DNA from: an uncultured virus (IMG/VR IMGVR_UViG_3300018080_006410)
Lineage: Duplodnaviria; Heunggongvirae; Uroviricota; Caudoviricetes
DNA: 64,000 nt
IMG/VR virus record: IMGVR_UViG_3300018080_006410
Direction: 5' to 3' (one strand)
Each line of letters opens with the position of its first letter. Position 1 is the stretch's first letter. Shown here piece by piece: positions 1 to 64,000 of the stretch. The notes beneath the pieces are model-generated. The model was not told the origin of the DNA and ran no database searches. It was given only the letters and a program-made list of their open reading frames with translations. The translations under genes were made by a program, and so were the position numbers.

Positions 1-949
1 CCTGAGCGCCCTGCCACCCCTGAATGCCATCGACTCCCTGGACGCCCTGCCATCCCTGGACGCCCTGCCACCCCTGAATGCCATCGACTCCCTGGACGCC
101 CTGCCATCCCTGGACGCCCTGCCACCCCTGAATGCCATCGACTCCCTGAAACCCAACATCTCCCTGCCAACCCTGAGCGCCTTGCCATCCCTGAATGCCA
201 TCGACTCCCTGGAACCCAACATCTCCCTGCCAGCCCTGAGCGCCCTGCCAACCTCGATTTCCCTGGAAGCCTCGGAGGCCCTGGCCGCCCTGGCTCCCCT
301 GAAGACCTGCTCCCTGCCAGCCCTGAGCGCCCTGACTGCCCTGAGGACCCCCGTAGCCCTGAGAGCCGGCCTCGCCCTCGGTCCCCTGAGGACCTTGGTC
401 TCCCACGCAGCCCTGCCAACCCTGGAAGCCTCCAACTCCCTGAACACCCTGGTTGCCCTGAGGCCCACAAACACCCTGAAGCCCGACGCCCTGCGAGCCC
501 TGCGGACCCTGAATGCCGGTGCCGCCGCCATCACCCTGATACCCGGTCGCTCCCTGATACCCAGTGGCACCCGTGACACCGCAAACGGCCATAAGCTCAA
601 CCATCCTGTTCCTAGCCAGGACGTAGAGCCACTCGCTTATCCCGTTGCCCTCGGGCGTGTTAATCGGGAGCTCGCATTCCCCCTGGAAACGCGCGATCAG
701 TGCCGCGCCGTTGGTCGGAGCGAAACCCTCGTCGTCATCAACGTCGACATTGAGCGGCACCGTCGTGTTGATCGCGACAATCGTGTACTGATGGCCGTTC
801 GCGTCAAAGATGAAGTCCCCGACCGCGACACTCGTTGGCGTGAAGTCCCCGTAGGTGTCAAAGAAGAGCCCGTTGAGGACGTAATCCCCTGTGCCGCCCG
901 CGCTCGACGTGAATATCTGGTAGCGTCCGTTGAATATCGGTGCCGGCAT
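1..949 (-). CDS. Collagen-like (Gly-X-Y) protein with ~120-aa N-terminal domain; runs off the left edge; probable virion fibre
   Basis: Open minus frame from ATG 949 (MPAPIFNGRYQIFTSS...) reads in frame into GYQG/GPQG/GWQG repeats; no stop in window, so absent from ORF track. Confidence 0.85.
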   Translation of the reverse strand, partial: MPAPIFNGRYQIFTSSAGGTGDYVLNGLFFDTYGDFTPTSVAVGDFIFDANGHQYTIVAINTTVPLNVDVDDDEGFAPTNGAALIARFQGECELPINTPEGNGISEWLYVLARNRMVELMAVCGVTGATGYQGATGYQGDGGGTGIQGPQGSQGVGLQGVCGPQGNQGVQGVGGFQGWQGCVGDQGPQGTEGEAGSQGYGGPQGSQGAQGWQGAGLQGSQGGQGLRGFQGNRGWQGAQGWQGDVGFQGVDGIQGWQGAQGWQGDVGFQGVDGIQGWQGVQGWQGVQGVDGIQGWQGVQGWQGVQGVDGIQGWQGAQ

Positions 950-959
950 TTGTCACCCC

Positions 960-3137
960 TCAGAAGTCGAGGACAATGGACCAGTCCAAGAAGGTCATCC
1001 CCTTGAACAGCAGGTCCACCGACCCGCTCCCAAGGGCCACGCACTCGACCGCCAGCCCGACCTGGCCGCCGACTCGGAGGTTGTAGGGAAGGCCAGTCGC
1101 CGGGCCTCCGAAGTTCTCCGTCGTGCGATCCCATATCATCACCTTTGGGAAGAGCGTGTCCAGGTCGTTGTTGTTCCACTCGGAACCCGCGAAGGTGAGC
1201 CTCACGGTGAACTGGTTGCCCACAGTCACATCCCCGGAATCGCCGTTAATCCTGACGTGGAACGGCTCGACGCCGGTCGGCACCGAAATGGTGCCGATGT
1301 TGCTCGCCACGGCATAGGTGATACCGGCCTTGTCCGCCACGATGATCGCGTCACCCGACTGATACCTCGTCGCCAGCGACCCCTGAACGCCCTGGAAGCC
1401 CTGCGGACCCTGAGCGCCAGCCGCGCCCAACCCCTGCAACCCCTGCGGACCCTGGGCACCGGCGCCGCCAGGCCCCTGCGGACCCTCGTCGCCCTGGAGG
1501 CCCTGAACGCCCGCACCGACGGCGCCCTGCGTCCCAGGCACCCCCTGGACGCCATCCTGGCCCTCGGAACCCTGCGGACCCTGGAACCCAGCCCCGGTCG
1601 CACCTGCGTCTCCTGCGGCCCCCTGCGGTCCCTGAGTGCCATCCTGGCCAGCCGCGCCCTGGACACCCTGGCCGCCCACGTCTCCCTGGACACCTTGGGA
1701 ACCTTGGGCGCCGAGCCCGGCAACTCCCTGAAAGCCAACCGATCCCTGAGCTCCATCCTGACCATCAGCCCCCTGCGGGCCCTGGAAACCAACTGCGCCC
1801 TGGGAACCGACAGAGCCCTGGGAACCCTGAACACCCTGACCACCCACGTCTCCCTGCGAGCCCTGAGCTCCAACTCCCCCATCCGACCCCTGAACCCCCT
1901 GCTGGCCGAGGGAACCCTGGAAACCGACAAGACCCTGCGAACCCTGTGGCCCGTCGCTTCCAGCAGCACCCTGAGCCCCAGCGCCGCCATCCGACCCCTG
2001 AACTCCCTGAACGCCCTGCGTCCCGGAACCAACCGGCCCCTGAAAACCAACCGACCCCTGAGAACCATCCTCGCCCTGATCCCCCTGAACGCCCTGGAAA
2101 CCTGCGCCGTCGAAACCCTGCGGACCCTGTGCCCCCTGACCACCCGAACCCTGGTTGCCCTGCGGACCTTCGCCACCCTGAGAGCCCTGCATTCCTTGAC
2201 CACCCGGACCCTGCGTGCCGTCGTCGCCCTGCCAGCCCTGAACGCCCTGCGGACCGAAACCTCCAAGCGGGCCCACCTCCCCCTGCCAGCCCTGGAAGCC
2301 CTGCGTGCCATCATCGCCCTGCCATCCCTGATTGCCCTGGCTGCCCTGGAAACCACGGAGACCCTGGTTGCCCTGGTTGCCCCGAAAGCCCTGAAAACCT
2401 CTAACTCCCTGCCAGCCCCGCCAGCCCTGGAATCCCCGAAGACCCTGCGGCCCCGCCAATCCCTGCGCACCCTGAGCGCCGACCAGCCCCCGAGGGCCAA
2501 GCGGGCCCTGTGCTCCCAAGGCACCCTGTGGACCCGTTCCCTGAACGCCCTGGACGCCTTCCACTCCCTGAGCGCCCTGAACTCCCGCTCCCTGCCAGCC
2601 CTGCCAACCGGACGGACCCCGAGAGCCCTGAACGCCCGTTCCCTGATGGCCCTGGGGCCCGACGTCCCCCTGGGCCCCATCCGCCCCCTGTGCTCCCTGA
2701 ACGCCCTGAGCTCCCTGATGGCCCACCGGACCCTGCCATCCCTGCGGACCACCCGGAGGTCCCTGAACGCCCTCGTTGCCCTGGGGACCCGTAATGCCAC
2801 CGCTTCCCAGCGGCCCCTGGCCTCCCATGTATCCCTGCATGCCCTGGGTTCCGATCCCGACGTTGCCACAACGGTCCTCCGGCAGCTCCCCGATAAGGCG
2901 GAACCACTCGTTCTCGGTGGCGGGCGCCACCGGCTCGACACCCCAGAACCAGGTCACCTGCTCCGGATTGTCTATCTCCTCCCCGTTCACGAGGACGACG
3001 AGCAAGTCCTCCGACTCGGGAGCGTCGTTCACGACAATCTTGGCCAGGTTCTCCCAACGGCAGACGTGGGCGCCGACCGGAATATACCGCCTCAAGGGCG
3101 AAGCAAACTGTCGTTTCAGGGCAACATAAGCCTTCAT
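960..3137 (-). CDS. Collagen-like protein, probable tail fibre/spike
   Basis: Long G-X-Q-G triplet repeat flanked by globular N- and C-terminal domains; start [10 protein letters not shown]. Confidence 0.9.
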
Positions 3138-3169
3138 GCGCGGACCCCTCGGTGTTCCTTGACGTAAAG

Positions 3170-3285
3170 GGACTTCACATGAAGACAAAATATAAAGAGA
3201 TTGTCAACCACCACACACGAAGGTGTGGCTTGCAACTAAGCACCAAGGCCCGCTACAATATCATTAGGTACGCATTGTCAAGCGG
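3170..3285. promoter_or_regulatory. AT-rich intergenic promoter region upstream of collagen genes
   Basis: Two TTGACA hexamers on the minus strand; TTGCAA-N18-TACAAT on the plus strand. Confidence 0.45.
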
Positions 3286-3348
3286 TTTTCAGGAAAGGGG
3301 GCGCAATTCCTCCACACCCACAAGGAGTGTGGTTTCCTTGCACGAAAA

Positions 3349-3942
3349 TCATGAAAGGTCGTAGCCGTAGCGAGAAGCAAGCTCGGAAACCTCCTGCGCC
3401 TCGCTCGGGAAGCTCTCTCGCAAGACGGCCATGGTGAGGGACGGAATCTTCCTCCCGTGCCTGCGAGACCCCCTCCTGGTGTGGTCGGCCGTCCCGACGG
3501 CAAGAGAGCTTCGCCAGTCGGCTCGCAGGTCGATCCCGCAGGACTCGAAGATCGACGGGAGAACGAACCCCATGTCCTCGACCCGGTACGTCATGGAAGC
3601 CATCTCCTCGGCAGCCAGGTTCCAGCGGACCCAGTACCGCGCGCAATCTCGCAGGAGCGGACCTCCCACGATGGCCGGATCGGCCTTCGAGACCAGACGC
3701 CACGAAACCTTGCCCGCGGTGTGGAACGACTCAATGACCCGGAGCGGATGACGGACCTGGTGAAGAACGACGTCATAACGGCCACGCGCCGAGGGGTCAT
3801 GAACGCATCTCCAGTCAACGCGCCCATGTCTCCCGTCCTTCTCGTGCCCGACATCCAGGCCGGCCAGCCCCAGGACCTTGGAGGCGTAGCGAGTCCCAGA
3901 CCTCCCGCACCCGACAATCAGCAGCTTCTTCATGATACGCAT
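3349..3942 (-). CDS. Sulfotransferase-like P-loop protein
   Basis: LLIVGCGRSGT 5'-PSB-like motif, VGHE, HQVRHPLRVIES. Confidence 0.7.
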   Translation of the reverse strand: MRIMKKLLIVGCGRSGTRYASKVLGLAGLDVGHEKDGRHGRVDWRCVHDPSARGRYDVVLHQVRHPLRVIESFHTAGKVSWRLVSKADPAIVGGPLLRDCARYWVRWNLAAEEMASMTYRVEDMGFVLPSIFESCGIDLRADWRSSLAVGTADHTRRGSRRHGRKIPSLTMAVLRESFPSEAQEVSELASRYGYDLS

Positions 3943-4259
3943 CAGGCCGGCGTCGCGTCGAGGAAGAGGTCGGACGCCCTCTCGCAGTCTCCGCGGTTCA
4001 CGTAGCCCTCGGAGCTGACGGCCACGATCCTCTTGCCGTCGCGCCTGAGACGCCAGCGCCATTCCCCGCGCCTGTCCCTGTAAAGCTCGGCGTCATGCTC
4101 GGAACCCGTAATGAACCCGATGTCGCTGGCCAGCCGGGCGTCGCCCTCGGGATAGCCCCCCGGAGACTTCGCCAGCACCTTGCCGTTGCCGGCCACCACG
4201 CGCCATCTGACCTTCCCGCTCGTGTCGGGATACGTCCCCAGCTTCAATGTCCGTTTCAT
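3942..4259 (-). CDS. YegP/DUF1508-like tandem-domain protein
   Basis: Two repeats: GKVRWRVVAGNGKVLAKS-GGY and GEWRWRLRRDGKRIVAVSSEGY. Confidence 0.75.
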   Translation of the reverse strand: MKRTLKLGTYPDTSGKVRWRVVAGNGKVLAKSPGGYPEGDARLASDIGFITGSEHDAELYRDRRGEWRWRLRRDGKRIVAVSSEGYVNRGDCERASDLFLDATPA

Positions 4260-4521
4260 CGTTTCCCTTCTCCCTTCGTTTCCTTGCGAACTCAACCATC
4301 TGGCACATGCCGTGCTCCGTCACGCCCCAGAGGACCGCCGCCCGGCGACGCCCCTCCGTCAAATCGTAGTGAGGAAAGCCCGGCCTGTCCTGGAACCATG
4401 TCCTCTTCATGCCGATCCGGTCGGCGAAGACATGAAGCTCCTCCAGCGTATCGGCGTACAAGTGGCACGCCCTGCCGTACCTCCACATGGCGTCCCGGAG
4501 CTGATCGACGTAGACAGCCAT
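4093..4521 (-). CDS. DUF4031-like protein
   Basis: MAVYVD...CHLYADTLEELHVFADRIGMKRTWFQ...PHYDLT; 3' end overlaps next gene. Confidence 0.75.
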   Translation of the reverse strand: MAVYVDQLRDAMWRYGRACHLYADTLEELHVFADRIGMKRTWFQDRPGFPHYDLTEGRRRAAVLWGVTEHGMCQMVEFARKRREKGNDETDIEAGDVSRHEREGQMARGGRQRQGAGEVSGGLSRGRRPAGQRHRVHYGFRA

Positions 4522-6341
4522 CACATGTGAACCCCGAGCACCTCGTCGACACGGACATGCTCGAACCTTGCGCCTAGGGCCTCCAGCGTGTGGCCGTCTG
4601 CCACGTACCCGTGCCGGACGTCCCACCCGATGGCCTGCATGGCCTCCCTCTTCACGAGCACCTGGAGCGGGTCGACATGGTAGAGCTTCACCGGATCGCC
4701 GTCCAGGACGACCGGCGGCCTTCCCAGTATCGCCTCGTTGAGCGGCCCGAAGTGCATGATCTTGCAGACGGCGAATTCCCGGCCCGACCCGCGCACGGCG
4801 TCGATCATGACCTCCAGGTACCGCGGCAGAATCACGTTGTCGTCGTCGTAGAACAGGACGTAGTCCCCGGTGGCCCTTTCGAGCATCGACTTCCTGACGC
4901 TGTTCCCGAAGTCGCCCGGGGCCGTCCTCTCCCCGGTGCAGTGGTACTCCACCCTGGGATCGCCCATCGCCTCCACGAGCTCCCGCACCACCGGCTCCTC
5001 CGGGCCGTCCGAGCAGACGAGCTGGCGCCAGTCCTTGAACGTCTGGAGCGTCAGGCAGTCGATGCTGCGCCTCACGACGTCCGGATGCCGCTTCCAGGTC
5101 GGGGTCACGACCGTGACAGTCGGAGCCCCCGGCCGCCTGGACGGACCCCGGGCCGGAGCCGGGACCGACGCCCGAATCGGGGCCTTCGGCAGCTCGGCCT
5201 TCATCTCGATCGGGACCTCGGCCGCGCCACCCACTCCCTTGGCCGCGTTCGACACCTTGCGCCTCAGCTCATTGGAACCCTCCAGGGCGCTGAGCCAATG
5301 AACGGCCCAGTTGTCGACGCCGTAGATGAAGCCGTTCTCCTCATGCCTGATGGCGCCCTGGTGAAAGGCCGAGTTGACCACGCACGGCACGCCGGCATCC
5401 AGAACCCTCTTGAAATAGTCCCGGTTGGCAGCCCCGACCCTCGTGAAGAGGGCCGCGTCGGCATCCAGCACCGCCGCCAGCGTGTCGTCGAAGTCGACAA
5501 TCTCCACCCCCGGCTCCACCTCCAGCCGGCTGATGCCGATCCTCATGACCACCTTGCTCGTGGCACCCTCGATCTGCCTGACGATCCGACAGAACTCCGG
5601 CACGCCCCACCCGTTGTCGATGGTGACGATCTTGAACATGCTCCCGTCCTCCTTGCTGATCTCCTCTACGAGGTTCCCCTCGTATGACTCGCTGTACTCG
5701 AACACCCTTCGCCGGAAATCCGGCCCGCAAAGGCCCGCAAAAGCATCCTCCATCTGAGAATGGGCCAGCTTCTCGTCATATCCCGTCCCCGGAGGATGAT
5801 AGACATCCACCCTCCCGTCGATCACGTTCCTCAGACCCATCTGTCTCGCCCGGTGGCAGAGCCAGAAGTCCTGTCCGAAACCCATGGGGCTTCCAGGGAC
5901 CAGCTCCCCAACCTCCCTCATCAGCTCGCCCGAGCAAGCCATGGCCATGCCCTCGACGTTCCTCACCGACATCGCCATCCCGTGCGCATAGTTCACCTTC
6001 TGCATGAAGGGATGGGCGCGCCCATGAATGGCAGGGCTCCAACACCCGAACGGCAACGACGCCTCGATGGCCTCCCGGTAGTCCTCGACATGGCAAAGAA
6101 GCTCGATGTCCGCGCCCGGCATCCAGACGGCGTCGTAGTCGGACGCCTCCGCCATGATCTTGTTCCAGGCGCCCGTCCAGTAGATGTTAGGCAACGTCGT
6201 GCTCTGGCAGCGAGGATGCTTGCCGTCGTCGGACCCGCTGTCATAGACCTCCACGTCGTCGAAGACCGTATCGAGCCCGCACCAGAGCATCTCGGCCCCT
6301 CGGGGATTGTTGTGATGCAGGATGACCGCCTTGACCCTCAT
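4521..6341 (-). CDS. Multidomain glycosyltransferase (GT2-like domains)
   Basis: VTVVTPTW..., LVCSDG, GDYVLFYDDDN; N-terminal GT-like domain with VYDSGS and GFGQDFW. Confidence 0.8.
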   Translation of the reverse strand: MRVKAVILHHNNPRGAEMLWCGLDTVFDDVEVYDSGSDDGKHPRCQSTTLPNIYWTGAWNKIMAEASDYDAVWMPGADIELLCHVEDYREAIEASLPFGCWSPAIHGRAHPFMQKVNYAHGMAMSVRNVEGMAMACSGELMREVGELVPGSPMGFGQDFWLCHRARQMGLRNVIDGRVDVYHPPGTGYDEKLAHSQMEDAFAGLCGPDFRRRVFEYSESYEGNLVEEISKEDGSMFKIVTIDNGWGVPEFCRIVRQIEGATSKVVMRIGISRLEVEPGVEIVDFDDTLAAVLDADAALFTRVGAANRDYFKRVLDAGVPCVVNSAFHQGAIRHEENGFIYGVDNWAVHWLSALEGSNELRRKVSNAAKGVGGAAEVPIEMKAELPKAPIRASVPAPARGPSRRPGAPTVTVVTPTWKRHPDVVRRSIDCLTLQTFKDWRQLVCSDGPEEPVVRELVEAMGDPRVEYHCTGERTAPGDFGNSVRKSMLERATGDYVLFYDDDNVILPRYLEVMIDAVRGSGREFAVCKIMHFGPLNEAILGRPPVVLDGDPVKLYHVDPLQVLVKREAMQAIGWDVRHGYVADGHTLEALGARFEHVRVDEVLGVHM

Positions 6342-7786
6342 GTCGTCCTCACCTCCCCGAGCCGGCCCCGCCACTTGTCGAGCAGCGTCCTCTTCCACTT
6401 CCCGTAGTCGCCCCAGTCCGGACCCCGCTCGCTCCAGGTCGTCGAGTGGTGCTCGAACCTCCTGGACGGAACGACGAGACACCTCAGCCCGGCCGCCCTC
6501 ACCTGGCAGCAGTAGTCCTCCACGTGCAGGTGCAGCCCGGTGAACGTCCCGTCGTCGAACTTGAACCCCTTCGTCCGGTCAACCCCCATCACGCAGGCGT
6601 CGAGCGTCTCGACGTCCTGCTCCACGGACGCGTCCCGGGACCATATCTCGCCATCCGGCCTCCGGGCGCCCACAAGCCCAGCCGCGCCGACGTCGGGCCT
6701 CTGGACGGCCTCCACGACGTTCTGGAGGCCGTCGTGGGAGAACTCGGCGTCCGGCTCGCAGAAAACCACGACGTCCGACGTCGCGTCGCCAAGCATCCTG
6801 TTGTACTCGGTCGCCAGGCACGTCTCCGGACGGCCCCTCGTCAGCAGCCTCTCGACCCGGCAGCCGCTCAGGCTCCTGGCAAGTATGTCGTGAAGCACGC
6901 CGGCACGGACCCACACCGTCGCGACCGACGCGTCAACGTCGCCCTTCAGGAGGGCCTGGTAGGCGTCGTAATGCTCCGCCAGGCAGTTCCACGGCGCCAT
7001 CGGGTCGCACACCCTGCACCACATGGACCCTGGGTCCTGAAAGAAGCCGTACTTGCAGGTGCTCATCCCGTGGCGCTCGAAGCGGTCGCAGCCGAGCAGC
7101 CTGGGCTCGCTCCACTCGTGGGCGAACACCCCATGGGGCATTATCGCAGCGTTCGGCGGACGAACGGCCTCCATCTCGGACTTGGACCAGTAGGGGCGGT
7201 CCTTGCTCTCCCTCGGCCTCTCCGGCAGCGGAAGGACCCCCGCGGCCGCCAGAGCCGGGTTCCTCCTGAGCGCCGGGTTGTTGCTCCACCAGAACCCCGG
7301 CAGCATCTGGAAAGGCTCGGCCGACGGAGCGATCCTCCCGGGCCACCTCCACCACCAGTGCGCCATCACCTCCCGCTCGTCCAGGATGCGGCGCAAGTAG
7401 AGGTAGTCGCACCCGGCCCCCTCGGCCCACTCGACAGCCTTCTCGAGCCAGTCGCGCCCATGGCCGGAGGCATCCGGGTCGATCAGCTCGAAGTCGGACT
7501 CGACGTGGATGGCCCACTCGCAGTCGGCCACCATGGCCATGGCCCTGTTGATGCCGACGCTGACCCCCTGGTCGACGACCGCCCTCCCGGAGCGCCACTC
7601 CACACCGAGCTCCCTGGACTCCTTCAGCCTGTCAATGTAGATGGCCGTCCCGTCAGTCGAGGCGTTGTCGTAGATCGCGACGACGAGCGGACGATAGGAG
7701 GTGCGAGCAAGAAGCGACTCGACGCACCTTCTCAGGTAGTCTAGCCGCTCACCGTTCGTCAGTATGGATATGCCTACTCTCTTCAT
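6338..7786 (-). CDS. Glycosyltransferase family 2 protein (two GT-like domains)
   Basis: YLRRCVESLL, IYDNASTDGT, IHVESD; second domain YNRML..VVFCEPD..TLDAC..HLHVEDYC. Confidence 0.8.
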   Translation of the reverse strand: MKRVGISILTNGERLDYLRRCVESLLARTSYRPLVVAIYDNASTDGTAIYIDRLKESRELGVEWRSGRAVVDQGVSVGINRAMAMVADCEWAIHVESDFELIDPDASGHGRDWLEKAVEWAEGAGCDYLYLRRILDEREVMAHWWWRWPGRIAPSAEPFQMLPGFWWSNNPALRRNPALAAAGVLPLPERPRESKDRPYWSKSEMEAVRPPNAAIMPHGVFAHEWSEPRLLGCDRFERHGMSTCKYGFFQDPGSMWCRVCDPMAPWNCLAEHYDAYQALLKGDVDASVATVWVRAGVLHDILARSLSGCRVERLLTRGRPETCLATEYNRMLGDATSDVVVFCEPDAEFSHDGLQNVVEAVQRPDVGAAGLVGARRPDGEIWSRDASVEQDVETLDACVMGVDRTKGFKFDDGTFTGLHLHVEDYCCQVRAAGLRCLVVPSRRFEHHSTTWSERGPDWGDYGKWKRTLLDKWRGRLGEVRTT

Positions 7787-7889
7787 GACGCAAATCGGAG
7801 GAGGCCGTTATTCGACCTCCCCCCATTATACGCCCCGACCGGCCGGTTTCCAGAGGGCGCCCGGAATCACTCGGCAAAAGCACTCGAAC

Positions 7890-9287
7890 TCACCTGGGCC
7901 CTCTTGTCCCGCTCGACCCTCCAGGCCTCGCGCCTCGCCGACCTCTTCCGCACGACCTCGATGTGGACCGCGACCCTCTCGGCCGGCCTTTCGCCGGCCG
8001 CCCACCTGACGTCCTTCTCTTCGTCCCACTCGCCCGCCTCGTTGCCTTGGCGTTCTTGATCGGAACACCGTTGGCCGTCTTATCCCGCACGACCTCGATA
8101 CGGAACTTGCGCCTCGCCGACCTCCCCCGCGCACCCTCGACATAGACTCTGACCTCGGGACCGGCCTTCTCTCCCACCCTTTCGCCATGCGCCCACCTGA
8201 TGTCCTTCTCGTCGTCCCACTCGCACACGAAGCCGTTGATGGAATTGCCGTCCGTGTCGCCCTTCTCAAGCCAGCCGCCGTCCGCGAACCTGGCGTTCCA
8301 GCGGCCGCCTCGGATCATGTACATGTAGTTGCCGACCCTGTTGTTCAGATAGGCCTTGTCGCTCGTGGCAATCAAGGCCTCCATCGCCGCGACCTTGTCC
8401 TCCCGCTTCTGGTTCAGAGCCTCCCGGTACTTCAGCTTGTGAGCCTCGATCAGCACTCGCGCCCCATGCTCGCGGGCGTCGAGCTCGATGAGGTCTGCCC
8501 TCTCGTTCGCCTTGTCGATCAGCTTGGCGCCCATCACCACGGCCTTCATGACGTTCCTGGTGACGTTATTGGACTTCTTGGCCCCAGCCAGGTATTTCGC
8601 CGCCTTCCCCTCGGCCTCGACGACAAGCTCGGCGCGCTTCTCCGCCGCCCTCCCAAGCAGCTTCCTCCTCACCGCCCTGGCCCTGAGGATGCGCTTGACG
8701 TCGTTCTTGCCGATCTTCCTGCCGCTGACCCAATACCGGTAGCGCCACATCTCGCTGCTCTTGACCCATGCCCACCTGCCCGTGCTCTTGGTGTTGGAGG
8801 CGCCGATCCAGGCACGGTTGGTCATCTGAGACAAGGTGCCGCTGATGGCCCTGTTCTCCTCCCTGCTGTCAATCGTGGCGAGGTGGCCGCCCATCTCCTC
8901 GCACTTCGCCTTGGCCTCGTGCCAGGTCACGCCCTCGACCTCAAAGAACTGATAAAAGTGGCCTTGGCGGCGTTTCATCCCCAGGCGCTGCGCGCCCTTG
9001 ATGCCGTCGAGAGCGAGAGGCTGCACCCTCACCATGCCGGCGTCGATGAGAATCTGGGCCCTCTCTTCATGGGGCTTCTTCAGCCATTCCTTCCTCACCT
9101 CCCGTGCCTTGTCGTTCTCCACGAAGATCAGCCTCCCGTCGCGCTTGAAATGATCCCTCCTGACCGGCAGGAAGCCATGGCGATCGACTCCCGGACGTTT
9201 CGCGTCGTGCTTCCTGGGCCTCATCTGCGCCGTCGCCGCGACCCCGAGAACCATCATCATCAGTGCCACCAACCATCTCGTCCTCAT
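7890..9287 (-). CDS. Exported C-type lectin domain protein with helical insertion
   Basis: Signal peptide MRTRWLVALMMMVLGVAATA; TWHEAKAKCEEMGGHLATIDSREEN, AWIG, W-W, GFVCEW. Confidence 0.8.
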   Translation of the reverse strand: MRTRWLVALMMMVLGVAATAQMRPRKHDAKRPGVDRHGFLPVRRDHFKRDGRLIFVENDKAREVRKEWLKKPHEERAQILIDAGMVRVQPLALDGIKGAQRLGMKRRQGHFYQFFEVEGVTWHEAKAKCEEMGGHLATIDSREENRAISGTLSQMTNRAWIGASNTKSTGRWAWVKSSEMWRYRYWVSGRKIGKNDVKRILRARAVRRKLLGRAAEKRAELVVEAEGKAAKYLAGAKKSNNVTRNVMKAVVMGAKLIDKANERADLIELDAREHGARVLIEAHKLKYREALNQKREDKVAAMEALIATSDKAYLNNRVGNYMYMIRGGRWNARFADGGWLEKGDTDGNSINGFVCEWDDEKDIRWAHGERVGEKAGPEVRVYVEGARGRSARRKFRIEVVRDKTANGVPIKNAKATRRASGTKRRTSGGRPAKGRPRGSRSTSRSCGRGRRGARPGGSSGTRGPR

Positions 9288-9688
9288 TTCCCGGCCTCCT
9301 TGCTTATGAGCTCAACCACATTGACAGCTCGCACCTCTTCCTCCAACCAGACCGTGATGAGGCCACTCAGCTTCCTCGTCAAGTCCGTTTCCCTGAAGCC
9401 AAACTGCTGCATGATGAAGGAGACCGCCCTTGGATTGGGATAGTCCTTCCCTTCCGGGACCGACACTGAGATGTGTCGGGCCATACCGACGATCTGATCC
9501 TCGACGGAGAAAGCCACCCGGTAGCCGTCCCGGAGGTAACAGACATGCCCTTCCTCGTCGCCAACAGGAGACCCCAGACCCTCGACGGCCGCCAGGAGCC
9601 TGCGCCTCGTGACCACGTTGGCCTCGGCGTGCTCGATCACCTTCGCGATGGCGACCAAGGCTTCCCCGTCTATGATGAGCGGCCTCAT
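9284..9688 (-). CDS. Hypothetical protein
   Basis: ORF with RBS, abutting neighbours. Confidence 0.6.
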   Translation of the reverse strand: MRPLIIDGEALVAIAKVIEHAEANVVTRRRLLAAVEGLGSPVGDEEGHVCYLRDGYRVAFSVEDQIVGMARHISVSVPEGKDYPNPRAVSFIMQQFGFRETDLTRKLSGLITVWLEEEVRAVNVVELISKEAGK

Positions 9689-10218
9689 GTCTTCTCCTTG
9701 AGAACGAACTCTCTCTTCTGCCGGTCCCAGACGCAATCCTTGTAAATCCGGTTCAGGTCGTGGCTCGCACCCGAACGATCCTTGTCACAGGAAACCCGCC
9801 CCTTCGGAGTCATGTGGCAGTAGAAGCCGAACTTCTCGCATTCCGCAACCCCGGGCCAGTCTCCCGTCCACGGCAAGCGGCCACCGGCCGCCTCGACGAT
9901 CTCCTCGAACTTCTCCCGCATCTCCTCGGTCGGACCGCCACAGTAGATGTCCTCCGGAAGTCCATTGTTTGGAAAGCAGCACACGGACCTCCCGTCCCTG
10001 CACGCCGCCTCCAAGACATAGCCGTCCGGAACCGGGTCGCCGGTCCTCACATACAGCATCGGCTTGTGCTCCCAGCCGTACTCCTCCGCCAGCTCCTCGT
10101 AAATGCAATCGCACCCGATGGCCTGGCCGCCACAGAGGGGACACCTCTCCACGTCGCATCCCCGCTCGTGCATCTCTCCCGGCTTCGCCCCGCAATCATG
10201 ACACGTCTTGCCGCTCAT
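9685..10218 (-). CDS. Cys-rich hypothetical protein
   Basis: CHDCGAKPGEMHERGCDVERCPLCGGQAIGCDC. Confidence 0.7.
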   Translation of the reverse strand: MSGKTCHDCGAKPGEMHERGCDVERCPLCGGQAIGCDCIYEELAEEYGWEHKPMLYVRTGDPVPDGYVLEAACRDGRSVCCFPNNGLPEDIYCGGPTEEMREKFEEIVEAAGGRLPWTGDWPGVAECEKFGFYCHMTPKGRVSCDKDRSGASHDLNRIYKDCVWDRQKREFVLKEKT

Positions 10219-10415
10219 GCCGACACCTCCTTCGCCAAGCCTCGGGCGTAGGCCCTGGACGCGGCGAGCTCCCGCTCCAGCCGCGCGCACCGGGACGACA
10301 GCCACCCGATGGCATACTGGTCCACGTTGACCGCGCGACCGCGGCGGGCCCCGGACTCCCGGGCCGCCGCCACGGCCTCGCCACCGATCTCGCAAGCTTT
10401 CTCGGTCAGACTCAT
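10215..10415 (-). CDS. Hypothetical protein
   Basis: Short ORF directly behind class A promoter motif. Confidence 0.5.
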   Translation of the reverse strand: MSLTEKACEIGGEAVAAARESGARRGRAVNVDQYAIGWLSSRCARLERELAASRAYARGLAKEVSA

Positions 10416-10846
10416 CTCGATCCTCCTGTCCGGTTTCGTCTCCACCCCCATATTGCCAAAGAAGCAGAGTTTTCCACCAGGAGGTCGCGCCTTCTCAGGA
10501 AACGCATGAGCGCGGGCACCGTCGACCGCCTTCTCCAACCGTCCGGCCCGCCGTTGTGGATGCGGTACGCGACCTCCATGCCCAAGGCGTTCCCGGTCTC
10601 TCTCTCGTACCTGGCGCCGTAGTGCCGGACGTAGGTCACCACGCACCACCGGGACAGCGTCGCGGACGCCCGGACGTCGGCCATGGAGTGGCTCGTCCCC
10701 GCGATCCGGTTGACGTCGTCCAGGTACGGCTGCCTGATCTGGCACAGGCCGTACGCCCGGTTCCGGAGATGCGTGTCGCCGACCGCGTTCGGGTCGCCGT
10801 CACTCTCGGCCAGGATCAATGCGGCAAGGAATAGCACCCAGTTCAT
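10412..10846 (-). CDS. Lysozyme-like protein (i-type/destabilase-like), candidate endolysin
   Basis: ILAESDGDPNAVGD, YGLCQIRQPYLDD, RIHNGGP motifs; hydrophobic N-terminus. Confidence 0.7.
   Translation of the reverse strand: MNWVLFLAALILAESDGDPNAVGDTHLRNRAYGLCQIRQPYLDDVNRIAGTSHSMADVRASATLSRWCVVTYVRHYGARYERETGNALGMEVAYRIHNGGPDGWRRRSTVPALMRFLRRRDLLVENSASLAIWGWRRNRTGGSR
10441..10477 (-). promoter_or_regulatory. Class A repeated promoter-like motif (copy 1 of 9)
   Basis: GTGGAAAA-N~11-T(T/C)GGCAATATGGGGGTGGA upstream of a gene start. Confidence 0.7.
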
Positions 10847-11495
10847 AGCATCCCCTCCTGTTCGGCCATCATCTCGACGGCGACCACCATGGCCGCGTCC
10901 TCGTACCGCCTGTCGGCGATCAGCTTCCGCTTCAGCCTCCCCAGGTCGTACAACGAGGACGGCCCCGTCCTTTGACGGTCGAGCGCCGCCAACCTCATGA
11001 TCTCGGAACGGGGCTTCGTCTTGACACCCTTCATGGACTCCCATTCGATGTCGCCCCAGTCCAAGTCCTCGAACCTGGCCCTGTCCCTGTTCCTGAGCGC
11101 GTCCGTCACGTGGTACGGCGTCCCGGCGTCCGCCACGACCTCCCAGTCGCCCCTGGTGAAAGAAGTAGCCCTTCGCCCTCACCATCGCGCACGCGCAGCC
11201 ACTCTCCCTCAAGCAGTCGTACCAGGTCATGCCCCAGCCTCCTCCCGGGTCTTCCCGCACCACCGGCACTTCTCGACCGGAGGCGCCATGACCGTGTTGC
11301 AAGGCGCGGGACAGAGCCATCCATCCGGGCACCCGTGAAGATGCCTCGTCCAGCAAACCCACCGTGGCTTGTCGTGGTAGGACGTGTAGCCGCGCCCCTG
11401 GACGAACGTCCCCTTGTCCTGCCCGAGATGGAAGCACTCCTGGCTCGGGCAGTCCTTGTGGCACACGTCCACGTTCTTTCCGTCGACCTTGACTT

Positions 11496-11990
11496 TCACG
11501 CCGCCTTCCTCCCGTCGTCCCGGAGCCGCCTCCGCATGTCCTTCTCGACCTCGTCGCACTCGCCCGGCCACGACTCCTGCCACAGGCCGTCGTCCCACTC
11601 CGGCATGTCGAAGTCAAGGTTGGCCTTGGCCAGCCGGTAGTAGAGCAGCGAGTGAACGCGGTCCAACGGCGCGCCCATGCTCGTGAAGCAGAGACACGCC
11701 ATCAGCTCGCCGTCGGTCGCCGGCCTCATGTCCTCACCCTTCGCCGCACGCTCGCAAATGTTCCGGACGTGCGCCCGGTAGCAGTTGTCCGGCGCGTCCC
11801 GGAGGACGGCCGTCGGACAGCAGAGCCGGAAGACGTCGTGGATGGCCTCGGCGTTCTCCGGATCGGCCCTCTCCGCCTTGTCGATCTCCTCCTCCGCGAT
11901 CTCCATCATCGCAAACGTCCGCGAGACGACGGAGCCGCTCTTGCAGCCCGTCATCGCCATCAGCTCCCCGATGTCCGGCTTCCTCTTCAT
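11496..11990 (-). CDS. Hypothetical protein
   Basis: ORF MKRKPDIGELM..., coupled start/stop. Confidence 0.65.
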   Translation of the reverse strand: MKRKPDIGELMAMTGCKSGSVVSRTFAMMEIAEEEIDKAERADPENAEAIHDVFRLCCPTAVLRDAPDNCYRAHVRNICERAAKGEDMRPATDGELMACLCFTSMGAPLDRVHSLLYYRLAKANLDFDMPEWDDGLWQESWPGECDEVEKDMRRRLRDDGRKAA

Positions 11991-12403
11991 GCCACCGCCT
12001 CCTTCCACATCTCGTCGAACACCCCAGTTTTCCTATCGTAGAGCAGCTTGCACAGGTTCTCGAACTCGTCGAAATGAAAGTAGTACCACCCGTCCTCGCC
12101 ATACGGAGTCTCCTCGGCCCGACCCCCGTAGTGCCTGGCGATACGCCGGGAGCGTGACTCTCCGAACTCCTCGAAGTCCGTCCACCAGTAGTCCGTGGGC
12201 TCGTGACGCAGGATCAGGGAGAGCCTGGCGCCCGGGGACATCCCGCTCGGAGGTGTCACGTAGCCCGTGGATTCCAGACAACAGTACATACCCTCGAACT
12301 TGAAAACCGCCCGAGAGTGGCCCCGGCGCTCGTTGACCCAGAACTCCTCCTCCTTCTCGACAGCGCCCATCCGCTCGGTGAATTGCTCCAGCGTCTCTTT
12401 CAT
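11987..12403 (-). CDS. Hypothetical protein
   Basis: ORF with AGGAG RBS, downstream of class A and class B promoter motifs. Confidence 0.7.
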   Translation of the reverse strand: MKETLEQFTERMGAVEKEEEFWVNERRGHSRAVFKFEGMYCCLESTGYVTPPSGMSPGARLSLILRHEPTDYWWTDFEEFGESRSRRIARHYGGRAEETPYGEDGWYYFHFDEFENLCKLLYDRKTGVFDEMWKEAVA

Positions 12404-12455
12404 GGCAATCTCCTAATTATACGCCGCCATCATTCTCCTTCACTCTTGCCGTCGT

Positions 12456-12491
12456 CACCCCCCATATTTCCGAACAAGCAAGGTTTTCCAC
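12456..12491 (-). promoter_or_regulatory. Class A promoter-like motif
   Basis: GTGGAAAACCTTGCTTGTTCGGAAATATGGGGGGTG. Confidence 0.65.
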
Positions 12492-12500
12492 GCGGAGGGC

Positions 12501-12530
12501 AAAAAAAGAGCGGGACCCTGAAGTCCCGCC
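12501..12530 (-). terminator. Intrinsic terminator
   Basis: GGCGGGAC-TTCAGG-GTCCCGCT followed by U-tract. Confidence 0.7.
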
Positions 12531-12553
12531 CTGGTCTTCCCTCGTCGGCAACC

Positions 12554-13078
12554 CTACTCGACGACATCCCAGCGAGGCACCGACGGCTCGCCGATCAGTT
12601 CCCTGGACAGGTCCAGGAGCTCCTTGGCCACGATCTCCCGGAGAGGCGCCGGCTCGGAGGTCGCCACCCTCATCACCTCGGATGCGCCACCGATCTCCAT
12701 GGCCTGCTTGAAGTCCTTCCAGTAGGTGCTCGTCTTCTCGCCCGTGGCGAAGTTGACGATGTACATCCCGGTGTAGTCGCCGGCCTTGCGCAGGCCCCAC
12801 ATCCAGATCGCCTCGATGGGGTCGCGCCTGGCCCTGGACGCGTACTCGAAGGTGGCGTAGTTCCCATGCCCGCGAACCCGCATGACCGGAGCGTGCTGCA
12901 TGACGAACAGGATCATCTTCTCCCTGTCCTCGACAGGCTCGAAGCCGGGAATGGCGTCAGCCACCTTGCTCGACAGCCCGAGCCTCCTGGCGTTGTCCGG
13001 CTCCCGGAGCCAGCGCTCGTGCTCGTCTACCAGGAACTCCTTCCCGGTCCGATAGTTTATCCAGTAGCCTTCTCTCAT
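12554..13078 (-). CDS. Hypothetical protein
   Basis: 174-aa ORF; C-terminal AKELLDLSRELIG. Confidence 0.7.
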   Translation of the reverse strand: MREGYWINYRTGKEFLVDEHERWLREPDNARRLGLSSKVADAIPGFEPVEDREKMILFVMQHAPVMRVRGHGNYATFEYASRARRDPIEAIWMWGLRKAGDYTGMYIVNFATGEKTSTYWKDFKQAMEIGGASEVMRVATSEPAPLREIVAKELLDLSRELIGEPSVPRWDVVE

Positions 13079-13104
13079 GTCGTCAACTCCTGTAGCATCC
13101 GTCG

Positions 13105-13707
13105 TCAGATCGTCCCAACCAGTTCCCGCGCCAGCACGAGCAGCTCCCTCGCCATCCCCACGCCGGACATGTCCTCGTCGGCCAACGCCGCGCTGACGCT
13201 CTTCTCCTCCTTGCCCCCGTAGCCGGTTTCGACGAACTTCCCGCGACCGGTCGAGTTGTCGATCAGCAGCACCGACCTCTGCTTGAACTTCTTCCCCAGC
13301 TGCCCGGCCACGTCCTCCATGAAGTCAAGCTCGACGCCCCGCACGTCAATGGCGAACGACTTCTCATTGTACACCTTGCCCGTCTTCTGGTCGAAGTACC
13401 GACCACGGAACAGGTTCCCGATCGACCATCCAGAGTCCATCCCTCGCTTCTCGAACATCGGGTCCATGACGTCCTTCGTCAGCCAGCTCTTCATCATGCG
13501 GTTGTAGAGCGTCTTGATGATGCTGGACAGCTTGCCCTTCCATCCCTTTTCCCTCTCGGCGTTGACGTCGGTCGACAGGACGATCATGGCCCCTGGCGAG
13601 ATGTTGAAATCCTCACCCCCGGCGGCGACGCGCCCGCGCCAGAACGACCATGGACGAATAACAGCCTCTCGACCATCCCACGACAAGACGAAACGCATCC
13701 TAATCAT
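13105..13707 (-). CDS. Hypothetical protein
   Basis: 200-aa ORF; C-terminal ARELLVLARELVG. Confidence 0.7.
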   Translation of the reverse strand: MIRMRFVLSWDGREAVIRPWSFWRGRVAAGGEDFNISPGAMIVLSTDVNAEREKGWKGKLSSIIKTLYNRMMKSWLTKDVMDPMFEKRGMDSGWSIGNLFRGRYFDQKTGKVYNEKSFAIDVRGVELDFMEDVAGQLGKKFKQRSVLLIDNSTGRGKFVETGYGGKEEKSVSAALADEDMSGVGMARELLVLARELVGTI

Positions 13708-13970
13708 CTTTCACCTCACGCTCTTTCGGCTGCGGCTCCCTGCGTCCGCTGACGCCCGCGACAGCTGGCAGGGTGTGGCGCCGACCACGCTCCCTGACAT
13801 CCGGCGGCGCGTCACACAGACGCGGAAAGCCAAAAACATACCTGAAGAACTCCAAGAGCCTCTTCATCGCCTCCTCCTTTCATCCGGTGTCGCGTCCCGA
13901 CACCCAAAACCGGAAGACACACGCCGGACTAAGGACGTTCCTACCTTGGCCCGGTTATCAAAGAATTGTA

Positions 13971-14291
13971 TCACTCGTTCCCCTTGTACTTCGGATGCCG
14001 GTAGAGCCAGCCCCCGTTCTTCCGGTTCGCATGACGGACCCCGATCACGCAGTGGTCGAGGATCGCCGGGCCGCCCAGGCTGCGGGGGCTCGCGATCATC
14101 AGCGGGACCTTCATCGGCCCCATAGAGCGCCCGACCGTCCCCGTGACCATGTGCGTGGCATGCCACGACTCGCCCGTCTCCGCGTCGCCCAGCACCAGGC
14201 GCAGCCGCGTCCCCCGGGCCCGTGCCCGCTCCAGGACGTCGACCACCTTCTGCGGCGTCTCGCTGTTGTAGGTCGTTCCATTCACGATCAT
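13971..14291 (-). CDS. Hypothetical protein
   Basis: NGTTYNSETPQKVVDVLE...GRSMGPMKVPL...GGPAILDHC. Confidence 0.7.
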   Translation of the reverse strand: MIVNGTTYNSETPQKVVDVLERARARGTRLRLVLGDAETGESWHATHMVTGTVGRSMGPMKVPLMIASPRSLGGPAILDHCVIGVRHANRKNGGWLYRHPKYKGNE

Positions 14292-14530
14292 GACTTTCCC
14301 TCCTGGCTATTCACGACCTCCGCCACGATGCCTATGCTGCTCATGCCACGGACAAGCCCGCGACGCTCCGAGACCAGGCACGCCAGGTCGGCATAGTGCC
14401 GCGGCTCCACGGAACCGTCGCCCTGCTTCCTCTCGATCACCTCGTCGAGCAGCTGGATGTCCCGCCTCGCCAGCTGCCTCGCCCTCTCAAGTGCCTCAAG
14501 TGCCGTCATCGCTGTCTCCTTTCGTTCAGC

Positions 14531-14568
14531 CTCCACCCCTACATTGCCGAACAAGCAAGGTTTTCCAC
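14531..14568 (-). promoter_or_regulatory. Class A promoter-like motif
   Basis: GTGGAAAACCTTGCTTGTTCGGCAATGTAGGGGTGGAG. Confidence 0.65.
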
Positions 14569-14571
14569 CCG

Positions 14572-14895
14572 TCACGACGACTTCTCCTCCTCCGAGGCCA
14601 CCGGCTCGGGCACCGGGAAGTACGCGGGCATCTGGACCTCGAACCGCTTCTGCTCCGGCGGGATGTCCTTCCCAGACCACTTCCGGTCGTACAGCTTGGT
14701 CCGCGGGAACAGGCACTTGCTCGTCTCCAGGTCCAGGAGGTTGAAGCCCTTCCTGGTCACCTTGACGAACCTGACGACCCTCCAGGTCTTCTCGCCTCCC
14801 CTCCATCTGGGAATGCGGTAGTCGCGACCCAGGTGGAAGACGAACCGGTAGCAGCGGTAGCCGTTCCCGAACTGCATGATCTCTGGCTTGGTCAT
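14572..14895 (-). CDS. Hypothetical protein
   Basis: ORF MTKPEIMQFG... Confidence 0.55.
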   Translation of the reverse strand: MTKPEIMQFGNGYRCYRFVFHLGRDYRIPRWRGGEKTWRVVRFVKVTRKGFNLLDLETSKCLFPRTKLYDRKWSGKDIPPEQKRFEVQMPAYFPVPEPVASEEEKSS

Positions 14896-15375
14896 CTGAA
14901 GCTCCCAGTCGCCACCCCCATCAGGGCGCACCCGAAACCGACCGCGACAAGGATGCCGGCATGCCCCCCTATCGCCCTCGCCAGATGCAGAGCCTTTCCG
15001 AGCATCTCCATCGTGGCGTCCTTGTAGAAGTGATGCTTAGGCCAGATCGCCTCATAGGTCTCGCCCACGAGCTTCTCCAGGTCCTCCGACGGCCCCAGGA
15101 GCCAGATGGCCAGCCTCAGCTTCATACGTTTCGCCCAAGTCATTCCTGGGCCTCCCTCAAGGCGTAGTCCAGATCGGCCAAGGTGTCCTTGCACAGGTTC
15201 TCACCGTCCTGAGTAAGCACCCACTCGAAGCTCACCCCGAGCGCTTTCCCCCTCTTGATGAACCCGGCCTCCTCCAAGACCCTCAGGTCGTCCTTCACCG
15301 TCCCCGCGTGACGGCTCTTATTGAAGCCACGTCGCACGTCAAACAACACGATCGCCTGGTTCATGGTCATGTCGC

Positions 15376-15786
15376 CTACTCCTTCACATTGCGCTTGTAA
15401 ACGAGGCCTTTCCCAAACACCGGACAGGTCTTCCCGTTCTCGAACACGGCCTGGCAATGAGCCTGCATGTCGCACTGGTCGCAATGCGACTCCTCTGGCT
15501 CCTCCGGCTCCTTCTCGACATACTCCGCGGCCACCTGGGAGAGCGTGGGCGGCACGTAGACACCAGAACTCTCCAAGCGCCTCTTCGCCGGCGCCTCCGT
15601 CGCCCAGTTGACGACCATGAAGTCGTCCAGGGCCGCCTCGTCCGACTCGTAGTCGCGCCCCCTCATCTGGAAGGCAACAGCCTTCCTGGCCGTGATGGTG
15701 ACGACCGCGTCGCCACCGGTCGGATGCGGCTCGGCGAATGTGAGAATCGCGTCCTCGGCAATCATCCTTGTCAGATGCTCGCTCAT
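15376..15786 (-). CDS. Hypothetical protein
   Basis: 136-aa ORF with C-terminal Cys cluster. Confidence 0.6.
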   Translation of the reverse strand: MSEHLTRMIAEDAILTFAEPHPTGGDAVVTITARKAVAFQMRGRDYESDEAALDDFMVVNWATEAPAKRRLESSGVYVPPTLSQVAAEYVEKEPEEPEESHCDQCDMQAHCQAVFENGKTCPVFGKGLVYKRNVKE

Positions 15787-16100
15787 CCTTTACTCCTTAT
15801 CGCCTCCAGAAGCGCCCGGCGCTCCTGCTCCACCCTACCCAGGTCGATGTCGAAGAACTCGGCCAGCAGCTTCTCCGTCGACTCCCGAACATGCACGCCG
15901 CCCAAGTCGCTCAGCTCGTCCCCCTTGGGGTCGTCCTCGTCGAACTCGGCCCAGTCCCGCCTCTTCGACCACCGCATGACGGAGTAGCCCTTCTCCTCCC
16001 GGAGCCACTCCAGGAACTCGCCGATGGCCCGGCTCCTGTCCTTGACCTTCAGCATCTTGTCAAGCTCGGGCGTCTCCACCTGGCCAACCGTCGTCGTCAT
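15783..16100 (-). CDS. Hypothetical protein
   Basis: TPELDKMLKVKDRSRAIGEFLEWL...LLAEFFDID. Confidence 0.65.
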   Translation of the reverse strand: MTTTVGQVETPELDKMLKVKDRSRAIGEFLEWLREEKGYSVMRWSKRRDWAEFDEDDPKGDELSDLGGVHVRESTEKLLAEFFDIDLGRVEQERRALLEAIRSKG

Positions 16101-16308
16101 CGTCGTCCTCCATAATTTCCCTGCTCCCCGTCGTGATAGCCCCGGTCGTAGTCGCTCTCGTCCTTCTCCTCGTCCTTCAGGAACCAGACCAGGGCGTCGA
16201 CGGGCCGCCTGCCTCTCGCGAACGATCCGTCCTCGTGCGAGACCTCGCAGGGCGACTCGCACTCGACCGTCCACCCGTGCCTCTCCAGGATGTCCCTGTC
16301 CTCGTCAG

Positions 16309-16842
16309 TCATGGCGTTGTCTCCATCACCCACTTGTCCCCTCTCAGGAAGCCGGCCACCGGGCCGCCACCCATCTTCCTGAACTCCCTGAAGACGTCGT
16401 CGGGCACCACGGCGAACTTCCTCGGGTTCGCCCCCGGCGGGTCGAGCGTCGCCCACGCCGGGCACGCGGCCGTCCCATATCTCCGGAGATACTGGTCCGT
16501 GCACGACGCCGGCCCGAGCAACTCGGCCCACTCCGGCCGGCCGGAGACGCTCCCCAGCAGCTCGACGGGGTCGGCGCCCCTCGGAAGGCACGCCACGCTC
16601 CTGAACTTGTTGCTCGTCTGGTAGTATCCGCCATGGAGAAGCTCGACGGCCCGCAGCTGCGCCATGGACGGAACCCCGAACCGCTCCGTCATGAAGCCCT
16701 CCCCCTTCCCGTCGACCATGACGACGATCAACTCGCCGCGCTTGCCGCCCACCTCGACGAGCTGGTAGAAGGACCCCTCCCGGAGCCCCGGCCGCCCCGT
16801 GGCGTCCACGCACCTCACCATGCCTGACCTGATCTCCGTCAT
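16309..16842 (-). CDS. Hypothetical protein
   Basis: ORF MTEIRSGMVRCVD... Confidence 0.55.
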   Translation of the reverse strand: MTEIRSGMVRCVDATGRPGLREGSFYQLVEVGGKRGELIVVMVDGKGEGFMTERFGVPSMAQLRAVELLHGGYYQTSNKFRSVACLPRGADPVELLGSVSGRPEWAELLGPASCTDQYLRRYGTAACPAWATLDPPGANPRKFAVVPDDVFREFRKMGGGPVAGFLRGDKWVMETTP

Positions 16843-18021
16843 GCCACCCTCCATCCCTCCATGCGGAGCCGCGCCACCTTCAGGCGCATGCGCTCCCGGC
16901 TCACGTCCTCGAGGTCCGTCCGGACCATGCCCCGCCCGACGTTGCTCGGACGCTCCATGGCCACGCTGACCCACGGAACCCCGACCGTCGTCCGGAGCAG
17001 CCTGATCTCGTCGGCGGTCAGCATCTCCCCGATGGTCCTCTCCGGCTCGGCCTCCAACCTGTCCACGATCTCCTGCGCGTCCATGTCAAATCTCCCTGGC
17101 CATGCCGGCGAAACGGTCCCGCTCGGCCTTGATGTCGTCCAGCTTGCGCCTGGCCGCCGCCAGCCTGCCCTCACGCCCGCGAACAACGGCCTCCTGCCGC
17201 TCCACGTCCTGAGCGCTCGGACCCGTGTAGTCCCTGGCGCGAAAGCTCCCGTTCGCGTTGAGCTCGCTGAACCTGACTATCCGCATCCTCGCCATGGTCA
17301 AACCCCCTTCCTCGTCGCCACCGCCTCTTTCGTCAGAGAGGCCATCGTGCTTCCGCTTCCATGCGCCACGAAGACCACGAACACGTCCGGGCGCCTGGCC
17401 ATGCTCCGCTGGACGTTGCCCATCAGGAAGGCGCGCCCCCTGGGATTCTTGTCCCATCGGTTGGGAGCGTCCCTCTGGGATCGCCCCTCCCCGTAGAGGC
17501 ACTCGGTGAGCTTGTAGGTGGAGAGGCTGAAATGGTAGCGCCCCCAGCCAGTCCCCTGCCAGAGAACCTCGGCAGCCATCTCCTGAAGTTTCGTCAGCCT
17601 CTTCACCAGGACCTCCACACCAGACAGAACAAGAACCCCGCGCAGAAGTTCGTCCATGATCGAAGGTATATCTCGGCGAGCTCCGCGAACTGGGCCAAGC
17701 CACCTATTCCGAAGACGTGATGCAGGAACAGACTCACTGCCACCCCAATCGTCAGGTAGAAGACCACGCCGACGAGCCACAAAATGCCCGTCATCATCAC
17801 TGCCTTCCTCGTCCGAGTCCTCACTTGCACCCCTTCTCGTGCTCCGCCACCAGGAGCCACGGCACCTGCCCGCGAAGGTTGCGCCCGATCATCGTCCCGC
17901 ACCTCGGGCACTTCCACTCGCCCCTGAGCCAGCCGCCGGGCCAGCGCCCCACGCGGTTGCCCTTGTCCGTCGGGCCCTCGCTACTGTCCCACCACTTGCT
18001 CATCGTCCATCTCCTTGCTCG

Positions 18022-18058
18022 TCCACCCCCATATTGCCAAACGAGCGACGTTTTCCAC
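18022..18058 (-). promoter_or_regulatory. Class A promoter-like motif
   Basis: GTGGAAAACGTCGCTCGTTTGGCAATATGGGGGTGGA. Confidence 0.7.
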
Positions 18059-18521
18059 TCACGCTATCCGAAACCTATCCGCCATGCACTCGCGCTCATC
18101 CCCGGATACCAGGACCGTCACCATGCCGTCCCTCATCCCCCGGACGAGATACTCCTTGCCCTCCTCCAGCCAGTCCCGGCCAGTCGCGTCAAGGCAGGTC
18201 GCAGTCACCCGTCCCTCATTCGCCGGCAGTTCCAGGTCGGCCAGCGACGGGACCCAGAACTGCATCCGGAGCCCGTAGTTCCACAGGTGCTCGTCGAATG
18301 GCAGCAGCGGCCCCTCCAGCTTCTCCGAGTCGTAGTCGCCCACGCAGGCCATCCACTCCCGCAGCCCCGTGATGCTGTGCTCCCGGAGCGGAGGGTCTGC
18401 ATCGGGCACCCAGTCGATCACCCACGGCCCAACGACGGCGTCGTTAACCACATCCCGGAAGAGGACGCGGTTGCTCCTCTTCACGTCCCCGAAATCGCCA
18501 AACTCCACGATGGCAAGCATG

Positions 18522-18809
18522 TCACCCTCCCCCAGGGACCAGACACAGGTCCCCGTTCCCAGCCGCGACGCGCCAGACGCAATGGCCATGGCGCGGGTCC
18601 CCCTGGAAGACCCCGGGAATCCTGAAGTCGACGCAGTTGAACATCCTCGTCCTGCCATCTCTCGTCGGATGGACCGCCGGCACGTCGACGGAGGCCACGA
18701 CGCCGACCCGCTCGACTTCGACCGTCACGTCCGGGTTGCCGGAATAGCCGGAGTAGTACGGCCTCATTGGTCTCCGCAGCCTCACCTTGTCGCCCACCTT
18801 GAACTTCAT
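18522..18809 (-). CDS. Hypothetical protein (KOW/SH3-like start)
   Basis: MKFKVGDKVRL. Confidence 0.6.
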   Translation of the reverse strand: MKFKVGDKVRLRRPMRPYYSGYSGNPDVTVEVERVGVVASVDVPAVHPTRDGRTRMFNCVDFRIPGVFQGDPRHGHCVWRVAAGNGDLCLVPGGG

Positions 18810-18810
18810 G

Positions 18811-19314
18811 TCACAACCTCATCCATGTCTGTCGATCAGCCTCGGTCACATGCCCCTCGCGCCGGTCGTGCCGGCAGGACGCCGGCGACCGGGCGCCGGC
18901 GCAGCCCGGGCCCTGGCCCTTCGACCGCCTCACGACGCTCTTGAGCACCGGGATCGCCAAGCCCGTGTCGATCGCCCACCAGCAGCCCTTGTGGTAGAAG
19001 CGGCCCTTCGCGTCGACCTGGTTCCTGTCCAGGGCCTCCTTGGCAACCCTGGAGAGCCACGCGTGCAACCCCTCGTTCGGGTTGGCCAAGTCGCCGCGCC
19101 ACACGTCCAGACACCTCTGCGAGGCCCTGTCGATCGCATGGCCCGACACCTCCACCTCCGGGATCACCGTGCCTCGCCTGTCCAGCTCCTCCTTGGCGTG
19201 CTCGGCCTTCTCGTGGCCCACCGACACCATCCACCGAAGGTAGCTCACCGGCACGCAACCCCAGGTCTGGCTGCCATACCTTCCGAACCCCAGCGTCGGA
19301 CTGCGCCTCGTCAT
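18811..19314 (-). CDS. DUF3820/exonuclease X C-terminal-like motif protein
   Basis: LGFGRYGSQTWGCVPVSYLRWM resembles the FGKY-G...VP-SYL-W motif. Confidence 0.5.
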   Translation of the reverse strand: MTRRSPTLGFGRYGSQTWGCVPVSYLRWMVSVGHEKAEHAKEELDRRGTVIPEVEVSGHAIDRASQRCLDVWRGDLANPNEGLHAWLSRVAKEALDRNQVDAKGRFYHKGCWWAIDTGLAIPVLKSVVRRSKGQGPGCAGARSPASCRHDRREGHVTEADRQTWMRL

Positions 19315-19495
19315 AGCCTCACCGCCTGCTGTTGACCATACTTCTGCCTCCACGCCTCAAACGAACCTAGCTCTTCCGCCTCGTCAGCGATATCGAGCAG
19401 CTCGTCCTCGAACGCATCCTGTGCCGGAGCCGTGGCATCGTTGTAGTGGCCATTCAGGAACTCCCGCACCTGAGCCTCTATCCGTTCCCTCTCCA

Positions 19496-20458
19496 TCAGT
19501 CGAAGTCCTCCACCTTGTAGCCCCTGAGGGAGAGCCAGTTCCTCTGCTCGGCCGTCAGCCGACGGCCCTGGAACCTCCAGCCAGGCCCGCCCATCTCCAC
19601 ACAACGCGGCCCGTCGACACGGACATGGGTCTTCTCGGCCTCCCGCGTCGGCATCTTGAGGATCATCTCCGCCACGAAGTCGTGGTCCTGGCTGCCGCAG
19701 CCGTGCCACCTGCCGTCCGGGGCGAGCCAGCCGATCTCGGAGTCCGGCCGGTTGTAGGTCGTCCTGGTCCAGTCGAGCTCAAAGATGTCCTCAGCATGGC
19801 ACTCGTCAACAATCTCCTCCTTGTCCGGACTCTTCTCGAAGCCACCCCCCGAATGGTTGACCCACCGAGAAACGCCGTCCTCGAACCAGCAGGGCCCCAT
19901 GAAGGTGCCCGGACCGCAGAAGCCCTTCATCCACTTCAGAAGCACGAACCTTGTCTTGCCCATCTCCCGACCTCCTCTCAGCAGGTAGACGCTCTCGCCG
20001 TCGCGGCCCGCGTCCGTCATCACACACTCTACGCCTTCAAGGTCGCCGACATCCTCGGCATGGTGCTTCGGCAACCCGACGTAGACCACGTCGGCCCCCG
20101 CCTCGTGCGCCTTCTCGATCACCTCCCTGATCCACTCCCCGCGGGATGGCCTCGCCAACACGGCCACGTGCCGGCTCGTGAAGGGGAAGGCCGTCGCGTC
20201 GATCGGCACGACGTCCACCACCTGACCCTCCCTGTCGGCTACGTCCAGGCCGATGGCCTTCCCGCCAGCCTCGACCACGCGCCTCACGAGCTCGCCCGTG
20301 CCGCAGCCGCAGTCGACGACCTCCCGGCGCCCGGCCAGCCTCACGAGCCAGTCGACGAACACCCCCGAGGGCTCGAAGAAGACCATGTCGGGCAACGGCG
20401 CCATGTGCATGGCCGCCATGCGCCTCAGGTCCATCTCGTAGGAGCTGCCGCCTATCAT
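19496..20458 (-). CDS. Class I SAM-methyltransferase-like domain fused to unknown domain
   Basis: VVDCGCGTGEL, AIGLDV, IDATAFPF. Confidence 0.55.
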   Translation of the reverse strand: MIGGSSYEMDLRRMAAMHMAPLPDMVFFEPSGVFVDWLVRLAGRREVVDCGCGTGELVRRVVEAGGKAIGLDVADREGQVVDVVPIDATAFPFTSRHVAVLARPSRGEWIREVIEKAHEAGADVVYVGLPKHHAEDVGDLEGVECVMTDAGRDGESVYLLRGGREMGKTRFVLLKWMKGFCGPGTFMGPCWFEDGVSRWVNHSGGGFEKSPDKEEIVDECHAEDIFELDWTRTTYNRPDSEIGWLAPDGRWHGCGSQDHDFVAEMILKMPTREAEKTHVRVDGPRCVEMGGPGWRFQGRRLTAEQRNWLSLRGYKVEDFD

Positions 20459-20859
20459 CCGATCTCGCCCTCCAGCCTCGCCGCGAGCGCCTCTACGTCC
20501 CGGCACTCGCACTCCCAGACCGTCACCACCTTCCACCCGAGCCCCCGGAGCTCGGCCGCCACCCTGGCGTCGCGCTCCACGTTCCGCTCGAACTTGGACT
20601 CCCAGAACTCGACATTGGACCTGGGCGTCCTGGAGCCCGCCCCGCACTCGTGCCGGTGCCAGAAGCACCCGTTCACCATCACCACCGCCCGATGCCTCGG
20701 AAGCACCACGTCCGGCGTCCCCGGAAGGTCCCTGCGATGCAGCCGGAACCTGTACCCGAGGGAGTGAAGGAGGGAGCGGACCGCCTTCTCCGGCTTGGTG
20801 TCCACCCCCTTGATGCGGGACATGAGCGCGCTCCGCTTCTCCATGGACATGACGTCCAT
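20455..20859 (-). CDS. vsr: Very short patch repair endonuclease
   Basis: RSALMSRIKGVDTKPE, LPGTPD, NGCFWHRH, FWESKFERNVERD, LGWKVVTVWEC. Confidence 0.92.
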   Translation of the reverse strand: MDVMSMEKRSALMSRIKGVDTKPEKAVRSLLHSLGYRFRLHRRDLPGTPDVVLPRHRAVVMVNGCFWHRHECGAGSRTPRSNVEFWESKFERNVERDARVAAELRGLGWKVVTVWECECRDVEALAARLEGEIG

Positions 20860-21323
20860 CAGCCCGCCTTCCCGAGAACGATGCTCACGCCGCCCTTCAT
20901 CTGACGGCCCGACACCGTCGTGAAGCTGACCGGGTACCTCGGACGCCGGTGGTTGTACCCTTCGTACGTGACGACCTCGTCCCCGCGTCGCCCCCTGATC
21001 CTGATCTGGTCCCCGACCTTGATGCCCTTGAGGCTGTCGGGAACCAGGAAGTCGTCGTCGACCCCGGCATGGCCGGACCGCGGAGGGCCACCCGGCATCG
21101 TCGTCGCGGCCTCCCTCAGCGCATCCATGTCGACGAGCCCCACGACGGCCGTGAAGTCCGCCACCGGCCCCTTGTACCGGGCGCCGAGCGCCTTGCCGGC
21201 CATCTGGAAAATGACGGGGTTGCTCGGATTGCCAGGCTTCTGCTCCAGCACGATCGCCAGCTTGCCATCGAGCCTCGCCGCCATGGTCCCGGGGATCAGG
21301 TCCTCAAGCGTCAGGTCGCTCAT
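20859..21323 (-). CDS. Hypothetical protein
   Basis: ORF with AAGGAGG RBS after class A motif. Confidence 0.65.
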   Translation of the reverse strand: MSDLTLEDLIPGTMAARLDGKLAIVLEQKPGNPSNPVIFQMAGKALGARYKGPVADFTAVVGLVDMDALREAATTMPGGPPRSGHAGVDDDFLVPDSLKGIKVGDQIRIRGRRGDEVVTYEGYNHRRPRYPVSFTTVSGRQMKGGVSIVLGKAG

Positions 21324-21359
21324 GTCGTCCTCCTTGTGTTGGCCGTTCTCGTCACACGC

Positions 21360-21395
21360 TCCACCCCATATTGCCGAAAGAGGGCGATTTTCCAC
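21360..21395 (-). promoter_or_regulatory. Class A promoter-like motif
   Basis: GTGGAAAATCGCCCTCTTTCGGCAATATGGGGTGGA. Confidence 0.7.
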
Positions 21396-21798
21396 GCGGA
21401 CAGCGAAAAAAGTCAAGGGAGGTCAACGGCCGGCAGCCAGAGGGACTCGGAGACGGCGACCGCCTGCGGCTTCACCTGCGGCCTCGCGGACGACCGCCTG
21501 GCGAACCGCTCGGGCGTCACCGGCGTGGGAAGGACATAGCCGACGAAGGCGTCGTACAGCATCTCCTCCATGACGGAAGCGGGAACCTGGCGAGCCAGCC
21601 ACGGCTCGCAGACCGCGTCGGCGAGAGAGACCATCATGGTCCACTCGTCGCGGTCGTTCCTGCAAAGGAAGTAGACCATGGGCCGATCCGGATGCCTCCG
21701 CATCGACATGATGCGTCCGGGCCACGAGCTGTCGCCATCCCTCAGGAGCTCTCCCGTCTCGTAGTCGTAGGCCCTCTTCAACTTGCGGCCGCCCCGTC

Positions 21799-22140
21799 TC
21801 ACCCCGACCCCCTCGCCGGGTTCGGCACAGGAGCCCCTCCGTCGCTCACGTCCCAGGACCTCACCTCGTTCGCCTCGCCCTCCAGCAGCAGGAACTCCTT
21901 GTCGCCCCCCGGTCGCCCGACGACGGCCCTCCCGTTCCTCCGCAGCAAGTCGCAGACCCTTCGGTAGGTGAGCGGCGACTCGGTCGCCACGACGTCGTCG
22001 TAGGCCACCATGGAGGACTCCAGGTCCGGCACGAGGCCGACCATGGAGTCCCACGCGTTCTTCTTCTGGGTGAAGGTCCCGCGCACGAACATGCGCCCGA
22101 CCCCGGGCATCCTCTGAGCCATGACCACAAGCCTAGCCAT
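21799..22140 (-). CDS. Hypothetical protein
   Basis: ORF coupled to ATPase stop. Confidence 0.55.
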   Translation of the reverse strand: MARLVVMAQRMPGVGRMFVRGTFTQKKNAWDSMVGLVPDLESSMVAYDDVVATESPLTYRRVCDLLRRNGRAVVGRPGGDKEFLLLEGEANEVRSWDVSDGGAPVPNPARGSG

Positions 22141-24716
22141 CACACCACCTTCATGATGAGGTCCTTGAGCTCGTCGTTCCCGAGTATCCACTGCACCATG
22201 CGCCCCTCGTCACGGACCCTGTTGATGCGGAGGCAGAGGGCATGCCTCATGTCCTCCTCCAGGCACGGCAGCGTCAGGAAGCGCTGGACGTTGGCAACTG
22301 CCGACGCCGTCTGCTCGCACTCGGGGTTGGCCAGCCTGGCGAAGAGCCGGCTGGAGATGACCCCGACCACGTCGATCCTCTTCTCCCTCCTGGTCATGAG
22401 GTCCTTGACGTGCTTGAAGGCCGACTCGTCCCCGAGCAGTATCCGCTCCGGCTCGACGGCCATCTCCACGTCCCTCTGGAAGAAGGTCAGGATGGAATGG
22501 ACCGTGACGTCGTCCAGGAGCGCCTGGGCCATCCTCCTGAGACGCGCGACCGACTCCTTGCCCTTCAGGCTCGGCACCCTCTTTGAGTACCGGAAGAAGT
22601 CCGACAGCGTCCGCGGCATCGTCCTCTCGCCCCCGACCATCATCTCGGGGTAGGACAGGACGTAGTTGATCCCCCGTGGGTCGAGCCCCTGGGCGTCGGC
22701 CCAGACCGCCCACTCCTTGGCGTCGTGCCTCAGGGTCGCGCTGCGGAACCTGGTCAGGATCGCCTTGTCGATGGTCGTCACGAGGTACTCCTGCTCGTCC
22801 GGGTTGGCCGACATCACTATGTTGCAGCCAGGCGGCAGCCTCCAGCTCATCATCCCGTAGGTCTGCATCAGCTGCATGATCCCCTTGACGATGCGGCCGC
22901 TCGCCCGGTTCCAGTCCTCCAGGTGGAGGATCGACGGCCCCGGCCGGTGAGGCACCCAGTCCGGAGGCGCGTACATTGTCCTGACGCCCGCCGTGTGATC
23001 GACGTCCCACCCGTCGTTGACGTAGCCCTTGGCCACTTCCATCGGCACCCACAGCTCATCGTTCCTGCCGTGATTCCTGCGAATCAGGACGTGCTTGTCG
23101 GGGAGCCCGTGCAGGTCGCCCATCTCCTCGAACTGCGCGATGGGGACATGCCTGACGTCGTAGCCCTCGTAGTCGTCGCCCTCCCACTTGACCGGCACCT
23201 TCCGGAACTGGTCGATCTTACCAGAATTGTGAACCACGATCCCATTAGCCACGAACTCATGACCATTCGGCACGCACAGATCGAAGAGGGGAATGCGACC
23301 AGCATCCCAGGTCTCCTCCACTGTCTCGTACCTATAAGCCATCACATAGTCCAGAAGCGTCCTGTACGACTCGTCGGCGGCATCCAGGACGGCAGCAATC
23401 CTCTCAACCTTCTCCCTGCTCCACACCTTTCGCCTCTTCTTGAGGCCCTCGCCATAGATGCTGTTCAGCGGACAGGAGTGGACGGCCTTCTTCCCGACAT
23501 GGCCACCATTCGCCAGGTGCGAATCCTTCATGGCCCGAAGGAACCCCCACGCCCAACAGGAGGGGACACCATCCTTGTTCGGATTGGATGAACGATCAAG
23601 CCATTCACCCGCGGCCCTGGAGAAGCCGACAACCTCATTGAAGGCCCTCGCGTCCTCTCCGGTAACGTTCAGCCTCCACGCCTTCTTCGTCTTCCTTCTG
23701 AGAGAGGCCATCACGCCGAAACGCAGAAGCATGAACTGCACCTGCTCCAGCATCCTCTTCGAGTTCGACCCTATCGAGATTCCATGCAACTCGTTGGAGC
23801 CCCCGGCCTCCACGAGCGCCTTCAGAAACCCCAACTGGCTACGTTTCGAGGACCGCATGACGGAATAGGGAACGCGCACATCGTCGCTTCCCGCATAGTC
23901 AAGACCTATCTCGGCCAGCCACCTCCTGATCGCCGTCCTGTTCACAGAGTAGTCGAAATTGCCATCCCCCTTGTGGGAAGATCGAACAGGCCGGAGCCCA
24001 AACACTTTTTCAAATCTCAGACAGTAGGCGTCCCCGAGCGGACGAGACTCATGCTGCGAGAACTTGACCACATAACGAGAGCCCTGTGCCCCCTCCCCAA
24101 CGAGAGCCCCGAGCACGAAGGCCAAGTCGGGCGTCATCCTCGATGGCACCACAAAATCACGGATGCAATATCTCCCGAGGTCGCCAAGGGAAGGAAGCCC
24201 CATGTCGGGCGCATCGACCCTGACAAAATCGACAACGACAAAATCGCCGATCTCCAGTTCGGGCAGGTTCTTCCATTTGAACCCCGATTCCGTCAGCACC
24301 TTCACCGGATGCTCCAGGCTGCCAACGATCTCCCTCCCATTGCTCGTCCTGATCCCGATGGCATCCTTCAAACCGGCATGATACACAAAAGCTACCTGCT
24401 GCATCGGGTCGCTTCGGTTCGGAGTGTGAACCCTAAGGTCGACAACCCCCCTTGTGGAGTCGTCCCCCAGGCCGTCACAGCACTCGGCTATCTCCACCAT
24501 CCCGTCGTCAGTCACGACGAGAGACTCCCCAGCAATGCACTTTCCGACACCGGAATGACCCCACACGCAGGTGGAGAACCGGTCCCGATCGTTCTTGATC
24601 TCGTAGTTCAGGCTGAACGACTCGGCCAGGAAGTCGTCGAGCTCGGAGTAGCTCAGCTTCGGCCCGTAGCAGCCCTCGTACGAGAGGTCCTGCTCTTGAT
24701 CTTTGTCTTTCCCCAT
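22140..24716 (-). CDS. AAA+ ATPase (MoxR/dynein-related) containing an intein
   Basis: Walker A GHSGVGK|S split by intein; Walker B ILHLEDWNRA; SANP; DKAILTRF. Confidence 0.85.
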   Translation of the reverse strand: MGKDKDQEQDLSYEGCYGPKLSYSELDDFLAESFSLNYEIKNDRDRFSTCVWGHSGVGKCIAGESLVVTDDGMVEIAECCDGLGDDSTRGVVDLRVHTPNRSDPMQQVAFVYHAGLKDAIGIRTSNGREIVGSLEHPVKVLTESGFKWKNLPELEIGDFVVVDFVRVDAPDMGLPSLGDLGRYCIRDFVVPSRMTPDLAFVLGALVGEGAQGSRYVVKFSQHESRPLGDAYCLRFEKVFGLRPVRSSHKGDGNFDYSVNRTAIRRWLAEIGLDYAGSDDVRVPYSVMRSSKRSQLGFLKALVEAGGSNELHGISIGSNSKRMLEQVQFMLLRFGVMASLRRKTKKAWRLNVTGEDARAFNEVVGFSRAAGEWLDRSSNPNKDGVPSCWAWGFLRAMKDSHLANGGHVGKKAVHSCPLNSIYGEGLKKRRKVWSREKVERIAAVLDAADESYRTLLDYVMAYRYETVEETWDAGRIPLFDLCVPNGHEFVANGIVVHNSGKIDQFRKVPVKWEGDDYEGYDVRHVPIAQFEEMGDLHGLPDKHVLIRRNHGRNDELWVPMEVAKGYVNDGWDVDHTAGVRTMYAPPDWVPHRPGPSILHLEDWNRASGRIVKGIMQLMQTYGMMSWRLPPGCNIVMSANPDEQEYLVTTIDKAILTRFRSATLRHDAKEWAVWADAQGLDPRGINYVLSYPEMMVGGERTMPRTLSDFFRYSKRVPSLKGKESVARLRRMAQALLDDVTVHSILTFFQRDVEMAVEPERILLGDESAFKHVKDLMTRREKRIDVVGVISSRLFARLANPECEQTASAVANVQRFLTLPCLEEDMRHALCLRINRVRDEGRMVQWILGNDELKDLIMKVV
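23226..24539 (-). mobile_element. Intein with LAGLIDADG homing endonuclease (438 aa)
   Basis: Begins CIAGESLV, ends FDLCVPNGHEFVANGIVVHN/S; LGALVGEG and FLKALVEAGG motifs; visibly lower GC. Confidence 0.92.
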
Positions 24717-24717
24717 G

Positions 24718-25239
24718 TCAGCCCCTCCACTTGAACGAGACCCTGTAGTCCCGGCTCGTCCTCACCACCCTGTCCAGCGCCTCGGCAGCCTTGTCATGCT
24801 CCACCTCGCCGGTCCTGGACCCCGGGCCGTCCAGGTCCGCCGCCTTGGCGGAGTAGGCCACCTCGATGCTCGCCCCGATGCCGGCAGCCTCCAGGGCGTC
24901 CGCGGCCCTCTGCACGTCCCCCGGGGCCACGACGAGCCTCCTCTTCGCGTCGACCAGGTCCAGGAGGCCCGAGTCGATGGCCGGCCTGACAAGCTCCTCG
25001 AAGACCGGCTCGCCGACCAGGATCGTCACCTTGTCGGAGGCGGTCACCATCACGTCGGCCTCCGTCCCCCGGACGACGACGGACTTCTCCCCCTTCTCGA
25101 ACATCCCCTTGACGCCCTCGACGATCTTGAGCTTGTAGCCCTTGTCCTGGGCCGTCAGCTCGGTCAGCCTGTTGTTCACCCGCGCAGCCTCGTCCGCGAC
25201 CGCCACGAGCGCCTCCGACGCCTCTATCTGCCTAGCCAT
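24718..25239 (-). CDS. Hypothetical protein
   Basis: 173-aa ORF in operon. Confidence 0.65.
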   Translation of the reverse strand: MARQIEASEALVAVADEAARVNNRLTELTAQDKGYKLKIVEGVKGMFEKGEKSVVVRGTEADVMVTASDKVTILVGEPVFEELVRPAIDSGLLDLVDAKRRLVVAPGDVQRAADALEAAGIGASIEVAYSAKAADLDGPGSRTGEVEHDKAAEALDRVVRTSRDYRVSFKWRG

Positions 25240-25254
25240 CTTCCCGTCTCCTTC

Positions 25255-25884
25255 TCACGTTACCCTGCCAACTATCGAACGACCATCTTCCTCCGTCACG
25301 TGGTAGGCCCGGTCGGCCACGTCCACCATCCTCTCGTGATGCGAGCTAATGAGGAGCTGCACCCCGAGCCTGTCCGACAGCGCCCTCAGGAACTGGGCCA
25401 CGAGCTCGACCCTGTCGGGGTCTATGTGCTTCCAGCACTCGTCCAGCGCGCACACCCGGTCCGTCTGCCTGGAGCCGATCAGGACCATGAGGCGCATGGG
25501 GACGCTGATCGTGTCAGCCACGCCTCCCCCGAAGCCGCCAAGGCCGCGCCTGACCTCGCCGACCGCGGTCTTCCTGACGAGCTCCACGTCCAGGTTGGAA
25601 CGATTGTTCTTCATGCAGTAGGTCAGCTCGACGGAGTAGTCCGGCCCGTAGATGAGCCTCAGCGCCTCCGTCACGACCGTCTCGATCTTGCCCTTCATGG
25701 CCCCGCGCCTGGCGTTGGCCACACGCTCCAGGAAGACCAGGGCCTGCTGCCCCACCTCCAGGCTGGAGACGACCTCGATCATCCTGTCATCGGCCTCGCT
25801 GGCCTGGCGCTCCAGCAACGCGTTCTCAGCCAGCCTCCGGTCCAGGTCCGCCCTCCGCCTCGCCGTCTCGCTTTCCACGTCCAT
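25255..25884 (-). CDS. SbcC/Rad50-like ATPase, C-terminal half
   Basis: Coiled coil, signature-like GGGVAD, Walker B/D-loop LDECWKHID, H-loop ISSHH; no Walker A. Confidence 0.7.
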   Translation of the reverse strand: MDVESETARRRADLDRRLAENALLERQASEADDRMIEVVSSLEVGQQALVFLERVANARRGAMKGKIETVVTEALRLIYGPDYSVELTYCMKNNRSNLDVELVRKTAVGEVRRGLGGFGGGVADTISVPMRLMVLIGSRQTDRVCALDECWKHIDPDRVELVAQFLRALSDRLGVQLLISSHHERMVDVADRAYHVTEEDGRSIVGRVT

Positions 25885-26545
25885 GGTCGACTCCTCAGTT
25901 CAAGCTGTAGTGGCCTATCGGCCCCGGGCCCGTCGGCGGGCCTTCCCCGCCCCTCCTCGCCTCGGCCATGCTGCGCTCCATCGAGATAACCGTCCGCATT
26001 GCCAGGTAGACCACCTCCATGACGGACCCCCGGATGTAGACCGACTGGTGGCCCGTGGCCACGCCGACCGCCATGACGACGTCGCCGCCCAGAGCCTCGC
26101 CCACCTCCCTCGCCATCTCGTCGGTCCCCCCGCCGCCCTTGACGGCGAGAGCGCCCCCTTTCGCGCCGGCCCACCAGGGCGGCATCGCGGCCATGACCCT
26201 GGAGAGCCTGAGGCAGAGGTCCACGACGATCGGCTGCGGCAGCGTGGACAGGCACCGGGTCAGGGCCCTGTCGTCACCGTCGTCCATGACGGCGACCATG
26301 CACTGGTAGCCCTCCTGGCACCAGCGCCCCATCGCATCCTCCATCTGTCGCTGCCTGTCCACCATCACCTCTCCCGCTCCAGCCCGTAGGCCTGGCAAAA
26401 CTGCCCCAGGGTGGGTCGGTCGCCCGCCTTCGGGTCCGGACACCACCTCACTGCCATTATACGCCCGTCGGGGCGCTTGAAAGTCCGGACTTCTCCACCT
26501 TCCGCCCTTTTCACCACCAGATAGCGCCCCAGGGCGAGATAAAGC

Positions 26546-27091
26546 TCACTCGGCGTCCTCATGCTCGACTACCTCCTTGATCCTGTCCAGGTCCACCACG
26601 CCGAGCAACACCGCGTCCACGCCCCAATCGTCGTCCGCGCGCCTCCACGTCTTGGCCTCGAAAGCCGCCACGAACGAAATGGCCCGCAACTTCGGATGCG
26701 TGACGTCATACGACATCAGGCACGCTGGAGGCAACGGCAACCCGTCCATCCTCCTCTGCTCGGCAGCCATCCTCCTCTCGGCAATGGCGAACAAGGCCTC
26801 CTCCAAACCCTCGATGACGTGGGAGAGGCCCATCTCCTGGACCTCGTGCTCCAGCAGGCAACCGGCAGACCCGTCGCTCCACGAGCCGACGAAGGTCACG
26901 TTCATGCCGGCGTTCGGCTCCGTGAAGACGTGCCACGGCTCGAGCTCCTGGCCGAGGGCCGTCTTCCCGGTCCGCTCCTCGGACGTCTCGTCGGCCCGCT
27001 TCCGCATGACGGCGAACTCGTCGTCCCACGGAACGGCGTCGCCGACATCGTAGAAGACCACCGTCACCTGGGCCAAGTGCATCTCGCTCAT
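26546..27091 (-). CDS. Hypothetical protein
   Basis: ORF MSEMHLAQVTVV... Confidence 0.55.
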   Translation of the reverse strand: MSEMHLAQVTVVFYDVGDAVPWDDEFAVMRKRADETSEERTGKTALGQELEPWHVFTEPNAGMNVTFVGSWSDGSAGCLLEHEVQEMGLSHVIEGLEEALFAIAERRMAAEQRRMDGLPLPPACLMSYDVTHPKLRAISFVAAFEAKTWRRADDDWGVDAVLLGVVDLDRIKEVVEHEDAE

Positions 27092-27462
27092 TCCATGTAC
27101 TCCAGCTCCGCTATCACCTCGTCCGCGATCATGTCGGCATCGGACTCCGGATTGTCCACGCGCACCATCATGCCCTTGCCGTCCCACCCGTGCCCATGCC
27201 TCTGCGCGATCACGTCGGGGAAGTTCAAGGTGTCGAACTCGGCATCCTGAATCGCCATCGAGATCATGTCGTGGGTGGGGCCGTCCAGCCCCATCCTCTC
27301 CGCGGCGACGAACAAGCCGTGCGCCCTCTCCCCCGGCATGCTCGGCACATCCATGTCATCCACCACCTATCACTTTCAGCTCGGCCTCGATCCGTTCGGC
27401 CCGCTCGGTCATGGCCGACCCGCCAAGGCCCTTTCCACATCTCCGCTTCCATGGGCCGTCTC

Positions 27463-29382
27463 TCAGCCCCGCATCATCTCGACCAGCTCGTCCTCGCCGA
27501 TGATGGCGGTCCCGTTGGCCACTGCCTTCTTCGTCTTGCCTGACGTGCTGGACGCGTCAGCCTGAACCAGGAAGTCCAATCCCTTCCCGACACTCGACCT
27601 CACCTCGCCGCCCGCGGCCTCGATGTCCGCGGCTATCGCCTTCCTCGGCCGACTCATGGCGCCGGTCAGACAGAAGCTCCGTCCGACCAGAGGCCCCTCG
27701 GCCTCGGCCACGTCCTGCACCTCTATGATCCCGGCCAGCTCCTCGACCTCCTTCGCGATCTCCGCCAGCCCGAGCGCGATGGAGCCGGCCGTCGTCTCCC
27801 CGATCCCGTCCAGCCCGACCAGCCGGCCAACCATGAGGGGAAGGTCCGGACACGCCACGATCTTGGAGAGGGACCGGTACTCCTTCGCCACCGCCCTGGA
27901 CGTCGTGCGCCCGAGCCCGCCAACCCCGAGAGCGGAAAGGAACTGGTGCAGCGGGACCTCGTTCCGGCCCAGGATCGCCTCCATGGCGTTCCTCGCCGCC
28001 TGCGTCCCCCCGGCCGCCTCCTGAAGCCCCGAGAAGGGGATGGAGTACAAGTCCGGCAGCCTCTTGACGAGGCCTTTCCGACAGAGAGCCGAGACGAGCG
28101 CCGGCCCCACCCCGAGGACGTCCATGCGCCTCAGGTAGTGGAGCACCCTCTCCTCCAGCTTCGCCGGGCACGAGACGGAGTCGCACCAGAGGTTCACGTC
28201 GTCGAACCTCAGCTTGCTCCCGCAGGACGGGCAGACCCCCGGCCTCGGAATCGCGGCGCCCTCCGGCCCGTCCGTCTTCCGCACCACCTGCGGGATGATG
28301 TCGCCGGCCTTCTGGACCAGCACCCGGCAGCCGGCGCAGAGCCCCAGCTCCTCCAGGAACTTCTGGTTGTGGAGCGTCACGTTCTTGACCACGCTCCCGG
28401 ACAGGGCCGTGGGCTCGATCCTCGCCATGGGCGTCATGCGCCCGGTCCTGCCCACCTGCCAATCCACGCTGCGCACGACGGCGACCTTCTGCTCGGGGCG
28501 GAACTTGTAGGCTATCTTCCCATTGGGGCGCCGCCCCGACCACCCGAGCTCCTCCTGCGTCTCCAGGTCTCCGATCGCCAGCACCATGCCGTCGATCTCG
28601 AAGTTCATCTTCTGGCGCTTGGAGAACTCGCAGTCGTGAAGCTCGGCCTCCAGCTCGGCCCTCAGGTTCGGCCCGTCATGGAACCTCTTCATGGACACGT
28701 ACGGCACGCCGAGCTCGTTCTTCGCGTAGACGTGCCGGGCCGTCTCCGACTCCAGGCCGTGGACTCCCGTGATCTCGTAGCACCGGAAGCAGAGCCCGCG
28801 GCTCGCCGTCACCTTCGGGTCCTTGGCGCACAGGCTGCCGGCCGCCGCGTTCCTCGGGTTGGCGAAGTCGATGGAGCCGGTCTCCTGGAAACCCCGGAAG
28901 ACGTCCTTCGGCATGTAGACCTCGCCCCGCATCTCGACGGGCCCCTTGTCCTCGATCTCCTCGCGCACCCCGTCGACGCCCCTGGCGTTGTCGGTCACGT
29001 CCTGGCCGATCTCCCCGTCGCCCCGTGTCGCGGCCTGGACGAACCGCCCGCTCCTGTAGTTCAGCCTTATGGCCAGGCCGTCCATCTTCGGCATCAGGAC
29101 GATGTCGCCACCCCCGCAGGCCTCGTGCCACGCCATCACCTCGTCCACGGTCGTCGCCTTCTTCAGCGAGCCCATGGTCGAGCTGTGCTTCACCTTGCGC
29201 CCGTAGGACGGCACCGAGCCGACCTCCACCAGCGCCGGGGACTCCGGGTCGAGCTCCGTCAGCTCGGCCACCAGCTCGTCGTACTCGGCGTCCGTGATCT
29301 CCTGCTTCGCCTCGTTGAAGTAGATGTCGGAGTGGTACCGCACGAGCCCTTCGAGCTCTCTTATCCGTTCGTTGACGCCCAT
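27463..29382 (-). CDS. ligA: NAD-dependent DNA ligase
   Basis: KMDGLA, TRGDG..GQDVT, NPRNAAAGS, QVGRTG..TP, Zn finger CPSCG, HhH, C-terminal BRCT. Confidence 0.97.
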   Translation of the reverse strand: MGVNERIRELEGLVRYHSDIYFNEAKQEITDAEYDELVAELTELDPESPALVEVGSVPSYGRKVKHSSTMGSLKKATTVDEVMAWHEACGGGDIVLMPKMDGLAIRLNYRSGRFVQAATRGDGEIGQDVTDNARGVDGVREEIEDKGPVEMRGEVYMPKDVFRGFQETGSIDFANPRNAAAGSLCAKDPKVTASRGLCFRCYEITGVHGLESETARHVYAKNELGVPYVSMKRFHDGPNLRAELEAELHDCEFSKRQKMNFEIDGMVLAIGDLETQEELGWSGRRPNGKIAYKFRPEQKVAVVRSVDWQVGRTGRMTPMARIEPTALSGSVVKNVTLHNQKFLEELGLCAGCRVLVQKAGDIIPQVVRKTDGPEGAAIPRPGVCPSCGSKLRFDDVNLWCDSVSCPAKLEERVLHYLRRMDVLGVGPALVSALCRKGLVKRLPDLYSIPFSGLQEAAGGTQAARNAMEAILGRNEVPLHQFLSALGVGGLGRTTSRAVAKEYRSLSKIVACPDLPLMVGRLVGLDGIGETTAGSIALGLAEIAKEVEELAGIIEVQDVAEAEGPLVGRSFCLTGAMSRPRKAIAADIEAAGGEVRSSVGKGLDFLVQADASSTSGKTKKAVANGTAIIGEDELVEMMRG

Positions 29383-29423
29383 GTCATGATCCTCCTTCTT
29401 TTCCCATTATACGCCTTGAACAG

Positions 29424-29450
29424 AAAAGCCGGAGGACACCCTCCGGCTTT
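29424..29450. terminator. Bidirectional intrinsic terminator
   Basis: AAAAGCCGGAGG-ACAC-CCTCCGGCTTT. Confidence 0.7.
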
Positions 29451-29462
29451 CCCGTGACACCT

Positions 29463-30599
29463 TCAGGAGGCGAGGGTGTAGGTCCCGCGCCCCGCCCGGA
29501 CGAAGGGGCTGTCGGCCCCGTCCCGGCCAGCCTCGGCGATCCACGACGCCACGGTCTTGTGGGGGTCGCGGCCACGCTTGGCCAGGCCCGCCTCGAACGC
29601 CTTGTCGGCGATGTCCCGATAGTGGAGCGGGACGCCAGCCGCCCCCAGGACCCCCTTGACGGCCTCGACGACCTGAGTCCCGTATCCGCCCGACGCGGTC
29701 GAACCGCCCTTCTTGCGACCCTTGGCCTTGCGGACCATCCGAGTGGCCTGCATGGCAGCCATCTTGGCCGCGACCGTCTGCGCCGCGTCCGACAGCTTCT
29801 CCGCGAGCGCCTCGTGCCGGGCCTCCTCGCCCAGGATGTTGGAGTACACCTTCATGAGCTCGTCAAGCCCGGCGATCGTCGCCTCGTGGTCAACGAGGCC
29901 GGCCGCCCGCTTGCCGATGCGCTCGACCGCCCGGAGGGTCTCCTCGATCCTCTTCTCGATCTCGCCCTCGACCGACTCCCAGACGTTCTCCCGCTCCCTG
30001 ACGCCGTTCACGACGCCTTCGAGGTAGAGCTTGGCCCCAGTCTTCAGCTCGTCCAGTACGGCCTGCGCGTTCTCGACGATGGTCGCCACGTGGCCGGGGA
30101 CGAACCAGATGCCGCCCGTCGGGCGCTTCGGAACCCCGAAGCACATGCCGACCACCCGGCGCAGGAAGATGCGGACGTCGTCATCCGTGACCGCGCCCTT
30201 GACCTTGTTGTAGCGCTTCTGGAAGTCCTCGGCAAGCGGGCCTTCCGCGTCCACCCGTCCGGTCTCCTTGTCGAAGCGGACCGTCGTGCCCTGCTCGAAC
30301 GCGACCTCCTCGTCGCCCTTGCGGGTCTGGTCGAGGATGCCATAGACCACGTAGCGGTCGTTGTCCTTGGTCTTCTCGGTCACGCGCCGGTTGCTCTTGT
30401 GCCGGCGATCCTGCAGGGAGTGCGCCGCGCGGGACACCTCGGTCCGCGGGCTCGGCACCGGGAAGTCGCATTCCTGGAAGCCGTTTCTCACCGCGGCAGC
30501 CTGGGCATCCTCCGCCGGAATGACGATGCCCTGCGGCACCGTGTACCAGACGTTGACCCCCAGCCCCGCGCCCGTGCCTTCGTTGATGGTCTCTGTCAT
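29463..30599 (-). CDS. Phage protein with C-terminal winged-helix (HARE-HTH-like) domain
   Basis: C-term VVEAVKGVLGAAGVPLHYRDIAD...PHKTVASWI...FVRAGRGTYTL. Confidence 0.65.
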   Translation of the reverse strand: MTETINEGTGAGLGVNVWYTVPQGIVIPAEDAQAAAVRNGFQECDFPVPSPRTEVSRAAHSLQDRRHKSNRRVTEKTKDNDRYVVYGILDQTRKGDEEVAFEQGTTVRFDKETGRVDAEGPLAEDFQKRYNKVKGAVTDDDVRIFLRRVVGMCFGVPKRPTGGIWFVPGHVATIVENAQAVLDELKTGAKLYLEGVVNGVRERENVWESVEGEIEKRIEETLRAVERIGKRAAGLVDHEATIAGLDELMKVYSNILGEEARHEALAEKLSDAAQTVAAKMAAMQATRMVRKAKGRKKGGSTASGGYGTQVVEAVKGVLGAAGVPLHYRDIADKAFEAGLAKRGRDPHKTVASWIAEAGRDGADSPFVRAGRGTYTLAS

Positions 30600-30640
30600 C
30601 TTGTCGGTCCTCCTTGGTTGGCCGTTCTCATCGCACGCTC

Positions 30641-30675
30641 TACCCCCATATTGCCAAAAGAGGCAGGTTTTCCAC
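30641..30675 (-). promoter_or_regulatory. Class A promoter-like motif
   Basis: GTGGAAAACCTGCCTCTTTTGGCAATATGGGGGTA. Confidence 0.7.
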
Positions 30676-30716
30676 GCGGAGGAGCAAAAAAAGTCAGGAA
30701 AGATCAAAAGAAAGGA

Positions 30717-31124
30717 TCAGACCATGGCCGGGCGTCGCCGGACGCGCCGGACCTTCTCAGAAGGCCCCAGGCGGAAACGGAGCAGCCTCTCCGAGCGGCC
30801 CTCGGTGCGCCTCATCACGTCATAGATGTTCTCGCCGGAGTGGGCCTTCTCACCAACCTGCCGGAAGACCTCGTCGTCGGCCGCGGCGATCCTGCCGCCG
30901 TAGACGAAGACGACGTCATCCTCCTGCGCCAATATCGCGCTCGGCTCGTCGAAGGAGAACATCCGGCCGGCCACCGTCAGCTCCACGACGTTGTCGAAGA
31001 TGTTCCGGACCACCTTCTCCACGACGCCCACCACGTGGCACGCGCGACGGCTTCTTCTCGGCGGGGTCATGTCGACTCGCCGACCGAGCATCCGGTAGAT
31101 CAGGTACCTGTCGTTTCCATCCAT
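30717..31124 (-). CDS. Hypothetical protein
   Basis: 135-aa ORF. Confidence 0.6.
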   Translation of the reverse strand: MDGNDRYLIYRMLGRRVDMTPPRRSRRACHVVGVVEKVVRNIFDNVVELTVAGRMFSFDEPSAILAQEDDVVFVYGGRIAAADDEVFRQVGEKAHSGENIYDVMRRTEGRSERLLRFRLGPSEKVRRVRRRPAMV

Positions 31125-31189
31125 ACGCGGGCCACCTCCGGTTGACTAACAAATAGCGCAGGACAACCCCGAAAGCAAGCGATCCGGAC

Positions 31190-31223
31190 AAAGAAAAAGG
31201 GCCGGGACCTTGATGTCCCGGCC
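31190..31223 (-). terminator. Intrinsic terminator
   Basis: GGGCCGGGAC-ATCAAG-GTCCCGGCCC-TTTTTCTTT. Confidence 0.8.
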
Positions 31224-31249
31224 CGGAGCGGCACGGCCAGCCGCCGAGG

Positions 31250-32464
31250 TCACATGTAGTCGATGTCCTCGTCGTCCTCGATCTCCTTCATGAGGTCGCG
31301 GTCGAGGACGTTCTTGGCGGTCTCGTTGACGACCGCCCGCTCATCGGGCGCCATGCCCGTCATGATGGACAGGTAGAGCGCCTTCCCGAGGTCGCCCCAG
31401 ATGCGATAGAGGTTCGCTATGGCGATCAAGTGCCGGGTGCCGAAAGGCTCCCGCAGGCGCTCGGTCTTGATTTGGGCCCTGATCTGGTCGCGGAGGCGCA
31501 GGATGTCCCGGACCACCCTGTCGTCGCCCACCTTCTCCATGAGAATGCCCTTCTCCAGCTTCCTGTCATAGCCGAAGCGGAAAGTGGCAGCCACCCGGTT
31601 GATGCCCGAGATGTCCTGAGCGTCCGCCTGGGCCGTGTGAAGGGCCTCGCCCATGGTCGAGGCCCCGCGCCCCGCCAGGTTGCTCGTGAGGATGATGCGG
31701 AGGCCGCTGTGGCTCCGGATGAGCCTGCCGCCGTCAGCCTCGACCACCAGCCTGCGCCGGGGGTCGTCCGACTCCAGGGAGGCGTTGAGAGCGATGAACA
31801 GGTGGGTCGGCATGGCCGCCCACTCGTCGATCAGGAGAAGCGCCGCCTGGCCGGTCTCGTTGCCGTCCTCGTCGAGCCCCTCCTGCCAGGCCTGGACCAC
31901 GGTGCCCGGCTTGTAGACGACGACCGACTGGCCGGTCTTCTCGTCGACCTCGACGGTCTTCTCGCCGAAGAGGTCGGCGGAGGTCATGTCGCCATGGCAC
32001 TGGAGGCGGTAGAACTTGCGTCCCGTCAGCTCGGCGATGCGGCGAGCCTCGAAGGTCTTGCCGCAGCCCGCGGGCCCGACGAACATGAGGACGTGGCTCG
32101 CGTCGTCCGTGACCACGTCGAGCACGTCCTTCTCCTTGGCGTACGGGCGGGAGCTGTGACGGCTCCGGTCCACCTTCGGGGTGGCGGTGGCCTCCGGCCT
32201 GTCAGGATCGGGCACCACGACACCCTTGGGCGGCCCCGCCTGGGCCGGCCGCGCGGCCCCGATGCGGAAGATGGTCATGACGTTGCCGGCCCGCTCGATC
32301 GCGATGCCCCTGGTCGTCAACGCCAGGAGCACCCGCGCCAGGCGCAGGTCCTTGGCGATGTCCACGACGGAAGGATCGTCCGCCTTGACCTCGATGCGGA
32401 CCTCGGTGCCGAGCAGCTGCTCGACCTTGTCCGCCACTTGCTTCTCGTTCGCCTTCGTTGCCAT
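31250..32464 (-). CDS. CobS/CbbQ/NorQ-like AAA+ ATPase
   Basis: GPAGCGKT, LLLIDEW, ILTSN, NRVAATFRFGY, PFGTRHLI. Confidence 0.85.
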   Translation of the reverse strand: MATKANEKQVADKVEQLLGTEVRIEVKADDPSVVDIAKDLRLARVLLALTTRGIAIERAGNVMTIFRIGAARPAQAGPPKGVVVPDPDRPEATATPKVDRSRHSSRPYAKEKDVLDVVTDDASHVLMFVGPAGCGKTFEARRIAELTGRKFYRLQCHGDMTSADLFGEKTVEVDEKTGQSVVVYKPGTVVQAWQEGLDEDGNETGQAALLLIDEWAAMPTHLFIALNASLESDDPRRRLVVEADGGRLIRSHSGLRIILTSNLAGRGASTMGEALHTAQADAQDISGINRVAATFRFGYDRKLEKGILMEKVGDDRVVRDILRLRDQIRAQIKTERLREPFGTRHLIAIANLYRIWGDLGKALYLSIMTGMAPDERAVVNETAKNVLDRDLMKEIEDDEDIDYM

Positions 32465-32490
32465 CTCGGTTCCTCCTTGGTTGGCCGTGT

Positions 32491-32528
32491 CTCCACCCCC
32501 ATATTGCCAAAAGAGGCCGATTTTCCAC
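32491..32528 (-). promoter_or_regulatory. Class A promoter-like motif
   Basis: GTGGAAAATCGGCCTCTTTTGGCAATATGGGGGTGGAG. Confidence 0.75.
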
Positions 32529-32555
32529 GCGTCGCGCGCGTTTTCCTGAAAAAAG

Positions 32556-33218
32556 TCAAACGTCCCCTATCTCGAACCTGGATTCCATGAAGGACCTCTC
32601 GACATCGTCGACCACGATCTCCACGATGCCTCCGACCCTGTCCCACCCCGTCATCCGGTAGACCCGGCCCTCCTCCAGCCCAGGCTCGCCGGCCACGTCC
32701 ACACAGCGCGCCACCGGCTCTGCCAGGACGCCTCCGCCCCCGACCGGAAAGGCGAAGTCAGTCAACGGCCGCATCGACGACAGGCCCTCGATCGCCACCC
32801 ACCCGCACGCCGCGACGCGCGTGATCTGCCGCCAGCGGCCGTCGGACAGGTCCAGGACCCAGAAGCCCGGGGCCAGGTTCGACTCGTCCATGATCTCGAA
32901 GAAGGCCGCGTTGTGATGCCCCTTCCCCGCCACCAGGTAGTAGCCGTCGTCGTCCGCCCCCTCCAACCTCACGACGTCCCCGGCAGCCCCCACGCCGCAG
33001 TCCCGGAGAACCACCGCGTAGACGAAGTCCAGGAACTCGAAAGAGCCCTCCGAGTCGGCCGGCCGGAACGACACCTCGGAGCCGTCGTCGCCGACGACCA
33101 CCACCTTGTCCACGTCCACCGCGGCATGGTCCTCCAGCGCCGGGCGCCCCAGGTACACGCGCCCCTTCCTCAGGACCGCCCCCTCCCGTCCAGAGCCGAC
33201 ATACTTGACGAACATCAT
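32556..33218 (-). CDS. Hypothetical protein
   Basis: ORF MMFVKYVGSG... Confidence 0.6.
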   Translation of the reverse strand: MMFVKYVGSGREGAVLRKGRVYLGRPALEDHAAVDVDKVVVVGDDGSEVSFRPADSEGSFEFLDFVYAVVLRDCGVGAAGDVVRLEGADDDGYYLVAGKGHHNAAFFEIMDESNLAPGFWVLDLSDGRWRQITRVAACGWVAIEGLSSMRPLTDFAFPVGGGGVLAEPVARCVDVAGEPGLEEGRVYRMTGWDRVGGIVEIVVDDVERSFMESRFEIGDV

Positions 33219-33229
33219 ATCGAACCTCC

Positions 33230-33781
33230 TCAGACGGACAGGCGCTCGAAACGCTCCATGAACCACTCGTCCCTCTTGCCCCTCATGTCGGTGACCCACA
33301 GCATCTCGGAGTCGGAATGCCCCTCGGCCGCGTACTGCTCACCCTCGACGAACCTGTCCTCCACGCCGCCCGCGTTGACGCAGACCACGACGAAGGTCCT
33401 CTCCTTCAACTTGGCGGCCGGCATGGCCGGCTGGCTGCCCCGCATGATCCGGGCGCCCTCGGCCCCTGCGGTGTACCAGTCGGTCCCGCGCAGCCAGTCC
33501 CAGTAGATCGGGCCGTCGTACCCCGGCGCGTCGATGTCCACATACCCCTTATCGACCTTCTTCTTCCACAGCTTCTCGGCCTCGCACAAGGCCCCGGTGA
33601 GAGAGCCACACTCGTGGTACGTCTTGCTCTGCTGGGGACCGGTCAGCCGCCGCTTGCCCCACCTGGCCACGACCTCGAACTCGCCCGACGTCGGCCCCTC
33701 GATCACAACCACGACGTACAGCTTGTCGCTCGAGCCTTTGACGCAGTGCCCGACCTTCTGCCATATCGCTCTCTTTTGCAT
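33230..33781 (-). CDS. WGR-domain protein
   Basis: SSDKLY...VVARWGKR...KKKVDKGY. Confidence 0.7.
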   Translation of the reverse strand: MQKRAIWQKVGHCVKGSSDKLYVVVVIEGPTSGEFEVVARWGKRRLTGPQQSKTYHECGSLTGALCEAEKLWKKKVDKGYVDIDAPGYDGPIYWDWLRGTDWYTAGAEGARIMRGSQPAMPAAKLKERTFVVVCVNAGGVEDRFVEGEQYAAEGHSDSEMLWVTDMRGKRDEWFMERFERLSV

Positions 33782-33793
33782 CGTCGTCCCTCC

Positions 33794-35935
33794 TTAGACC
33801 CCGGCGACCTTCAACCGCCCGTCGGTGAGTATCTTGACGAAGTTCCTGGCGAACTCCTTGCCGAAGTCGTCGCCCTTCTTCATGACCACGCTGTTCTCTT
33901 TGCCGTAGTAGCGAGCCGGAGTCGTCGTGTCGATGCTCAGGCTGTAGACCTCGACGCCCGCCTCCCGGGCCCGCTTGCAGACGCGGACCAGGTTGCTCGC
34001 CAGCTCCCGGTCGTTGCCCTGCCCGCCGCAGGGGTCGCCGTCCGAGAGGCTGATGACGACCTTGCGGGACTCCCGGCGCCCCAGCAGCCGGGCAGCCCCG
34101 TGCTCCACGACCTCGCCGTCGATGTGGTGCTTGCGGGCCGCTATCTCGACAATCCTGTGAGCCACGCCGGCCCACCGCTCGCCGAAGCTCTTGTAGTGCA
34201 TGTAGACCACGGGGTTGGTCCGGGTGAAGCCGTCCAGGCACGGACACCTCCTGGCCCCGCCACTGTACTTGGTGGTCGCCCCCACTATCTCGAAGGGGAT
34301 GTTGCAGGCCGACATGGCCTCGCCCATGGCCGCCACGACCTTGCCTATCTCCCTGCAGGCCCACATGGAGCCGCTCTCGTCGATGACCAGGACGACCGCC
34401 GTGTCCAGCTTGGACCCGAGGCGCTTGCGCTCGAAGACGTCCCTGGAGAGGCTCTTGGCCACGTGGACCAGCCGGGTGGCGTCCAGCCGGCCCGACCGCT
34501 TGCCTCGCAACCTGCGACAGCTGGCCATGGCCCTGAGGGCCTGCTCCAGCATCCGGGTCAGCGCGAAGACGGAAGTCTGGATACTCTTCCTGAGAGCCAT
34601 GAACTCGTCCCTGTCGCCAGCCGGGACCGTGTGCTCATCAGTGTGCCTGAGGGCCGTGTACGGACTGGCGCCCGAGCTCCACGCGTCCCTCTCGACTCGC
34701 TCCATCGCCTCCACGACGATCTCGCCCTTGACGAGGTCGATGGGGTTGTCCCCGTCCATGTCCTCGGCAATGGCCCTCTCGACGTCCTCGGGCGTCAAGC
34801 CCCTGTCGACGTCCTCGTCGTCCGGCAGTTCGTCCCTGTGGCCACCACCGGGCCCCCGGCCGCCGCCACCATGACCCTCGGCCCCGTCGTGCCGGTCCGG
34901 CTCGCCGCCCTCGTCCGGCTCGCCGCCCCCGGAGGCTCCATCGCCCTGTCCGTCACCGTCATCGTCCGAACCTCCCCCGCCAGACTGCCCGTCTTCGGAG
35001 TCGCCGGAGTCGTCACCATCGTCCGAACCTCCCCCGCCAGACTGCCCGTCTTCGGAGTCGCCGGAGTCGTCACCATCGTCATCAAGCTCTTTCGAGCCGC
35101 CAGCACCAGAACCGTCGCCGGCGTCCTTGTCACCTTCCTCGTCGGACTCTCCAGCAGGCTCCCCTGCATCCTGGCCACCGGCATCCTGGCCGCCCTCGCC
35201 GTCGCTGTCGTCGGACTTCTTCTCGCCCGGCTGCCCGTCCTGCCCGTCCCGTTCGTCCTCGCCGTCGCCAGAGCCCTGGCCCTGACCGTCGTCCTGCTTC
35301 TCCTGCCAGTCCTTGTTGGCCTGATTGAGAACGGCGTGGAGGCGCTTGGCGAGGTCCAGGGCGTCCCTGGCCGTCTCGCACTCGCGCCACTCGGAGAAGG
35401 TGGCATATCCGGCCTGGTAGTAGTGGTCGGCCTTGTCGGTGAGCTTCCACGTCGGAGCCTCGCCCTCGGACTGGAAGCTCATGGCCGCGAGCGCCTCCCA
35501 CAGTGGAGGATACTCCTTGCCGTCGAGGATGTTGCCGCCGATCTTCCTGTTGGCGATGCCGAGGGCGTCGCGGAAGGTGGACCGGATGCCGGGCCACTCC
35601 TTCGAGAAGGCGCGCTCCATGCGGCGATCCTCGATCGCGTTCCAAATTCCGAAGAGGGGACCCTTGGGCCACTGGCGCCTGGAAACCCCGACGGACTCCT
35701 TGCAGTGGCCGATCTCGTGGTCGGTGTTGCCCCGGAGGACGGTCAGCTCCTCCTGGGTGAACCCCTCGGCGCAAGCGAGGCGGGGAAGGTTGACGACGCC
35801 CTTGTCGGGATCGGCGTTGGGAACGATCTTCTCGTCGTGCCAAACAACCCTGACACCGTCAAGTCCGGCCGCGCCGAGCCCGGCAGCGACCACCGCGTCC
35901 TGCGCCTGTTCCTTGCTGTAGTATCCAACTGGCAT
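33794..35935 (-). CDS. CobT-like VWA-domain protein
   Basis: DHEIGH and NAIEDRRME in N-domain, acidic Gly/Asp linker, [25 protein letters not shown]. Confidence 0.85.
34963..35076. repeat. 57-bp tandem duplication in acidic linker
   Basis: Two copies encoding [19 protein letters not shown]. Confidence 0.8.
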
Positions 35936-35957
35936 CTAGGTTCCTCCTTGGCTTGAA

Positions 35958-35995
35958 CTCCACCCCCATATTGCCAAAAGAGGCCGATTTTCCAC
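35958..35995 (-). promoter_or_regulatory. Class A promoter-like motif
   Basis: Identical to the 32491 copy, with similar flanking sequence. Confidence 0.75.
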
Positions 35996-36023
35996 GCGTC
36001 GCGTGCGTTTTCCTGAAAAAAAG

Positions 36024-36455
36024 TCAGAGTTCCTCGACCCTGTCCACGATCTCAACATGGCCGATCAGGTCAATCAGGCCCTTCGGATCGCTCCCGTCGG
36101 TCCAGACGCCGACGTCCGGACCCTCTTCCTTCGGCTCCGGGGCCGGGGCCGGGACCGAAGCCGACACGGCGCCGACCCTCATGACCCGGGACCAGTCCTT
36201 GTGCCCCTTCGAGCAGCTGGTCCCGATCGCGTCCTCGATCTCCCCGCGCAAGGCGTTCAGCGGACAGTTGGGATCGCTCCCGTCCTCCAGCTGGTAGAGC
36301 TCCGCGCCCACCTCGGCCAGGAGCTTCCCCCAGGCCTCGCAGACCTCCCCCTTCACCGTCGTCTCGGCCGCCCCGGCCACGAAGTCGAGCGTCTCCAGCA
36401 TCCCGATCGCCCAGTCCTTGTCGACCTTGTCGGATATCTCCAGTTCAAGAAACAT
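36024..36455 (-). CDS. Hypothetical protein
   Basis: 143-aa ORF. Confidence 0.6.
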   Translation of the reverse strand: MFLELEISDKVDKDWAIGMLETLDFVAGAAETTVKGEVCEAWGKLLAEVGAELYQLEDGSDPNCPLNALRGEIEDAIGTSCSKGHKDWSRVMRVGAVSASVPAPAPEPKEEGPDVGVWTDGSDPKGLIDLIGHVEIVDRVEEL

Positions 36456-36738
36456 CGGCGTCGCCTCCTTCTTGCGGATCGTTCATCGGACCCTCGCCGA
36501 CCCTCCAGCCCCAGGGCGTCTCCGGCGGCTCCGGCAAGTCGACCGCCACGGCCTCCACCGAGACGCCACCGCCCTCCGGCCACCTCACCGTCAGGCCCGT
36601 CACCCTGGACGGGTCGTCGGACACGCGCCCCTTCAGATGCCCAAGGCTCTCGGCCATCACCTCCGGCCTCTCGAACAGCTGCACCGCGACCTTTCCGTCG
36701 CCGCCCTCGACGAGCAGCACCCCGAGCCCATCTCTCAT
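36445..36738 (-). CDS. Hypothetical protein
   Basis: 97-aa ORF with GGAGG RBS. Confidence 0.55.
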   Translation of the reverse strand: MRDGLGVLLVEGGDGKVAVQLFERPEVMAESLGHLKGRVSDDPSRVTGLTVRWPEGGGVSVEAVAVDLPEPPETPWGWRVGEGPMNDPQEGGDADVS

Positions 36739-36795
36739 CGCGACCTCCTTGCAGACAATCTCCTTACGGCCTACTATACGTCAAAAGGAGCACCG

Positions 36796-37536
36796 ATGGA
36801 CAACCACCTCGACCACTATCTCAAGTTCTACCTCATGCTGGACCCGTCTCGGGGCGTCCTGGCTCGCCTGAACCACAAGGCCGGCTGCACCATGCTGGTC
36901 CAGGCCGTCCTCAGATCGATCGGCCTCCTGGACGAGGCCCTCCGGCACGACCCGTGGGTGCACGTCTACCGGATCGGCCCCCACCACGCCGCGCACCCGG
37001 CCACCCTCGACGCCCTCTCCGACCCGTCAGTCCCAGGCATCCGGACGTCCAGGAACCCATACGCGAGGACCGTCAGCAGCTACTTCCACGCCGTCGTCAT
37101 GGCCAGGACCGCGGGGCCTCACCTCGAATGGCCCCGCAGGTTCGCCGGCATGACCTTCCGAGAGTTCGTCTCCGAGCTCGAACGCCTCGACCTGGAGACC
37201 TTCAACCCTCACGTCGGCTCCCAGCTGAGCCTGCACGACAGGACCTTCCCGAACCGCTACCACGTCGTCAGGATCGAGGACGCCGCCAGCGGGCTCTCCG
37301 AGTTCAACCGGCTCCACGGGACGGACTACTCCTTCGACGGCCTCCCGACCCCCTCCCACCACCAGACGGTCGTCCCGGCGATGAGGTGCGACCCGGACAC
37401 GCGCTTCTACCCGACCAGCGCCGGCGTGCCCCCGTACCGACACTTCTACGACGACCGGCTCCTGCGGGCCGTCAGGAGAATCTTCTCCGCCGACTTCGAC
37501 GCCTTCGGCTATCCCGACGATCCGCCGTGGGGATGA
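36796..37536 (+). CDS. Sulfotransferase family 2 protein
   Basis: NHKAGCT, RNPYARTVSSY, NPHVGSQ, YRHFYDD..DFDAFGY; AAGGAG RBS. Confidence 0.8.
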   Translation: MDNHLDHYLKFYLMLDPSRGVLARLNHKAGCTMLVQAVLRSIGLLDEALRHDPWVHVYRIGPHHAAHPATLDALSDPSVPGIRTSRNPYARTVSSYFHAVVMARTAGPHLEWPRRFAGMTFREFVSELERLDLETFNPHVGSQLSLHDRTFPNRYHVVRIEDAASGLSEFNRLHGTDYSFDGLPTPSHHQTVVPAMRCDPDTRFYPTSAGVPPYRHFYDDRLLRAVRRIFSADFDAFGYPDDPPWG

Positions 37537-37840
37537 GCGCCCGCGTCGACGAGCCACCCCGGCATCGGGCCATCCCCAAAAAGAGGAAGGCCCGCCTCTC
37601 GGCGGGCCAACTTGGAGATCGGCTTCCCGACCGACACCGCGTCCTCTGCCATCCCGGCGCACAATCCCGGGGTGTCGTCGGCAACTGCCCCAGCCCGGGC
37701 CCCTAAGGACCCGCGGGTAGCCTCTCTTGTCAATATTATACTCGATCTCACAGAAAAATCAAGCCTCGGTGCCAGCCGGCGCCCGACGGCGGTCCAAATC
37801 ACGCACGAGACTGCATATTCGAACACACAGCCAGGCCATG

Positions 37841-38479
37841 TCACACCGCCACCCCTATCCTCCTGCCGATCGCATACGAGAGCTGGCCACCGACACCCGG
37901 ATCGAGCTTCGCTTCGGCGCACGCGTCCCGGACCGCCGCCATCAGGTCCTCCTCCCGGATGACCCGATCCTTCGTCACCATCACGCGCGGAAGGTCCCCG
38001 ACCCTCCTGGCGATGACGACGCGCCTTTCCGGATCGTGCATCGCGACCTTCCCGCCGGCGCCCATCACGAGCTCGTCGACGTCGAACGTCTGGACGAAGT
38101 CCCTGTCGATGAAGCACGGGGTCCCCGAGTCATCCCCCTGGAACAGGACCGAGTCGACATTCCGACCCGAGTCGCAGCCCACCTTCACCCACTCCTGCCG
38201 GCGGAACCTCTCGGCACCGTCCGGCTCCGGGCAGAGCATGGCCTCGAACATGTCGTCCTCCCTCCAATGCCACTGCGCCCTGTAAGGCTCGAGGCCGAGC
38301 TTCGTGGCAATCTCGCCCGTCGTCAGCTCCACCCCGCCAGCTCCCAGGCCGGAAAGGTCCGGGGAAAGAAGCATCTCCCTCCGGACCGCCCAGTGCCCAC
38401 AGCCGAACCAGGACGGCGACACGAAGAACGTGTCTCGCCTGGACAGGAACTTCTTCGACAGCTTGACTCCGTCGAACAT
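37841..38479 (-). CDS. Hypothetical protein
   Basis: 212-aa ORF with RBS. Confidence 0.65.
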   Translation of the reverse strand: MFDGVKLSKKFLSRRDTFFVSPSWFGCGHWAVRREMLLSPDLSGLGAGGVELTTGEIATKLGLEPYRAQWHWREDDMFEAMLCPEPDGAERFRRQEWVKVGCDSGRNVDSVLFQGDDSGTPCFIDRDFVQTFDVDELVMGAGGKVAMHDPERRVVIARRVGDLPRVMVTKDRVIREEDLMAAVRDACAEAKLDPGVGGQLSYAIGRRIGVAV

Positions 38480-38491
38480 GGCTCTCCCCTC

Positions 38492-38707
38492 CTACTTGTC
38501 GTCCACCTTCTCCATGGCCGCGGCGAGCCCCTCGTAGTCCCTCATGAGCTCCGCCTCGTCGGCGTAAGACGTCCGGTTCTGCGTCCCCGACCTGTGCGTC
38601 ACGTGCAGCCCGCGCACGACCTCACCCTTGTTCCCCTGCGACGTCGAGACGCCAACCTCCGCCAGCTCCTCGACCCTCACCGTGAACCATTTGCCCCGAT
38701 AGATCAT
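38492..38707 (-). CDS. Hypothetical protein
   Basis: MIYRGKWFTV... Confidence 0.5.
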   Translation of the reverse strand: MIYRGKWFTVRVEELAEVGVSTSQGNKGEVVRGLHVTHRSGTQNRTSYADEAELMRDYEGLAAAMEKVDDK

Positions 38708-38880
38708 CTCGCATCTCCTTGTTCTCGCTCTCTGGCTACCGCCACCAGTCCGCAAAGCTCTCCATCCCATTCTACGTCGTCAGCGCCCTCCATGATTCGT
38801 CATGGGATTATACGCCGCCAAGGAGGAGAAGAAAGACGCGGCCTGCCCTCGGGCTCGGACCAGGGACGCGGAACGGAGGA

Positions 38881-38952
38881 TGGAGCCCCTGCCAGAATCG
38901 AACTGGCGTCTGGGCGCCACAAGTGCCCAGCTCTCCATTGAGCCGGGGACGT
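38881..38952 (-). pseudogene. Degenerate tRNA-like element (possible Thr TGT)
   Basis: D arm GCTC/GAGC, T arm GCCAG-TTCGATT-CTGGC, CCA end; imperfect acceptor and anticodon stems. Confidence 0.5.
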
Positions 38953-39058
38953 CAAGAAAGACCCCCGGGCCCACCCTTCCAACCGGTGTGGCCGCCTCCC
39001 GTGCAACTAGTATAGGAGCCGGACGTCGGAGTCGAACCGACAGGGGTCGAAAACCAAA

Positions 39059-39136
39059 TGGCCTCGAACGACAGGGCTCGAACCTGCGTCCTCCCGGAAA
39101 AAGAGCCGGGACGCTCTACCACTGAGCTACGTCGAG
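39059..39136 (-). ncRNA. tRNA-like RNA with 6-bp anticodon stem and 8-nt loop (copy 1)
   Basis: TCCCGG-CTCTTTTT-CCGGGA arm, canonical D/T arms, bulged acceptor stem, G73-CCA. Confidence 0.75.
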
Positions 39137-39143
39137 ACAAGAT

Positions 39144-39220
39144 TGGCAGGTGAGGCAGGGCTCGAACCTGCGTCCTCCCGGAAAAAGAGCCGGGACGCTC
39201 TACCACTGAGCTACACACCT
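39144..39220 (-). ncRNA. tRNA-like RNA with 6-bp anticodon stem and 8-nt loop (copy 2)
   Basis: 59-nt core identical to copy 1, different acceptor stem, G73-CCA. Confidence 0.75.
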
Positions 39221-39233
39221 GCATCCACTCCTA

Positions 39234-40676
39234 CTATACGCCCGCGGCCCGGACCTTCCGGCCCGACCCGTGAGAATTCGCGTCGGTCGCCCCGAGCGCG
39301 AAGCCGTCGCCGTCCCTGTCGACATGGAAGCCGCCGGCCGGGAGATGCTCGGCCCTGAGGGCCTTGGCCGAGAAGACCCCGGCCCTCCGCAGGGCGAGAG
39401 CCAGTCCCGGGCTCGACACGGCGACGCCGTGCACCAGCTCGGGGGTCGGCGTGAACTCCACGGCCCGGGCACGCCTCCTCGGCCCGACCCAGGACGCCGG
39501 CTCGACGCCGTGCCTCTCGCACGCGGCCACCACCATCTCCTTCGTGCACCGCTCCTTGCCCGCGACGACGTCCCACGGGTACGGAAGCTCAGCCCACACC
39601 TTGGTCCCCGGATGGACGTCGCCGCCCGAGGCCAGGTGCCAACGGACCACGTCCGCCGCCATCAGCCTCATGACCTTGCCCGGGCACAGGGCCTCAAGCA
39701 TGGAGCCCATGCCCATGGCGTGAAGCATCGACACCCAGTGGTCCCGGGCCTTGTTCCACCCGCCGGCCGACTGGTTCCACGTCGACGAGTCGCACCCGCG
39801 CCGCACCACCATCCTCTCCAGGTCGATGCCGCCGCCGGAACCCTCCCAGACCTCCGTGAGAAGGTCGCACGCGTCCTCCAGGAGACCCCACGCCCTCGCG
39901 AGCATGGCGCCCTTCTGGTAGTCCGTCAGGAGCCTCAGGACCCTGTCCACCGGATAGACGGCGGCCACGACGTCCCACCTGGCCGTGTTGGACTTGGTCA
40001 GGCGGTCGTACAGCATCTTGGCCACCACGTCGAAGGCCCGAACCTGGGAGTCGTTCGTGAAGGTGCTCCGAAGGCTCATCCTCGCGCTCATGTACGCCAC
40101 GAAGCAGGCCGTGCCCAGGTCGGCGGAGAAGTCGTCGAAGTCGATCTCCACGGCGAAGCCGCTCTTGCCGATCCGGGTCAGGACGTACTTCTTCCGCTCG
40201 CGGACCATCCTCAGGAGCTTGGACTCCATCCGGCCCAGGAGCCTGAAGCGCTTGTTGTAGGCGCGGTGCCCCATGTCGAGGCCCGCCTGCGCCCGCTGCT
40301 CCCGGTTCATCCGGTGCTTCAGGAAGTCGGACTGCCCGTAGCTCTTGCCGATGGCCGACGACACGCCCTGGACGAAGACCTCCACCCTCTCCGGGTCGAG
40401 GCACTCCTCCACCGACAGCATCGGAACGGAGAAGAGCTCGGACGCCACCTTGACCGGCTTCTCCATGCCCGTCGGGCGATGGAAGTCCGCGGCCATGGAC
40501 GAGTAGCCCAGGAGGTGGCTCCTCGTCGAGATCCTGGTCGCCTGCTTCAAGACGTTCCTCTGGGCCAGCGACAGCCGCGGAAGCAATGCCTCCAGCACGA
40601 CCTCGGCAACATCCTCCGGACGCGGACGCGTCTGAACGCACTCGTACAGCTTCCGAATCGTCTCTTCCCTCTTCAT
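39234..40676 (-). CDS. 480-aa protein of unknown function embedded among tRNA genes
   Basis: Long ORF with RBS; no motif I can assign. Confidence 0.8.
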   Translation of the reverse strand: MKREETIRKLYECVQTRPRPEDVAEVVLEALLPRLSLAQRNVLKQATRISTRSHLLGYSSMAADFHRPTGMEKPVKVASELFSVPMLSVEECLDPERVEVFVQGVSSAIGKSYGQSDFLKHRMNREQRAQAGLDMGHRAYNKRFRLLGRMESKLLRMVRERKKYVLTRIGKSGFAVEIDFDDFSADLGTACFVAYMSARMSLRSTFTNDSQVRAFDVVAKMLYDRLTKSNTARWDVVAAVYPVDRVLRLLTDYQKGAMLARAWGLLEDACDLLTEVWEGSGGGIDLERMVVRRGCDSSTWNQSAGGWNKARDHWVSMLHAMGMGSMLEALCPGKVMRLMAADVVRWHLASGGDVHPGTKVWAELPYPWDVVAGKERCTKEMVVAACERHGVEPASWVGPRRRARAVEFTPTPELVHGVAVSSPGLALALRRAGVFSAKALRAEHLPAGGFHVDRDGDGFALGATDANSHGSGRKVRAAGV

Positions 40677-40726
40677 GTCCCTGCCTCCTTTTCCCTGACG
40701 GCCGATCTCGTCGACCCGGCTTGAGT

Positions 40727-40800
40727 TGGTTCCCCCACCTGGACTCGAACCAGGACCAAAGGATTAACAGTCCTACGTGCTACCATTACACCATGGGGGA
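40727..40800 (-). tRNA. tRNA-Asn(GTT)
   Basis: Cloverleaf, loop CT-GTT-AA, CCA. Confidence 0.9.
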
Positions 40801-40803
40801 GTC

Positions 40804-40880
40804 TGGAGCCCAGAGAGGGACTCGAACCCTCGACCTGCCGATTACGAATCGGCTGCTCTTAGCCACTGAGCTATCCGGGC
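40804..40880 (-). tRNA. tRNA-Thr(CGT)
   Basis: Cloverleaf, loop TT-CGT-AA, CCA. Confidence 0.92.
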
Positions 40881-40998
40881 TTAATGCGGGCCTGCTCTCA
40901 CCCGAGTCACACCACTTCTCCTCCAGCCTGGTCGTCCACGGGTTCGTCCCCGCTCGTCGCCGGACCTTCTTCGGACAGGCAGGTGTCGCCTAAGTTGT

Positions 40999-41094
40999 TG
41001 GAGCCGATGTCTGGACTTGAACCGCCTCGACTACGCGCGCTGATCGAGGAAAACCTCCGGTTTACCCGGTGTGCTACCATTACACCACATCGGC
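40999..41094 (-). pseudogene. Aberrant Thr-like tRNA
   Basis: Perfect acceptor GCCGATG/CATCGGC and D arm; shrunken anticodon arm CCGG-GTAAA-CCGG; extra hairpin; broken T stem. Confidence 0.55.
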
Positions 41095-41105
41095 ATCTGA
41101 ATTGT

Positions 41106-41182
41106 TGGCACACCCGCTCGGGTTCGAACCGAGAACCTGCTGATTAAGAGTCAGCCGCTCTAGCCAACTGAGCTACGGGTGC
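41106..41182 (-). tRNA. tRNA-Lys(CTT)
   Basis: Cloverleaf, loop CT-CTT-AA, G73-CCA. Confidence 0.92.
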
Positions 41183-41203
41183 GAATAGACTCTCCTGTCG
41201 AGT

Positions 41204-41277
41204 TGGAGGTCCCGGCAGGGCTCGAACCTGCGGCCACGCGGTCCGAGCCGCCCGCTCTACCTCTAAGCTACGGAACC
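41204..41277 (-). pseudogene. tRNA-like element with 6-nt anticodon loop (CTCGGA)
   Basis: Good acceptor, D and T arms; loop one nt short. Confidence 0.6.
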
Positions 41278-41307
41278 TCGATCACATCTCCTTCTGTTGA
41301 ACCTCGT

Positions 41308-41344
41308 CTCCACCCTACATTGCCGAACGAGCAAGGTTTTCCAC
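41308..41344 (-). promoter_or_regulatory. Class A promoter-like motif inside tRNA unit 1
   Basis: GTGGAAAACCTTGCTCGTTCGGCAATGTAGGGTGGAG. Confidence 0.65.
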
Positions 41345-41358
41345 TCGCTCCGAATTTC

Positions 41359-41434
41359 TGGTCGGCTCGGAGGGACTCGAACCCTCGGCGTTCCGCTTAA
41401 AAGGCGGATGCTCTACCAACTGAGCTACGAGCCG
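41359..41434 (-). tRNA. tRNA-Lys(TTT)
   Basis: Cloverleaf, loop CT-TTT-AA. Confidence 0.93.
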
Positions 41435-41438
41435 TTCT

Positions 41439-41515
41439 TGGCAGGCCCGCTCGGGGTCGAACCGAGAACCGCCGGTTTTGGAGACCGGTGCTCTAGCCGA
41501 TTGAGCTACGGACCT
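41439..41515 (-). tRNA. tRNA-Trp(CCA)
   Basis: Cloverleaf, loop CT-CCA-AA. Confidence 0.93.
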
Positions 41516-41526
41516 ATCATGAAACC

Positions 41527-41602
41527 TGGTGCGACAGACGGGGCTCGAACCCGTGGCCTCCTGCTTGGCAAGCAGGTGCTCTTCCGACTGAGCTACTGCC
41601 GC
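41527..41602 (-). tRNA. tRNA-Gly(GCC)
   Basis: Cloverleaf, loop TT-GCC-AA. Confidence 0.93.
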
Positions 41603-41637
41603 AAAGAAAAACCCCCGCGCCCTTTCGGGCCGGGGGT
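41603..41637 (-). terminator. Attenuator terminator 1
   Basis: ACCCCCGGCCC-GAAA-GGGCGCGGGGGT-TTTTCTTT directly 5' of tRNA-Gly. Confidence 0.85.
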
Positions 41638-41659
41638 CTCACAGCGCGCTCGCCACCGT

Positions 41660-41743
41660 CTACGCTTGAACTCCAAGCGAAAGACCCCCGTGGGCGGGCT
41701 TGCCGCCCCAGGTATTGTCTTTCGTTGTGGTTCCCGTCAGCAT
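41660..41743 (-). CDS. Leader peptide 1 (MLTGTTTKDNTWGGKPAHGGLSLGVQA)
   Basis: 27-aa ORF between promoter and terminator; Thr/Lys/Asn/Trp/Gly codons; contains antiterminator strand. Confidence 0.75.
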   Translation of the reverse strand: MLTGTTTKDNTWGGKPAHGGLSLGVQA

Positions 41744-41767
41744 GACGTAGTTGCCTTTCGTTGCCTT

Positions 41768-41796
41768 ATTATACGCCGCTCGCCCGAATTTGCCAA
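41768..41796 (-). promoter_or_regulatory. Sigma70-like promoter of tRNA unit 1
   Basis: TTGGCA-N17-TATAAT. Confidence 0.8.
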
Positions 41797-41858
41797 GCGA
41801 CCTCTCGGTTTTTCCGACGGGGATCGAGGCCGGCCCCGGCCTGCCCGCGCCCAGGAGA

Positions 41859-41932
41859 TGGCTGCCCCGCCTGGACTCGAACCAGAACCGAGTGCTCCAA
41901 AGACACTTGTGCTGCCATTACACCACGGGGCA
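41859..41932 (-). tRNA. tRNA-Gln(TTG)
   Basis: Cloverleaf, loop CT-TTG-GA. Confidence 0.92.
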
Positions 41933-41951
41933 ATCCATGGCCGGACGGGCC

Positions 41952-42839
41952 CTAACACCCTCTGATAAAGTCCCAAAGCCCCTCCCGGTCAACATCGGCC
42001 AAGACCCTGGTGTTCGTCCCCTCCTCGACCTTCGTCCCCCACCAGCCTCCCTCCCGGTACAACCTTCCGCCAACCCAGGTCCCGATCTCGGGATGCAGAT
42101 GGCACACGGCAGCGGTCGGGTCGTGGAACTTCTTCTCCCGGTGCCTCTTCCCGTAGAGATAGAGGTCCATGCCTTCCATGAACAGCTCCATCGCCCGGCA
42201 GGAAGGCTTCCTGCGCCTCATCCACTCGTGCCTCGCCCTGTCGTACAGGATCGTGTGACAGACGTTCTTGCCGACGAACCTCAGGTCCCCGACCTTCGCC
42301 CGCGACGCCAGGAACAAGCCCTCGTCCTTCGACCCGTTCAAGTTGAAGGTAGGCACGGCCACCTTGCCCTTGAACTTGGGAAGCCTCTCGACGTCATGGC
42401 CATGAAGGTCGTATCCCAGAAAGCCACCCTGCATCGTGACCCGCCCGAACTCCCTCTCCGGATGCTCGATCATGTAGCGGCCCACGTTCTTCACCGGCCC
42501 GCAGATGAAGACGTCGCTGTCCGGATGGTCCTCGAGAACCCCGCCCAGAAGCTCGTGGCCGAAGCCGTCGGGGTCCGCCTCGGTCGGATGTCCCATCTTC
42601 CTCAGGAGCGCCATGTGGAACGACGTCCCTCCGGTCTTGACGACGCTCGTCTCCTTCGCGATCCCGACAGGGACATCCAGGCCGACCTCCGCGCAGAAGG
42701 CCCTCGCGATGGCGACCTGGTACCGGTGTCCGGGAGAGACGAGGATCGCCCTGATCCTGACACCCGCGGCGTGCAGGTGGCACAGCGTGAAGTAGTCGTC
42801 GGGATCGTGCCCGATGTCGGTTTCCACTATCAGGTCCAT
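41952..42839 (-). CDS. Nucleoside hydrolase family protein
   Basis: N-terminal ETDIGHDPDD (DxDxxxDD-like), CGPVKN, MQGG, TFNL, FHDP. Confidence 0.75.
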   Translation of the reverse strand: MDLIVETDIGHDPDDYFTLCHLHAAGVRIRAILVSPGHRYQVAIARAFCAEVGLDVPVGIAKETSVVKTGGTSFHMALLRKMGHPTEADPDGFGHELLGGVLEDHPDSDVFICGPVKNVGRYMIEHPEREFGRVTMQGGFLGYDLHGHDVERLPKFKGKVAVPTFNLNGSKDEGLFLASRAKVGDLRFVGKNVCHTILYDRARHEWMRRRKPSCRAMELFMEGMDLYLYGKRHREKKFHDPTAAVCHLHPEIGTWVGGRLYREGGWWGTKVEEGTNTRVLADVDREGLWDFIRGC

Positions 42840-43019
42840 CAATCGTCTTCCTCCATCTTCCTGCCTGCGAAAAGGTCCGTAGGTGTAAGCGCCCAGAGCT
42901 ACGGAGGCCGAGTGTTGTTGACGCAGTTTCCTCACTTCCTATCCCTTTCGGGTCTCGTTACTGCGAGAGTTTTTTGTTTTTGCGGTCCAGTTTCTCCACG
43001 TCTGGACACATCCCGAGAC

Positions 43020-43096
43020 TGGTCGGGCGGGCCGGGCTCGAACCGGCGACCTCAGCGCCCCAAACGCCGCGCGCTTCCAAACTGCGCCACCGCCCG
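43020..43096 (-). tRNA. tRNA-Pro(TGG)
   Basis: Cloverleaf, loop TT-TGG-GG. Confidence 0.93.
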
Positions 43097-43101
43097 AAAA
43101 C

Positions 43102-43178
43102 TGGTCGGGATGAGAGGATTTGAACCTCCGGCTTCCTCGCCCCGAACGAGGCGCTCTACCAGACTGAGCCACATCCCG
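43102..43178 (-). tRNA. tRNA-Pro(CGG)
   Basis: Cloverleaf, loop TT-CGG-GG. Confidence 0.93.
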
Positions 43179-43347
43179 ATAAGATGTCGCGGCCGCCGCC
43201 AGACGGAACGGGCGTCGGCGAACGGCGGCTTCGGACGTCACCCCACCACCGATTTCCGACAGTGCCTTCTTCCGAGCAATACCCGGTTGGCGCCCATCTG
43301 ATGACTTTCCCTCGCCGGTACCGGCCATCATCGCAACAAAAAACTAG

Positions 43348-43419
43348 TTGGCCCGCTCGGGATTGAACCGAGGACCCCGCAATTATGAGTCGCATGCTCT
43401 ACCGCTGAGCTACGGGCCA
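43348..43419 (-). tRNA. tRNA-Met/Ile2(CAT)
   Basis: Cloverleaf, loop CT-CAT-AA; followed by CTA rather than CCA. Confidence 0.85.
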
Positions 43420-43427
43420 TCTAAAAC

Positions 43428-43502
43428 TGGTAGCCCCAGGGGGAATCGAACCCCCGTCTCCGGGATGAAAACCCGACGTCCTTGCCACTAGACGATGGGG
43501 CC
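43428..43502 (-). tRNA. tRNA-Glu(TTC)
   Basis: Cloverleaf, loop TT-TTC-AT. Confidence 0.92.
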
Positions 43503-43567
43503 AAGTGGGACGCTTGCCCATTCACGCTTCAGGCGACGGAGTCAAACCGCTCGTCACGTCCCGATAT

Positions 43568-43646
43568 TGGTGGCGGGGGTGGGAGTTGAACCCACATGCT
43601 CCAGGTTATGAGCCTGGCGTCTTACCAAATCGACATTCACCCCGCT
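43568..43646 (-). tRNA. tRNA-Met(CAT), initiator-like
   Basis: Loop CT-CAT-AA; 1:72 mismatch (A:C). Confidence 0.8.
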
Positions 43647-43656
43647 CTCAAGTCTA

Positions 43657-43733
43657 TGGTCGGGATGGCAGGAATCGAACCTGCGACCTTCCGGCCCCCA
43701 GCCGGACGCTCTACCAGACTGAGCCACATCCCG
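43657..43733 (-). tRNA. tRNA-Pro(GGG)
   Basis: Cloverleaf, loop CT-GGG-GG. Confidence 0.92.
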
Positions 43734-43845
43734 AGTTCGGGGGAGTTTGCCGCTCCCCCAGGACTGCCGTCTACCCGCTTCTGCGCGTCTTGGAACTCGG
43801 CAAAGCCCGCGACTTGCTTTCCGGCCATATTGCAGCCCTCAATCC

Positions 43846-43920
43846 TGGCATCCCCAGCCGGACTCGAACCGGCGTCACGAGGTTGAGGGCCTCGCATCCT
43901 GGCCGCTAGACGATGGGGAC
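43846..43920 (-). tRNA. tRNA-Glu(CTC)
   Basis: Cloverleaf, loop CC-CTC-AA. Confidence 0.9.
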
Positions 43921-43934
43921 ACATATTCAATTGT

Positions 43935-44011
43935 TGGTCGGCCCAGGAGGAATCGAACCTCCGACCTAACGGTTATCAGCCGTTCGCTCTTACCAACTGA
44001 GCTATGGGCCG
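43935..44011 (-). tRNA. tRNA-Ile(GAT)
   Basis: Cloverleaf, loop CT-GAT-AA. Confidence 0.93.
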
Positions 44012-44042
44012 ACATGTTGCTCTCGCCTCTCTCCTTGACTGA

Positions 44043-44119
44043 TGGTGGGCGGTGCGAGACTCGAACTCGCAACCTTCAGCATGTCGAGCTGACGTTCTAG
44101 CCATCTGAACTAACCGCCC
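44043..44119 (-). tRNA. tRNA-Val(GAC)
   Basis: Cloverleaf, loop TC-GAC-AT. Confidence 0.9.
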
Positions 44120-44121
44120 AT

Positions 44122-44198
44122 TGGCACGCCCGGAAGGATTCGAACCTTCGACCCGCGCATTAGAAGTGCGCTGCTCGTATCCCCTGAGCTACGGGCGC
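44122..44198 (-). tRNA. tRNA-Arg(TCT)
   Basis: Cloverleaf, loop CT-TCT-AA. Confidence 0.93.
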
Positions 44199-44206
44199 TC
44201 GATATC

Positions 44207-44280
44207 TGGCTGCCCGGCAAGGACTCGAACCCTGACCGACTGGGCCAGAACCAGCTGTGCTGCCATTACACCACCGGGCA
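44207..44280 (-). tRNA. tRNA-Gln(CTG)
   Basis: Cloverleaf, loop TT-CTG-GC. Confidence 0.92.
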
Positions 44281-44286
44281 TCGAAC

Positions 44287-44362
44287 TGGTGACCACGGAA
44301 GGACTCGAACCTTCGACCATCCGGGTGTGGACCGGACGCTCCTGCCGCTGAGCTACGTGGCC
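44287..44362 (-). tRNA. tRNA-Val(CAC)
   Basis: Cloverleaf, loop TC-CAC-AC. Confidence 0.88.
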
Positions 44363-44369
44363 GTGATAT

Positions 44370-44447
44370 TGGCGGTGACGAAGGGATTTGAACCCTCGTT
44401 CTCTGCCGTGACAGGACAGCGCTTTCGGCCAACTAAGCTACGCCACC
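44370..44447 (-). tRNA. tRNA-Asp(GTC)
   Basis: Cloverleaf, loop CT-GTC-AC, G73. Confidence 0.92.
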
Positions 44448-44456
44448 GCATGATCC

Positions 44457-44534
44457 TGGGCGCCCCGACGGGACTCGAACCCGCGGCCTCCCGGGCCACG
44501 ACCGGGCGCTCTTCCTGACCGAGCTCCGAGGCGC
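44457..44534 (-). tRNA. tRNA-His(GTG)
   Basis: Loop TC-GTG-GC, G-1:C73. Confidence 0.9.
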
Positions 44535-44545
44535 ATCTGAATTGT

Positions 44546-44623
44546 TGGTGGACCGACAGGGGATCGAACCCTGGACATCCTGATTGCAAGTCAGGTGCTC
44601 TTAGCCAACTGAGCTACCGGCCC
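44546..44623 (-). tRNA. tRNA-Ala(TGC)
   Basis: Loop CT-TGC-AA, G3:U70. Confidence 0.93.
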
Positions 44624-44659
44624 GTCCTGCTCGTGACTCGCCCTCCTTCTCTCGACTCC

Positions 44660-44699
44660 AAAGAAAAACCCCCGACGCCCTTTTCGGGGTGCCGGGGGT
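44660..44699 (-). terminator. Attenuator terminator 2
   Basis: ACCCCCGGCACCCC-GAAAA-GGGCGTCGGGGGT-TTTTCTTT upstream of tRNA-Ala. Confidence 0.85.
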
Positions 44700-44716
44700 C
44701 CTTGGACCTATCAGGG

Positions 44717-44797
44717 TCAGAACACAGCACCCCCGGCACCCGCGTTCGCGGGCTGCTCGATCGCTTCGTGTCTGGCCATCGGGTTCATTGAGTACAT
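44717..44797 (-). CDS. Leader peptide 2 (MYSMNPMARHEAIEQPANAGAGGAVF)
   Basis: 26-aa ORF with AAGGAG RBS between promoter and terminator; contains 13-nt antiterminator strand. Confidence 0.8.
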   Translation of the reverse strand: MYSMNPMARHEAIEQPANAGAGGAVF

Positions 44798-44812
44798 TGC
44801 TCCTTGCCTATT

Positions 44813-44842
44813 ATCATACGCCGTCAACGCCAGTCTTACCAG
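44813..44842 (-). promoter_or_regulatory. Sigma70-like promoter of tRNA unit 2
   Basis: CTGGTA-N18-TATGAT with GGCG extension. Confidence 0.65.
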
Positions 44843-44874
44843 CCCCCTCGGAGATTTTTCCGAGAACCGGCCCG

Positions 44875-45498
44875 TCAGCCCTCCAGCTCGACGTCCCAGT
44901 ACATGGCGCCGAGGAAGTCCTCCCACGACCTGGGAGGGTCCCTCAGGATGCCACGCCTGTTGACGACGGCCCAGTGCGGCTCCCTCGGCTCCCTCAGGAG
45001 CGTCAGGCCCGCCTCCCTGGGCGTCCGGCTGTCCTTCTTGTGGTTGCACCTCACGCACGAGAGAACCAGGTTCTCCCAGGTCGTGCCTCCACCCCTGGAC
45101 TTGGGGACCACGTGGTCGATGTTGAGCTTGGAGGCCGGCAGCTTCTTGCCGCAGTACTGACAGACGTTCCGGTCGCGGGCGAAGATCGCCTTCCGGCAGA
45201 GCTTGGCCCGACGACGCCAGAAGCGGACCTTCCGGACGAGCCGGATGACCTCCGGCGCCGGGAAGGCGAAGCTCCTGGAACGCACGAGGGGGCGCCCCGA
45301 CTCGGCCATCTCCGCGGCCCTGGCCGCGTCGGACCAGCTCTCGACCCACTCCTCGAAGCCGTAGAGGGAGTAGTCATTGTCGACGACGTCGGCCTTCCCC
45401 GCGCACACCTTGCACAGGGCCCCGACCACGTTCGTCACGTCCACCGGCCTCCACGAGCCGTCAAGCACCAGGACCCGCCTGTCAAGCACTCCCGTCAT
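44875..45498 (-). CDS. HNH endonuclease
   Basis: IFARDRNVCQYCG, IDHVVPKSRGG, WENLVLSCVRCNHKK. Confidence 0.92.
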   Translation of the reverse strand: MTGVLDRRVLVLDGSWRPVDVTNVVGALCKVCAGKADVVDNDYSLYGFEEWVESWSDAARAAEMAESGRPLVRSRSFAFPAPEVIRLVRKVRFWRRRAKLCRKAIFARDRNVCQYCGKKLPASKLNIDHVVPKSRGGGTTWENLVLSCVRCNHKKDSRTPREAGLTLLREPREPHWAVVNRRGILRDPPRSWEDFLGAMYWDVELEG

Positions 45499-45601
45499 CG
45501 CCCCGCTCCTTCTCGTAGTCGTCGATCGTCACCTCGCCTCAAGCCTCGCGGCGCACCTCCTGGCCTATTGTACACCGCCAGAGGCCCGTCTTCAAAGAGG
45601 A

Positions 45602-45678
45602 TGGTCCGTCTGGTAGGGATCGAACCTACAACCTGTCGCGTATGAGACGACCGCTCTAACCAACTGAGCTACAGACGG
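45602..45678 (-). tRNA. tRNA-Met/Ile2(CAT)
   Basis: Cloverleaf, loop CT-CAT-AC. Confidence 0.9.
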
Positions 45679-45685
45679 ATAATTC

Positions 45686-45761
45686 TGGAGGACCCGGCGG
45701 GACTCGAACCCGCGACCTTCGGCTTCGGAGACCGATGTTCTTCCAACTGAACTACAGGTCC
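45686..45761 (-). tRNA. tRNA-Arg(CCG)
   Basis: Cloverleaf, loop CT-CCG-AA. Confidence 0.92.
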
Positions 45762-45768
45762 TCAAAGT

Positions 45769-45846
45769 TGGCACGCCCGGCAGGATTCAAACCTGCGACT
45801 TCCCCGTCCGTAGCGGGGCGCTCTATTCAGACTGAGCTACGGGCGC
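45769..45846 (-). tRNA. tRNA-Arg(ACG)
   Basis: Cloverleaf, loop CT-ACG-GA. Confidence 0.9.
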
Positions 45847-45852
45847 TCATTA

Positions 45853-46518
45853 TCAAAACTTCCCAGGCTCCCACCAGGAGGCCGACTTCCGGCTTTCGTA
45901 AGACCTGTCCAGCTGGTGGCCCCTGCAAAAGTCCCTGGTTCCTCTCCAGAGGTGATGCACGTAGTCCTGGACCGGGAAGTCCACCAGCATCGACTCCATC
46001 CTCTTGACCCTCAGCTCGTACATCGGCGCCACCAGCGCAAGCCCGTGGTCCGTGAACGGCTCGAACCGCCGATAGTACCCGACATGGAAGAGGCACGTCG
46101 ACGAATGAAGGTACGAAACCTTCTCGCCTCCCACCGGCCTTTTCACCGGCGCGACCGGCCCTATCCCGTACCACCTGGTCTTCCGGCCCCCGACCTTCGC
46201 CAGGGCGTCCTCCAGCAAGTTCGGCTCGTACATCTCCGTATCGCTGTCCAGCATCAGCAGCACGTCGGCCTCCGTCGCCCACAGCGCCACGTTCATCCCC
46301 GGCCCATGGCCGATGTTGGACCCCACCCGGATAAGCCTCACCCGGTTCCTCTTCGCCCATTTCCTGACGTTCCTCGGAGCGACCCCCTCGGTGTTGTCCA
46401 CCACGAAGAAGTCGATGTCCGGATAGAACCTCCTCACCGACGCCACCGCCTTCCTCATCAGGCCGTAGGTGTGATAGACGACCATCGCCGCGGCCACCCG
46501 ACAGCCCTCGATCTTCAT
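45853..46518 (-). CDS. Glycosyltransferase family 2 protein
   Basis: FVVDN, NIGHGPGMN, LLMLDSD. Confidence 0.8.
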   Translation of the reverse strand: MKIEGCRVAAAMVVYHTYGLMRKAVASVRRFYPDIDFFVVDNTEGVAPRNVRKWAKRNRVRLIRVGSNIGHGPGMNVALWATEADVLLMLDSDTEMYEPNLLEDALAKVGGRKTRWYGIGPVAPVKRPVGGEKVSYLHSSTCLFHVGYYRRFEPFTDHGLALVAPMYELRVKRMESMLVDFPVQDYVHHLWRGTRDFCRGHQLDRSYESRKSASWWEPGKF

Positions 46519-46550
46519 CAGCAACCTCCTTTGGGTTGCCCTTAACATAC

Positions 46551-46641
46551 TGGCGGAGAGCCGGGGACTCCAACCCCGAAGCCCGGTTTCCCGGACCGAC
46601 GCCGTTTCCAACGGCGCTCCTCATGCAGCCGGATGCTCTCC
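46551..46641 (-). tRNA. tRNA-Ser(GGA)
   Basis: Loop TT-GGA-AA, long variable arm; atypical T loop TTGGAGT. Confidence 0.85.
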
Positions 46642-46649
46642 TCAAAGTC

Positions 46650-46819
46650 TGAAGCCGACGGGACTCGAACCCGCATCCCGGTGCGTCCTGCCCATTCCGC
46701 AGCCCGCGTGGCTGGCCATGTCACAGCCCTTTGGACTCGCAGGCGTCACCCGTCGCGCTTGCGCCTCGACGGGCTATGCGGCGCTCCGCTCCGGCCCTTG
46801 CCATTAGGTGGACGGCCTC
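46650..46819 (-). ncRNA. 170-nt tRNA-like RNA with Ala-type acceptor and ~100-nt insert replacing the anticodon loop
   Basis: GAGGCCG/CGGCTTC (G3:U70), A73, D arm CCT-AATGGCA-AGG, T arm GCGGG-TTCGAGT-CCCGT. Confidence 0.7.
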
Positions 46820-46827
46820 ATCGAAAA

Positions 46828-46903
46828 TGGAGACGGGGGAGGGACTCGAACCCTCATGAACGCGGGTTGCAACCGCGCGCCTAAACCTCTCAGCCACCCC
46901 GCC
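46828..46903 (-). tRNA. tRNA-Cys(GCA)
   Basis: Loop TT-GCA-AC, U73. Confidence 0.92.
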
Positions 46904-46941
46904 AAAAATCTCCTTTGCTACACTGCTACACTGCTACACCT

Positions 46942-47025
46942 TGGTGCCCGAGACAGGGATCGAACCTGCACGCCTTTCGACAGCCGAACTTAAACCGGCC
47001 GCGTCTGCCATTCCGCCACTCGGGC
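46942..47025 (-). tRNA. tRNA-Leu(TAA)
   Basis: Loop TT-TAA-GT, variable arm. Confidence 0.92.
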
Positions 47026-47030
47026 CAAAT

Positions 47031-47107
47031 TGGTGGTGAGAGTCGGAATCGAACCAACGACGCCTCGGGCTTCAACCGAGTGCTCTACCGGACTGAGCTA
47101 CCTCACC
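47031..47107 (-). tRNA. tRNA-Phe(GAA)
   Basis: Loop TT-GAA-GC. Confidence 0.93.
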
Positions 47108-47185
47108 GAAAGTCCCTTCCAGTTCTGGCCGGGCGTTTGGACCCGTCGGGCTGCCAAGCCCGAGCACCGGTCGGGACACAATCTT

Positions 47186-47276
47186 TGGCGGAGAGCCGGG
47201 GAATCGAACCCCGAAACCCCGTTTCCAGGGCCTACCGGTTTAGCAAACCGACTCCTCGTCCATCCGGACGCTCTCC
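47186..47276 (-). tRNA. tRNA-Ser(GCT)
   Basis: Loop TT-GCT-AA, long variable arm. Confidence 0.9.
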
Positions 47277-47281
47277 ACTAT

Positions 47282-47458
47282 TCAAATCTCCTCGTACTTC
47301 CCCCAGAAACCCATCGGGCACGACTCTTCTGCCAACGACGCCTTTCGTCTGACGTTGCACCTCTCCACCAAGCACACCATCGCCTTGGCGTCCATCTTAC
47401 GACACGGCTTGCACCAACGGTCAAGTCGCTCGCGTATCACCGAGTTTGGCGCCCTCAC
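47282..47458 (-). CDS. Small Cys-rich protein (58 aa) inside tRNA unit 3
   Basis: AGGAGG RBS, GTG start, WCKPC...VC..RC...SCPMGFW; below ORF-track size cut-off. Confidence 0.65.
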   Translation of the reverse strand: MRAPNSVIRERLDRWCKPCRKMDAKAMVCLVERCNVRRKASLAEESCPMGFWGKYEEI

Positions 47459-47474
47459 TCCTTCCTCCTATCAA

Positions 47475-47551
47475 TGGTGCAGTGGACGCGAATCGAACGC
47501 GCGACCTTCCGCTTGGAAGGCGGAAGCTCTACCTGGCTGAGCTACCACTGC
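47475..47551 (-). tRNA. tRNA-Gly(TCC)
   Basis: Loop CT-TCC-AA. Confidence 0.92.
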
Positions 47552-47560
47552 GTCTAAATC

Positions 47561-47646
47561 TGGTGCCCGAGGAGGGAGTCGAACCCTCACCGCCTTTCGG
47601 CACTGCGGTCTGAGCGCAGCGTGTCTGCCAATTCCACCACCCGGGC
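47561..47646 (-). tRNA. tRNA-Leu(CAG)
   Basis: Loop CT-CAG-AC, variable arm. Confidence 0.92.
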
Positions 47647-47744
47647 TTGTTGCCGGGTTCTCTCCACCCGGCGAAGTCACGCCTTTGCATACCCCACAAG
47701 ACGTTAATGGGTTGCACCGAGGTTTGAAGCCCCGGTCCACATCT

Positions 47745-47835
47745 TGGCGGAGAGCCGGAGACTCGAACTCCGAAGCCCCGTTCCCGGGACCTACGCGCTT
47801 TCGAAACGCGCTCCTCATCCGGCCGGATGCTCTCC
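47745..47835 (-). tRNA. tRNA-Ser(CGA)
   Basis: Loop TT-CGA-AA, long variable arm. Confidence 0.9.
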
Positions 47836-47843
47836 ATGATTCC

Positions 47844-47930
47844 TGGTGACCCCGGGGAGACTCGAACTCCCACGCCCTCTCGGGCCCCCGGCCCTCAACC
47901 GGGGCCGTATGCCAATTCCGGCACGGGACC
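47844..47930 (-). tRNA. tRNA-Leu(GAG)
   Basis: Loop TT-GAG-GG, variable arm. Confidence 0.92.
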
Positions 47931-47943
47931 ACTGTTCAGTTGT

Positions 47944-48029
47944 TGGTGCGCCGAGATGGAGTCGAACCATCAAAGCCCGAAGGCGCCGATTTTACAGACC
48001 GGGGAGCTCGCCAAATGCTCAGCCGACGC
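47944..48029 (-). tRNA. tRNA-Tyr(GTA)
   Basis: Loop CT-GTA-AA, variable arm. Confidence 0.9.
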
Positions 48030-48091
48030 ATCTCGTCGTCGATCATCTCCTTCTCTCGATCCCGGACTCGCTATCTCGTTCCATTTGTTGC

Positions 48092-48176
48092 TGGTAGCCC
48101 AGGGGAGAGTCGAACTCCCATCCCCGAAGGGACCCGATTTTGAATCGGGCGCGTATGCCAATTCCGCCACTGGGCC
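48092..48176 (-). tRNA. tRNA-Leu(CAA)
   Basis: Loop TT-CAA-AA, variable arm. Confidence 0.92.
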
Positions 48177-48185
48177 TTTCAATCC

Positions 48186-48276
48186 TGGAGGAGGGCCGGG
48201 GACTCCAACCCCGAGACCCCGTTTCCAGGGCCTACCCGATTTCAAATCGAGCTCCTCGTGCAGCCGGTCGCCCTCC
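48186..48276 (-). tRNA. tRNA-Ser(TGA)
   Basis: Loop TT-TGA-AA, long variable arm; atypical T loop TTGGAGT. Confidence 0.85.
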
Positions 48277-48278
48277 AG

Positions 48279-48315
48279 AAACAGAAAAACCCCCGGAGGC
48301 TTTCGCGTCCGGGGG
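48279..48315 (-). terminator. Attenuator terminator 3
   Basis: CCCCCGGACGC-GAAA-GCCTCCGGGGG-TTTTTCTGTTT directly 5' of tRNA-Ser(TGA). Confidence 0.85.
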
Positions 48316-48335
48316 CCTAGGGGCTTCGACGAGCG

Positions 48336-48425
48336 TCAACGCAGCCCGGACGCAGGCGTAAGGCGGAACGAGGAATATCCCCGCCCACAACATGCCAACA
48401 TCAGGTTGCGACTCTGCTTGTCCAT
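48336..48425 (-). CDS. Leader peptide 3 (MDKQSRNLMLACCGRGYSSFRLTPASGLR)
   Basis: 29-aa ORF between promoter and terminator; Ser/Arg/Leu/Cys/Gly/Tyr/Phe codons; contains antiterminator strand. Confidence 0.8.
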   Translation of the reverse strand: MDKQSRNLMLACCGRGYSSFRLTPASGLR

Positions 48426-48493
48426 CGTCTCTCTCGGTTTGTGGGGTCCAGCCCTGGAATTGGCCAGGACCCTCACCCGTCGTCCAAAATCCC

Positions 48494-48523
48494 ATTATAC
48501 ACCCTCGGGCGCCGACTTGCCAA
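48494..48523 (-). promoter_or_regulatory. Sigma70-like promoter of tRNA unit 3
   Basis: TTGGCA-N18-TATAAT with TG just upstream of the -10. Confidence 0.8.
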
Positions 48524-48702
48524 CCCCGTCGCCGGATTTTCCCGACGTGCCTTCGGCACCTTTGTCCTCGCACTCCCGGCAGACCGTCTCGAACTCCATG
48601 AACGGGTGGCAGCTCCTGTCGCCCCGGTCCCTCGGCCCCAGATAGCCCACATCCATCATGCTCTCGATCTCGGCGCCGCACCGGGTGCAGATCAGCTGTT
48701 CG

Positions 48703-49119
48703 TCAGGCGTCATTGCTGTGCAGCCTCCCCACCAGCATCATGCCGTTCATCACGTTCTTGAGCTCCTCCTCGTCCCGGGCGCTACGGGCGAAAGCCTGGA
48801 AGCAGTCCAGGCAGTCGTGCTTCTCCTTCTGCACGGCCCGGATCGTCTCCAGGATCACGCCCCTCATGTGCTGGACGTGAGGGTTCCCCGGAGGCCCCTG
48901 GTCCCTCGCCCCCCTTCCTCTGTCCTCCGACCCCCTTCTCCTGTCCTCCGGTCCCCTTCTCCTGTCCTCCGACCCCCTCGCCCTCGGCTCCGCCTGGCCT
49001 CCCGCCTCCTGCTCCTTCCGCGGCCACCTTCTCGTGTCCTCCGCCTCCTTCTCCGGCCACTTCCTCCTGTCCTCCGACTCCCTCGCCGTCAACTCCGCCT
49101 GGTCCGCCTGGTCTGTCAT
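48703..49119 (-). CDS. Hypothetical protein with EDRRRG repeats
   Basis: Repeated SEDRRRG/PEDRRRG units. Confidence 0.5.
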   Translation of the reverse strand: MTDQADQAELTARESEDRRKWPEKEAEDTRRWPRKEQEAGGQAEPRARGSEDRRRGPEDRRRGSEDRGRGARDQGPPGNPHVQHMRGVILETIRAVQKEKHDCLDCFQAFARSARDEEELKNVMNGMMLVGRLHSNDA

Positions 49120-49622
49120 CGTCCGCTCCTTCTCCGGCCACGAAGGCCAGCTCCTTCCTCATCTCCTCAGCGTCAACCCCGGAGGAGGAGAAGCCCCCGG
49201 CCGCCAGCAGCTCCGGCGGTCGCGCGAGCCCAACCTCTCCCCGCGCCACCCCGGCGCAGGCCTCCAGGAAACTCAAGGCGGTCGCGTCGCTCTTGAAAAG
49301 CCTCGGCGTCCGCATCATCCACATGTCCAGTATGTCGGTCAAAGTGGCCTTTTCCATCTCGCCTCCGCCACCATTATACGCCTCAGCCACAGACGCACAA
49401 GATCATCCACTGCCAATCCATGTCTCTCCTTCCGTCCCGACGCTCCCGTCGCGGTAGCCGCGGAACAGCGTCCACAACCTCCCGCCGCAGGACGGGCACT
49501 CCTCGAAGGCCGCGACTTGCTCGACCACTCCTGGAACCACGTCCTTCTCGGCCGCCTCGCGCCACCGGTGCCCGCACCGGCCACACTCGTGCGTCCCGTC
49601 CCACGGAATCGTCACGGCAAAA

Positions 49623-49925
49623 CTACCGTGGGTCGTCTTCATCGGCCGCCTCCACGCTCCCGTCGTCGTGAGCCACGAACATCACCGTGACGCCGCACCC
49701 GCAACGCTCGCAGGCGTCGCAGGTCACCGCCGTCAAAATCTGCCCACGCTTAACGTTCAGCCTCCTGTGCACCCTGCGAGGCGCCACCGGCCTTCCGTTC
49801 CACCCTTCGCACGCGCACTGCCACTCGTGCTCCCCGAGCCACCGCCCCGAATCGTACTTGTCGTCCTGCCACTCCATCCGGACCACGACCGGGTCGCTCA
49901 GGTCCATGTCGTCGAGGATGCTCAT
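49623..49925 (-). CDS. Small Cys-containing hypothetical protein
   Basis: MSILDDMDL..., CACEGW, CERCG. Confidence 0.55.
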   Translation of the reverse strand: MSILDDMDLSDPVVVRMEWQDDKYDSGRWLGEHEWQCACEGWNGRPVAPRRVHRRLNVKRGQILTAVTCDACERCGCGVTVMFVAHDDGSVEAADEDDPR

Positions 49926-50278
49926 CTCTCCTCCGCCGTCGCCACGACCTCGCCCGGCAACAGCTCCCCGTTCAGCTCCAGGGCCCTCAGGTACGCGCCC
50001 CACGCCTCCGGGCCCAGCTGCCCCTCCTTCTCCAGGCAGCAGCCGGGAATCGGCCCGCCGACCCCGACGAAGCTCTCGAAGATGAAGCGCCCGCTTTCGC
50101 CGACCCTCATCGGCGTCTCCGTGGCCGGCAGCCGCAACACGCCGGGACACCGCACCTCCCCCCTCTCCCAATCCCTCGCGAAGAGGTCGAGCTGCTCGTC
50201 GTCGAAGGCGCCGGGCACGAAGGTTCTTCTCACGTACGTCAAGACGCACCCCCGGCACGTCTCCCTGTCTAGCCCCAT
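49922..50278 (-). CDS. Hypothetical protein with C-terminal GEVVA motif
   Basis: MGLDRETCRGC...LLPGEVVATAEER. Confidence 0.55.
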   Translation of the reverse strand: MGLDRETCRGCVLTYVRRTFVPGAFDDEQLDLFARDWERGEVRCPGVLRLPATETPMRVGESGRFIFESFVGVGGPIPGCCLEKEGQLGPEAWGAYLRALELNGELLPGEVVATAEER

Positions 50279-51504
50279 CTCAACCCCGCCTCCCCTATCG
50301 CGAAGTCCCTGGTCAGCCCGGCGAAGTTCAACGCCAGCGTCATCAGGCCGCCTGCTGGCCCCGGCTGCCCGAACATCCCGAGCATCGGCACCGAGACCTC
50401 CTGCCACTCCACGCCCGACCACGACCCCGACGTGTCGCGCGGCTCGACCACGACCTCCTTCGAGGGCCGCCCTCCCCCGTCGAACAGCGCCAGCCTGAAC
50501 GGATCGGACCCGACGTACCGGACCACGAGCGCGGCCTCCCGCAGGTCCGGTGGATCGAAGGCGTAGCCGCCGGGCCGGAAAGGGAGCGCGACGCCAACCG
50601 GGCCGTCCTCCTCGGGCCTCAGCGCGAGAACCATCCTCCCGTACGCCCACTCCTTCCTCAGGAACCCGTCCTCGTGAAGCCCCGCGTTCGACGCCCACCC
50701 GTGAACCCTGGCCATCGACGGGTGGCGGTCGAACAGGAGATGGCCGTCCCCGTGGACGTGGGCGGACCACGGCCAGCTCGACACGTACCAGACCAGGTCC
50801 TCCAGGCTCATCCCCCTCATCCGCCACAGCTCCGCCTCGTTCCCCGAGACGTACTCGCTGGACATGTCGCTGTTCAACGGCCTGGCATGCAGGAAGTGCC
50901 TGAGCCTGAAGTCCCTGACGCACACGGCCTTCTGCCCGAGCCTCTCCAGGCGCTCCAGCCTGGACACGTCCTCGAAGCCCCAGCTGACGAACTTCTCGTT
51001 CTCCATGCCGGCCCGGACGAAGGCCTCCCGGCGATAGCCGATCAGGCCTCCGTACTGCCGCCACGCCGTGGAGACCGACGGCGCCGAACCCAGCTCCGAG
51101 CACCCGACGCCAGGACCCGGCAGCTCCACGTGGTCCCTGAGCCGGACGTGCGGATAGGCCACGTCCACGTCCGACCACCTAAGCATCTCGACCGCCCGGC
51201 GGTAGCCCTCCGGGGCCACCCAGCAGTCGCCGTCGTGGTTGAAGGCGTACCGCGTGCGCACGCGCGCCCACATCGCGTTCAGCAGCCTGGCCCTCCGGAA
51301 GACCTCGTCGGCCGAATGCACGAAGACGTGCTCGCACCCGGGGAAAAGGGCCTCCAGCGTCGGCTCCGGACCCTCCTCCCCTATCAGGATCGGGGCGTCC
51401 ACCACCGACCCCAGGTAGTCGACCACCATCCGGAGCATCCGGACACGCTCCTCCGAGTCCGCCCTCATCGCGATCATGAACGTCGCGTCAGTCAAGTCGA
51501 TCAT
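50269..51504 (-). CDS. Glycosyltransferase (GT2/GT7-like) with C-terminal extension
   Basis: FRRARLLN, FNHDGD, YGGLIGYRREAFVRAGMENEKFVSWGFED. Confidence 0.8.
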   Translation of the reverse strand: MIDLTDATFMIAMRADSEERVRMLRMVVDYLGSVVDAPILIGEEGPEPTLEALFPGCEHVFVHSADEVFRRARLLNAMWARVRTRYAFNHDGDCWVAPEGYRRAVEMLRWSDVDVAYPHVRLRDHVELPGPGVGCSELGSAPSVSTAWRQYGGLIGYRREAFVRAGMENEKFVSWGFEDVSRLERLERLGQKAVCVRDFRLRHFLHARPLNSDMSSEYVSGNEAELWRMRGMSLEDLVWYVSSWPWSAHVHGDGHLLFDRHPSMARVHGWASNAGLHEDGFLRKEWAYGRMVLALRPEEDGPVGVALPFRPGGYAFDPPDLREAALVVRYVGSDPFRLALFDGGGRPSKEVVVEPRDTSGSWSGVEWQEVSVPMLGMFGQPGPAGGLMTLALNFAGLTRDFAIGEAGLRWG

Positions 51505-51563
51505 GTGCCCACCTTTCTCCTGCACTCCGCGCCCTCCGGACCTCCGGGCATGCGGGCCTCGAT

Positions 51564-51689
51564 TGGACGGGAGGGAAGGAATCGAACCTCGTGCCGTCTG
51601 CCACGCGGCACCCTCGGCAGGTTGGGAACAAAGAGCCCCACGGCAGTCGGCTGCCGCCCTTCGCTTCACCAACTCTCGCGCACCTCCCG
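51564..51689 (-). ncRNA. Solitary 126-nt tRNA-like RNA with expanded central domain
   Basis: CGGGAGG/CCTCCCG acceptor, T73-CCA, D arm CGC..TGG..GCG, T loop TTCGATT. Confidence 0.6.
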
Positions 51690-52857
51690 TTCCTACGTCA
51701 TGGTCGTCTCCACAAACTTCCTCCCGAGTCACACGCCATCCGCCTTCTCCATCCAACCTCCCCGAGCCGGGTCCCTCGCGACGCCCGCCGGATGAAGCGC
51801 AATCAGCTTCCCGCAGCGCAGACATTCGGTAATCAACAGGCGAACCACCACCTCGCGAGGCTCCCCGTCAGGCTCCCTGAGCTCGCCGACGCTCTCTTCC
51901 AGCCTCACCACCTCCACGTGCCCGAGCACCAGACAGCACAGCCGGCCGAACCACGTCGGCTCGACGGGCCTCTCCTCCGCGGTCACGTAGCAGGGAATCT
52001 CCTCGGAGCTCGTCGGCCCCAGCATGCACCTATCCTCGTTCATGGTCGTCTCCTCATCCCACCCCGAACATCCCAACCTCACAGCAAGCCATCATCCCGA
52101 GATGGCCGGGAACCCTCACGCATGAGGCCGCCGGGCTCGCGAAGCCGGCCAACCGACTCCTCAATCTCCTCCGAGCCCCGGACATGCCCGAACATCTTAC
52201 ATCTCAGCCTCTCGAGCATCCGCCTTCCTCCTGCAAGCCGCGCACCGGCGCGTCCTTCTCGCCTCCGCGCCTAGCAGCCGCACCTTCCGGCAATCGCGGC
52301 ACTTCGGCCGCCTCATCCACCATAGCTTCATCCCCATGCTCACCGCCGACCTCATGAACCTTCTCCTTCGGCTTCGCGTCCCGGGCGCCAAGCCACAGCT
52401 CGAACGCCGTCAGTCTGCCGCCCTGGGAAACCTCGTCCACCATGACCTCGTGCCAATGGGCCACCAGCGGCCCCATGACCTGCGGGCGCCTCTCGTTCGC
52501 CAGCTCCAGCAGCCCCGACTCCGCCACGGCCTCCGCCTTCGCCGGATCGGCCTCCAGCAGCCGGTTCAGCAACCCGCACAGCTCCCTGTAGAACTTCTCG
52601 GTCACGTCCCCAGCTCCTTCCTCAGCCTGGCCACCTCCTTGAGACACCGGTCGATCCCGGCCGAGGCCTTCCGCCTGGCGTCCTCCTCGACCCAGGCCCG
52701 GACCACGGCCCCGAACTCCGGGCCGGAGACCTCCTCCATGGCCCAGGGCACCCCGCGGAGGGCGAAGGCCAGGACCCACATCCAGCCAGGAACCTCGACG
52801 AGGCCCACGCCGGGCACCATCACCCCGGGACTGAACCTCCCGACCCCGGACGCCTTC

Positions 52858-53097
52858 TCATCCATCCGCTTTCTCCTCCTCTCTCACCACCACCTCGCCC
52901 AGGACCCACTTCCCCGTCACGCCGACGCGGACGGCCCCGCACCTCGGACAGACGCCCAGAGCCGCGAAGTTGCCCTCGCCGTCGCCCCTCAGGACAGAGG
53001 CATGACAAAGACCGCAGGCCGCGACCGCCGGTGCCCAGTCGGCGGACAGCCTCCTTCCCGACGCCATCGTCCCGAACACCTTCGAGAAAACCATCAT
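52858..53097 (-). CDS. Small Zn-ribbon protein
   Basis: CGLC...CPRC; C-terminal LGEVVVREEE. Confidence 0.55.
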   Translation of the reverse strand: MMVFSKVFGTMASGRRLSADWAPAVAACGLCHASVLRGDGEGNFAALGVCPRCGAVRVGVTGKWVLGEVVVREEEKADG

Positions 53098-53164
53098 GCC
53101 ACCCCGGTCCCGTCCTTCGTCCCGTCGACCGCCACGATCCCGTTCCTCTCATCCGCGTCCGTCG

Positions 53165-53437
53165 TCACACCATACGCCTCTCGATCACCTCGTCACTCGC
53201 CATCACCTCGCCAGGAGGGCACGAGACATGCAGGTTGGCGCCCCAGATCGACCCGACGAAGCCGTTCCTGAACAGCTCCTCCTCCGTCGCGGGCACCAGG
53301 GCGTCGGACCCCATCCTCCCCAGCTCCTCCCAGGCCTCGACGCCCACCGTCACGGCCCCGGCCTGAGCGTCCGTCCTCTCGATCTTCTCGAAGGCCACGC
53401 TCAGGTCGTCGGCGGTCAAGCGGCCCGCGTCGCTCAT
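53165..53437 (-). CDS. Small protein resembling an internal segment of a major capsid protein
   Basis: AFEKIERTD...LFRNGFVGSIWGANLHVS; similarity from recall only. Confidence 0.45.
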   Translation of the reverse strand: MSDAGRLTADDLSVAFEKIERTDAQAGAVTVGVEAWEELGRMGSDALVPATEEELFRNGFVGSIWGANLHVSCPPGEVMASDEVIERRMV

Positions 53438-53651
53438 GACAGCTCCTCGTCCACGGTCGCAACATCGCCGAGGGCCAGGCACCCGGCCGGGAGATGGCGA
53501 CCCTCGTAGACGCCCCGAGAGGCCCAGTCCTCCGCCATCACCCCGCCACCGAAGGAAACGACGAAACACACGCACCTGTAGAGGTCGTCGGCGCCGAGCC
53601 GCACCCGCGCCCGCCAGAACCGACAGCCCCTACACGCGTCGAGACACCTTC

Positions 53652-54599
53652 TCATCCGGGCACCCCGCCATAGACCTCGGCCTCCATCGCGGCCCACAGG
53701 GGGTTGTTGGCGTACAGGACCTCCAGGTCGCCCTCCGAGAAATACCCCGCGACGTCGTGGTCGTACGAGAAGACGACCTTGGCCCCGGGCGCCACGGGCC
53801 GGAACGCGTCCTCGTCGTAGTCCATCCCCAGCGCCACGGCCACCCGCCGGAAATCCCGGTCGAGGAACTCCAGCCGGATGTGGTGGTCCACCTTCAGCCT
53901 CCCGTCGTCCGTGAAGGACCTGAGATAGGCGTCCGGGAAGCACCGCAGGGGACCGTAGACGTCCACGAAGTCGCGCACGCGGTAGTCCTCGACCCCGAGC
54001 ACCTGGCCCCTGGTGGGCGTCGGCAGAGGCACGTAGCAGGGCCACACCCCGCCCCCGTAGTCCCCGCAGACGGGATCGCCGGGGCGCAGCCTGCCAGACA
54101 TCATCACGAGCCAGGACAGGTAGAGGGACGGCAGCCTGCGCACGCTCAGGACCAGGACCTTGCCCTCCACGGCCCGGGCGGGGAAGGGGTCGTGCTTGGA
54201 ATGAGACAGGTCGCCGTCCACCGACAAGGCCGCGCCGCACAGCCTGGCAGCCTCGACGAACCGGCAGGCCGTCAAGGTGCCGCCGGTCCTCGGAATGTGG
54301 CCCCACGCGAAGTTCTCACCTATTATCACGTCGCACCTCCTCTTCTCCGACCACCACGCCCCCGAAACCTCGTCCGAAGCCCCAACGTCGCCGTCGGGCA
54401 CCCACTTCCTCTCGGCGTCGAACCAGACGGCGCCACACGCCGGGCACGTCTCCACCGGCCTCACCCCGAGACCCTTCCAGTTCATCGGGAAGCGCCCGCA
54501 GACGTCGCAGGCGTACGGCCACATCGCCCGGGCCAGCTCCTGGCGACCCTCCGGAGTCGACAGGGCCTTCGCTATGATCCCCTCCTTCGTGACGCTCAT
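53652..54599 (-). CDS. Sulfotransferase-like domain with N-terminal Zn-ribbon (fusion or internal start near 54330)
   Basis: HIPRTGGT, SVRRLPSLYLSW, IRLEFLDRDF; N-terminal CDVC...CPAC. Confidence 0.6.
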   Translation of the reverse strand: MSVTKEGIIAKALSTPEGRQELARAMWPYACDVCGRFPMNWKGLGVRPVETCPACGAVWFDAERKWVPDGDVGASDEVSGAWWSEKRRCDVIIGENFAWGHIPRTGGTLTACRFVEAARLCGAALSVDGDLSHSKHDPFPARAVEGKVLVLSVRRLPSLYLSWLVMMSGRLRPGDPVCGDYGGGVWPCYVPLPTPTRGQVLGVEDYRVRDFVDVYGPLRCFPDAYLRSFTDDGRLKVDHHIRLEFLDRDFRRVAVALGMDYDEDAFRPVAPGAKVVFSYDHDVAGYFSEGDLEVLYANNPLWAAMEAEVYGGVPG

Positions 54600-57219
54600 C
54601 CAACCTCCTCGTCCAAGGCCCCGACCTCGCCCGTCGAGTACGGGCACGGAGCTGCCGGCAGCTCCGTGCCCTCGAACGGCCCACCACGAGCCCGCGGCTC
54701 CCCCCGCGGGCCGCGCTCGTCCACCACCACGGCGAGCAGGCACCGTCTCGCCCAAGGCCGTCGCCGCCCCGCTCAGGAACCCGCACCCGGAGCACGCCTC
54801 AAGACACCTCGGCACAGACCACCTCCCCCCTCCGGAGCCAGCACCTGGCCGGAAGCCGCAGGCCGTGGTAGTCGGCCGCGGGCCTCCACAGCTCCCTCCC
54901 GTCGCCCATCTCCGGACGCCCCACCGCGCACCTCCAGGCCACCCGGCCAGGAGGAGCAAGCTCCTTCCCGCGAAGAAGCTCGCCGCAGAACGCGCACGCC
55001 ATCAGGCTCCTACCCGTCCGCCTCATCAACAACCTCCTCTTCTCAGACCACCACGCCCCCGAAACCTCGTCCGAACCACCTCCGCCGCCGCCGTCACGTC
55101 AAGGCCGTCCGCGGACACGTAACCCTCTTCGGACACGCCGAGCCTCGAACACCCGGGGCAAACCCTCCCGGACCCCCAGGAGCCGTCAGGAAGCACCTCC
55201 GTGGGCGCCCCGCGGCCAACCCAGCCGCAACCCGGGCAGCTGAAGACAATCCATCCGGCGAGCCGCCCCAGCTCCTCGTGCCTCGCCAGGACCTCGCCGT
55301 CCTCGAAGGACCCCGCCTCGCGAGGACGCATGAGGCCGTCGTCGGTCCAGAAGGCCCCGGACCTGTCGCAACCAGGACAGCTCCCGTCACCCACGCCCTC
55401 CCACCCGCAACGCCCGCAACGCCAGACCACGCACTCCGAAACCATCACCAGCCTCCTCGCCCACGGTGAAAAGCCCGATCCCGCCGGACGGCTCCGGGAA
55501 AAGCGCCGACCCGCGGCAGGAACGGCCCCGTCAAGGGCCGTCGACCGCCGCCCACCGCCAGCCGTCGCCAACCAGGGCCAGCCCCGTCAGAGACCCCCGG
55601 ACGGCGACCATCAGCCTCGTGCCGCCCCCGGCCCCGACCAGCTCGCGAAGGGCCCCGGCCTCCCGGACCACGCCCTCGACCAGCTCGCGAAGAGCCCCGG
55701 CGTCCTCGAAGAGAAGGACGAGCACGTCCCGGCCATCGGGGGAGCGCGCCACGGCGCGGGACCGCCCGTCCGGAACCTCCAGAAGGGAGACCGACACGTC
55801 CCCGGAGACCCACTCGCGAACCGCCCCCGAGGCCCGGACCGCCCGAACCTCGGCAAGGCCGCGCGTCAAGATGTCAACCAGATTCTCCATCGAACACCTC
55901 CTCGCGAACGTCGAACACCTCCTCGCGGACGGCGACCACCTCGCCGATCACGAACCGCTCCCACCAGGCCGCCTTCCCGCAAGCCCCGCAGGAGCAGCCG
56001 TCCCGGACAGCGCCCCTCCTGACCCGGTGGACCACGTGACCGCACGACAGACACGCCCACCAACTCTCGTCGTGACCCACCAGCCTCACCCGAACCTCCA
56101 GGAATGGCGGGAAGGGCCCGTTACCGGGGACGCCCGCCGTCGCCCCCTCAGGAGCACCCGCACGGACCAACAGCTTCGCGGCCGGCAAGCCCGGCGAGTC
56201 GGACACGAACCCGTCATCCACATGAAGACGCCGGCCGTCAAGACACTATACGCCCCCAACCCCCTCCGAGACAGCCACCACCTCCCAGAAACTCAACCTC
56301 CCCGAGCAGGCGACCTCCCCCGACTCCTCCCGTCCCGACAGGGGAAAGGGCCTCGCCCCGCACCCCGGGCACCCCCGACGTGGCCACCCGCCAACCGGAA
56401 GTCGCAGACGGGACACCGGAGACCGCCATGCGCCTCCAGCCCCGGCTCCCTGTGGATGCCGGCCACCCAGCATCCTCGCGCCAAACCCCGACCTCCCCAG
56501 GAGAGAACCGCAAAACCACCTCGTCACGATCATGCCAGCAGAAACCCCCGTCGTCACACCTCTCGACCACGTCGAACACCACCATCTCGTCAGGCAGCCG
56601 CCGGCTCTCCCATACCCACAGGCGTCCACAGGACGGGCACCAGTGGACCACGTAGCCCTCGACCACCTCACCCATCAGACCACCTCCCCCACACGCGCAC
56701 GCGAGCGCATGTGAAAGCCCCGAAAAGGCCAATTCCCGATTTTCGGATTTCCGAAAAAATCGCCGACGCGCGACAGCGCCCCGGGGTCCGATCCCGGAAG
56801 GCCGGATCGATAGCCGTCCTATTTCCCGGGAGGCCCCCGCCGGGTTGAGACGCGGTTGAGACGGGCTCCGGGCAGGCCCCCGCAGGCCCCAGGACCTCCG
56901 GGCCGACCACCTCCCCGGACCCCGGCAGGCGCCATGGCCTCCGAACCCGCCACCACCTCCCCGGCCCTGACGGCCCTCAGCTCCTCCACCGACGCGTCGA
57001 CCACCACCTCCGCGGACTCGCCCAGCTCCCCGCCCACCACCACCAGGCGTCCACCGTTACAATCGACGACCTTCTTTGTAGCAGCGCGAAAAAAAGGCTC
57101 GATTCCCCCCTGATAACCCATAGCAGGTTGCATGCCGAATTTCCCTCTTTTTCTCGTAGCCGCAAGTACCTGCGGCAGGCGCGTTTGCGACGCGAAACGT
57201 CCAATTAGTTCCGTCGTGA

Positions 57220-57248
57220 ATTAAACATAATATGATATTATGCGACGT
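57220..57248 (-). other. dif-like XerCD recombination site (7-bp spacer)
   Basis: ACGTCGCATAA-TATCATA-TTATGTTTAAT vs E. coli dif GGTGCGCATAA-TGTATA-TTATGTTAAAT. Confidence 0.6.
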
Positions 57249-57700
57249 CGGGAGGCCTCCGGGGCCTCCGGACCGGCCCCCTTCGGCCTCCGGCCTCCCC
57301 CTCGGCCAGCACGTCGCCCGTCTCCGGCAGGTCTTCCAGCTCGGCCGTCTTCCGCCCACACCCCAGGCAGACGTACGGGCCCCAGTGCACGCCGACCGTC
57401 AGGGTCTCCGGCTCCCAGCCCGCGACGCCGCCATCCCCGGGCAGGGAAACGCCGTCACCGTCCACCACCACCGTCCTTATCTCCCAACGACGCCCCTCGA
57501 ACCGGGAGCCACCACATTCCGGACACCACCTCATCGCTCACCTCCAGACCCGCCATGCGGAAATTGTCCACGCCCCTACCATACGATAAATGCGCGCCCC
57601 TGTACGTGTGCGCCCATTGCACACAGCCCAGGTCACGGGACCCCCCACTCCCGAAACGATCGTCTTCGATCGTCTTCGATCGCGGCCCCCGTCACGGCAG

Positions 57701-57903
57701 GTTCCATGCCATCCGTGAATTTCCAGAAAGAATCGCATCGGTTTTTTCCCGACGTTTTTTCAAGCCCGTGAATTTCCAGGAAAAGTCCCATCGGTTTTTC
57801 CTTGACGCCTCACCGGGACGGTGGTCCTGCCGTGACGACGCCCGGGCACGTTCCATGCCATCCGTGGATTTCCAGAAAGAGCCGCATCGCTTTTTTCTCC
57901 GAC
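57701..57903. repeat. Three imperfect direct repeats in non-coding region
   Basis: GTTCCATGCCATCCGTGRATTTCCAGAAAGA..GCATCG at 57701 and 57850, partial copy at 57766. Confidence 0.75.
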
Positions 57904-58530
57904 ATTTCGCTGGCTTCCGGCCTTCGGGAGGCCGTCCCTGAGGATGGCCCTTTCCGATTCGTGGCGTCGTCCGGTCGTCGCCTCGAAGCCGTAGGCTTCG
58001 CTTCTTCTTCCGTGGCTCGTCCGGTTCCGCAAGGTCCTCTCGGTGCCCTTCCGGACTCCCCCTCCTGAGCAGCTTGCCGCATCTCGGGCACGGCCCCGGG
58101 ACGTTGATCTCGTCATGGTCCGCGTCGTCGCAGTCCCATCCGCGCTCGTGGCACCTCCTATGGAACCTTCCTGTCACGTCGCCCTCCCGATCTTCTCGTC
58201 AGTGGCCCAGACGTCCCCCTCCTTCGCCACGACCCTCTCAAAGCTCTCCCCTTGGCATCTCGGGCAGATGATCGGGGGTTCCTTCCCGGCCGCAGTTCTT
58301 GCATCTCCATGCCGTTAGTCTCTTCATCATGGTCTCGTCCCTGACTCCGACGAAGCCCGTCTCGACGGCCTCGCTCCCGAGCGTCACGCTTTTACATTCC
58401 GGACAGCACATCCATCTATCTCCCGCTTCATCCTTGAAGGTCCCCTGCTCGTCCGTATTCCCCGACCATCCGCGGCTGTGGCATGTCAGCAAGGTCATGA
58501 TCGGCGGGAAGGTCGGCCTCATGATCTTGC

Positions 58531-58902
58531 TCATGGCATCGCCTCCTCCCTGAGAACCTGGACCTCCCCGGGCCTGAGCCCCGGGATGGTCCTCTCAATC
58601 GCCTTCCTGTGGCACGCCGGGCACCGGGCCGGCCAGGTCGACTGGTCGTGCTCCCACGGAGCCCCCTCCCATCCGCAGGCCTCGCAGATGGAGACCCCGG
58701 GCAGGCCGTCGATCACCAGCAGCTCCTCGGTCGTGGCGACGACGACCCCCTCGTCATCGAACTGGATCGAGAGCGCGACATTCGGCAGCCCGCACTCGGG
58801 GCACGGTCGCCCCCTGCTTCCGTCCGGGGCCGCGACCAGGACCTGGTCGACCTGCTCGTCGACTCCGTGCCAGCCGCATTCGGTGCATCTCGCGAGGATC
58901 AT
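58531..58902 (-). CDS. Double Zn-ribbon protein
   Basis: MILARCTECGW...CPECG...CEACGW...CPAC; PGEVQV tail. Confidence 0.65.
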   Translation of the reverse strand: MILARCTECGWHGVDEQVDQVLVAAPDGSRGRPCPECGLPNVALSIQFDDEGVVVATTEELLVIDGLPGVSICEACGWEGAPWEHDQSTWPARCPACHRKAIERTIPGLRPGEVQVLREEAMP

Positions 58903-59261
58903 GACCCCGGCCCCTCCCTCGGCTCGTCGGGCGGGGCCTTCATCCTCGCCTCCGCCTTGGCGTTCAAGGCTCGCAGGTGCTCGTCCTTCTCCTCGTCGGT
59001 CATCAGGCACTCCCAGTCTCCGTCCTCCTGGAGAGCGAAGCCCACGGCGATGGAGCTGCGGTCCCTCACGCCCACCAGGATCATGGCCACCCTGTCGTCG
59101 GACCTGGCGACGTCCTTGCTCACCCCCACCGGCGGGAATGACTCCCAGAGTCCGTCCTCGCACTCCAGAGGCTCCCTCGCCAGGACGCCCACCACAAAGT
59201 AGTCCATGCTCTCCACGTGGGAGAAGGCCACGTTCAGGCTCCACTTGTTCGTCTTCAGCAC
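58899..59261 (-). CDS. Hypothetical protein
   Basis: 120-aa ORF coupled to neighbours. Confidence 0.55.
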   Translation of the reverse strand: MLKTNKWSLNVAFSHVESMDYFVVGVLAREPLECEDGLWESFPPVGVSKDVARSDDRVAMILVGVRDRSSIAVGFALQEDGDWECLMTDEEKDEHLRALNAKAEARMKAPPDEPREGPGS

Positions 59262-59778
59262 GGCTCCCTCCTCTCGTCGTCCGCCACCTGGACGTCGCCC
59301 TGCTCGTCCAGCGCCCCCACGTCCCTCTCGTCAAACAGCACGACGTCCCCAAGCCGCATCTCCACCACGTGCCTGGACAGCTCCCACCCGCATCTCGGGC
59401 AGCGACTGACCGTCAGCACCACGTACTCCTCAGTCATGTCGTCACCTCCTCGAAGCAGGCGACCACGACCCCGTCGCCTCCTCGGGCCAGCCCTGCGGCC
59501 CCTGGACTCCGACTTGTCTCATGGCTCGACCTTCTCGTCCTCGGCCACCACGTCCGTCGAGTCGTCCATCCTCTCATGACACCTTCGGCAGCGCGTCGTT
59601 CTCCTGACGGTGTCGCCATCCCCGACGGTCTCCTCGGTGGTCCAGTCGTGCGGCTCCGGCGTTTTGCATCTCGCCGGATCATGGGCCATGGTGGTGCCGC
59701 ACTTCGGGCAGCCCTGGCACGGGCTTGGCGGCATCGAGCCCCACATCTTCCTGTTCCCGCATCTGCACCTGTAGTGCC

Positions 59779-60513
59779 TCACGGCTCCCTCCTCTCCCGC
59801 TCGGCGAGGACGGCCCCGTCGAGCATCCTGTCCTTCGCCCTCCCTTCGAGGAGCCTGTCGTAGGCCCCCATCACGTCGGCCCAGGAGGGGTCCCGGGTCG
59901 TCCCTCCGGCAGGGAACGCCTCGACGTCCGGCATGGCGTCCTCCGCCCTCTCCTTCCTGGCCCAGACCTCGCCGTCGTCCACCCTGACGGCCTCCCCGAC
60001 TCCCCATCCGCACTCCGGGCACTCCCAGCCCCTCGGCCCCCTCTCCCTCATGTCCCTCTCGAAGTCCCCCTGCCACCCGCACCCGTTGCAGATGGTGACC
60101 CAGCCTCTGGCCTCGATCCGCTCACCCCACACCTCATCTCCCCCGTCCTCGTAGACCTCCACCTCCCCGTCCTCGAACACCTCGACCTCCCCGGGGTGGT
60201 CCACTATCCACTGCAACGCGCACCCGGAGCCGCACTCCGGGCATTTGCTCCCTTCCCACTCCTTCGAGCTGGCCTCGTGGTTGCATCTGGAGCACCTCGT
60301 CATGGAGACCGCCTCGATCTCCTCGTCCCCTCCGTCTCTCATGTCCCGCTCCCTCTCCTCGTCCTTCGTCTCGTCCGTCGCCACGACGTCCGGCTCGAAC
60401 ATGATCGAGAGCCCGACGACGGGCCTCCCGCATCTCGGGCACTCGACCAGCTCCTTCGAGCAATGCTCGTCGACCCCCCTCCACCCGCACTTGGCGCATC
60501 TGGCCAGGATCAC
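59779..60513 (-). CDS. Triple Zn-ribbon protein, paralogue of 58531-58902
   Basis: ILARCAKCGW...CPRC; CSRC...CPEC; CNGCGW...CPEC. Confidence 0.65.
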   Translation of the reverse strand: MILARCAKCGWRGVDEHCSKELVECPRCGRPVVGLSIMFEPDVVATDETKDEERERDMRDGGDEEIEAVSMTRCSRCNHEASSKEWEGSKCPECGSGCALQWIVDHPGEVEVFEDGEVEVYEDGGDEVWGERIEARGWVTICNGCGWQGDFERDMRERGPRGWECPECGWGVGEAVRVDDGEVWARKERAEDAMPDVEAFPAGGTTRDPSWADVMGAYDRLLEGRAKDRMLDGAVLAERERREP

Positions 60514-60941
60514 GGCCCGGCCCTCTCGTCGTCGGCCGCCACGACGTCGCCCGGCTCCGGGGCCCGGCTTCCCTCCAGGAGGAACTCCCCGCCGTCCGGC
60601 CCGTAGCTCGCGCCCATGGCCCCCTGCGGGGCCGGGGTGACCCCGGACCGGTGCGGCCCGATCTCGCCCTCCCCCACCCATCGCATGACGCTGGCCGGGC
60701 AGGAGGACATCATGCCCCCGACGGCGTCCAGAACGGCCTCACGGTCCCCGAGGGCCAGGACGTTGGCCACGCCCCCGAAGTAGTGCCAGTCGATCCCGCT
60801 GCCCTTCGGCAGCCTTCTCCTGACGCTGACGATCCAGGCCTCGAAGTCCTCCGCCCGGCATTCGGCGGTGCCCGTGTCGCAGGCCATGATGCTCCGGCCC
60901 TTCCTGAAGACCTCCCGGTCGCATGGCGGCGGCCTGCTCAT
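60510..60941 (-). CDS. Hypothetical protein
   Basis: IDWHYFGGVANVLALGD; PGDVVAADDE tail. Confidence 0.6.
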   Translation of the reverse strand: MSRPPPCDREVFRKGRSIMACDTGTAECRAEDFEAWIVSVRRRLPKGSGIDWHYFGGVANVLALGDREAVLDAVGGMMSSCPASVMRWVGEGEIGPHRSGVTPAPQGAMGASYGPDGGEFLLEGSRAPEPGDVVAADDERAGP

Positions 60942-61236
60942 GTCGTCTCCTCCTTCCGCTCCTCCCAGACGCCCACGTCGGTGCCGCCCAGGTCCATGGC
61001 CACCAGCGCCCCGACCTCGTCCGTCGCGCATCTCGGGCATCGCTTCCGGGGACACGCCCGCAACGGGAGCCTCCTCAGCCTCCACGACTCGCCCAGCCAG
61101 CCGCACTCGGAGCATCTGACCAGCGAGACTATGTCCGAATCGTCGCCGAACAGGACGAGGCGCCTGGCCTTGACGTCATCGAGCCGGATGGCCGGGCAGG
61201 CCACGGTCTCGAACAGCGGAACCTCAACGCGCCTGG

Positions 61237-61341
61237 GCTTGCCGAGCCCGATCGGCCTCCGGCCCCGCCTGAGCTTGCCGAGCCCGATCGGCCTCCGGCC
61301 CCGCCTGAGCTTGCCAGGCCCGATCGGCCTCCGGCCGCGCC
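61237..61341. repeat. 36-bp tandem repeat (~3 copies)
   Basis: GCTTGCCGAGCCCGATCGGCCTCCGGCCCCGCCTGA, encoding RRGRRPIGLGKL on minus strand. Confidence 0.85.
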
Positions 61342-61440
61342 AAAGGCACGTCACCCGCCGCCATCCGGCCCGGCCGAGGACCTCGGCCTTGAGGCGGACC
61401 GCCAGGCCGACGAACCTGAGCGGGGCCATGACCCTCCACC

Positions 61441-61848
61441 TCATGACAGCACGCCTGCCAGGAGCCCGTAAACGGTATCCTCGGGCTTCTCGTCCTTGCC
61501 CGGCTCGACGCCCCAGCACTGCCTGTCGCACTCCACCACGAAGCCGTTGGTGATCCTGTGGACGACCACGGCTCCGCTCTTGTCCAGGAAGGACGGCCTC
61601 GACATGCCCTCCTTGATGTCGAGGCAGCTCTCCGTCTCTTCGGCGCAAGGCCCCTCGGGGCCCCTGAAGGCCTCGCCGTCCCTGACCCACCGCTTGAACC
61701 TGGCCGGCACCTTGGCCGCGTCGCCCTTGGCGAAGTAGCCCTCGAGGCCCTTCAGGTCCTCCGGCTTGGCGAACAGCGTCTTGCATCCGGCCCTCACCAG
61801 GACCCCGTTCATGATCGGGGCCACCGTCACCTCATGCGCGTGCTTCAT
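61441..61848 (-). CDS. Hypothetical protein
   Basis: Internal repeat IMNGVLV/ITNGFVV. Confidence 0.6.
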   Translation of the reverse strand: MKHAHEVTVAPIMNGVLVRAGCKTLFAKPEDLKGLEGYFAKGDAAKVPARFKRWVRDGEAFRGPEGPCAEETESCLDIKEGMSRPSFLDKSGAVVVHRITNGFVVECDRQCWGVEPGKDEKPEDTVYGLLAGVLS

Positions 61849-62094
61849 CTCTCGTCTCCTTCTTCTCCTCGTTTCGACTCTCGATCTCCTCGACCCTGGC
61901 CCACGCCCCCTTGGCGAAGGCCTGGATCACGTCGTCCTTTCCCTTCTCGTCATCGACATGCCTGCAGAAGACCAGGCAGCCATTCTCGACCTCGACGTAG
62001 TCCGCCTCCACGGTCTCGTAAGAGATCGCGATCGACTCGGCCATCGTCACCATGTACCTCCTCATGCCTCGTCCTCCATTCTCAGCCTTCGTCG

Positions 62095-62688
62095 TCACAC
62101 CTCATCATACGCCACGACCTCTCCGTTCTCGAACCACTCCTTGGCGACCTTCTCCTCCAGGACGTACATCCTCTCGTCCTCGACGTCGCCCGTCACGACC
62201 CTTCTCCACTTGGCTATCTCGACGGCCACGTCCCCCATCCGGCCCCCGAAGCCCCTCAGGTCGCCAAGGACCTTGTCGCGCTCGTCGTCGGTTCCGAAGA
62301 TCATCACCGACCTGACGTCGACGTCGTGGGCCTCCACGGCCGCGAACGCCTTGTTCAGCCTTTCGCTCTCGTCCGCCTCCTCGTCCATTGCGTGAACGGC
62401 CCCATGGAGAACGTTGTCGGAGGCCCTTCTCAGCGGCTCGTCCCTCTCCGTCGTCCTCTCCAGGACGTGGACGGAGCCCTTGCGGAAGCCGTCCGGGGCC
62501 TCGCTCACCGCCTCGACGACGCCCTTCTCGACCCACAGCCTCCCGACGTTCCCGCCCAGGCATCTCGGGCAGAGGGTCCGGCTCCCGTTGTTGTCGCCGG
62601 CCAGGTCGTCGTCGACCCCCCACCATCCGCAGTCGTGGCATGCGGGCACCCACTCCCTGCCCATCCTCATCTCCTCGTCCACGCCCAT
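62095..62688 (-). CDS. Zn-ribbon-containing hypothetical protein
   Basis: CHDCGW...CPRC; NGEVVAYDEV tail. Confidence 0.6.
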   Translation of the reverse strand: MGVDEEMRMGREWVPACHDCGWWGVDDDLAGDNNGSRTLCPRCLGGNVGRLWVEKGVVEAVSEAPDGFRKGSVHVLERTTERDEPLRRASDNVLHGAVHAMDEEADESERLNKAFAAVEAHDVDVRSVMIFGTDDERDKVLGDLRGFGGRMGDVAVEIAKWRRVVTGDVEDERMYVLEEKVAKEWFENGEVVAYDEV

Positions 62689-62709
62689 CTCCTCGTCGGG
62701 AGTTCCAAC

Positions 62710-63078
62710 TCACCTGACGTTCTTCTTCCCACAATGAGTTCCTCCATCCACGGGCCTCATCTCTTTCCCTCGTCTCCTTCCAACCACGAACTCGAGCATC
62801 GCGTAGTTGGCCACGTCAACAAGGAACTCGAGATTTCCAGTCTCCTCATACTCACGAAGGCGAGTCCTCAGAGCACCGACGTAGTCATATGAAGCATTTC
62901 CAAACTCCATTCCATACCGATGAGCTCCGAAAATGAGCCGGTTCCTCTGAAACTGCTCAAACTCAGAGCTCCATTGACTTTCCCGCATATCTTCAAGTGG
63001 AGGCAGACGGAGGGCGTTCCTCACCCCTCCTCGGGGACGGGTCAGCAGATGTTGCCTCAAGTGTTGGGTTACTGTCAT
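62710..63078 (-). CDS. Hypothetical protein, lower GC (possible all-alpha NTP pyrophosphatase-like)
   Basis: YEETGNLEFLVDVANYAMLEF. Confidence 0.6.
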   Translation of the reverse strand: MTVTQHLRQHLLTRPRGGVRNALRLPPLEDMRESQWSSEFEQFQRNRLIFGAHRYGMEFGNASYDYVGALRTRLREYEETGNLEFLVDVANYAMLEFVVGRRRGKEMRPVDGGTHCGKKNVR

Positions 63079-63354
63079 CTCTACCACGACTCGACTCCTC
63101 AATGGCAAGGCCCATCCTCATTTCCTCGTCCACGCCCATCACGTCCCCGTCGGGAGTTCCGCAGGCCGCCCTGGCCGCGGCCTCGTGCGCCCTCATGTTC
63201 TCATCCTCGGCCATCACGTCCCCGCTCGGCAGCCTGGCCACGACCCGCAGGCTCGTCGAGCCGCAGGCGCCGCACGCCCGCATCGCCCTGGCCAGGTCCC
63301 ACCCGACGTCGTTCGTGTCTCCCCGCCACCCGCAGGCCCCGCACTTGAAGACCG

Positions 63355-63591
63355 TCATCTCGTCCCCTCCCCGGCCGCCAGGACGTCGCCTCCGAGCACC
63401 CTCTCCAGGACGACCCGCCCCGAGCACCTCGGGCAGCGCCATCCCGTGAAGACCTGCTCGTCCAGCTCGACATGGGCCTCCTCCAGGTAGCCCTGCCAGC
63501 CGCACCTCCCGCATCGGCAGACGACGGCGTCGCCTCTCGACTCGACCTCGTCGGCCATCCTCCTGGCGAGAAACGACCTGCCGTCGGCCAT
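63355..63591 (-). CDS. Small Zn-ribbon protein
   Basis: CGRCGWQG...CPRC; GGDVLAAGE tail. Confidence 0.6.
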   Translation of the reverse strand: MADGRSFLARRMADEVESRGDAVVCRCGRCGWQGYLEEAHVELDEQVFTGWRCPRCSGRVVLERVLGGDVLAAGEGTR

Positions 63592-63592
63592 G

Positions 63593-63991
63593 TCACAGCT
63601 CCTCCCCGGCCATGGCCGAGAGCATCTTCCTGAAGCCGTCGCCATCCTTCTCGCCCCGCAGCCTGTTCACCTCCGCGCCCACTCCCTCGCTGGCCAGACC
63701 CATCTTCAGCTCCATCAACCTGAACTGCCTGACGGCGATCCTGTCCCCGTCCGGCCTCGCGAAGCCGACCAGCAGCCTCCTCGCGTCGTCGGCCCTCACC
63801 CACTCGGCCCCCCTCAGGCATTCCATCAGCTTCTCCAGGCCGCTCCGCCGGCCGTTCTCGCCCATGACCAGCACCTCGCCAGGCGGCAGGTGGCCGGCGT
63901 GCTCCATGGAGACCACCTCGACATCCAGCTCACGGTCCACCCTGAAGGAGACGCCCACCTCCGGCAGCGGCTCGTCCTTCGAGTCGGCCAC
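63593..63991 (-). CDS. Hypothetical protein (may extend past right edge)
   Basis: Open minus-strand ORF. Confidence 0.5.
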   Translation of the reverse strand: MADSKDEPLPEVGVSFRVDRELDVEVVSMEHAGHLPPGEVLVMGENGRRSGLEKLMECLRGAEWVRADDARRLLVGFARPDGDRIAVRQFRLMELKMGLASEGVGAEVNRLRGEKDGDGFRKMLSAMAGEEL

Positions 63992-64000
63992 GACCGAGTA

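Follow-up and report, generated by a model that had tools for sequence, protein, structure and literature searches.

Leader-ORF units that probably couple synthesis of phage tRNA blocks to slow decoding of their codons

Organization of the tRNA region

The window, a stretch of 64 kb (64,000 nucleotides) from an uncultured virus whose genome is 65% G+C, carries 36 tRNA genes predicted by ARAGORN on the minus strand (40727-48176), to which Rfam and relaxed ARAGORN searches added Ser(TGA) and a third Met(CAT) (Table 1). One layout occurs three times on this strand: a promoter, an ATG-started ORF of 26-29 codons with an antiterminator strand inside it and a U-tailed terminator, with a tRNA cluster directly 3'. 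All of the elements named in a preliminary description of this DNA (promoter, ORF of 26-29 aa, terminator and tRNA cluster, three times on the minus strand) were located in each unit. The nucleoside-hydrolase-like ORF and Gln(TTG) lying 3' of cluster 2 possibly share the transcript of that cluster.

Alignment of the units revealed that the promoter and terminator modules are common to all three, while the ORF parts have diverged; the three leader peptides have no mutual similarity, although their flanks are paralogous. A GGAAAA motif upstream of the promoter is likewise shared. In a scan for sigma-70-like sites over 39500-50000, the top two sites (11 of 12 matches each) were those of unit 3 (48523-48494) and unit 1 (41796-41768); the promoter of unit 2, which falls below the -35 threshold of the scan, was identified from the three-unit alignment. 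The sigma-70-like scan found no promoter-like site in any of the three gaps (2-37 nt across the units) that separate the terminators from their first tRNAs, and the tRNAs would therefore be transcribed only upon terminator read-through. The terminator hairpins, each with TTTTTCT on its 3' side, reach -24 to -29 kcal/mol when folded alone, and a 13-mer, CGGGGGTTTTTCT, has exactly three copies in the 64 kb, one per unit terminator.

In each unit the leader is the sole ORF of at least 20 aa between the predicted transcription start and the terminator hairpin. Leader 2 alone has gene-like Shine-Dalgarno pairing (-7.3 kcal/mol; gene median -8.0), and an AAGGAG lies immediately 5' of this ORF; the values for leaders 1 and 3 (-3.2 and -5.1 kcal/mol) are no better than those of random positions. 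Alternative starts are available as well: in-frame ATGs at codons 4 and 7 of leader 2, and an in-frame GTG at 48476 that would extend leader 3 to 46 aa.

Table 1. Positions of the three leader units, their tRNA clusters and associated genes
Feature	Position	Strand	Remarks
Cluster 1	40727..41602	-	Gly(GCC), Trp, Lys(TTT), odd tRNA, Lys(CTT), Ser(GGA), Thr(CGT), Asn(GTT)
Odd tRNA in cluster 1	41204-41277	-	anticodon loop of 6 nt
Unit 1 intrinsic terminator	41603..41638	-	U-tract adjoins tRNA-Gly(GCC), which starts at 41602
Leader ORF 1	41660..41743	-	27 codons + stop
Unit 1 antiterminator strand	41682..41690	-	ORF nt 54-62, CGGGGGTCT, 9 nt complementary to terminator 5' arm
Unit 1 promoter	41768..41815	-	-35 TTGGCA (41796-41791), 17-nt spacer, -10 TATAAT (41773-41768), shared upstream motif
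Gln(TTG)	41859-41932	-	3' of cluster 2 and the nucleoside-hydrolase-like ORF
Nucleoside-hydrolase-like ORF	41952-42935	-	3' of cluster 2
Cluster 2	43020..44623	-	Ala(TGC), His, Asp, Val(CAC), Gln(CTG), Arg(TCT), Val(GAC), Ile, Glu(CTC), Pro(GGG), Met(CAT, Rfam only), Glu(TTC), Met(CAT), Pro(CGG), Pro(TGG)
Third Met(CAT)	43571-43643		Rfam and relaxed ARAGORN
Unit 2 intrinsic terminator	44660..44700	-	tail TTTTTCTTT
Leader ORF 2	44717..44797	-	26 codons + stop
Unit 2 antiterminator strand	44729..44741	-	ORF nt 57-69, 13 nt complementary to terminator 5' arm
Unit 2 promoter	44813..44867	-	-35-like TGGTAA (44841-44836), 17-nt spacer, -10 TATGAT (44818-44813), shared upstream motif
Cluster 3	45602..48277	-	Ser(TGA), Leu(CAA), Tyr, Leu(GAG), Ser(CGA), Leu(CAG), Gly(TCC), Ser(GCT), Phe, Leu(TAA), Cys; then, after the glycosyltransferase-2-like ORF, Arg(ACG), Arg(CCG), Met
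Glycosyltransferase-2-like ORF	45853-46611	-	inside cluster 3, between Cys and Arg(ACG)
Ser(TGA)	48189-48277		Rfam and relaxed ARAGORN
Unit 3 intrinsic terminator	48283..48317	-	G+C-rich 10-bp stem, then TTTTTCTGTTT; tRNA-Ser(TGA) begins 6 nt on
Leader ORF 3	48336..48425	-	29 codons + stop, ATG start
Unit 3 antiterminator strand	48345..48353	-	ORF nt 73-81, GCGTCCGGG, 9 nt complementary to terminator 5' arm
Unit 3 promoter	48494..48545	-	-35 TTGGCA (48523-48518), 18-nt spacer, -10 TATAAT (48499-48494), upstream GGAAAA motif

Codon content of the leaders

The leader peptides resemble lists of the amino acids carried by the downstream tRNAs: each leader names 5-13 different isoacceptors, mostly with one codon apiece. 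Leader codons cover 31 of the 34 tRNAs of their own clusters (6/7, 12/14 and 13/13 for leaders 1, 2 and 3; 14/14 for leader 3 when Ser(TGA) is counted) versus only 2-5 tRNAs per leader-cluster pair when the cluster is foreign, in agreement with the earlier claim that the codons enumerate the tRNAs of the leader's own cluster. Under the five wrong assignments of leaders to clusters total coverage was 11-21. The permutation test that the preliminary description had proposed was run: shuffling codons among the leaders reached the own-cluster coverage in 8 of 200,000 trials, and random gene windows reached it in none of 200,000. Moreover, among 127,828 six-frame windows in the 64 kb, 11 cover all 13 cluster-3 tRNAs, and all 11 overlap leader 3.

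The match is concentrated in the sensing zone, defined as those codons on which a ribosome could stall without occluding the antiterminator. Codons matching downstream tRNAs make up 32 of 49 inside the zone versus 9 of 30 outside it (Fisher p = 0.0023). Within the zone alone, own coverage was 29/35 and cross coverage 1-4, a result that one of 200,000 shuffles attained. Seventeen of the 49 sensing-zone codons have no reader in their own cluster; for some of these a different cluster supplies one (GGA in leader 1, TCA in leader 2, GCA in leader 3). When no ORF was assumed and the best 25-codon window in any frame was taken from the 300 nt upstream, the match was significant for cluster 3 (p = 0.003) and non-significant for clusters 2 and 1 (p = 0.21 and 0.38). 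Leaders 1 and 2, each taken alone, are not compelling.

At the level of single codons, AGA is confined to leader 2, CGC and CGG to leader 3, GGC to leader 1, and the Trp, Glu, Ile and Cys codons to the leader of the matching cluster, all as previously described; the same had been said of His, wrongly, for CAC is also codon 18 of leader 1, inside the antiterminator. The rare A/T-ending leader codons AAA, AAT, AGA, GAA, AGT, TGT, TAT and TTG are served by the leaders' own clusters.

Alternative pairing in the leaders and analogous units in other phages

A perfect complement of the terminator 5' arm lies within the last third of each ORF, and its length (9, 13 and 9 nt in units 1, 2 and 3) bears out the 9-13 nt reported earlier; when the ORFs were shuffled 2000 times, complements at least this long arose 58, 0 and 30 times, respectively. 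In leader 1, codons 7-14 can also pair with the antiterminator strand, as the 5' side of a hairpin (region 1:2 pairing).

The pairing of region 3 was predicted on transcripts cut at the terminator loop, with a ribosome masking successive positions. Region 3 pairs into the ORF with P = 0.6-0.9 as long as the ribosome has gone no further than codon 14, 18 or 20 (units 1, 2 and 3, respectively), and with P of only ~0.0-0.1 in every unit when it sits on region 2. A ribosome at the stop codon lowers this pairing to P = 0.11-0.12 in units 2 and 3; in unit 1 it leaves the antiterminator unmasked (P = 0.68). In this modelling the antiterminator is free solely with the ribosome on upstream codons, the stop-codon position of unit 1 excepted. 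In the predictions made with no ribosome the antiterminator forms, and the default state would be ON.

At equilibrium, the folding of both states that had been proposed earlier gave a divided answer. Unit 2 switches: its terminator has P ~0 to 0.4 without a ribosome or with one at codons 1-17, and 0.93-0.97 with one at codons 18-27. On the other hand, the terminators of units 1 and 3 are formed at every ribosome position (P of at least 0.70, mostly ~0.95), and a switch there would therefore have to be kinetic.

A cmscan search (38500-49500, E up to 1) returned tRNAs, sub-threshold chance matches and nothing else: neither a T-box nor a known leader family (Trp, His, Thr, Leu leaders) was found, and on that ground we rejected both identities for the phage leaders. 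These results bear on whether the switch, if real, is set by something other than a ribosome, such as uncharged tRNA pairing with the leader RNA in a T-box-like manner or an RNA-binding protein. An alternative-pairing switch is indeed present, and many triplets of the leader RNA could pair with the anticodons of the downstream tRNAs, but the leaders match no T-box or other Rfam family at E up to 1, and in the three units and their analogues the matching triplets stand in one continuous ATG-to-stop frame just 5' of the terminator, as expected for decoding rather than for RNA-RNA pairing. We regard this explanation as very unlikely.

Database searches returned no homologue of this tRNA array and no RNA run that contains the stretch. 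Analogous units were collected from IMG/VR by a rule that ignored tRNA content and required a terminator-like motif just 5' of a tRNA, which gave 120 loci. Twenty of the 120 have at least four tRNAs downstream, and in 19 of these 20 the motif is preceded by an ATG ORF whose end lies 25-75 nt away. Seventeen loci allowed own coverage to be compared with that of random coding windows, and in 10 of them it was higher at p < 0.05. In 10 of the 19 loci the 3' end of the ORF contains 8-9 nt complementary to the terminator arm. In one IMG/VR phage family the antiterminator complement and the terminator arm change together. Two units were also found in a cultured virus, Cellulophaga phage phi4:1, with own coverage of 7/7 and 8/10, cross coverage of 4/10 and 2/7, and 186 of 200,000 shuffles reaching this coverage; the tRNA-rich phages DSS3_MAL1 and T5, which were also examined, yielded no clear case of such a leader unit. 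The search of related arrays suggested earlier thus turned up non-homologous analogues instead of homologous arrays, and among these analogues leader and array covary modestly (442 of 20,000 permutations).

The analogues (IMG/VR loci L039, L081, L091, L098, L099 and others, and phi4:1) share with the units described here the succession of promoter, short ORF, terminator and tRNA array, an ORF written in the codons of its array, and an antiterminator complement at the ORF 3' end. They differ in that they belong to AT-rich phages, usually have one leader per array, have longer leaders (22-52 codons) and lack sequence homology to the three units. They are apparently unpublished.

Two further explanations can be weighed against this recurrence. 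The units might be promoter-terminator cassettes for small RNAs, or leaky terminators, with untranslated ORFs of incidental codon content and tRNAs made by constitutive read-through or through a phage processive antitermination factor. The weak Shine-Dalgarno signals of leaders 1 and 3, the prevalence of the terminators of units 1 and 3 at equilibrium and the non-significant ORF-free test for clusters 1 and 2 are consistent with this proposal; it leaves unexplained i) a codon match specific to each cluster (8 and 1 of 200,000 shuffles), ii) the enrichment of matched codons in the sensing zone, iii) the 13-nt antiterminator within an ORF, and iv) the same codon-matched layout in unrelated phages, and we consider it improbable. 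Alternatively, the short ORFs might encode functional small proteins that lie before tRNA clusters by coincidence, in keeping with their ATG starts and the real phage promoters upstream. Against this, the three peptides are dissimilar despite their paralogous flanks, they read as amino-acid lists of the downstream tRNAs, and the IMG/VR family keeps only the N-terminus and the antiterminator-encoding part of its leader ORF, so that a protein function is extremely unlikely.

Proposed mechanism and relation to known systems

We consider it likely that the three units are ribosome-mediated attenuators that couple transcription of each tRNA block to the decoding speed of the block's own codons: this large uncultured phage probably makes a tRNA block when the codons of that block are decoded slowly. 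In this model, transcription would start at the phage promoter and the first 26-29 codons would be translated. A ribosome running smoothly to the end of the leader would cover the antiterminator strand, the terminator would form and transcription would stop; in unit 1 a smooth run would instead free the antiterminator strand to re-pair with upstream codons, again yielding the terminator. A ribosome slowed at any upstream codon would let the antiterminator pair with the terminator 5' arm, and the cluster would be transcribed. An OR-gate logic would follow from the attenuator model.

The simplest consequence would be negative feedback driven by demand. The block would be made early in infection and at any time when the relevant charged tRNAs are scarce; as phage tRNAs accumulate, the leader would be read fast and transcription would be turned off. 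The sequence displays the anatomy of the units, their complementarities, the codon match and where the matched codons lie; that the leaders are translated, that there is kinetic coupling and that the clusters respond to tRNA supply is what we infer. The sensed signal would be the decoding capacity supplied by the operon itself, which would constitute a direct feedback loop.

The same attenuators might have been selected chiefly as counter-defence sensors, as the preliminary description proposed, with host anticodon nucleases (PrrC, RloC, VapC, PARIS) or other tRNA-depleting defences stalling the leader ribosome and thereby inducing the replacement tRNA block. The anatomy is compatible with this, as loss of any listed tRNA would stall the ribosome. 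Cysteine-responsive short ORFs have reportedly been linked by Barth et al. in 2021 to the VapC4 toxin, which is reported to cleave a tRNA, with the small ORFs reportedly sensing the cleavage. Furthermore, host tRNAs cleaved by defence nucleases can be replaced by phage tRNAs, as outlined in PMC10264068. Nothing within the window is specific to defence, however. Many of the leader codons end in A/T and are simply rare in a genome of 65% G+C, consistent with plain codon-supply sensing, and AT-rich phages with very different tRNA sets have the layout too. Plain supply-and-demand feedback also accounts for this anatomy. Selection chiefly for counter-defence is unlikely.

Taken as a whole, the interpretation offered in the preliminary description is partly supported by these analyses. 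Its statement that such control was undescribed also holds, in that we found no description in the literature of tRNA genes controlled by leader-peptide attenuation of this kind.

The closest relatives of the proposed mechanism are the leader-peptide attenuators of the enterobacterial trp, his, leu and pheA operons and the multivalent ones of thr, ilvGMEDA and ilvBN. They share with the phage units a promoter-proximal short ORF with regulatory codons and an intrinsic terminator 5' of the regulated genes, whose hairpin and that of the antiterminator exclude each other; as in the model proposed here, a stalled ribosome gives read-through and one leader can sense several amino acids. They differ in that they regulate biosynthetic enzymes rather than tRNA genes, and their leaders carry runs of one to three amino acids instead of 5-13 isoacceptors mostly named once each. 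Unlike trp 'superattenuation', the phage units are predicted to be ON by default without a ribosome. The attenuation model of amino-acid operons is outlined in a review (PMC1183508).

The pheST operon of E. coli, an aminoacyl-tRNA synthetase operon, is attenuated through the pheM leader; as in our model, a leader-peptide attenuator there acts on a component of the translation apparatus and answers to the level of charged tRNA. Only one amino acid is sensed, and the gene product is a synthetase, whereas the phage units precede tRNA genes. T-box riboswitches of Gram-positive bacteria bind one uncharged tRNA directly, through a specifier codon and the conserved T-box sequence and do not need translation; like the model proposed here, they couple tRNA status to terminator read-through 5' of translation-related genes. 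Finally, cysteine-responsive short-ORF attenuators are outlined for mycobacteria (bioRxiv 10.1101/834739). They resemble our model in that the codon content of a short ORF lets ribosomes report on an amino acid. Unlike the phage units, they are bacterial and often leaderless, respond to one amino acid only and regulate protein genes in operons.

Anatomy of the three units and their tRNA array

Along the minus strand, the order of promoter, leader ORF, terminator and tRNA cluster is repeated three times (units 1, 2 and 3). Between 39500 and 50000, five sigma-70-like sites were found against 1.1 expected, and the top two (48523-48494 and 41796-41768) carried 11/12 matches each; the unit 2 promoter (TGGTAA-17-TATGAT) fell below the -35 threshold of the scan, yet aligns with those of units 1 and 3. 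All three units use the extended -10 motif of the phage, GGCGTATAAT, which at up to one mismatch occurs at 12 sites of the window, all on the minus (coding) strand, against 0.42 expected. Most of these 12 sites have no recognisable -35, and a TTGGCA-like -35 with a common upstream GGAAAA motif was present only at the three tRNA units.

Between the predicted transcription start and the terminator hairpin of each unit, the leader is the sole ORF of at least 20 aa; it starts with ATG and is 27, 26 and 29 codons long in units 1, 2 and 3 respectively (46 aa in unit 3 if the in-frame GTG at 48476 is used). Shine-Dalgarno pairing of leader 2 is gene-like (-7.3 kcal/mol; median of 34 genes -8.0), and that of leaders 1 (-3.2) and 3 (-5.1 kcal/mol) is not above random positions. 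The hairpins are G+C-rich (-24 to -29 kcal/mol when folded alone), and each is directly followed by the 13-mer CGGGGGTTTTTCT, of which exactly three copies, one per unit, exist in the 64 kb. From the U-tract to the first tRNA there are 2, 37 and 6 nt in units 1, 2 and 3, and the promoter scan of 39500-50000 revealed no promoter-like site in this interval in any unit. It follows directly from the layout, as read from the sequence, that the cluster tRNAs would be transcribed solely via terminator read-through.

The window, best taken as a piece of a large uncultured phage, has a G+C content of 65% and carries nearly all of its genes on the minus strand. Among its products are an NAD-dependent DNA ligase, a CobT-like protein, an intein-bearing ATPase and HNH endonucleases. 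The stretch was present in full in five DNA runs (sediment and seawater metagenomes) and in no RNA run. ARAGORN identified 39 tRNA genes in the window, including 36 on the minus strand at 40727-48176. The two tandem tRNA-like genes at 39059-39220 may represent a non-standard, perhaps quadruplet-reading, kind of Lys-type tRNA. Seven array spacers were also folded, and the two with z ~ -3 against mononucleotide shuffles gave no recognised structure.

Features of the three units, the surrounding window and Cellulophaga phage phi4:1
Feature	Position	Strand	Remark
Leader ORF 1	41660-41743	-	
Leader ORF 2	44717-44797	-	
Leader ORF 3	48336-48425	-	
Unit 1 complement of terminator 5' arm	ORF nt 54-62	-	9 nt; reached by 58/2000 shuffled ORFs
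Unit 2 complement of terminator 5' arm	ORF nt 57-69	-	13 nt; reached by 0/2000 shuffled ORFs
Unit 3 complement of terminator 5' arm	ORF nt 73-81	-	9 nt; reached by 30/2000 shuffled ORFs
GGCGTATAAT sites	7834, 12425, 26465, 29415, 38816, 39242, 41777, 44822, 48503, 49382, 56254, 62113	-	
tRNA-Ser(TGA), type II	48189-48277	-	Rfam and relaxed ARAGORN; missed by default ARAGORN
Third tRNA(CAT)	43571-43643	-	Rfam and relaxed ARAGORN; missed by default ARAGORN
Cluster 1 tRNA with 6-nt anticodon loop	41204-41277	-	ARAGORN '???'; Rfam tRNA 49.8 bits
Two tandem tRNA-like genes	39059-39220	-	8-nt anticodon loops, anticodon 'cttt' per ARAGORN; acceptor stem of the first gene poorly paired
Phage-type promoter GGCGTATAGT	39233-39242	-	13 nt before the tandem tRNA-like pair; no leader or terminator
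Thr(TGT)-like degenerate fragment	38891-38944	-	
ARAGORN tRNA-Ala(GGC)	61194-61279		Probably false; overlaps the tandem direct repeat
~40-nt tandem direct repeat	61240-61340	-	In coding region
Cluster 3 spacers with z ~ -3	47108-47185; 47647-47744	-	
Inosine-uridine nucleoside-hydrolase-like ORF (weak)	41952-42935	-	Protein gene embedded in the tRNA region
HNH endonuclease	44875-45498	-	Protein gene embedded in the tRNA region
Glycosyltransferase-2-like ORF	45853-46611	-	Within the presumed transcript of cluster 3
858-aa ORF	22140-24716	-	Intein-splicing and LAGLIDADG domains inserted into an ATPase/terminase-like protein
phi4:1 leader 1	NC_021788.1 (L143) 5869-5937		Unannotated ORF, MKIQRLHLQELEQPIISGGTGV, then terminator
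phi4:1 leader 2	NC_021788.1 (L143) 6793-6912		Annotated hypothetical protein gp075; TTG start inside predicted promoter

Match between leader codons and cluster tRNAs

The preliminary description held that the codons of each leader enumerate the tRNAs of its own cluster. Under standard wobble rules (G34 pairing with C or U, C34 with G, U34 with A or G, A34 with U, C or A, and CAT with ATG), leaders 1, 2 and 3 covered 6/7, 12/14 and 13/13 tRNAs of their own clusters, and two to five tRNAs per foreign cluster. Leaders can be assigned to clusters in six ways; the true assignment scored 31 and the other five 11-21. The permutation test bore the claim out: when the 79 codons were reshuffled among the three leaders, 31/34 was attained in 8/200,000 trials, and random-window triplets drawn from the high-GC3 ORFs of the window attained it in 0/200,000. 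Moreover, all 13 cluster 3 tRNAs were covered by 11 of the 127,828 six-frame windows of the whole stretch, every one of which (11/11) overlaps leader 3; by the same measure leader 2 (12/14) lies in the top 0.5% and leader 1 (6/7) in the top 3.3%. At isoacceptor level, the restriction of AGA, CGC/CGG, GGC and the Trp, Glu, Ile and Cys codons to particular leaders was correct on checking the leader codons; that of His codons to the matching leader was not, CAC being codon 18 of leader 1.

An ORF-free test, which took from the 300 nt upstream the best 25-codon window without a stop, whatever its frame, and compared it with random 300-nt segments, gave p = 0.003 for cluster 3 but 0.21 for cluster 2 and 0.38 for cluster 1. 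Thus the case rests on the ORFs defined by promoter, ATG and terminator, on the between-leader shuffles and on the contrast within the leaders described below.

This contrast concerns the sensing zone, i.e., the leader codons at which a stalled ribosome leaves free the antiterminator strand (the ORF segment complementary to the terminator 5' arm). With the zone set by folding on loop-ended transcripts and Ser(TGA) counted into cluster 3, its own coverage was 29/35 and its cross coverage 1-4, attained in 1/200,000 shuffles. Own-cluster codons made up 32/49 of the codons in the zone vs 9/30 outside it (Fisher p = 0.0023), and when residues rather than codons were counted, 11/13, 13/17 and 14/19 in the sensing zones of leaders 1, 2 and 3 were of own-cluster isotypes. 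GC3 in the zone was 0.72 vs 0.88 in phage genes, an equally low value being found in 5,461/100,000 gene windows. The zone contains the rare codons AAA, AAT, AGA, GAA, AGT, TGT, TAT and TTG, all decoded by the own cluster, several of its rare codons through G34 wobble. The three-unit feature is real and statistically supported.

Such a match, specific to cluster and to zone, together with its recurrence in other phages, would be left unexplained if the units were untranslated small-RNA or leaky-terminator cassettes, which we regard as quite unlikely. It would equally lack an explanation if the switch were set by something other than the ribosome, a very improbable case, or if the leader ORFs were functional small proteins, which seems to us scarcely credible.

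Alternative pairing and the proposed switch

We consider it likely that the three units are ribosome-mediated attenuators of tRNA blocks. In such a device, rapid decoding of the leader would let the terminator form, while slow decoding at any sensing-zone codon would free the antiterminator and switch on the block whose tRNAs read those codons. Folding predicts an antiterminator when the ribosome is absent, so that the default state would be ON. The loop would act as negative feedback on tRNA supply.

In the last third of every leader ORF lies a perfect complement of the terminator 5' arm (see table). In units 1 and 3, ORF codons further upstream offer this antiterminator strand a second possible partner (1:2 hairpin), which completes the classical 1:2 / 2:3 / 3:4 arrangement.

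Folding was performed with 30 nt around the A site kept unpaired to represent the ribosome, both on transcripts reaching only to the terminator loop (3' arm not yet made) and on full leaders at equilibrium. On loop-ended transcripts, the 5' arm paired into the ORF with P 0.6-0.9 both without a ribosome and with a ribosome at codons up to 14, 18 and 20 (units 1, 2 and 3 respectively), and a ribosome on the antiterminator strand lowered P to ~0.0-0.1 in every unit. With the ribosome at the stop codon, P was 0.11-0.12 in units 2 and 3; in unit 1 the antiterminator was unmasked (P = 0.68), and regions 1 and 2 would have to pair again behind the ribosome to mask it. On full leaders, unit 2 behaved as a clean equilibrium switch, with a terminator P of ~0-0.4 for ribosomes at codons 1-17 and 0.93-0.97 at codons 18-27, and units 1 and 3 kept the terminator (P at least 0.70) at any ribosome position. 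In units 1 and 3, any switch must be kinetic. Kinetic switching is accepted for trp attenuation.

Recurrence in other phages and relation to known systems

Relatives of the array itself were sought in several ways: i) no homologue turned up among 50,697 phage records by megablast or blastn, the blastn matches being scattered tRNA genes only; ii) IMG/VR scans anchored on four neighbouring proteins yielded no relative with a tRNA array, two of them giving no confirmed match and the others 24-43% identical loci with no tRNAs; iii) a metagenome scan returned 13 loci, none with tRNAs; iv) a scan for the high-GC pattern of terminator then tRNA returned six loci, none related. A variant was detected in one sediment run as low-depth pieces across leaders 1 and 3, one with one other letter and two gaps in ~330 nt, a second with five other letters in 145 nt.

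A further IMG/VR scan, for a generic terminator tail with a tRNA D-arm motif close behind it, gave at least 120 loci; among the 120 matches listed, 49 had no tRNA at the motif, 38 one, eight two, five three and 20 at least four. Leaders were assigned by a rule blind to tRNA content (the first ORF with an ATG start and 15 or more codons that ends 25-75 nt ahead of the motif), and among the matches listed the 20 loci with at least four tRNAs had one leader candidate in 18 cases, two in one and none in one (truncated upstream). The null for own coverage was drawn from random coding windows within each locus, with small pools (2-10 long ORFs per locus). Of the 17 loci among the matches listed where this null was usable, own coverage reached p < 0.05 in 10 (5e-5 in L039, L040, L081 and L097; 0.003 in L034; 0.010 in L091; 0.014 in L072; 0.017 in L098; 0.018 in L099; 0.023 in L094) and was not significant in the other seven (L043, L059, L079, L090, L092, L093 and L095). 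For example, the leader MKTMNLNTINNLNTLTVVNNTLCIRLTCYGGGIVV on a 597-kb contig (L091) precedes Val, Leu, Ile, Leu, Arg, Asn, Cys and Thr tRNAs, and MMNRNANTFIVIPSTPRWCGCFCGST (L099) precedes Trp, Pro, Cys, Met and Thr.

Fourteen of the 20 loci among the matches listed belong to one AT-rich phage family with a conserved leader N-terminus, MKTLxLHT (L034, L039, L059, L079, L081, L090, L092, L093, L095 and relatives). For nine non-redundant members, we scored whether the contiguous array holds a given tRNA and whether the leader holds its codons; the two agreed in 106/198 cells, which 442/20,000 permutations of leaders among loci reached, a modest signal confounded by relatedness. An 8-9 nt complement of the terminator 5' arm lay in the last 45 nt of the ORF in 10/19 loci (shuffle p < 0.05; among the matches listed). 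In the MKTLxLHT family the segments AGTTAGGGG, GTTAGAGG, GTCAGGGT, AGTTAAGGG and AGTTAGAGG each face their matching arm; ORF segment and terminator arm thus change together, a covariation that supports the antiterminator. In this family the array is split before Glu/Thr by a 151-aa conserved protein gene with a promoter and no leader. Gaps of ~550 nt in the IMG/VR arrays were ruled out as second leaders, as they contain protein genes and a promoter.

Cellulophaga phage phi4:1 was reached by blastn from one member of the family; its two units share a 38-nt promoter-region repeat. Leader 1 precedes Pro, Glu, Gln, His, Leu, Leu and Arg tRNAs, and the gp075 region, which from an assumed GTG start encodes a first residue and then QLTKTGITVIDKTKGARAYLGDTVIG, lies ahead of Ala, Lys, Ile, Gly, Met, Asp, Thr, Val, Arg, Met and Tyr. 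Own coverage was 7/7 and 8/10, cross coverage 4/10 and 2/7, and codon shuffles between the two leaders matched the observed values in 186/200,000. Since this layout occurs in a cultured phage-host pair, the idea is directly testable. Roseophage DSS3_MAL1 had neither terminators ahead of its tRNA clusters nor a codon match, and T5 had many short ORFs among its tRNAs and no clear attenuator; the Cys-rich T5.070 ORF ahead of tRNA-Cys was rejected as a leader because it looks like a zinc-ribbon protein. The leader/terminator/tRNA device is recurrent, not universal. We lean somewhat towards the view that codon-list leader peptides form a widespread, undescribed class of phage regulation, in which the ribosome would serve as a multiplexed sensor of tRNA supply that gates exactly the relieving block.

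The debate on why phages carry tRNAs has set codon compensation against escape from tRNA-targeting defences, without a regulatory handle. That the device evolved chiefly as a sensor of host anticodon nucleases is unlikely in our estimate; if the units are attenuators, host tRNA-cleaving defences would be answered automatically. In that case ribosome-mediated attenuation would extend beyond amino-acid operons and synthetase genes to tRNA genes, and the ribosome would directly gauge the product of the regulated genes. Each tRNA operon would have a miniature 'decoding test' listing its isoacceptors, the leaders would be a written record both of the tRNAs grouped by the phage into one functional unit and of the codons it expects to be limiting in the host, and one phage could hold three independently tuned tRNA sub-pools. 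Such elements could also be put to use as compact, programmable tRNA-availability sensors.

Short ORFs in the T5 tRNA region were reportedly discussed in papers of the 1980s. In the full-text literature searched, we found no account of tRNA genes under leader-peptide attenuation. The multivalent thr and ilv attenuators and the control of pheST are established leader-peptide systems. No leader matched any Rfam family, known leader families included, and a T-box identity was rejected for lack of any Rfam match. In their predicted elements, the units appear to have the structure of the leader-peptide attenuator class. Attenuation of the thr/ilv type is treated in PMC1183508. By analogy, the units of the window would be alike in working to the multivalent leader-peptide attenuators of thr and ilv, and likewise to the control of pheST.

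What the first reader, a model, noticed from the sequence alone, without database searches (positions are those of the whole stretch)
41603..41796. Attenuator 1: leader lists Thr/Lys/Asn/Trp/Gly
Codons 3-15 read ACG GGA ACC ACA ACG AAA GAC AAT ACC TGG GGC GGC AAG. All six intact downstream tRNAs (Gly GCC, Trp, Lys TTT, Lys CTT, Thr CGT, Asn) have a cognate codon. The ACC and ACA codons may be relics matching the decayed Thr-like genes at 40999 and 38881. Antiterminator CGGGGGTCT (41682-41690) complements AGACCCCCG (41631-41639). Caveats: the stop is ~6 codons beyond the antiterminator, so occlusion is less obvious, and a class A promoter motif at 41308 could bypass control for the distal genes.
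Basis: partly seen in the sequence, partly recalled or inferred. Interest (0 to 1): 0.85.

Follow-up and report, generated by a model that had tools for sequence, protein, structure and literature searches.

The report
Leader-peptide attenuators gating phage tRNA blocks
A large uncultured phage puts each of its three blocks of tRNA genes behind a tiny test gene spelled in the codons those tRNAs read, followed by a switchable transcription stop, so it probably makes a tRNA set only when ribosomes read those codons slowly.

Summary
On the minus strand, 41796-41603 holds a near-consensus sigma-70 promoter, a 27-codon ORF and a strong intrinsic terminator that ends on the first base of tRNA-Gly(GCC). 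All 6 clear downstream tRNAs have a cognate codon in the ORF. The quoted 9-nt antiterminator pairing is exact.

It is one of three paralogous units in the window, heading blocks of about 13, 16 and 6 tRNA genes. Each leader matches its own block (anticodons covered 13/13, 13/15, 6/6), not the others (2-6), and only in the ORF frame.

Folding supports a kinetic switch. Before the terminator's 3' arm exists, its 5' arm pairs with the ORF's 3' part. A ribosome on the last 10 or so codons blocks that pairing.

Pattern scans of IMG/VR found the same skeleton before tRNA arrays in two unrelated AT-rich phage lineages, with matching leaders.

Weak points:
- There is no expression data.
- No close relative of this phage was found.
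- Unit C has a weak Shine-Dalgarno site.
- The unit C terminator dominates at equilibrium.
- A ribosome at the unit C stop codon does not cover the antiterminator.

My literature searches found no description of leader-peptide control of tRNA genes. This scan has already noted the same kind of element on other phage DNA.

Best reading: multivalent ribosome-mediated attenuation of tRNA genes, confidence about 0.65.

The parts
41768..41796 (-). Unit C promoter, TTGGCA-N17-TATAAT
   Evidence: 11 of 12 consensus matches. One of only 2 exact TTGGCA-N16-18-TATAAT sites in 64 kb, 0 expected.
41660..41743 (-). Unit C leader ORF, 27 codons plus stop: MLTGTTTKDNTWGGKPAHGGLSLGVQA*
   Evidence: Own-block anticodons covered 6/6. 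Best window 12/13 residues, reached by 0 of 100000 simulations. The match is frame-specific. The Shine-Dalgarno pairing is weak, -3.5 kcal/mol.
41703..41724 (-). Segment 1 of unit C (codons 7-14: Thr, Lys, Asp, Asn, Thr, Trp, Gly, Gly). It pairs with segment 2 in the free full-length RNA.
   Evidence: MFE structures; coordinates read.
41678..41698 (-). Segment 2 of unit C, the antiterminator strand, with core CGGGGGTCT at 41682-41690
   Evidence: Exact 9-nt complement of 41631-41639. In the truncated RNA it pairs with the terminator's 5' arm.
41603..41640 (-). Unit C intrinsic terminator: hairpin 41640-41611 and T-tract to 41603. It abuts tRNA-Gly at 41602.
   Evidence: The motif family CCGGGGGTTTTTCT gives 5 matches in the window against 0.32 expected.
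40727..41602 (-). tRNA block C: Gly(GCC), Trp(CCA), Lys(TTT), a tRNA with a 6-nt anticodon loop, Lys(CTT), a 96-nt Ser(GGA)-like gene, Thr(CGT), Asn(GTT)
   Evidence: ARAGORN and Rfam.
44813..44842 (-). Unit B promoter, CTGGTA-N18-TATGAT
   Evidence: Read by eye. It aligns with the promoters of units A and C in alignment A1. It falls below the threshold of the scan.
44717..44797 (-). Unit B leader ORF: MYSMNPMARHEAIEQPANAGAGGAVF*
   Evidence: 13/15 own anticodons are covered. Codons 9-17 are 9/9 cognate, including the rare AGA read by tRNA-Arg(TCT). The 13-nt antiterminator GGGTGCCGGGGGT at 44729-44741 is reached by 0 of 5000 shuffles.
44662..44701 (-). Unit B intrinsic terminator
   Evidence: With a ribosome at codons 5-11 the terminator pair probability falls to 0.00-0.08. 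With a ribosome at codons 16-27 it is 0.93-0.95.
41859..44623 (-). tRNA block B: Ala, His, Asp, Val, Gln, Arg(TCT), Val, Ile, Glu, Pro, a CAT tRNA, Glu, Met, Pro, Pro, then a nucleoside-hydrolase-like ORF, then Gln(TTG)
48494..48523 (-). Unit A promoter, TTGGCA-N18-TATAAT
48336..48425 (-). Unit A leader ORF: MDKQSRNLMLACCGRGYSSFRLTPASGLR*
   Evidence: 13/13 own anticodons are covered, reached by 5 of 200000 random peptides. The best window has 15/18 cognate codons, reached by 7 of 100000. The antiterminator GCGTCCGGG at 48345-48353 lies 6 nt before the stop and is reached by 29 of 5000 shuffles.
48283..48316 (-). Unit A intrinsic terminator
45602..48276 (-). tRNA block A: Ser(TGA), Leu, Tyr, Leu, Ser, Leu, Gly(TCC), Ser, Phe, Leu, Cys, Ser(GGA)-like, then a glycosyltransferase ORF, then Arg, Arg, Met
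   Evidence: Ser(TGA) at 48190-48276 and Ser(GGA) at about 46552-46645 are found only at a relaxed ARAGORN threshold.

Best explanation
Unit C, like its paralogs A and B, is a ribosome-mediated (leader-peptide) transcription attenuator. Its regulated genes are tRNA genes.

Proposed mechanism:
1. A sigma-70-type promoter starts a leader transcript of about 160 nt.
2. A ribosome translates the 27-codon ORF. Codons 3-15 sample ACG, AAA, AAG, AAT, TGG and GGC, which are the codons read by the tRNAs encoded just downstream.
3. If one of these tRNAs is scarce or damaged, the ribosome stalls with its A site at or before codon 14. CGGGGGUCU then stays free to pair with AGACCCCCG as soon as that is transcribed. 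The terminator cannot nucleate, and RNA polymerase runs into tRNA-Gly through tRNA-Asn.
4. If decoding is fast, the ribosome moves over codons 15-26 and covers the antiterminator strand, or the upstream 1:2 hairpin re-forms behind it. The terminator then forms, and transcription ends at the T-tract that abuts the first tRNA.

The three leaders divide the 20 amino acids among three separately inducible tRNA regulons. The result would be a supply-sensing feedback on decoding capacity during infection.

Shown here: the anatomy, the codon-to-tRNA match and the alternative pairings. Inferred: translation of the ORF, kinetic control, and the physiological signal.
For: Three paralogous units:
- The three units share the promoter, an internal CGGGGGT and the terminator. 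They differ in the codon list (alignment A1).

Codon match:
- Own-block anticodon coverage is 13/13, 13/15 and 6/6. Off-diagonal values are 2-6.
- Random peptides reach the observed coverage in 5, 4213 and 6767 of 200000 trials for units A, B and C.
- Best-window tests are reached in 7, 1333 and 132 of 100000 simulations at codon level. For unit C at amino-acid level the figure is 0 of 100000.
- The match is specific to the ORF frame in all three units.

Antiterminator and folding:
- Antiterminator complements of 9, 13 and 9 nt are reached by 29, 0 and 73 of 5000 shuffles.
- In RNA truncated before the terminator's 3' arm, the 5' arm is paired upstream at 0.73-0.93 when the ribosome is absent or early. 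This falls to 0.29-0.65 when the ribosome sits on roughly the last 10 codons.
- By my hand count, cognate codons cluster in the permissive zone: 30 of 46 codons, against 11 of 33 in the blocked zone.
- Unit B also switches at equilibrium.

Other points:
- Rfam finds no known riboswitch, T-box or leader in the units.
- Scans for the bare 2:3:4 skeleton, with no tRNA or ORF requirement, found two AT-rich IMG/VR lineages carrying it directly before tRNA arrays.
- L027 has leader MNTKYTNNYEWCGCEPPGGVL* before Trp-Cys-Glu-Asn, with 4/4 anticodons covered and 8/20 codons cognate. Both values together are reached by 307 of 200000 random peptides.
- L044 has leader MKMTTQQKHMQKHICIRWFSEGGSC* before Trp-Ile-Lys-Gln-Cys-Met-Arg-His-Phe, with 16/24 codons cognate and 8/9 anticodons covered, reached by 542 of 100000.
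Against: - There is no transcript or ribosome data. No RNA run holding this DNA is listed.
- No close relative of this phage was found, so conservation of these particular leaders is untested.
- Shine-Dalgarno pairing is weak for units C (-3.5) and A (-4.9). The median is -7.4 for 32 predicted genes and -5.7 for random AUGs. Unit B has a good Shine-Dalgarno site, but it sits 1 or 10 nt from the candidate starts.
- At equilibrium the terminators of units A and C stay formed at every ribosome position: 0.99 for A and 0.60-0.92 for C. The switch must therefore be kinetic.
- In unit C a ribosome at codon 27 or at the stop leaves the antiterminator free, with the 5' arm paired at 0.94 and 0.91.
- Each codon occurs only 1-3 times, not in runs, so sensitivity to mild starvation would be low.
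- Unit C also contains GGA, ACC, ACA and GAC, for which block C has no clear tRNA.
- Unit B lacks codons for Asp(GTC) and Val(GAC).
- 68 of the 80 loci read from the relaxed pattern scan have no tRNA within 80 nt downstream, so the skeleton alone is not specific.
Confidence: 0.65

Rival explanations
1. These are three small standalone RNA genes, each a promoter plus about 130-200 nt plus a terminator. They would be phage sRNAs. Their short ORFs would be incidental, and the tRNAs would be transcribed by leak-through or from other promoters.
For: The order promoter, short transcript, strong terminator fits an sRNA gene. The leaders are highly structured, z = -4.09. Shine-Dalgarno sites are weak in units A and C. 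The terminators of A and C dominate at equilibrium.
Against: This does not explain the frame-specific match of each ORF to its own tRNA block. It does not explain why the same is seen in L027 and L044. It does not explain the placement of the antiterminator strand inside the last codons of each ORF. No other sigma-70-like promoter lies between the terminator and the first tRNAs of any block.
Confidence: 0.12
2. These are constitutive leaky terminators or insulators. They would end the upstream transcription units (an HNH gene before unit B, a nucleoside hydrolase gene and tRNA-Gln before unit C) and set a fixed, low read-through into the next tRNA block. Translation would play no regulatory part.
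For: Each terminator also lies downstream of a preceding gene or tRNA set with no other terminator called in between. Equilibrium folds of A and C keep the terminator formed.
Against: A dedicated near-consensus promoter lies upstream of each terminator, not downstream of it. The codon lists and antiterminator complements would be unexplained.
Confidence: 0.1
3. The units are translation-coupled switches that report general translation capacity (ribosome availability, overall elongation rate, or antibiotic or stress stalls) and not the specific tRNAs of the block.
For: Each leader has many different codons used once or twice, behaving like a broad sample. Earlier notes of this scan describe 'all-amino-acid' leaders in other phages (unchecked by me).
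Against: In this window the three leaders are block-specific rather than general. Off-diagonal coverage is only 2-6.
Confidence: 0.08
4. The leader RNA senses tRNA directly, in the manner of a T-box or another riboswitch, and the ORF is irrelevant.
For: The regulated genes are tRNAs. The leader is structured.
Against: There is no T-box or other Rfam family hit at E <= 1 in the units. A single RNA could hardly bind 6-15 different tRNAs. The frame-specific codon signal would be unexplained.
Confidence: 0.03

Closest known systems
Multivalent leader-peptide attenuators of enterobacterial amino-acid operons (ilvGMEDA leader with Ile/Val/Leu codons; thr leader with Thr/Ile codons). Named from established knowledge, not from a call.
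   Same: A promoter, a short ORF enriched in the codons that report on the regulated product, mutually exclusive antiterminator and terminator hairpins, an intrinsic terminator before the regulated genes, and more than one amino acid sensed by a single leader.
   Different: The regulated genes here are tRNA genes, not biosynthetic enzymes. Up to 13 tRNA species are sampled, each by 1-3 codons and not by runs. Three leaders in one genome divide the 20 amino acids among them. There is no sequence or Rfam similarity.
trp operon leader trpL, with the 1:2 / 2:3 / 3:4 model (established knowledge)
   Same: Unit C has a 1:2 hairpin whose segment 1 carries the regulatory codons, a 2:3 antiterminator and a 3:4 terminator. 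As I recall for trp, the terminator is the more stable structure, so control would be kinetic.
   Different: In unit C the stop codon lies 19 nt beyond segment 2, so a terminating ribosome does not mask it. Units A and B have the classical spacing of 6 and 9 nt. The target is a set of tRNA genes.
T-box riboswitches (established knowledge)
   Same: They control translation-apparatus genes through an antiterminator/terminator choice that reports tRNA status.
   Different: A T-box binds one uncharged tRNA directly and has no leader peptide. No T-box hit was found here.
Leader-attenuator units before phage tRNA arrays noted earlier by this scan on other DNA, and the L027 and L044 lineages that I found myself
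   Same: The architecture and codon-to-tRNA logic are the same. Units B and C, L027 and L044 even share the GGGGGT...ACCCCC...GGGGGTTTTT skeleton, with GGGGGT read as GGG GGT (Gly-Gly) in the leader frame.
   Different: This window is a 65% GC, huge-phage-like contig from sediment or seawater. It has three units and about 40 tRNA genes. The others are AT-rich or belong to other lineages. None is a sequence relative of this phage.

Membership tests
Ribosome-mediated (leader-peptide) transcription attenuator | A promoter followed by a short ORF inside the 5' leader of the regulated genes | tested here: met
   The promoter matches 11/12 positions. The 27-codon ORF lies at 41743-41660. The same arrangement is found in units A and B.
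Ribosome-mediated (leader-peptide) transcription attenuator | The ORF is enriched in codons that report on the regulated product | tested here: met
   Own-block coverage is 13/13, 13/15 and 6/6, against 2-6 for other blocks. The match is frame-specific.
Ribosome-mediated (leader-peptide) transcription attenuator | An intrinsic terminator lies between the ORF and the regulated genes | tested here: met
   A GC-rich hairpin with a T-tract lies 0-38 nt before the first tRNA.
Ribosome-mediated (leader-peptide) transcription attenuator | An antiterminator pairing that excludes the terminator and overlaps the 3' part of the ORF | tested here: met
   Perfect complements of 9, 13 and 9 nt lie 6, 9 and 19 nt before the stop codons. 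Shuffles reach them in 29, 0 and 73 of 5000 trials. They form in the truncated RNA.
Ribosome-mediated (leader-peptide) transcription attenuator | The position of the ribosome decides which structure forms | tested here: inconclusive
   Mask-and-fold on truncated RNA gives the expected switch in all three units and in L027. At equilibrium on the full RNA only unit B switches. In unit C a ribosome at the stop codon does not block the antiterminator.
Ribosome-mediated (leader-peptide) transcription attenuator | The leader ORF is translated | tested here: inconclusive
   Shine-Dalgarno pairing is -3.5 for C, -4.9 for A and -7.5 for B (with odd spacing in B), against a gene median of -7.4. No ribosome or RNA data exist.
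Ribosome-mediated (leader-peptide) transcription attenuator | Read-through rises when the cognate charged tRNA is scarce | not testable with these tools
   This needs a reporter, in vitro transcription-translation, or an infection experiment.
T-box riboswitch | Specifier loop and T-box sequence, as captured by the Rfam model | tested here: not met
   There is no T-box hit at E <= 1 in 38700-48600 or at the gathering score in the whole window.
Rfam amino-acid operon leaders (trp, his, leu, thr and similar) | A match to the curated covariance models | tested here: not met
   None is listed. In the units only noise-level sRNA hits appear (NsiR1 at E 0.42, isrK at E 0.38).

The most novel reading that the evidence does not exclude
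Units B and C here and the L027 and L044 units are members of one ancient or mobile attenuator cassette. It would be defined by a Gly-Gly GGG-GGU antiterminator and an ACCCCC...GGGGGUUUUU terminator. Very different phages would re-programme it simply by rewriting the codon list to match whichever tRNAs follow. In this phage, three such cassettes would split all 20 amino acids into three independently inducible tRNA regulons. Together they would act as a sensor-and-repair circuit against loss of host tRNA, for example from host shut-off or host anticodon nucleases.
Probability: 0.3. Interest if true: 0.9.

Novelty: new variant of a known kind. Interest (0 to 1): 0.8.

Why it matters
Phage tRNA genes are usually discussed as codon-usage helpers or as spares against host tRNA cleavage. 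How they are regulated is largely unknown.

A leader peptide written in the codons of the tRNAs it gates would be a direct feedback loop. It would run from decoding speed to tRNA supply, using the classical attenuation mechanism on a new class of target.

The idea is easy to test. Recoding a few leader codons should re-address the switch to other tRNAs.

It also offers a natural, programmable reporter of the availability of individual tRNAs.

Finding it three times in one genome, with the 20 amino acids divided among the three leaders, makes a chance origin unlikely. So does finding it in unrelated phage lineages.

Tried and rejected
Relatives of this phage:
- Megablast of 40700-43100 against phage records found no match.
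- tblastn with the CobT-like protein found only hits below 31% identity.
- IMG/VR scans with five proteins gave nothing close. The nucleoside hydrolase hit one AT-rich 572-kb contig at 43% identity with no tRNAs nearby. The 480-aa ORF hit nothing. The glycosyltransferase hit 6 loci at 24-31% identity, which I did not follow. The CobS-like and 518-aa proteins hit nothing.
- The metagenome scan with the 480-aa ORF gave 9 loci, none with a tRNA array upstream.
- The genome contigs pattern scan gave 9 loci. In the 5 of 9 loci scanned for tRNAs, 4 hold a bacterial tRNA-Asn gene overlapping the match and 1 (L125) holds none. In the 2 whose sequence I read (L122, L130), the first GGGGGT of the match lies in the tRNA's T-arm and is followed by a terminator. 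The hits are irrelevant.

Other dead ends:
- No whole genome is held for this window.
- Sequencing runs: no RNA holder is listed.
- Laying contigs of 4 runs showed the same phage at low depth in two runs and a diverged strain in run X8. It gave no usable variant calls in the leaders.
- I recalled that E. coli pheV has a leader attenuator. I could not confirm this. The K-12 pheV upstream region shows no leader ORF or terminator, and the paper I recalled is not held. I make no such claim.
- In the strict pattern scan, 6 of the 18 loci had no tRNA in the locus. By eye, 3 of these (L020, L022, L023) are ordinary gene-end terminators. The other 3 were not characterised.
- In the relaxed scan, 68 of the 80 loci read have no same-strand tRNA within 80 nt downstream.
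- A direct-repeat search of the array failed on a strand parameter and I did not repeat it.
Only my hand counts are given.

Full report
CONTEXT

The window is 62-72% GC with a strong strand bias; nearly all genes lie on the minus strand. It encodes an NAD-dependent DNA ligase, a CobS/CobT-like pair, an intein-bearing ATPase, several glycosyltransferases and an HNH endonuclease. Most ORFs have no PHROG or Pfam family. This profile fits a large uncultured phage.

The DNA is held by five sediment or seawater metagenome runs. No whole genome is held for the window.

ARAGORN finds 39 tRNA genes, 38 of them on the minus strand between 39059 and 48176. Rfam confirms 35.

THE OBSERVATION

On the minus strand, TTGGCA-N17-TATAAT lies at 41796-41768 and matches 11 of 12 consensus positions. 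The ORF at 41743-41660 reads MLTGTTTKDNTWGGKPAHGGLSLGVQA*. CGGGGGTCT at 41690-41682 is the exact complement of AGACCCCCG at 41639-41631.

A GC-rich hairpin at 41640-41611 is followed by a T-tract that ends at 41603. This is one base before tRNA-Gly(GCC). The leader folds far better than shuffles, z = -4.09.

IT IS ONE OF THREE

Reading the whole array shows two more units with the same build:
- Unit A: promoter 48523-48494, ORF 48425-48336, terminator ending at 48283.
- Unit B: promoter 44842-44813, ORF 44797-44717, terminator ending at 44662.

Aligned, the three share the promoter, an internal CGGGGGT and the terminator CCCCCGG..GAAA..CGGGGGTTTTTCT. They differ in the ORF body (alignment A1).

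The exact promoter motif occurs twice in 64 kb, 0 expected, both times at block heads. The terminator motif gives 5 matches against 0.32 expected.

CODON MATCH

I defined each block as the tRNAs between one terminator and the next unit. I used simple wobble rules: G34 reads C/U, C34 reads G, U34 reads A/G, A34 reads U/C/A.

- The number of distinct anticodons with a cognate codon in the leader is 13/13, 13/15 and 6/6 on the diagonal. Off the diagonal it is 2-6.
- Random peptides drawn from the codon usage of 32 predicted genes reach the observed coverage in 5, 4213 and 6767 of 200000 trials.
- The best-window statistic, corrected by simulation, is 15/18 cognate codons for A (reached by 7 of 100000), 9/9 for B (1333 of 100000) and 7/9 for C (132 of 100000).
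- At amino-acid level, C has 12/13 residues in the set, reached by 0 of 100000.
- Over the whole ORF, B is not significant (14/25, P = 0.23). C is modest at codon level (9/26, P = 0.019).
- The signal is confined to the ORF frame: 18 against 9 and 10; 14 against 7 and 8; 9 against 3 and 3.
- Leader B uses the rare AGA, read by tRNA-Arg(TCT) of its own block.
- At a relaxed ARAGORN threshold, block A also holds Ser(TGA) right after the terminator and a Ser(GGA)-like gene. These would make the two TCC codons of leader A cognate.
- Together the three blocks, and the three leaders, cover all 20 amino acids. Only Gly, Arg and Met are shared between blocks.

RNA LOGIC

Each ORF carries, in its last third, a perfect complement of the terminator's 5' arm: 9, 13 and 9 nt long. 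Shuffles reach these lengths in 29, 0 and 73 of 5000 trials. The complements end 6, 9 and 19 nt before the stop codon.

I masked 30 nt around each A-site codon and refolded.

On RNA truncated before the terminator's 3' arm, which is the state when the decision is made:
- The 5' arm is paired upstream at 0.73-0.93 with no ribosome or an early one.
- This falls to 0.29-0.65 with the ribosome on roughly the last ten codons.
- The listed codons lie in the permissive zone. By my hand count, 30 of 46 permissive codons are cognate, against 11 of 33 blocked ones.

On the complete RNA at equilibrium:
- Only unit B switches. Its terminator probability is 0.00-0.08 with the ribosome at codons 5-11, and 0.93-0.95 at codons 16-27.
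- Terminator A stays at 0.99 and C at 0.60-0.92.
- Control must therefore be kinetic. As I recall, this is also the accepted view for trp, where 3:4 is the more stable structure.

Unit C differs from A and B in two ways:
- It has a long 1:2 hairpin whose segment 1 is codons 7-14.
- A ribosome at codon 27 or at the stop leaves the antiterminator free, with the 5' arm paired at 0.94 and 0.91.

For unit C, termination after fast translation would need the ribosome still on codons 15-26 when the 3' arm emerges, or re-formation of 1:2 behind it. The latter is the MFE state with a ribosome at the stop codon.

WEAKNESSES

- Shine-Dalgarno pairing is poor for C (-3.5 kcal/mol) and A (-4.9). The median is -7.4 for genes and -5.7 for random AUGs. 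B has AAGGAG, but it lies 1 or 10 nt from the candidate starts.
- No RNA run is listed.
- No close relative was found by any route, so conservation of these leaders is untested.
- Leader C contains GGA, ACC, ACA and GAC with no clear tRNA in its block.
38882-38951 is weakly Thr(TGT)-like. 40999-41094 is Ser(GGA)-like, not Thr.
- I could not confirm a promoter at 41308.

INDEPENDENT INSTANCES

I scanned IMG/VR for the bare skeleton, with no tRNA or ORF requirement.

Strict pattern (CGGGGGT, gap, CCCCCGG, gap, CGGGGGTTTTT):
- It gave 18 loci. 12 of them have tRNA-Trp 2-3 nt downstream.
- All 12 belong to one near-identical AT-rich lineage (alignment A2).
- The other 6 loci had no tRNA. By eye, 3 are gene-end terminators.

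The L027 lineage:
- A TTGACA-17-TATACT promoter and an AAGGA Shine-Dalgarno site precede the leader MNTKYTNNYEWCGCEPPGGVL*.
- The leader is followed by Trp, Cys, Glu and Asn tRNAs.
- 4/4 anticodons are covered and 8/20 codons are cognate. Both together are reached by 307 of 200000 random peptides.
- In the truncated fold the antiterminator is at 0.84 with the ribosome at codons 1-12, and at about 0.1 from codon 14 to the stop.

Relaxed pattern:
- 80 loci were read. 12 have a same-strand tRNA within 80 nt: 11 from the L027 lineage, plus L044.

The L044 locus:
- A perfect TTGACA-17-TATAAT promoter precedes the leader MKMTTQQKHMQKHICIRWFSEGGSC*.
- The leader is followed by Trp, Ile, Lys, Gln, Cys, Met, Arg, His and Phe tRNAs.
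- 16/24 codons are cognate (binomial 1.7e-4). 8/9 anticodons and 9/9 amino acids are covered, reached by 542 of 100000.

In units B and C, L027 and L044, GGGGGT is read GGG GGT in the leader frame. This hints at common descent of the cassette. The pattern itself selected for GGGGGT, though not for its frame.

WHAT IS KNOWN

- Rfam has no family for these leaders.
- Seven full-text searches found nothing on leader-peptide or attenuator control of tRNA genes or phage tRNA arrays. For these I saw search listings only. For PMC3082878 and PMC7049720 I also read the matched passages; neither bears on the point.
- The closest known systems are the multivalent leader-peptide attenuators of amino-acid operons. 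This comparison rests on established knowledge, not on a call.
- This scan has already noted the same kind of element on other phage DNA. Eight notes came from a word search, one of them marked 'checked later: what was seen stands'. Two more notes concern the L027 lineage itself. These are AI notes. I used them as leads only and tested only the L027 lineage myself.

VERDICT

The best explanation is ribosome-mediated attenuation of tRNA gene blocks, each gated by a leader that lists its own tRNAs' codons. My confidence is about 0.65. Translation of the ORFs, kinetic control and the physiological trigger remain inferred.

This is a new variant of a known mechanism applied to a new class of target. 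As far as my searches show, it is unpublished.

Noticed in passing
window 39234-40676 (-) with 39059-39220 (-); loci L008-L016: A 480-aa ORF with no Pfam or PHROG family has relatives at 43-56% identity in 9 metagenome loci. In 7 of these it is followed closely by 1-3 tRNA genes. These are either Gln(CTG), Lys(CTT), Glu(CTC) or Pro(CGG), or tRNA-like genes that ARAGORN calls with 4-base anticodons. The other 2 loci show none. In the window the same position holds two tRNA-like genes with an 8-nt anticodon loop ('cttt'). This is a conserved protein-plus-tRNA module of unknown role.
   Followed up: partly
window 41204-41277 (-): This tRNA gene scores 49.8 bits in Rfam. ARAGORN gives it a 2-base anticodon ('cg'), meaning a 6-nt anticodon loop. 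It sits inside block C.
   Followed up: no
window 40727-48276 (-): The three tRNA blocks divide the 20 amino acids almost without overlap. Block A carries S, L, Y, G, F, C, R, M. Block B carries A, H, D, V, Q, R, I, E, P, M. Block C carries G, W, K, T, N.
   Followed up: partly
window 44875-45498 (-) and 45567-45595 (-): An HNH endonuclease gene with its own sigma-70-like promoter (TTGAAG-17-TACAAT) sits inside the array, between block A and unit B.
   Followed up: no
window 47277-47475 (-) and 45853-46611 (-): Two protein genes lie embedded among the tRNAs of block A. One is a small Cys-rich ORF with a strong Shine-Dalgarno site. The other is a family-2 glycosyltransferase.
   Followed up: no
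window about 48040-48060 and 41290-41310 (-): A Shine-Dalgarno-like motif, AGAAGGAGATG(T)GATCGA, recurs just before two tRNA genes, Tyr and the 6-nt-loop tRNA. Seen by eye.
   Followed up: no
window 22140-24716 (-): An 858-aa ATPase-like protein is interrupted by an intein with a LAGLIDADG domain.
   Followed up: no
run X8 laid on window 40700-48600: One sediment run holds a diverged strain of this phage. Examples are a contig piece over 48287-48431 with 5 differences and one over 47878-48256 with 25 differences and 15 gaps. Assembling it would allow a test of leader conservation.
   Followed up: no
window units B and C; L027 2451-2516; L044 (minus strand, near 2140-2065): In all four leaders the antiterminator core GGGGGT is read in the same frame, as GGG GGT (Gly-Gly), near the C-terminus of the peptide.
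   Followed up: partly

Follow-up and report, generated by a model that had tools for sequence, protein, structure and literature searches.

We found that a 170-nt unit on the minus strand of the window (the whole 64,000-nt stretch of phage DNA analysed here) is probably an RNA gene in which a tRNA-derived, non-decoding frame carries an extended, branched anticodon arm, one branch of which ends in a module of a widespread family; this reading draws on sequence comparison. The tRNA frame and the module are both present, the module covaries and is spread among phages, tRNA genes near it lie in the same orientation, and it is used on unrelated frames and on plain hairpins. The module family is undescribed in the literature and databases searched. 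The data support that part of the first-pass annotation which described a non-decoding RNA gene in the shape of a tRNA, its anticodon replaced by a structured domain. We infer that the tRNA body serves as packaging for processing and stability and that the module is the working part, a division of labour that we think somewhat likelier than its alternatives taken together. Non-decoding tRNA-shaped RNAs are rare, and tmRNA, the Y-RNA-like RNAs and the viral tRNA-like ends each opened biology; here a natural tRNA scaffold is paired with a small module with 21 near-invariant letters.

The source is a giant phage found in sediment and seawater, and the unit is identical across five assemblies from four studies, with no variants in the covered parts of contigs from four low-share sequencing runs. 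It lies within a tRNA array between tRNA-Cys (46828-46903) and tRNA-Ser(GGA) (46551-46641), in a regular array slot 8 nt past the tRNA-Cys CCA and 9 nt ahead of the next tRNA. We saw no sign of the attenuated unit and leader in which the locus had initially been placed: the neighbours are tRNA genes, and GCA, given there as an otherwise unmatched leader codon, is the anticodon of the tRNA-Cys just upstream. Other irregularities of the array are T-arm fragments (38883-39047), an anticodon loop of 6 nt, two of 8 nt, and an odd unit of 96 nt. Searching IMG/VR with neighbouring proteins gave no usable match, and scanning metagenomes with the adjacent glycosyltransferase yielded one relative, L001 (60% identity), which lacks both the 170-nt unit and the module. 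The tRNA frame consists of the following parts, with RNA position p equal to window coordinate 46820 - p:

46650..46819, minus strand: whole tRNA-shaped unit, 170 nt
46813..46819, minus strand: acceptor 5' strand GAGGCCG (RNA 1-7), pairing with 46651-46657, G3:U70 included
46795..46812, minus strand: D region UCCACCUAAUGGCAAGGG (RNA 8-25), loop tRNA-like with GG, stem degenerate
46787..46794, minus strand: 5' strand of the anticodon-position stem, CCGGaGCG (RNA 26-33), complementary to 46678-46685 with one A-A mismatch
46678..46685, minus strand: 3' strand of the anticodon-position stem, CGCaCCGG (RNA 135-142), assigned by complementarity
46658..46674, minus strand: T arm GCGGG-UUCGAGU-CCCGU (RNA 146-162), normal
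46650..46657, minus strand: acceptor 3' strand CGGCUUC and discriminator A (A73), followed by GAC, not CCA

The acceptor GAGGCCG/CGGCUUC with G3:U70 and A73, reported in the first-pass annotation, was confirmed on the minus strand (7 bp, pair probability 0.67-0.99 in the computed fold), and the T arm GCGGG-UUCGAGU-CCCGU is indeed normal. With the tRNA-His of the array the unit shares GCGGGUUCGAGUCCCGUCGG letter for letter, a stretch reaching from the T arm into the first letters of the acceptor 3' strand. The D arm had also been called normal, which does not hold: set against those of the array's tRNAs for Glu, Gln and Asn, the loop UAAUGGCAA is tRNA-like, while the stem allows only two Watson-Crick pairs. 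The proposed CCGG/CCGG closure of the insert stood and extends to an 8-bp stem, CCGGaGCG/CGCaCCGG, present in the constrained fold and enclosing about 100 nt. An encoded CCA is absent from the unit, whereas 40 of the 41 other array units have one. Among tRNA hallmarks, the unit shows the 7-bp acceptor, a UUCRANY T loop and a D loop with GG; between its stem strands lie ~101 nt from which no 7-nt anticodon loop can be restored. In this GC-rich DNA, a chance 7-bp acceptor partner (G:U allowed) occurs about once per 450 nt upstream of a T arm, and such a partner alone is not significant here; likewise, the fold of the entire molecule is no more stable than that of shuffled sequences (z = -0.49). 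We judge the frame to be real because four things coincide: the spacing is correct, a D-loop motif is present, a stem directly adjoins the T arm, and the unit fills an array slot. The insert we judge to be real because it is conserved in other contexts.

The two scans suggested in the first-pass annotation called nothing: ARAGORN (default) reported neither a tRNA nor a tmRNA at the unit, and Rfam 15 no family, with no RF00005 match even at E up to 10. We considered whether the unit is an intron-containing tRNA, which would become functional once roughly 100 nt had been removed by splicing, along the lines proposed for the Lak megaphages. Predicted tRNA introns in phages have precedent in the available extract of Devoto et al. 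2019 (PMC6784885), which resembles our case in its oversized tRNA genes in huge-phage sets and its conserved insert, and the ARAGORN intron mode proposes a tRNA-Ser(CGA) with a 58-nt intron. However, the acceptor of that model is weaker (an A-C mismatch and two G-U pairs), its D arm is atypical and its long variable region is unpaired. With the frame described above, a Y-U-NNN-R-N loop cannot be made from the letters adjoining the stem, whether in the window or in two other carriers of the module (L103 type and L133), and sequence inspection found no excision that restores an ordinary anticodon loop. A group I intron finds no footing either, with no Intron_gpI match or other group I signature (Rfam), an insert of about 100 nt and flanks that make no anticodon loop. 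As presented in that extract, the Lak tRNAs are read as ordinary tRNAs with an anticodon, whereas here no loop is restorable and the insert core also occurs outside any tRNA. Together these observations make an intron very unlikely.

Charging with alanine as a mini tmRNA or ribosome-rescue RNA, also suggested in the first-pass annotation, is the reading to which we give next to no credence. The unit does share with tmRNA the acceptor and T arm with G3:U70 and A73, the lack of a proper D stem, and a long helix that replaces the anticodon stem and leads to a structured internal domain; there is also one frame with a stop codon (GCC...UGA), and ARAGORN gives a tag at the 80% threshold. Against this, no tmRNA is called by default, and the relaxed setting (ps80) returns a tag labelled 'not identified' together with a 5' domain borrowed from elsewhere. 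The best match to an Rfam tmRNA family falls on the T arm and reaches 6.8 bits, where the gathering score is 84. The unit has no recognisable tag frame, the putative one crossing conserved helices, no series of pseudoknots and no encoded CCA, and nothing is conserved after the module. Other frames of the family lack G3:U70; since the L103 type has G3:C70 and L133 has C3:G70, alanine identity is not a family feature.

Within the insert, we distinguished a side hairpin from the conserved module and its closing stem:

46748..46774, minus strand: side hairpin GCCCGUCG...CGACGGGU with a GCAA cap (RNA 46-72), pair probability 0.7-0.98
46739..46744, minus strand: 5' strand of the module's outer closing stem, GCCUGC (RNA 76-81), pairing with 46702-46707
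46708..46738, minus strand: conserved module, 31 nt (RNA 82-112), defined by conservation, covariation and a covariance-model match
46729..46737, minus strand: 5' bulge AGUCCAAAG (RNA 83-91)
46715..46723, minus strand: apical loop UGACAUGGC (RNA 97-105), family pattern U-G-N-N-A-N-G-G-C with the loop left free in the search
46702..46707, minus strand: 3' strand of the outer closing stem, GCGGGC (RNA 113-118), assigned by covariation of the same columns

The module reads GAGUCCAAAG-GGCUG-UGACAUGGC-CAGCC-AC, that is, a G, the bulge, the stem strand GGCUG, the loop, the stem strand CAGCC, an A and a C. Only the first of three hairpins initially proposed for the insert survives as plausible, the side hairpin, which lies outside the module and has a different hairpin at the equivalent place in L078-type RNAs. 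The other two, GGCTGT/ATGGCC and CAGCC/GGCTG, are unsupported; in the comparative data GGCUG (RNA 92-96) pairs with CAGCC (106-110). Thermodynamics disfavours the comparative structure (-68.3 versus -77.9 kcal/mol for the MFE) and gives the closing stem a pair probability of 0.02. A loop-bulge pairing GUC/GAC within the module was unsupported.

The evidence for the module comes from its relatives. Its 132 distinct contexts come from phage contigs of IMG/VR and from five bacterial genomes or MAGs. An exact 17-mer search returned 49 IMG/VR loci, about 45 of which extend to the full 31 nt; the flanks of these ~45 loci are unrelated in sequence, yet mutually complementary. Leaving the inner stem free in the search pattern gave 57 loci with eight versions of the 5-bp stem, and the two 5-mers were complementary in 57/57; on bacterial genome contigs five of seven matches were complementary, while the other two were not and look like chance. 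In a set of 53 distinct sequences, pairing reaches 100% in the inner stem and 72% in the outer one, and compensatory changes occur at 5/5 and 6/6 pairs, respectively. The covariation score of 0.631 was reached by none of 500 shuffles (0.241 +/- 0.017) and compares with 0.07-0.13 for slid partners. With the loop left free (at least 120 matches), U97 and A101 are invariant and G98 nearly so, whereas 99, 100 and 102 vary. The bulge is invariant in the conservation table, although for positions 84-91 this is partly built in because two of the three search patterns fixed them. In the family, a variable closing stem leads to the 9-nt bulge AGUCCAAAG and on to a covarying 5-bp stem, which is capped by a 9-nt loop (UGNNA-N-GGC); a single A is also unpaired, and there are 21 near-invariant unpaired letters. 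A covariance model of the family (R1: closing stem, GAGUCCAAAG, 5-bp stem, UGNNANGGC, 5-bp stem, AC) matched the window module over its full length with 67.7 bits (E 2e-17), as a single copy in the window and with all letters agreeing with the family consensus. A second 17-mer (GCUGCGGAAUGGGCAGG) had 24 loci, none extending past the word, and was set aside as chance or coding.

The conservation of the insert, which the first-pass annotation had named as a check, is therefore borne out: its core is strongly conserved and covaries. Searches of the module found no Rfam family, at E up to 10 for ribozymes, and no match in cultured-phage records; blastn of the unit and insert against 50,697 phage records gave T-arm matches only, a weak match in Aeromonas phage Aeh1 being an unrelated tRNA-like stretch, and a 25-nt string of T arm plus acceptor had 0 matches in IMG/VR. 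A full-text literature search for the module letters returned 0 papers, and other literature searches named no such RNA. Six supplementary files of a 10,006-entry catalogue of viral structured RNAs (PMC10690425) had 0 matches; the family may be in the remaining three. With no Rfam match, no restorable anticodon loop and a conserved core, the candidacy for a new ncRNA class stands.

The shape of the module also raises a catalytic reading, a new class of small self-cleaving ribozyme or an RNA-processing signal beside phage tRNAs in the style of the theta (HDV-like) ribozymes. With about 45 nt, variable stems and invariant joining letters, it resembles small ribozymes, and theta ribozymes are small conserved modules beside phage tRNAs in many uncultivated phages, as described in the portion of Kienbeck et al. 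2024 (PMC10879173) available to us. According to the same portion, they lie just outside the tRNA and have a nested double-pseudoknot HDV fold with a catalytic C. This fold does not map onto the module (in a mapping that was manual only), which has no P1 strand after P3 and nothing conserved 3' of it. No ribozyme family matched even at E up to 10, and cleavage within a tRNA frame would destroy its carrier, so that we consider a ribozyme or processing signal quite improbable.

We then examined where the module is found. Its settings are the tips of hairpins, tRNA arrays, the vicinity of packaging genes, and tRNA-like frames, of which there are at least five of differing sequence (the window, the L103 type, L004, L100 and L133); on these frames it is always mounted at the anticodon position. 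In five further loci (L097, L117, L118, L123 and L138) it occupies an array slot. ARAGORN found tRNA or tmRNA genes within 2.5 kb of 13 of the 52 non-redundant loci, the other 39 having no tRNA gene there; in 12 of the 13 the gene lies on the module strand and in 11 there is one within 300 nt. The hosts of the phages span Proteobacteria, Acidobacteriota and Chloroflexota, with at least four host phyla in all.

This distribution bears on whether the frame does anything at all. A mobile hairpin could have landed in the anticodon loop of a tRNA, leaving a functionless, decaying pseudogene that happens to carry the module; the degenerate D stem, the absent CCA, the other odd or broken units in the array and the movement of the module among unrelated contexts would fit such a history. 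Yet at least five different tRNA frames carry it, each time at the anticodon position, the L103-type frame is fully canonical with an encoded CCA, nothing left over from an anticodon loop borders the insert in the window, and the unit has the same sequence in all five assemblies (four studies). We therefore regard a decaying frame as distinctly unlikely. If the frame is instead functional packaging, as we favour, RNase P and the 3' tRNA-processing enzymes would cut the unit out of the array transcript, and the tRNA body would make the excised unit stable.

A different role for the module, as a site or decoy for a host or phage protein (for example, a nuclease-sequestering anti-defence RNA) with the tRNA frame only as packaging, is possible, though we lean against it. 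Near-invariance of 21 unpaired letters in phages of at least four host phyla points to a partner that is itself very conserved, most loci have no nearby tRNA, and the module occupies moron-like positions within the packaging module, beside TerS, TerL, portal or HNH genes. On the other hand, the neighbourhoods have no common protein family (the largest cluster covers 5/58 loci, all from related phages). The decoy reading also leaves the repeated tRNA frames and array slots unexplained, and Rfam has no matching known RNA decoy family. That phages with hosts in Proteobacteria, Acidobacteriota and Chloroflexota have the module in common indicates a very conserved target, which most likely belongs to translation or to the tRNA machinery.

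One candidate activity of the module is suggested by its unpaired letters. In the bulge, AGUCCA fits the T-loop pattern AGNN+1+A, which is AGNNA plus a pyrimidine inserted ahead of the final A, a feature also of T-loop 1 in the L1 stalk, and UGACA in the apical loop fits UGNNA, with family variation in the loop restricted to both N positions and position 102. The double T-loop signature AGNNA...UGNNA is thus present in the right order with the loops joined by a short helix. Bulge and loop may tentatively be seen as two interlocked T-loops forming a flat platform that would dock on the elbow of a tRNA or tRNA-like RNA, a reading that is post hoc and based on six letters. The T-loop patterns, as well as the unpaired platform residues of the L1 stalk and T-box, are those given in the available part of Lehmann et al. 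2013 (PMC3664808). As far as the excerpts of PMC3664808 and PMC4919913 go, the L1 stalk, RNase P J11/12-J12/13 and the T-box Stem I apex have the same order of AG...A bulge, short helix and UG...A loop as the module. In the E. coli 23S L1 stalk, AGGAUA (2114-2119) and UGAAA (2167-2171) are separated by the 5-bp H77; the module likewise has two loops split by a 5-bp helix and the same extra pyrimidine in the first loop, and tRNA association is common to both.

Several features set the module apart from these systems. The N positions of its bulge T-loop are nearly invariant, not free. The putative T-loops start directly after the helices G82:C112 and G96:C106, so the unpaired residues of a docking platform are missing. 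The module has its own invariant AAG after the first loop and NGGC after the second, without counterpart, and it has no specifier, K-turn, catalytic domain or rRNA context; fold and tRNA binding are putative here. That it constitutes a fourth independent natural class of interdigitated double T-loop, elbow-docking device is a doubtful proposition. If it held, phages might deploy the module as a free-standing small RNA, on a hairpin or tRNA-shaped carrier, which would grip tRNAs or tRNA-like RNAs in trans and shield, sort, chaperone or hijack them late in infection. Phages would then use the cell's own tRNA-grasping device, and the module would be an example of the viral RNA devices for manipulating tRNA for which Zhang and Ferre-D'Amare 2016 (PMC4919913, in the portion available) proposed a search. 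If the T-loop reading is false, the family is still a well-supported structured RNA absent from Rfam. A reading of the loop as a start-codon or initiator-anticodon mimic was dropped because loop position 102 varies (C/U/A).

Among bacterial Y RNAs, YrlA (RF02553) has its RNA ends at the non-tRNA module and a closed acceptor-like stem. Like it, the unit is a non-decoding RNA joining a tRNA-like part to another functional module; its ends, in contrast, are at the acceptor stem, and RF02553 does not match it. Miller and colleagues are said to have placed rnaC and rnaD within the T4 tRNA cluster in 2003. These species 1 and 2 RNAs, as outlined in the available text of PMC12685909, are similar to the unit as stable-looking small non-tRNA RNA genes among phage tRNA genes, without sequence similarity to it (blastn against 50,697 phage records, T arm only). 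Finally, one cultured strain, Pandoraea iniqua LMG 31009, has a copy of the module (L135), which, together with the strong covariation and many members, makes the family directly testable.

The 170-nt unit at 46650-46819 on the minus strand is a tRNA-shaped, non-decoding gene within a tRNA array of ~42 tRNA-type units (39059-48276, minus strand). It begins 8 nt past the CCA of tRNA-Cys and stops 9 nt short of the next tRNA. Numbered as RNA (position p at window coordinate 46820 - p), it is modeled with the following parts.

Parts of the 170-nt unit (all minus strand)
RNA 1-7/163-169: acceptor stem GAGGCCG/CGGCUUC, including G3:U70, then A
D region: 18 nt, loop UAAUGGCAA
RNA 26-33/135-142: stem at the anticodon position, CCGGaGCG/CGCaCCGG, 8 bp, one A-A mismatch
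RNA 39-43/119-123: possible 5-bp stem
RNA 46-72: side hairpin, GCAA-capped
RNA 76-118: module hairpin, with its conserved 31-nt core at RNA 82-112
RNA 146-162: T arm GCGGG-UUCGAGU-CCCGU

The acceptor stem that the first-pass annotation had described, with G3:U70 and the A after it, is present on the minus strand (46819-46650). Both arms had been called normal; this holds for the T arm, and the D stem has two Watson-Crick pairs at most. Its loop is akin to the D loops of the array's Glu, Gln, and Asn tRNAs. The proposed CCGG/CCGG closure of the insert was seen and extends to the 8-bp stem, which begins and ends exactly at the expected anticodon-stem positions, with ~101 nt between its strands. 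GAC lies directly 3′ of the unit, and among the array's 41 other units 40 encode CCA. The Rfam and ARAGORN scans suggested as a check gave no ARAGORN call at 46650-46819 and no Rfam 15 match, also with the E cutoff relaxed to 10. Chance alone gives this GC-rich DNA ~1 acceptor partner of 7 bp (G:U allowed) per 450 nt ahead of a T arm, and the unit's folding energy is not better than that of shuffled versions (z = -0.49). The tRNA-like frame is credible because its parts stand in combined register, not because of any one helix.

We found that the insert holds a module with strong covariation. A 17-mer covering RNA 93-109 matched 49 IMG/VR loci, and in ~45 of these the match grew to 31 nt (GAGUCCAAAG-GGCUG-UGACAUGGC-CAGCC-AC), with flanks outside it that were unrelated in sequence between loci, yet mutually complementary. 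A control 17-mer (RNA 117-133) matched 24 IMG/VR loci, with extension in 0/24. Leaving both inner-stem 5-mers free, a second IMG/VR pattern returned 57 loci, all 57 perfectly complementary, in eight versions: GGCUG/CAGCC (32 loci), AGCUG/CAGCU (9), GGGUA/UACCC (5), GAUCG/CGAUC (5), GAAUG/CAUUC (2), GAGCG/CGCUC (2), AAGCG/CGCUU (1), and GGCUA/UAGCC (1). Among prokaryotes (one genome per species) this pattern had seven matches, five with complementary 5-mers; the carriers are MAGs of Cellvibrionaceae, Steroidobacteraceae, Terracidiphilus, and Tepidiformaceae, and the isolate Pandoraea iniqua LMG 31009, the one cultured strain, which makes the module family testable. The two non-complementary matches look like chance and were removed before 53 distinct module sequences were aligned. 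In this alignment the inner stem was paired in 100%, with compensatory changes at 5/5 pairs, and the outer stem in 72%, with compensatory changes at 6/6 pairs. The covariation score was 0.631 versus 0.241 ± 0.017 in shuffles (0/500 reached 0.631) and 0.07-0.13 with slid partners. A covariance model from homologues, also proposed earlier, was built from these 53 sequences; it scored the window's module copy at 67.7 bits and found no second copy in the window.

A third pattern left the 9-nt apical loop free and gave at least 120 matches. Among those listed, the loop was UGACACGGC in 51, UGACAUGGC in 34, UGACAAGGC in 20, UGAUACGGC in 7, another variant in 7, and an outlier in 1. Across the 132 distinct 71-nt module contexts among the matches listed, U97 and A101 were constant in all real members, position 98 was G in 129/132, and positions 99, 100, and 102 varied. 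Because the search patterns fixed many positions, invariance at 84-91 is overstated in the conservation table. No Rfam family matched the window's module copy or those of 20 related loci, and a full-text literature search for its letters returned no paper. Rfam 15, 50,697 cultured-phage records, and the searchable texts, three supplementary files of a large viral RNA catalogue excepted, contained no member of the family. The loop's variation follows the T-loop pattern UGNNA. An unlikely rival explanation for such a family is a new ribozyme.

The module is widespread, in phages whose hosts belong to at least four phyla. In large phages it occupies a slot between tRNAs (L097, the 480-kb contig L117, L118, L123, and L138); its place in 30-60 kb phages is the packaging module. 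ARAGORN tRNAs occurred near 10 of 49 loci (600-nt flanks), every one on the module's strand. With 2.5-kb flanks, tRNA or tmRNA genes were near 13 of 52 non-redundant loci, on the same strand in 12 and the opposite strand in one, and within 300 nt in 11. On L092, a 175-kb IMG/VR contig, ARAGORN reported a tmRNA (tag GDNVVHVDFGRKAAVARAA) 624 nt upstream of the module on its strand, followed by a run of tRNAs. We compared 78 neighboring ORFs, each 140 aa or longer, with PHROGs.

Neighbors and carriers of the module (L-handles in this list are contigs or loci carrying it)
TerL just upstream: L086, L095, L115, L124, L125
Portal just downstream: L086, L103, L113
TerS downstream: L084, L090, L126, L132
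HNH downstream: L112, L118
Holliday-junction resolvase upstream: L078, L079
Carrier, plain hairpin of 9-13 bp: L085, L094
Carrier, three-way junction with side hairpin: L078 type
Carrier, tRNA-like frames of unrelated sequence: window, L103 type, L004, L100, L133

No protein family was common to the module neighborhoods; the largest cluster covered 5 of 58 loci, all in related phages. A protein decoy is another, less probable rival. The module forms the tip of an extended anticodon arm in every tRNA-like frame examined, and the L103-type frame is fully canonical with an encoded CCA. The unit might instead, though improbably, be a dead tRNA struck by a mobile hairpin. An intron is a further, unlikely rival; taking out an insert does not turn any of the module-bearing tRNA-like frames into an ordinary tRNA. 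A mini tmRNA is the least likely rival, and G3:U70 is not common to these frames. As regards a new non-coding RNA with a tRNA body, the first-pass proposal is supported; alanine identity and ribosome rescue are not supported, and the first-pass observation is partly confirmed.

For the window's copy, frame pairs and comparative pairs were combined into one model of -68.3 kcal/mol versus -77.9 for the MFE. The closing stem of the module has a probability of just 0.02 in the energy model; the predicted structure therefore rests on comparative pairs, not thermodynamics.

The module bulge starts AGUCCA, that is, AGNNA with one added pyrimidine ahead of the final A. Lehmann et al. (2013, PMC3664808) describe a double T-loop module, AGNNA then UGNNA, with which the L1 stalk, RNase P, and T-box Stem I dock onto the tRNA elbow; its first T-loop in the L1 stalk has an additional residue between letters four and five. 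In E. coli 23S rRNA, 2114-2119 is AGGAUA, with one extra residue as in the module bulge, and 2167-2171 is UGAAA; between these T-loops, H77 (GGUGG/CCACC) has 5 bp, as does the module's inner stem. A search of viral transcriptomes for the motif was proposed by Zhang and Ferre-D'Amare (2016, PMC4919913). Unlike the module described by Lehmann et al., ours lacks the unpaired platform residues because both putative T-loops come directly after helices. There is very little variation at the bulge loop's N positions, which counts against T-loop equivalence, and the resemblance was spotted after the fact. Judged from these motifs, a double T-loop fold is possible rather than probable, and tRNA-elbow docking by the module is unlikely.

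Acceptor and T-arm minihelices are recognized by tRNA-processing enzymes, RNase P among them. Because the unit retains such a minihelix, we infer that it would be transcribed with the array and then excised by these enzymes. The frame would supply defined ends and stability and the module would be the active tip, conceivably a T-loop platform gripping the elbow of a tRNA or tRNA-like RNA.

The window has 62-72% G+C and a steadily negative GC skew, and its minus strand holds nearly all genes. The proteins are a large tailed phage set, including a collagen-like tail fibre, an NAD-dependent DNA ligase, CobS/CobT-like proteins, and HNH endonucleases. Five runs of sediment and seawater, from four studies, contain near-identical DNA; none of the runs on record is RNA. 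No unit variants were seen in contigs of four low-share runs. The protein adjoining the unit is recorded on a 298,395-base contig.

Further features of the window (all minus strand)
22140-24716: 858-aa ATPase-like protein, split by an intein that bears a LAGLIDADG domain (Pfam)
38883-39047: a pair of orphan T arms, each with an acceptor-like 3′ strand but no standard 5′ half, downstream of the array's last tRNAs; either tRNA remnants or one long tRNA-like unit of ~165 nt
39059-39137 and 39144-39220: neighboring tRNAs with 8-nt anticodon loops (CUCUUUUU), ARAGORN anticodon 'cttt', unlike acceptor stems, and encoded CCA; they look like Lys-type plus one loop base, as +1 frameshift suppressors are built
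40999-41094: 96-nt unit with good acceptor stem and D arm and CCA, whose irregular middle contains two small hairpins and whose T stem is poor (ARAGORN Ser(GGA); Rfam 30.8 bits, barely over threshold); may be another non-decoding tRNA-like RNA
41204-41277: tRNA with 6-nt anticodon loop CUCGGA (ARAGORN 'cg'), similar to the array's tRNA-Arg(CCG) minus one loop base
44875-45498: HNH endonuclease gene within the array
45853-46518: family 2 glycosyltransferase gene within the array
46551-46641 and 48189-48276: full-length type II tRNAs Ser(GGA) and Ser(UGA), with unusual T loop UUGGAGU (C56 to G) and encoded CCA, called neither by ARAGORN nor by Rfam at its gathering score

Between tRNA-Leu(UAA) and tRNA-Cys, the 8-nt repeat ctacactg (plus strand) stands three times in tandem (46904-46941). 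The gene at 41952-42935 is nucleoside-hydrolase-like.

In cultured-phage records, the T arm was the only matching part of the unit, and IMG/VR scans with the T-arm string and three neighbor proteins gave no usable relatives. The adjoining glycosyltransferase has one relative (60% identity), on metagenome contig L001, which has a related array of tRNAs but neither the unit nor, by covariance model, the module. At L001 5835-5950, a T arm and 3′ acceptor strand, a UUCG loop, and the matching 5′ acceptor strand precede a D arm and an anticodon arm with UAA; the arrangement resembles a tRNA-Leu-like element that is circularly permuted, with a tetraloop capping its acceptor stem. Just upstream (5745-5785) comes an orphan T arm with acceptor and CCA. 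A ~190-nt non-coding stretch (6985-7185), between a small ORF and tRNA-Leu(CAG), is closed by a long helix (GGCACCGCU/AGCGGUGCC), contains several helices within, and had no Rfam match with E values to 0.1. L001 also encodes a tRNA with anticodon CTA (651-728; ARAGORN), an amber suppressor labeled Pyl.
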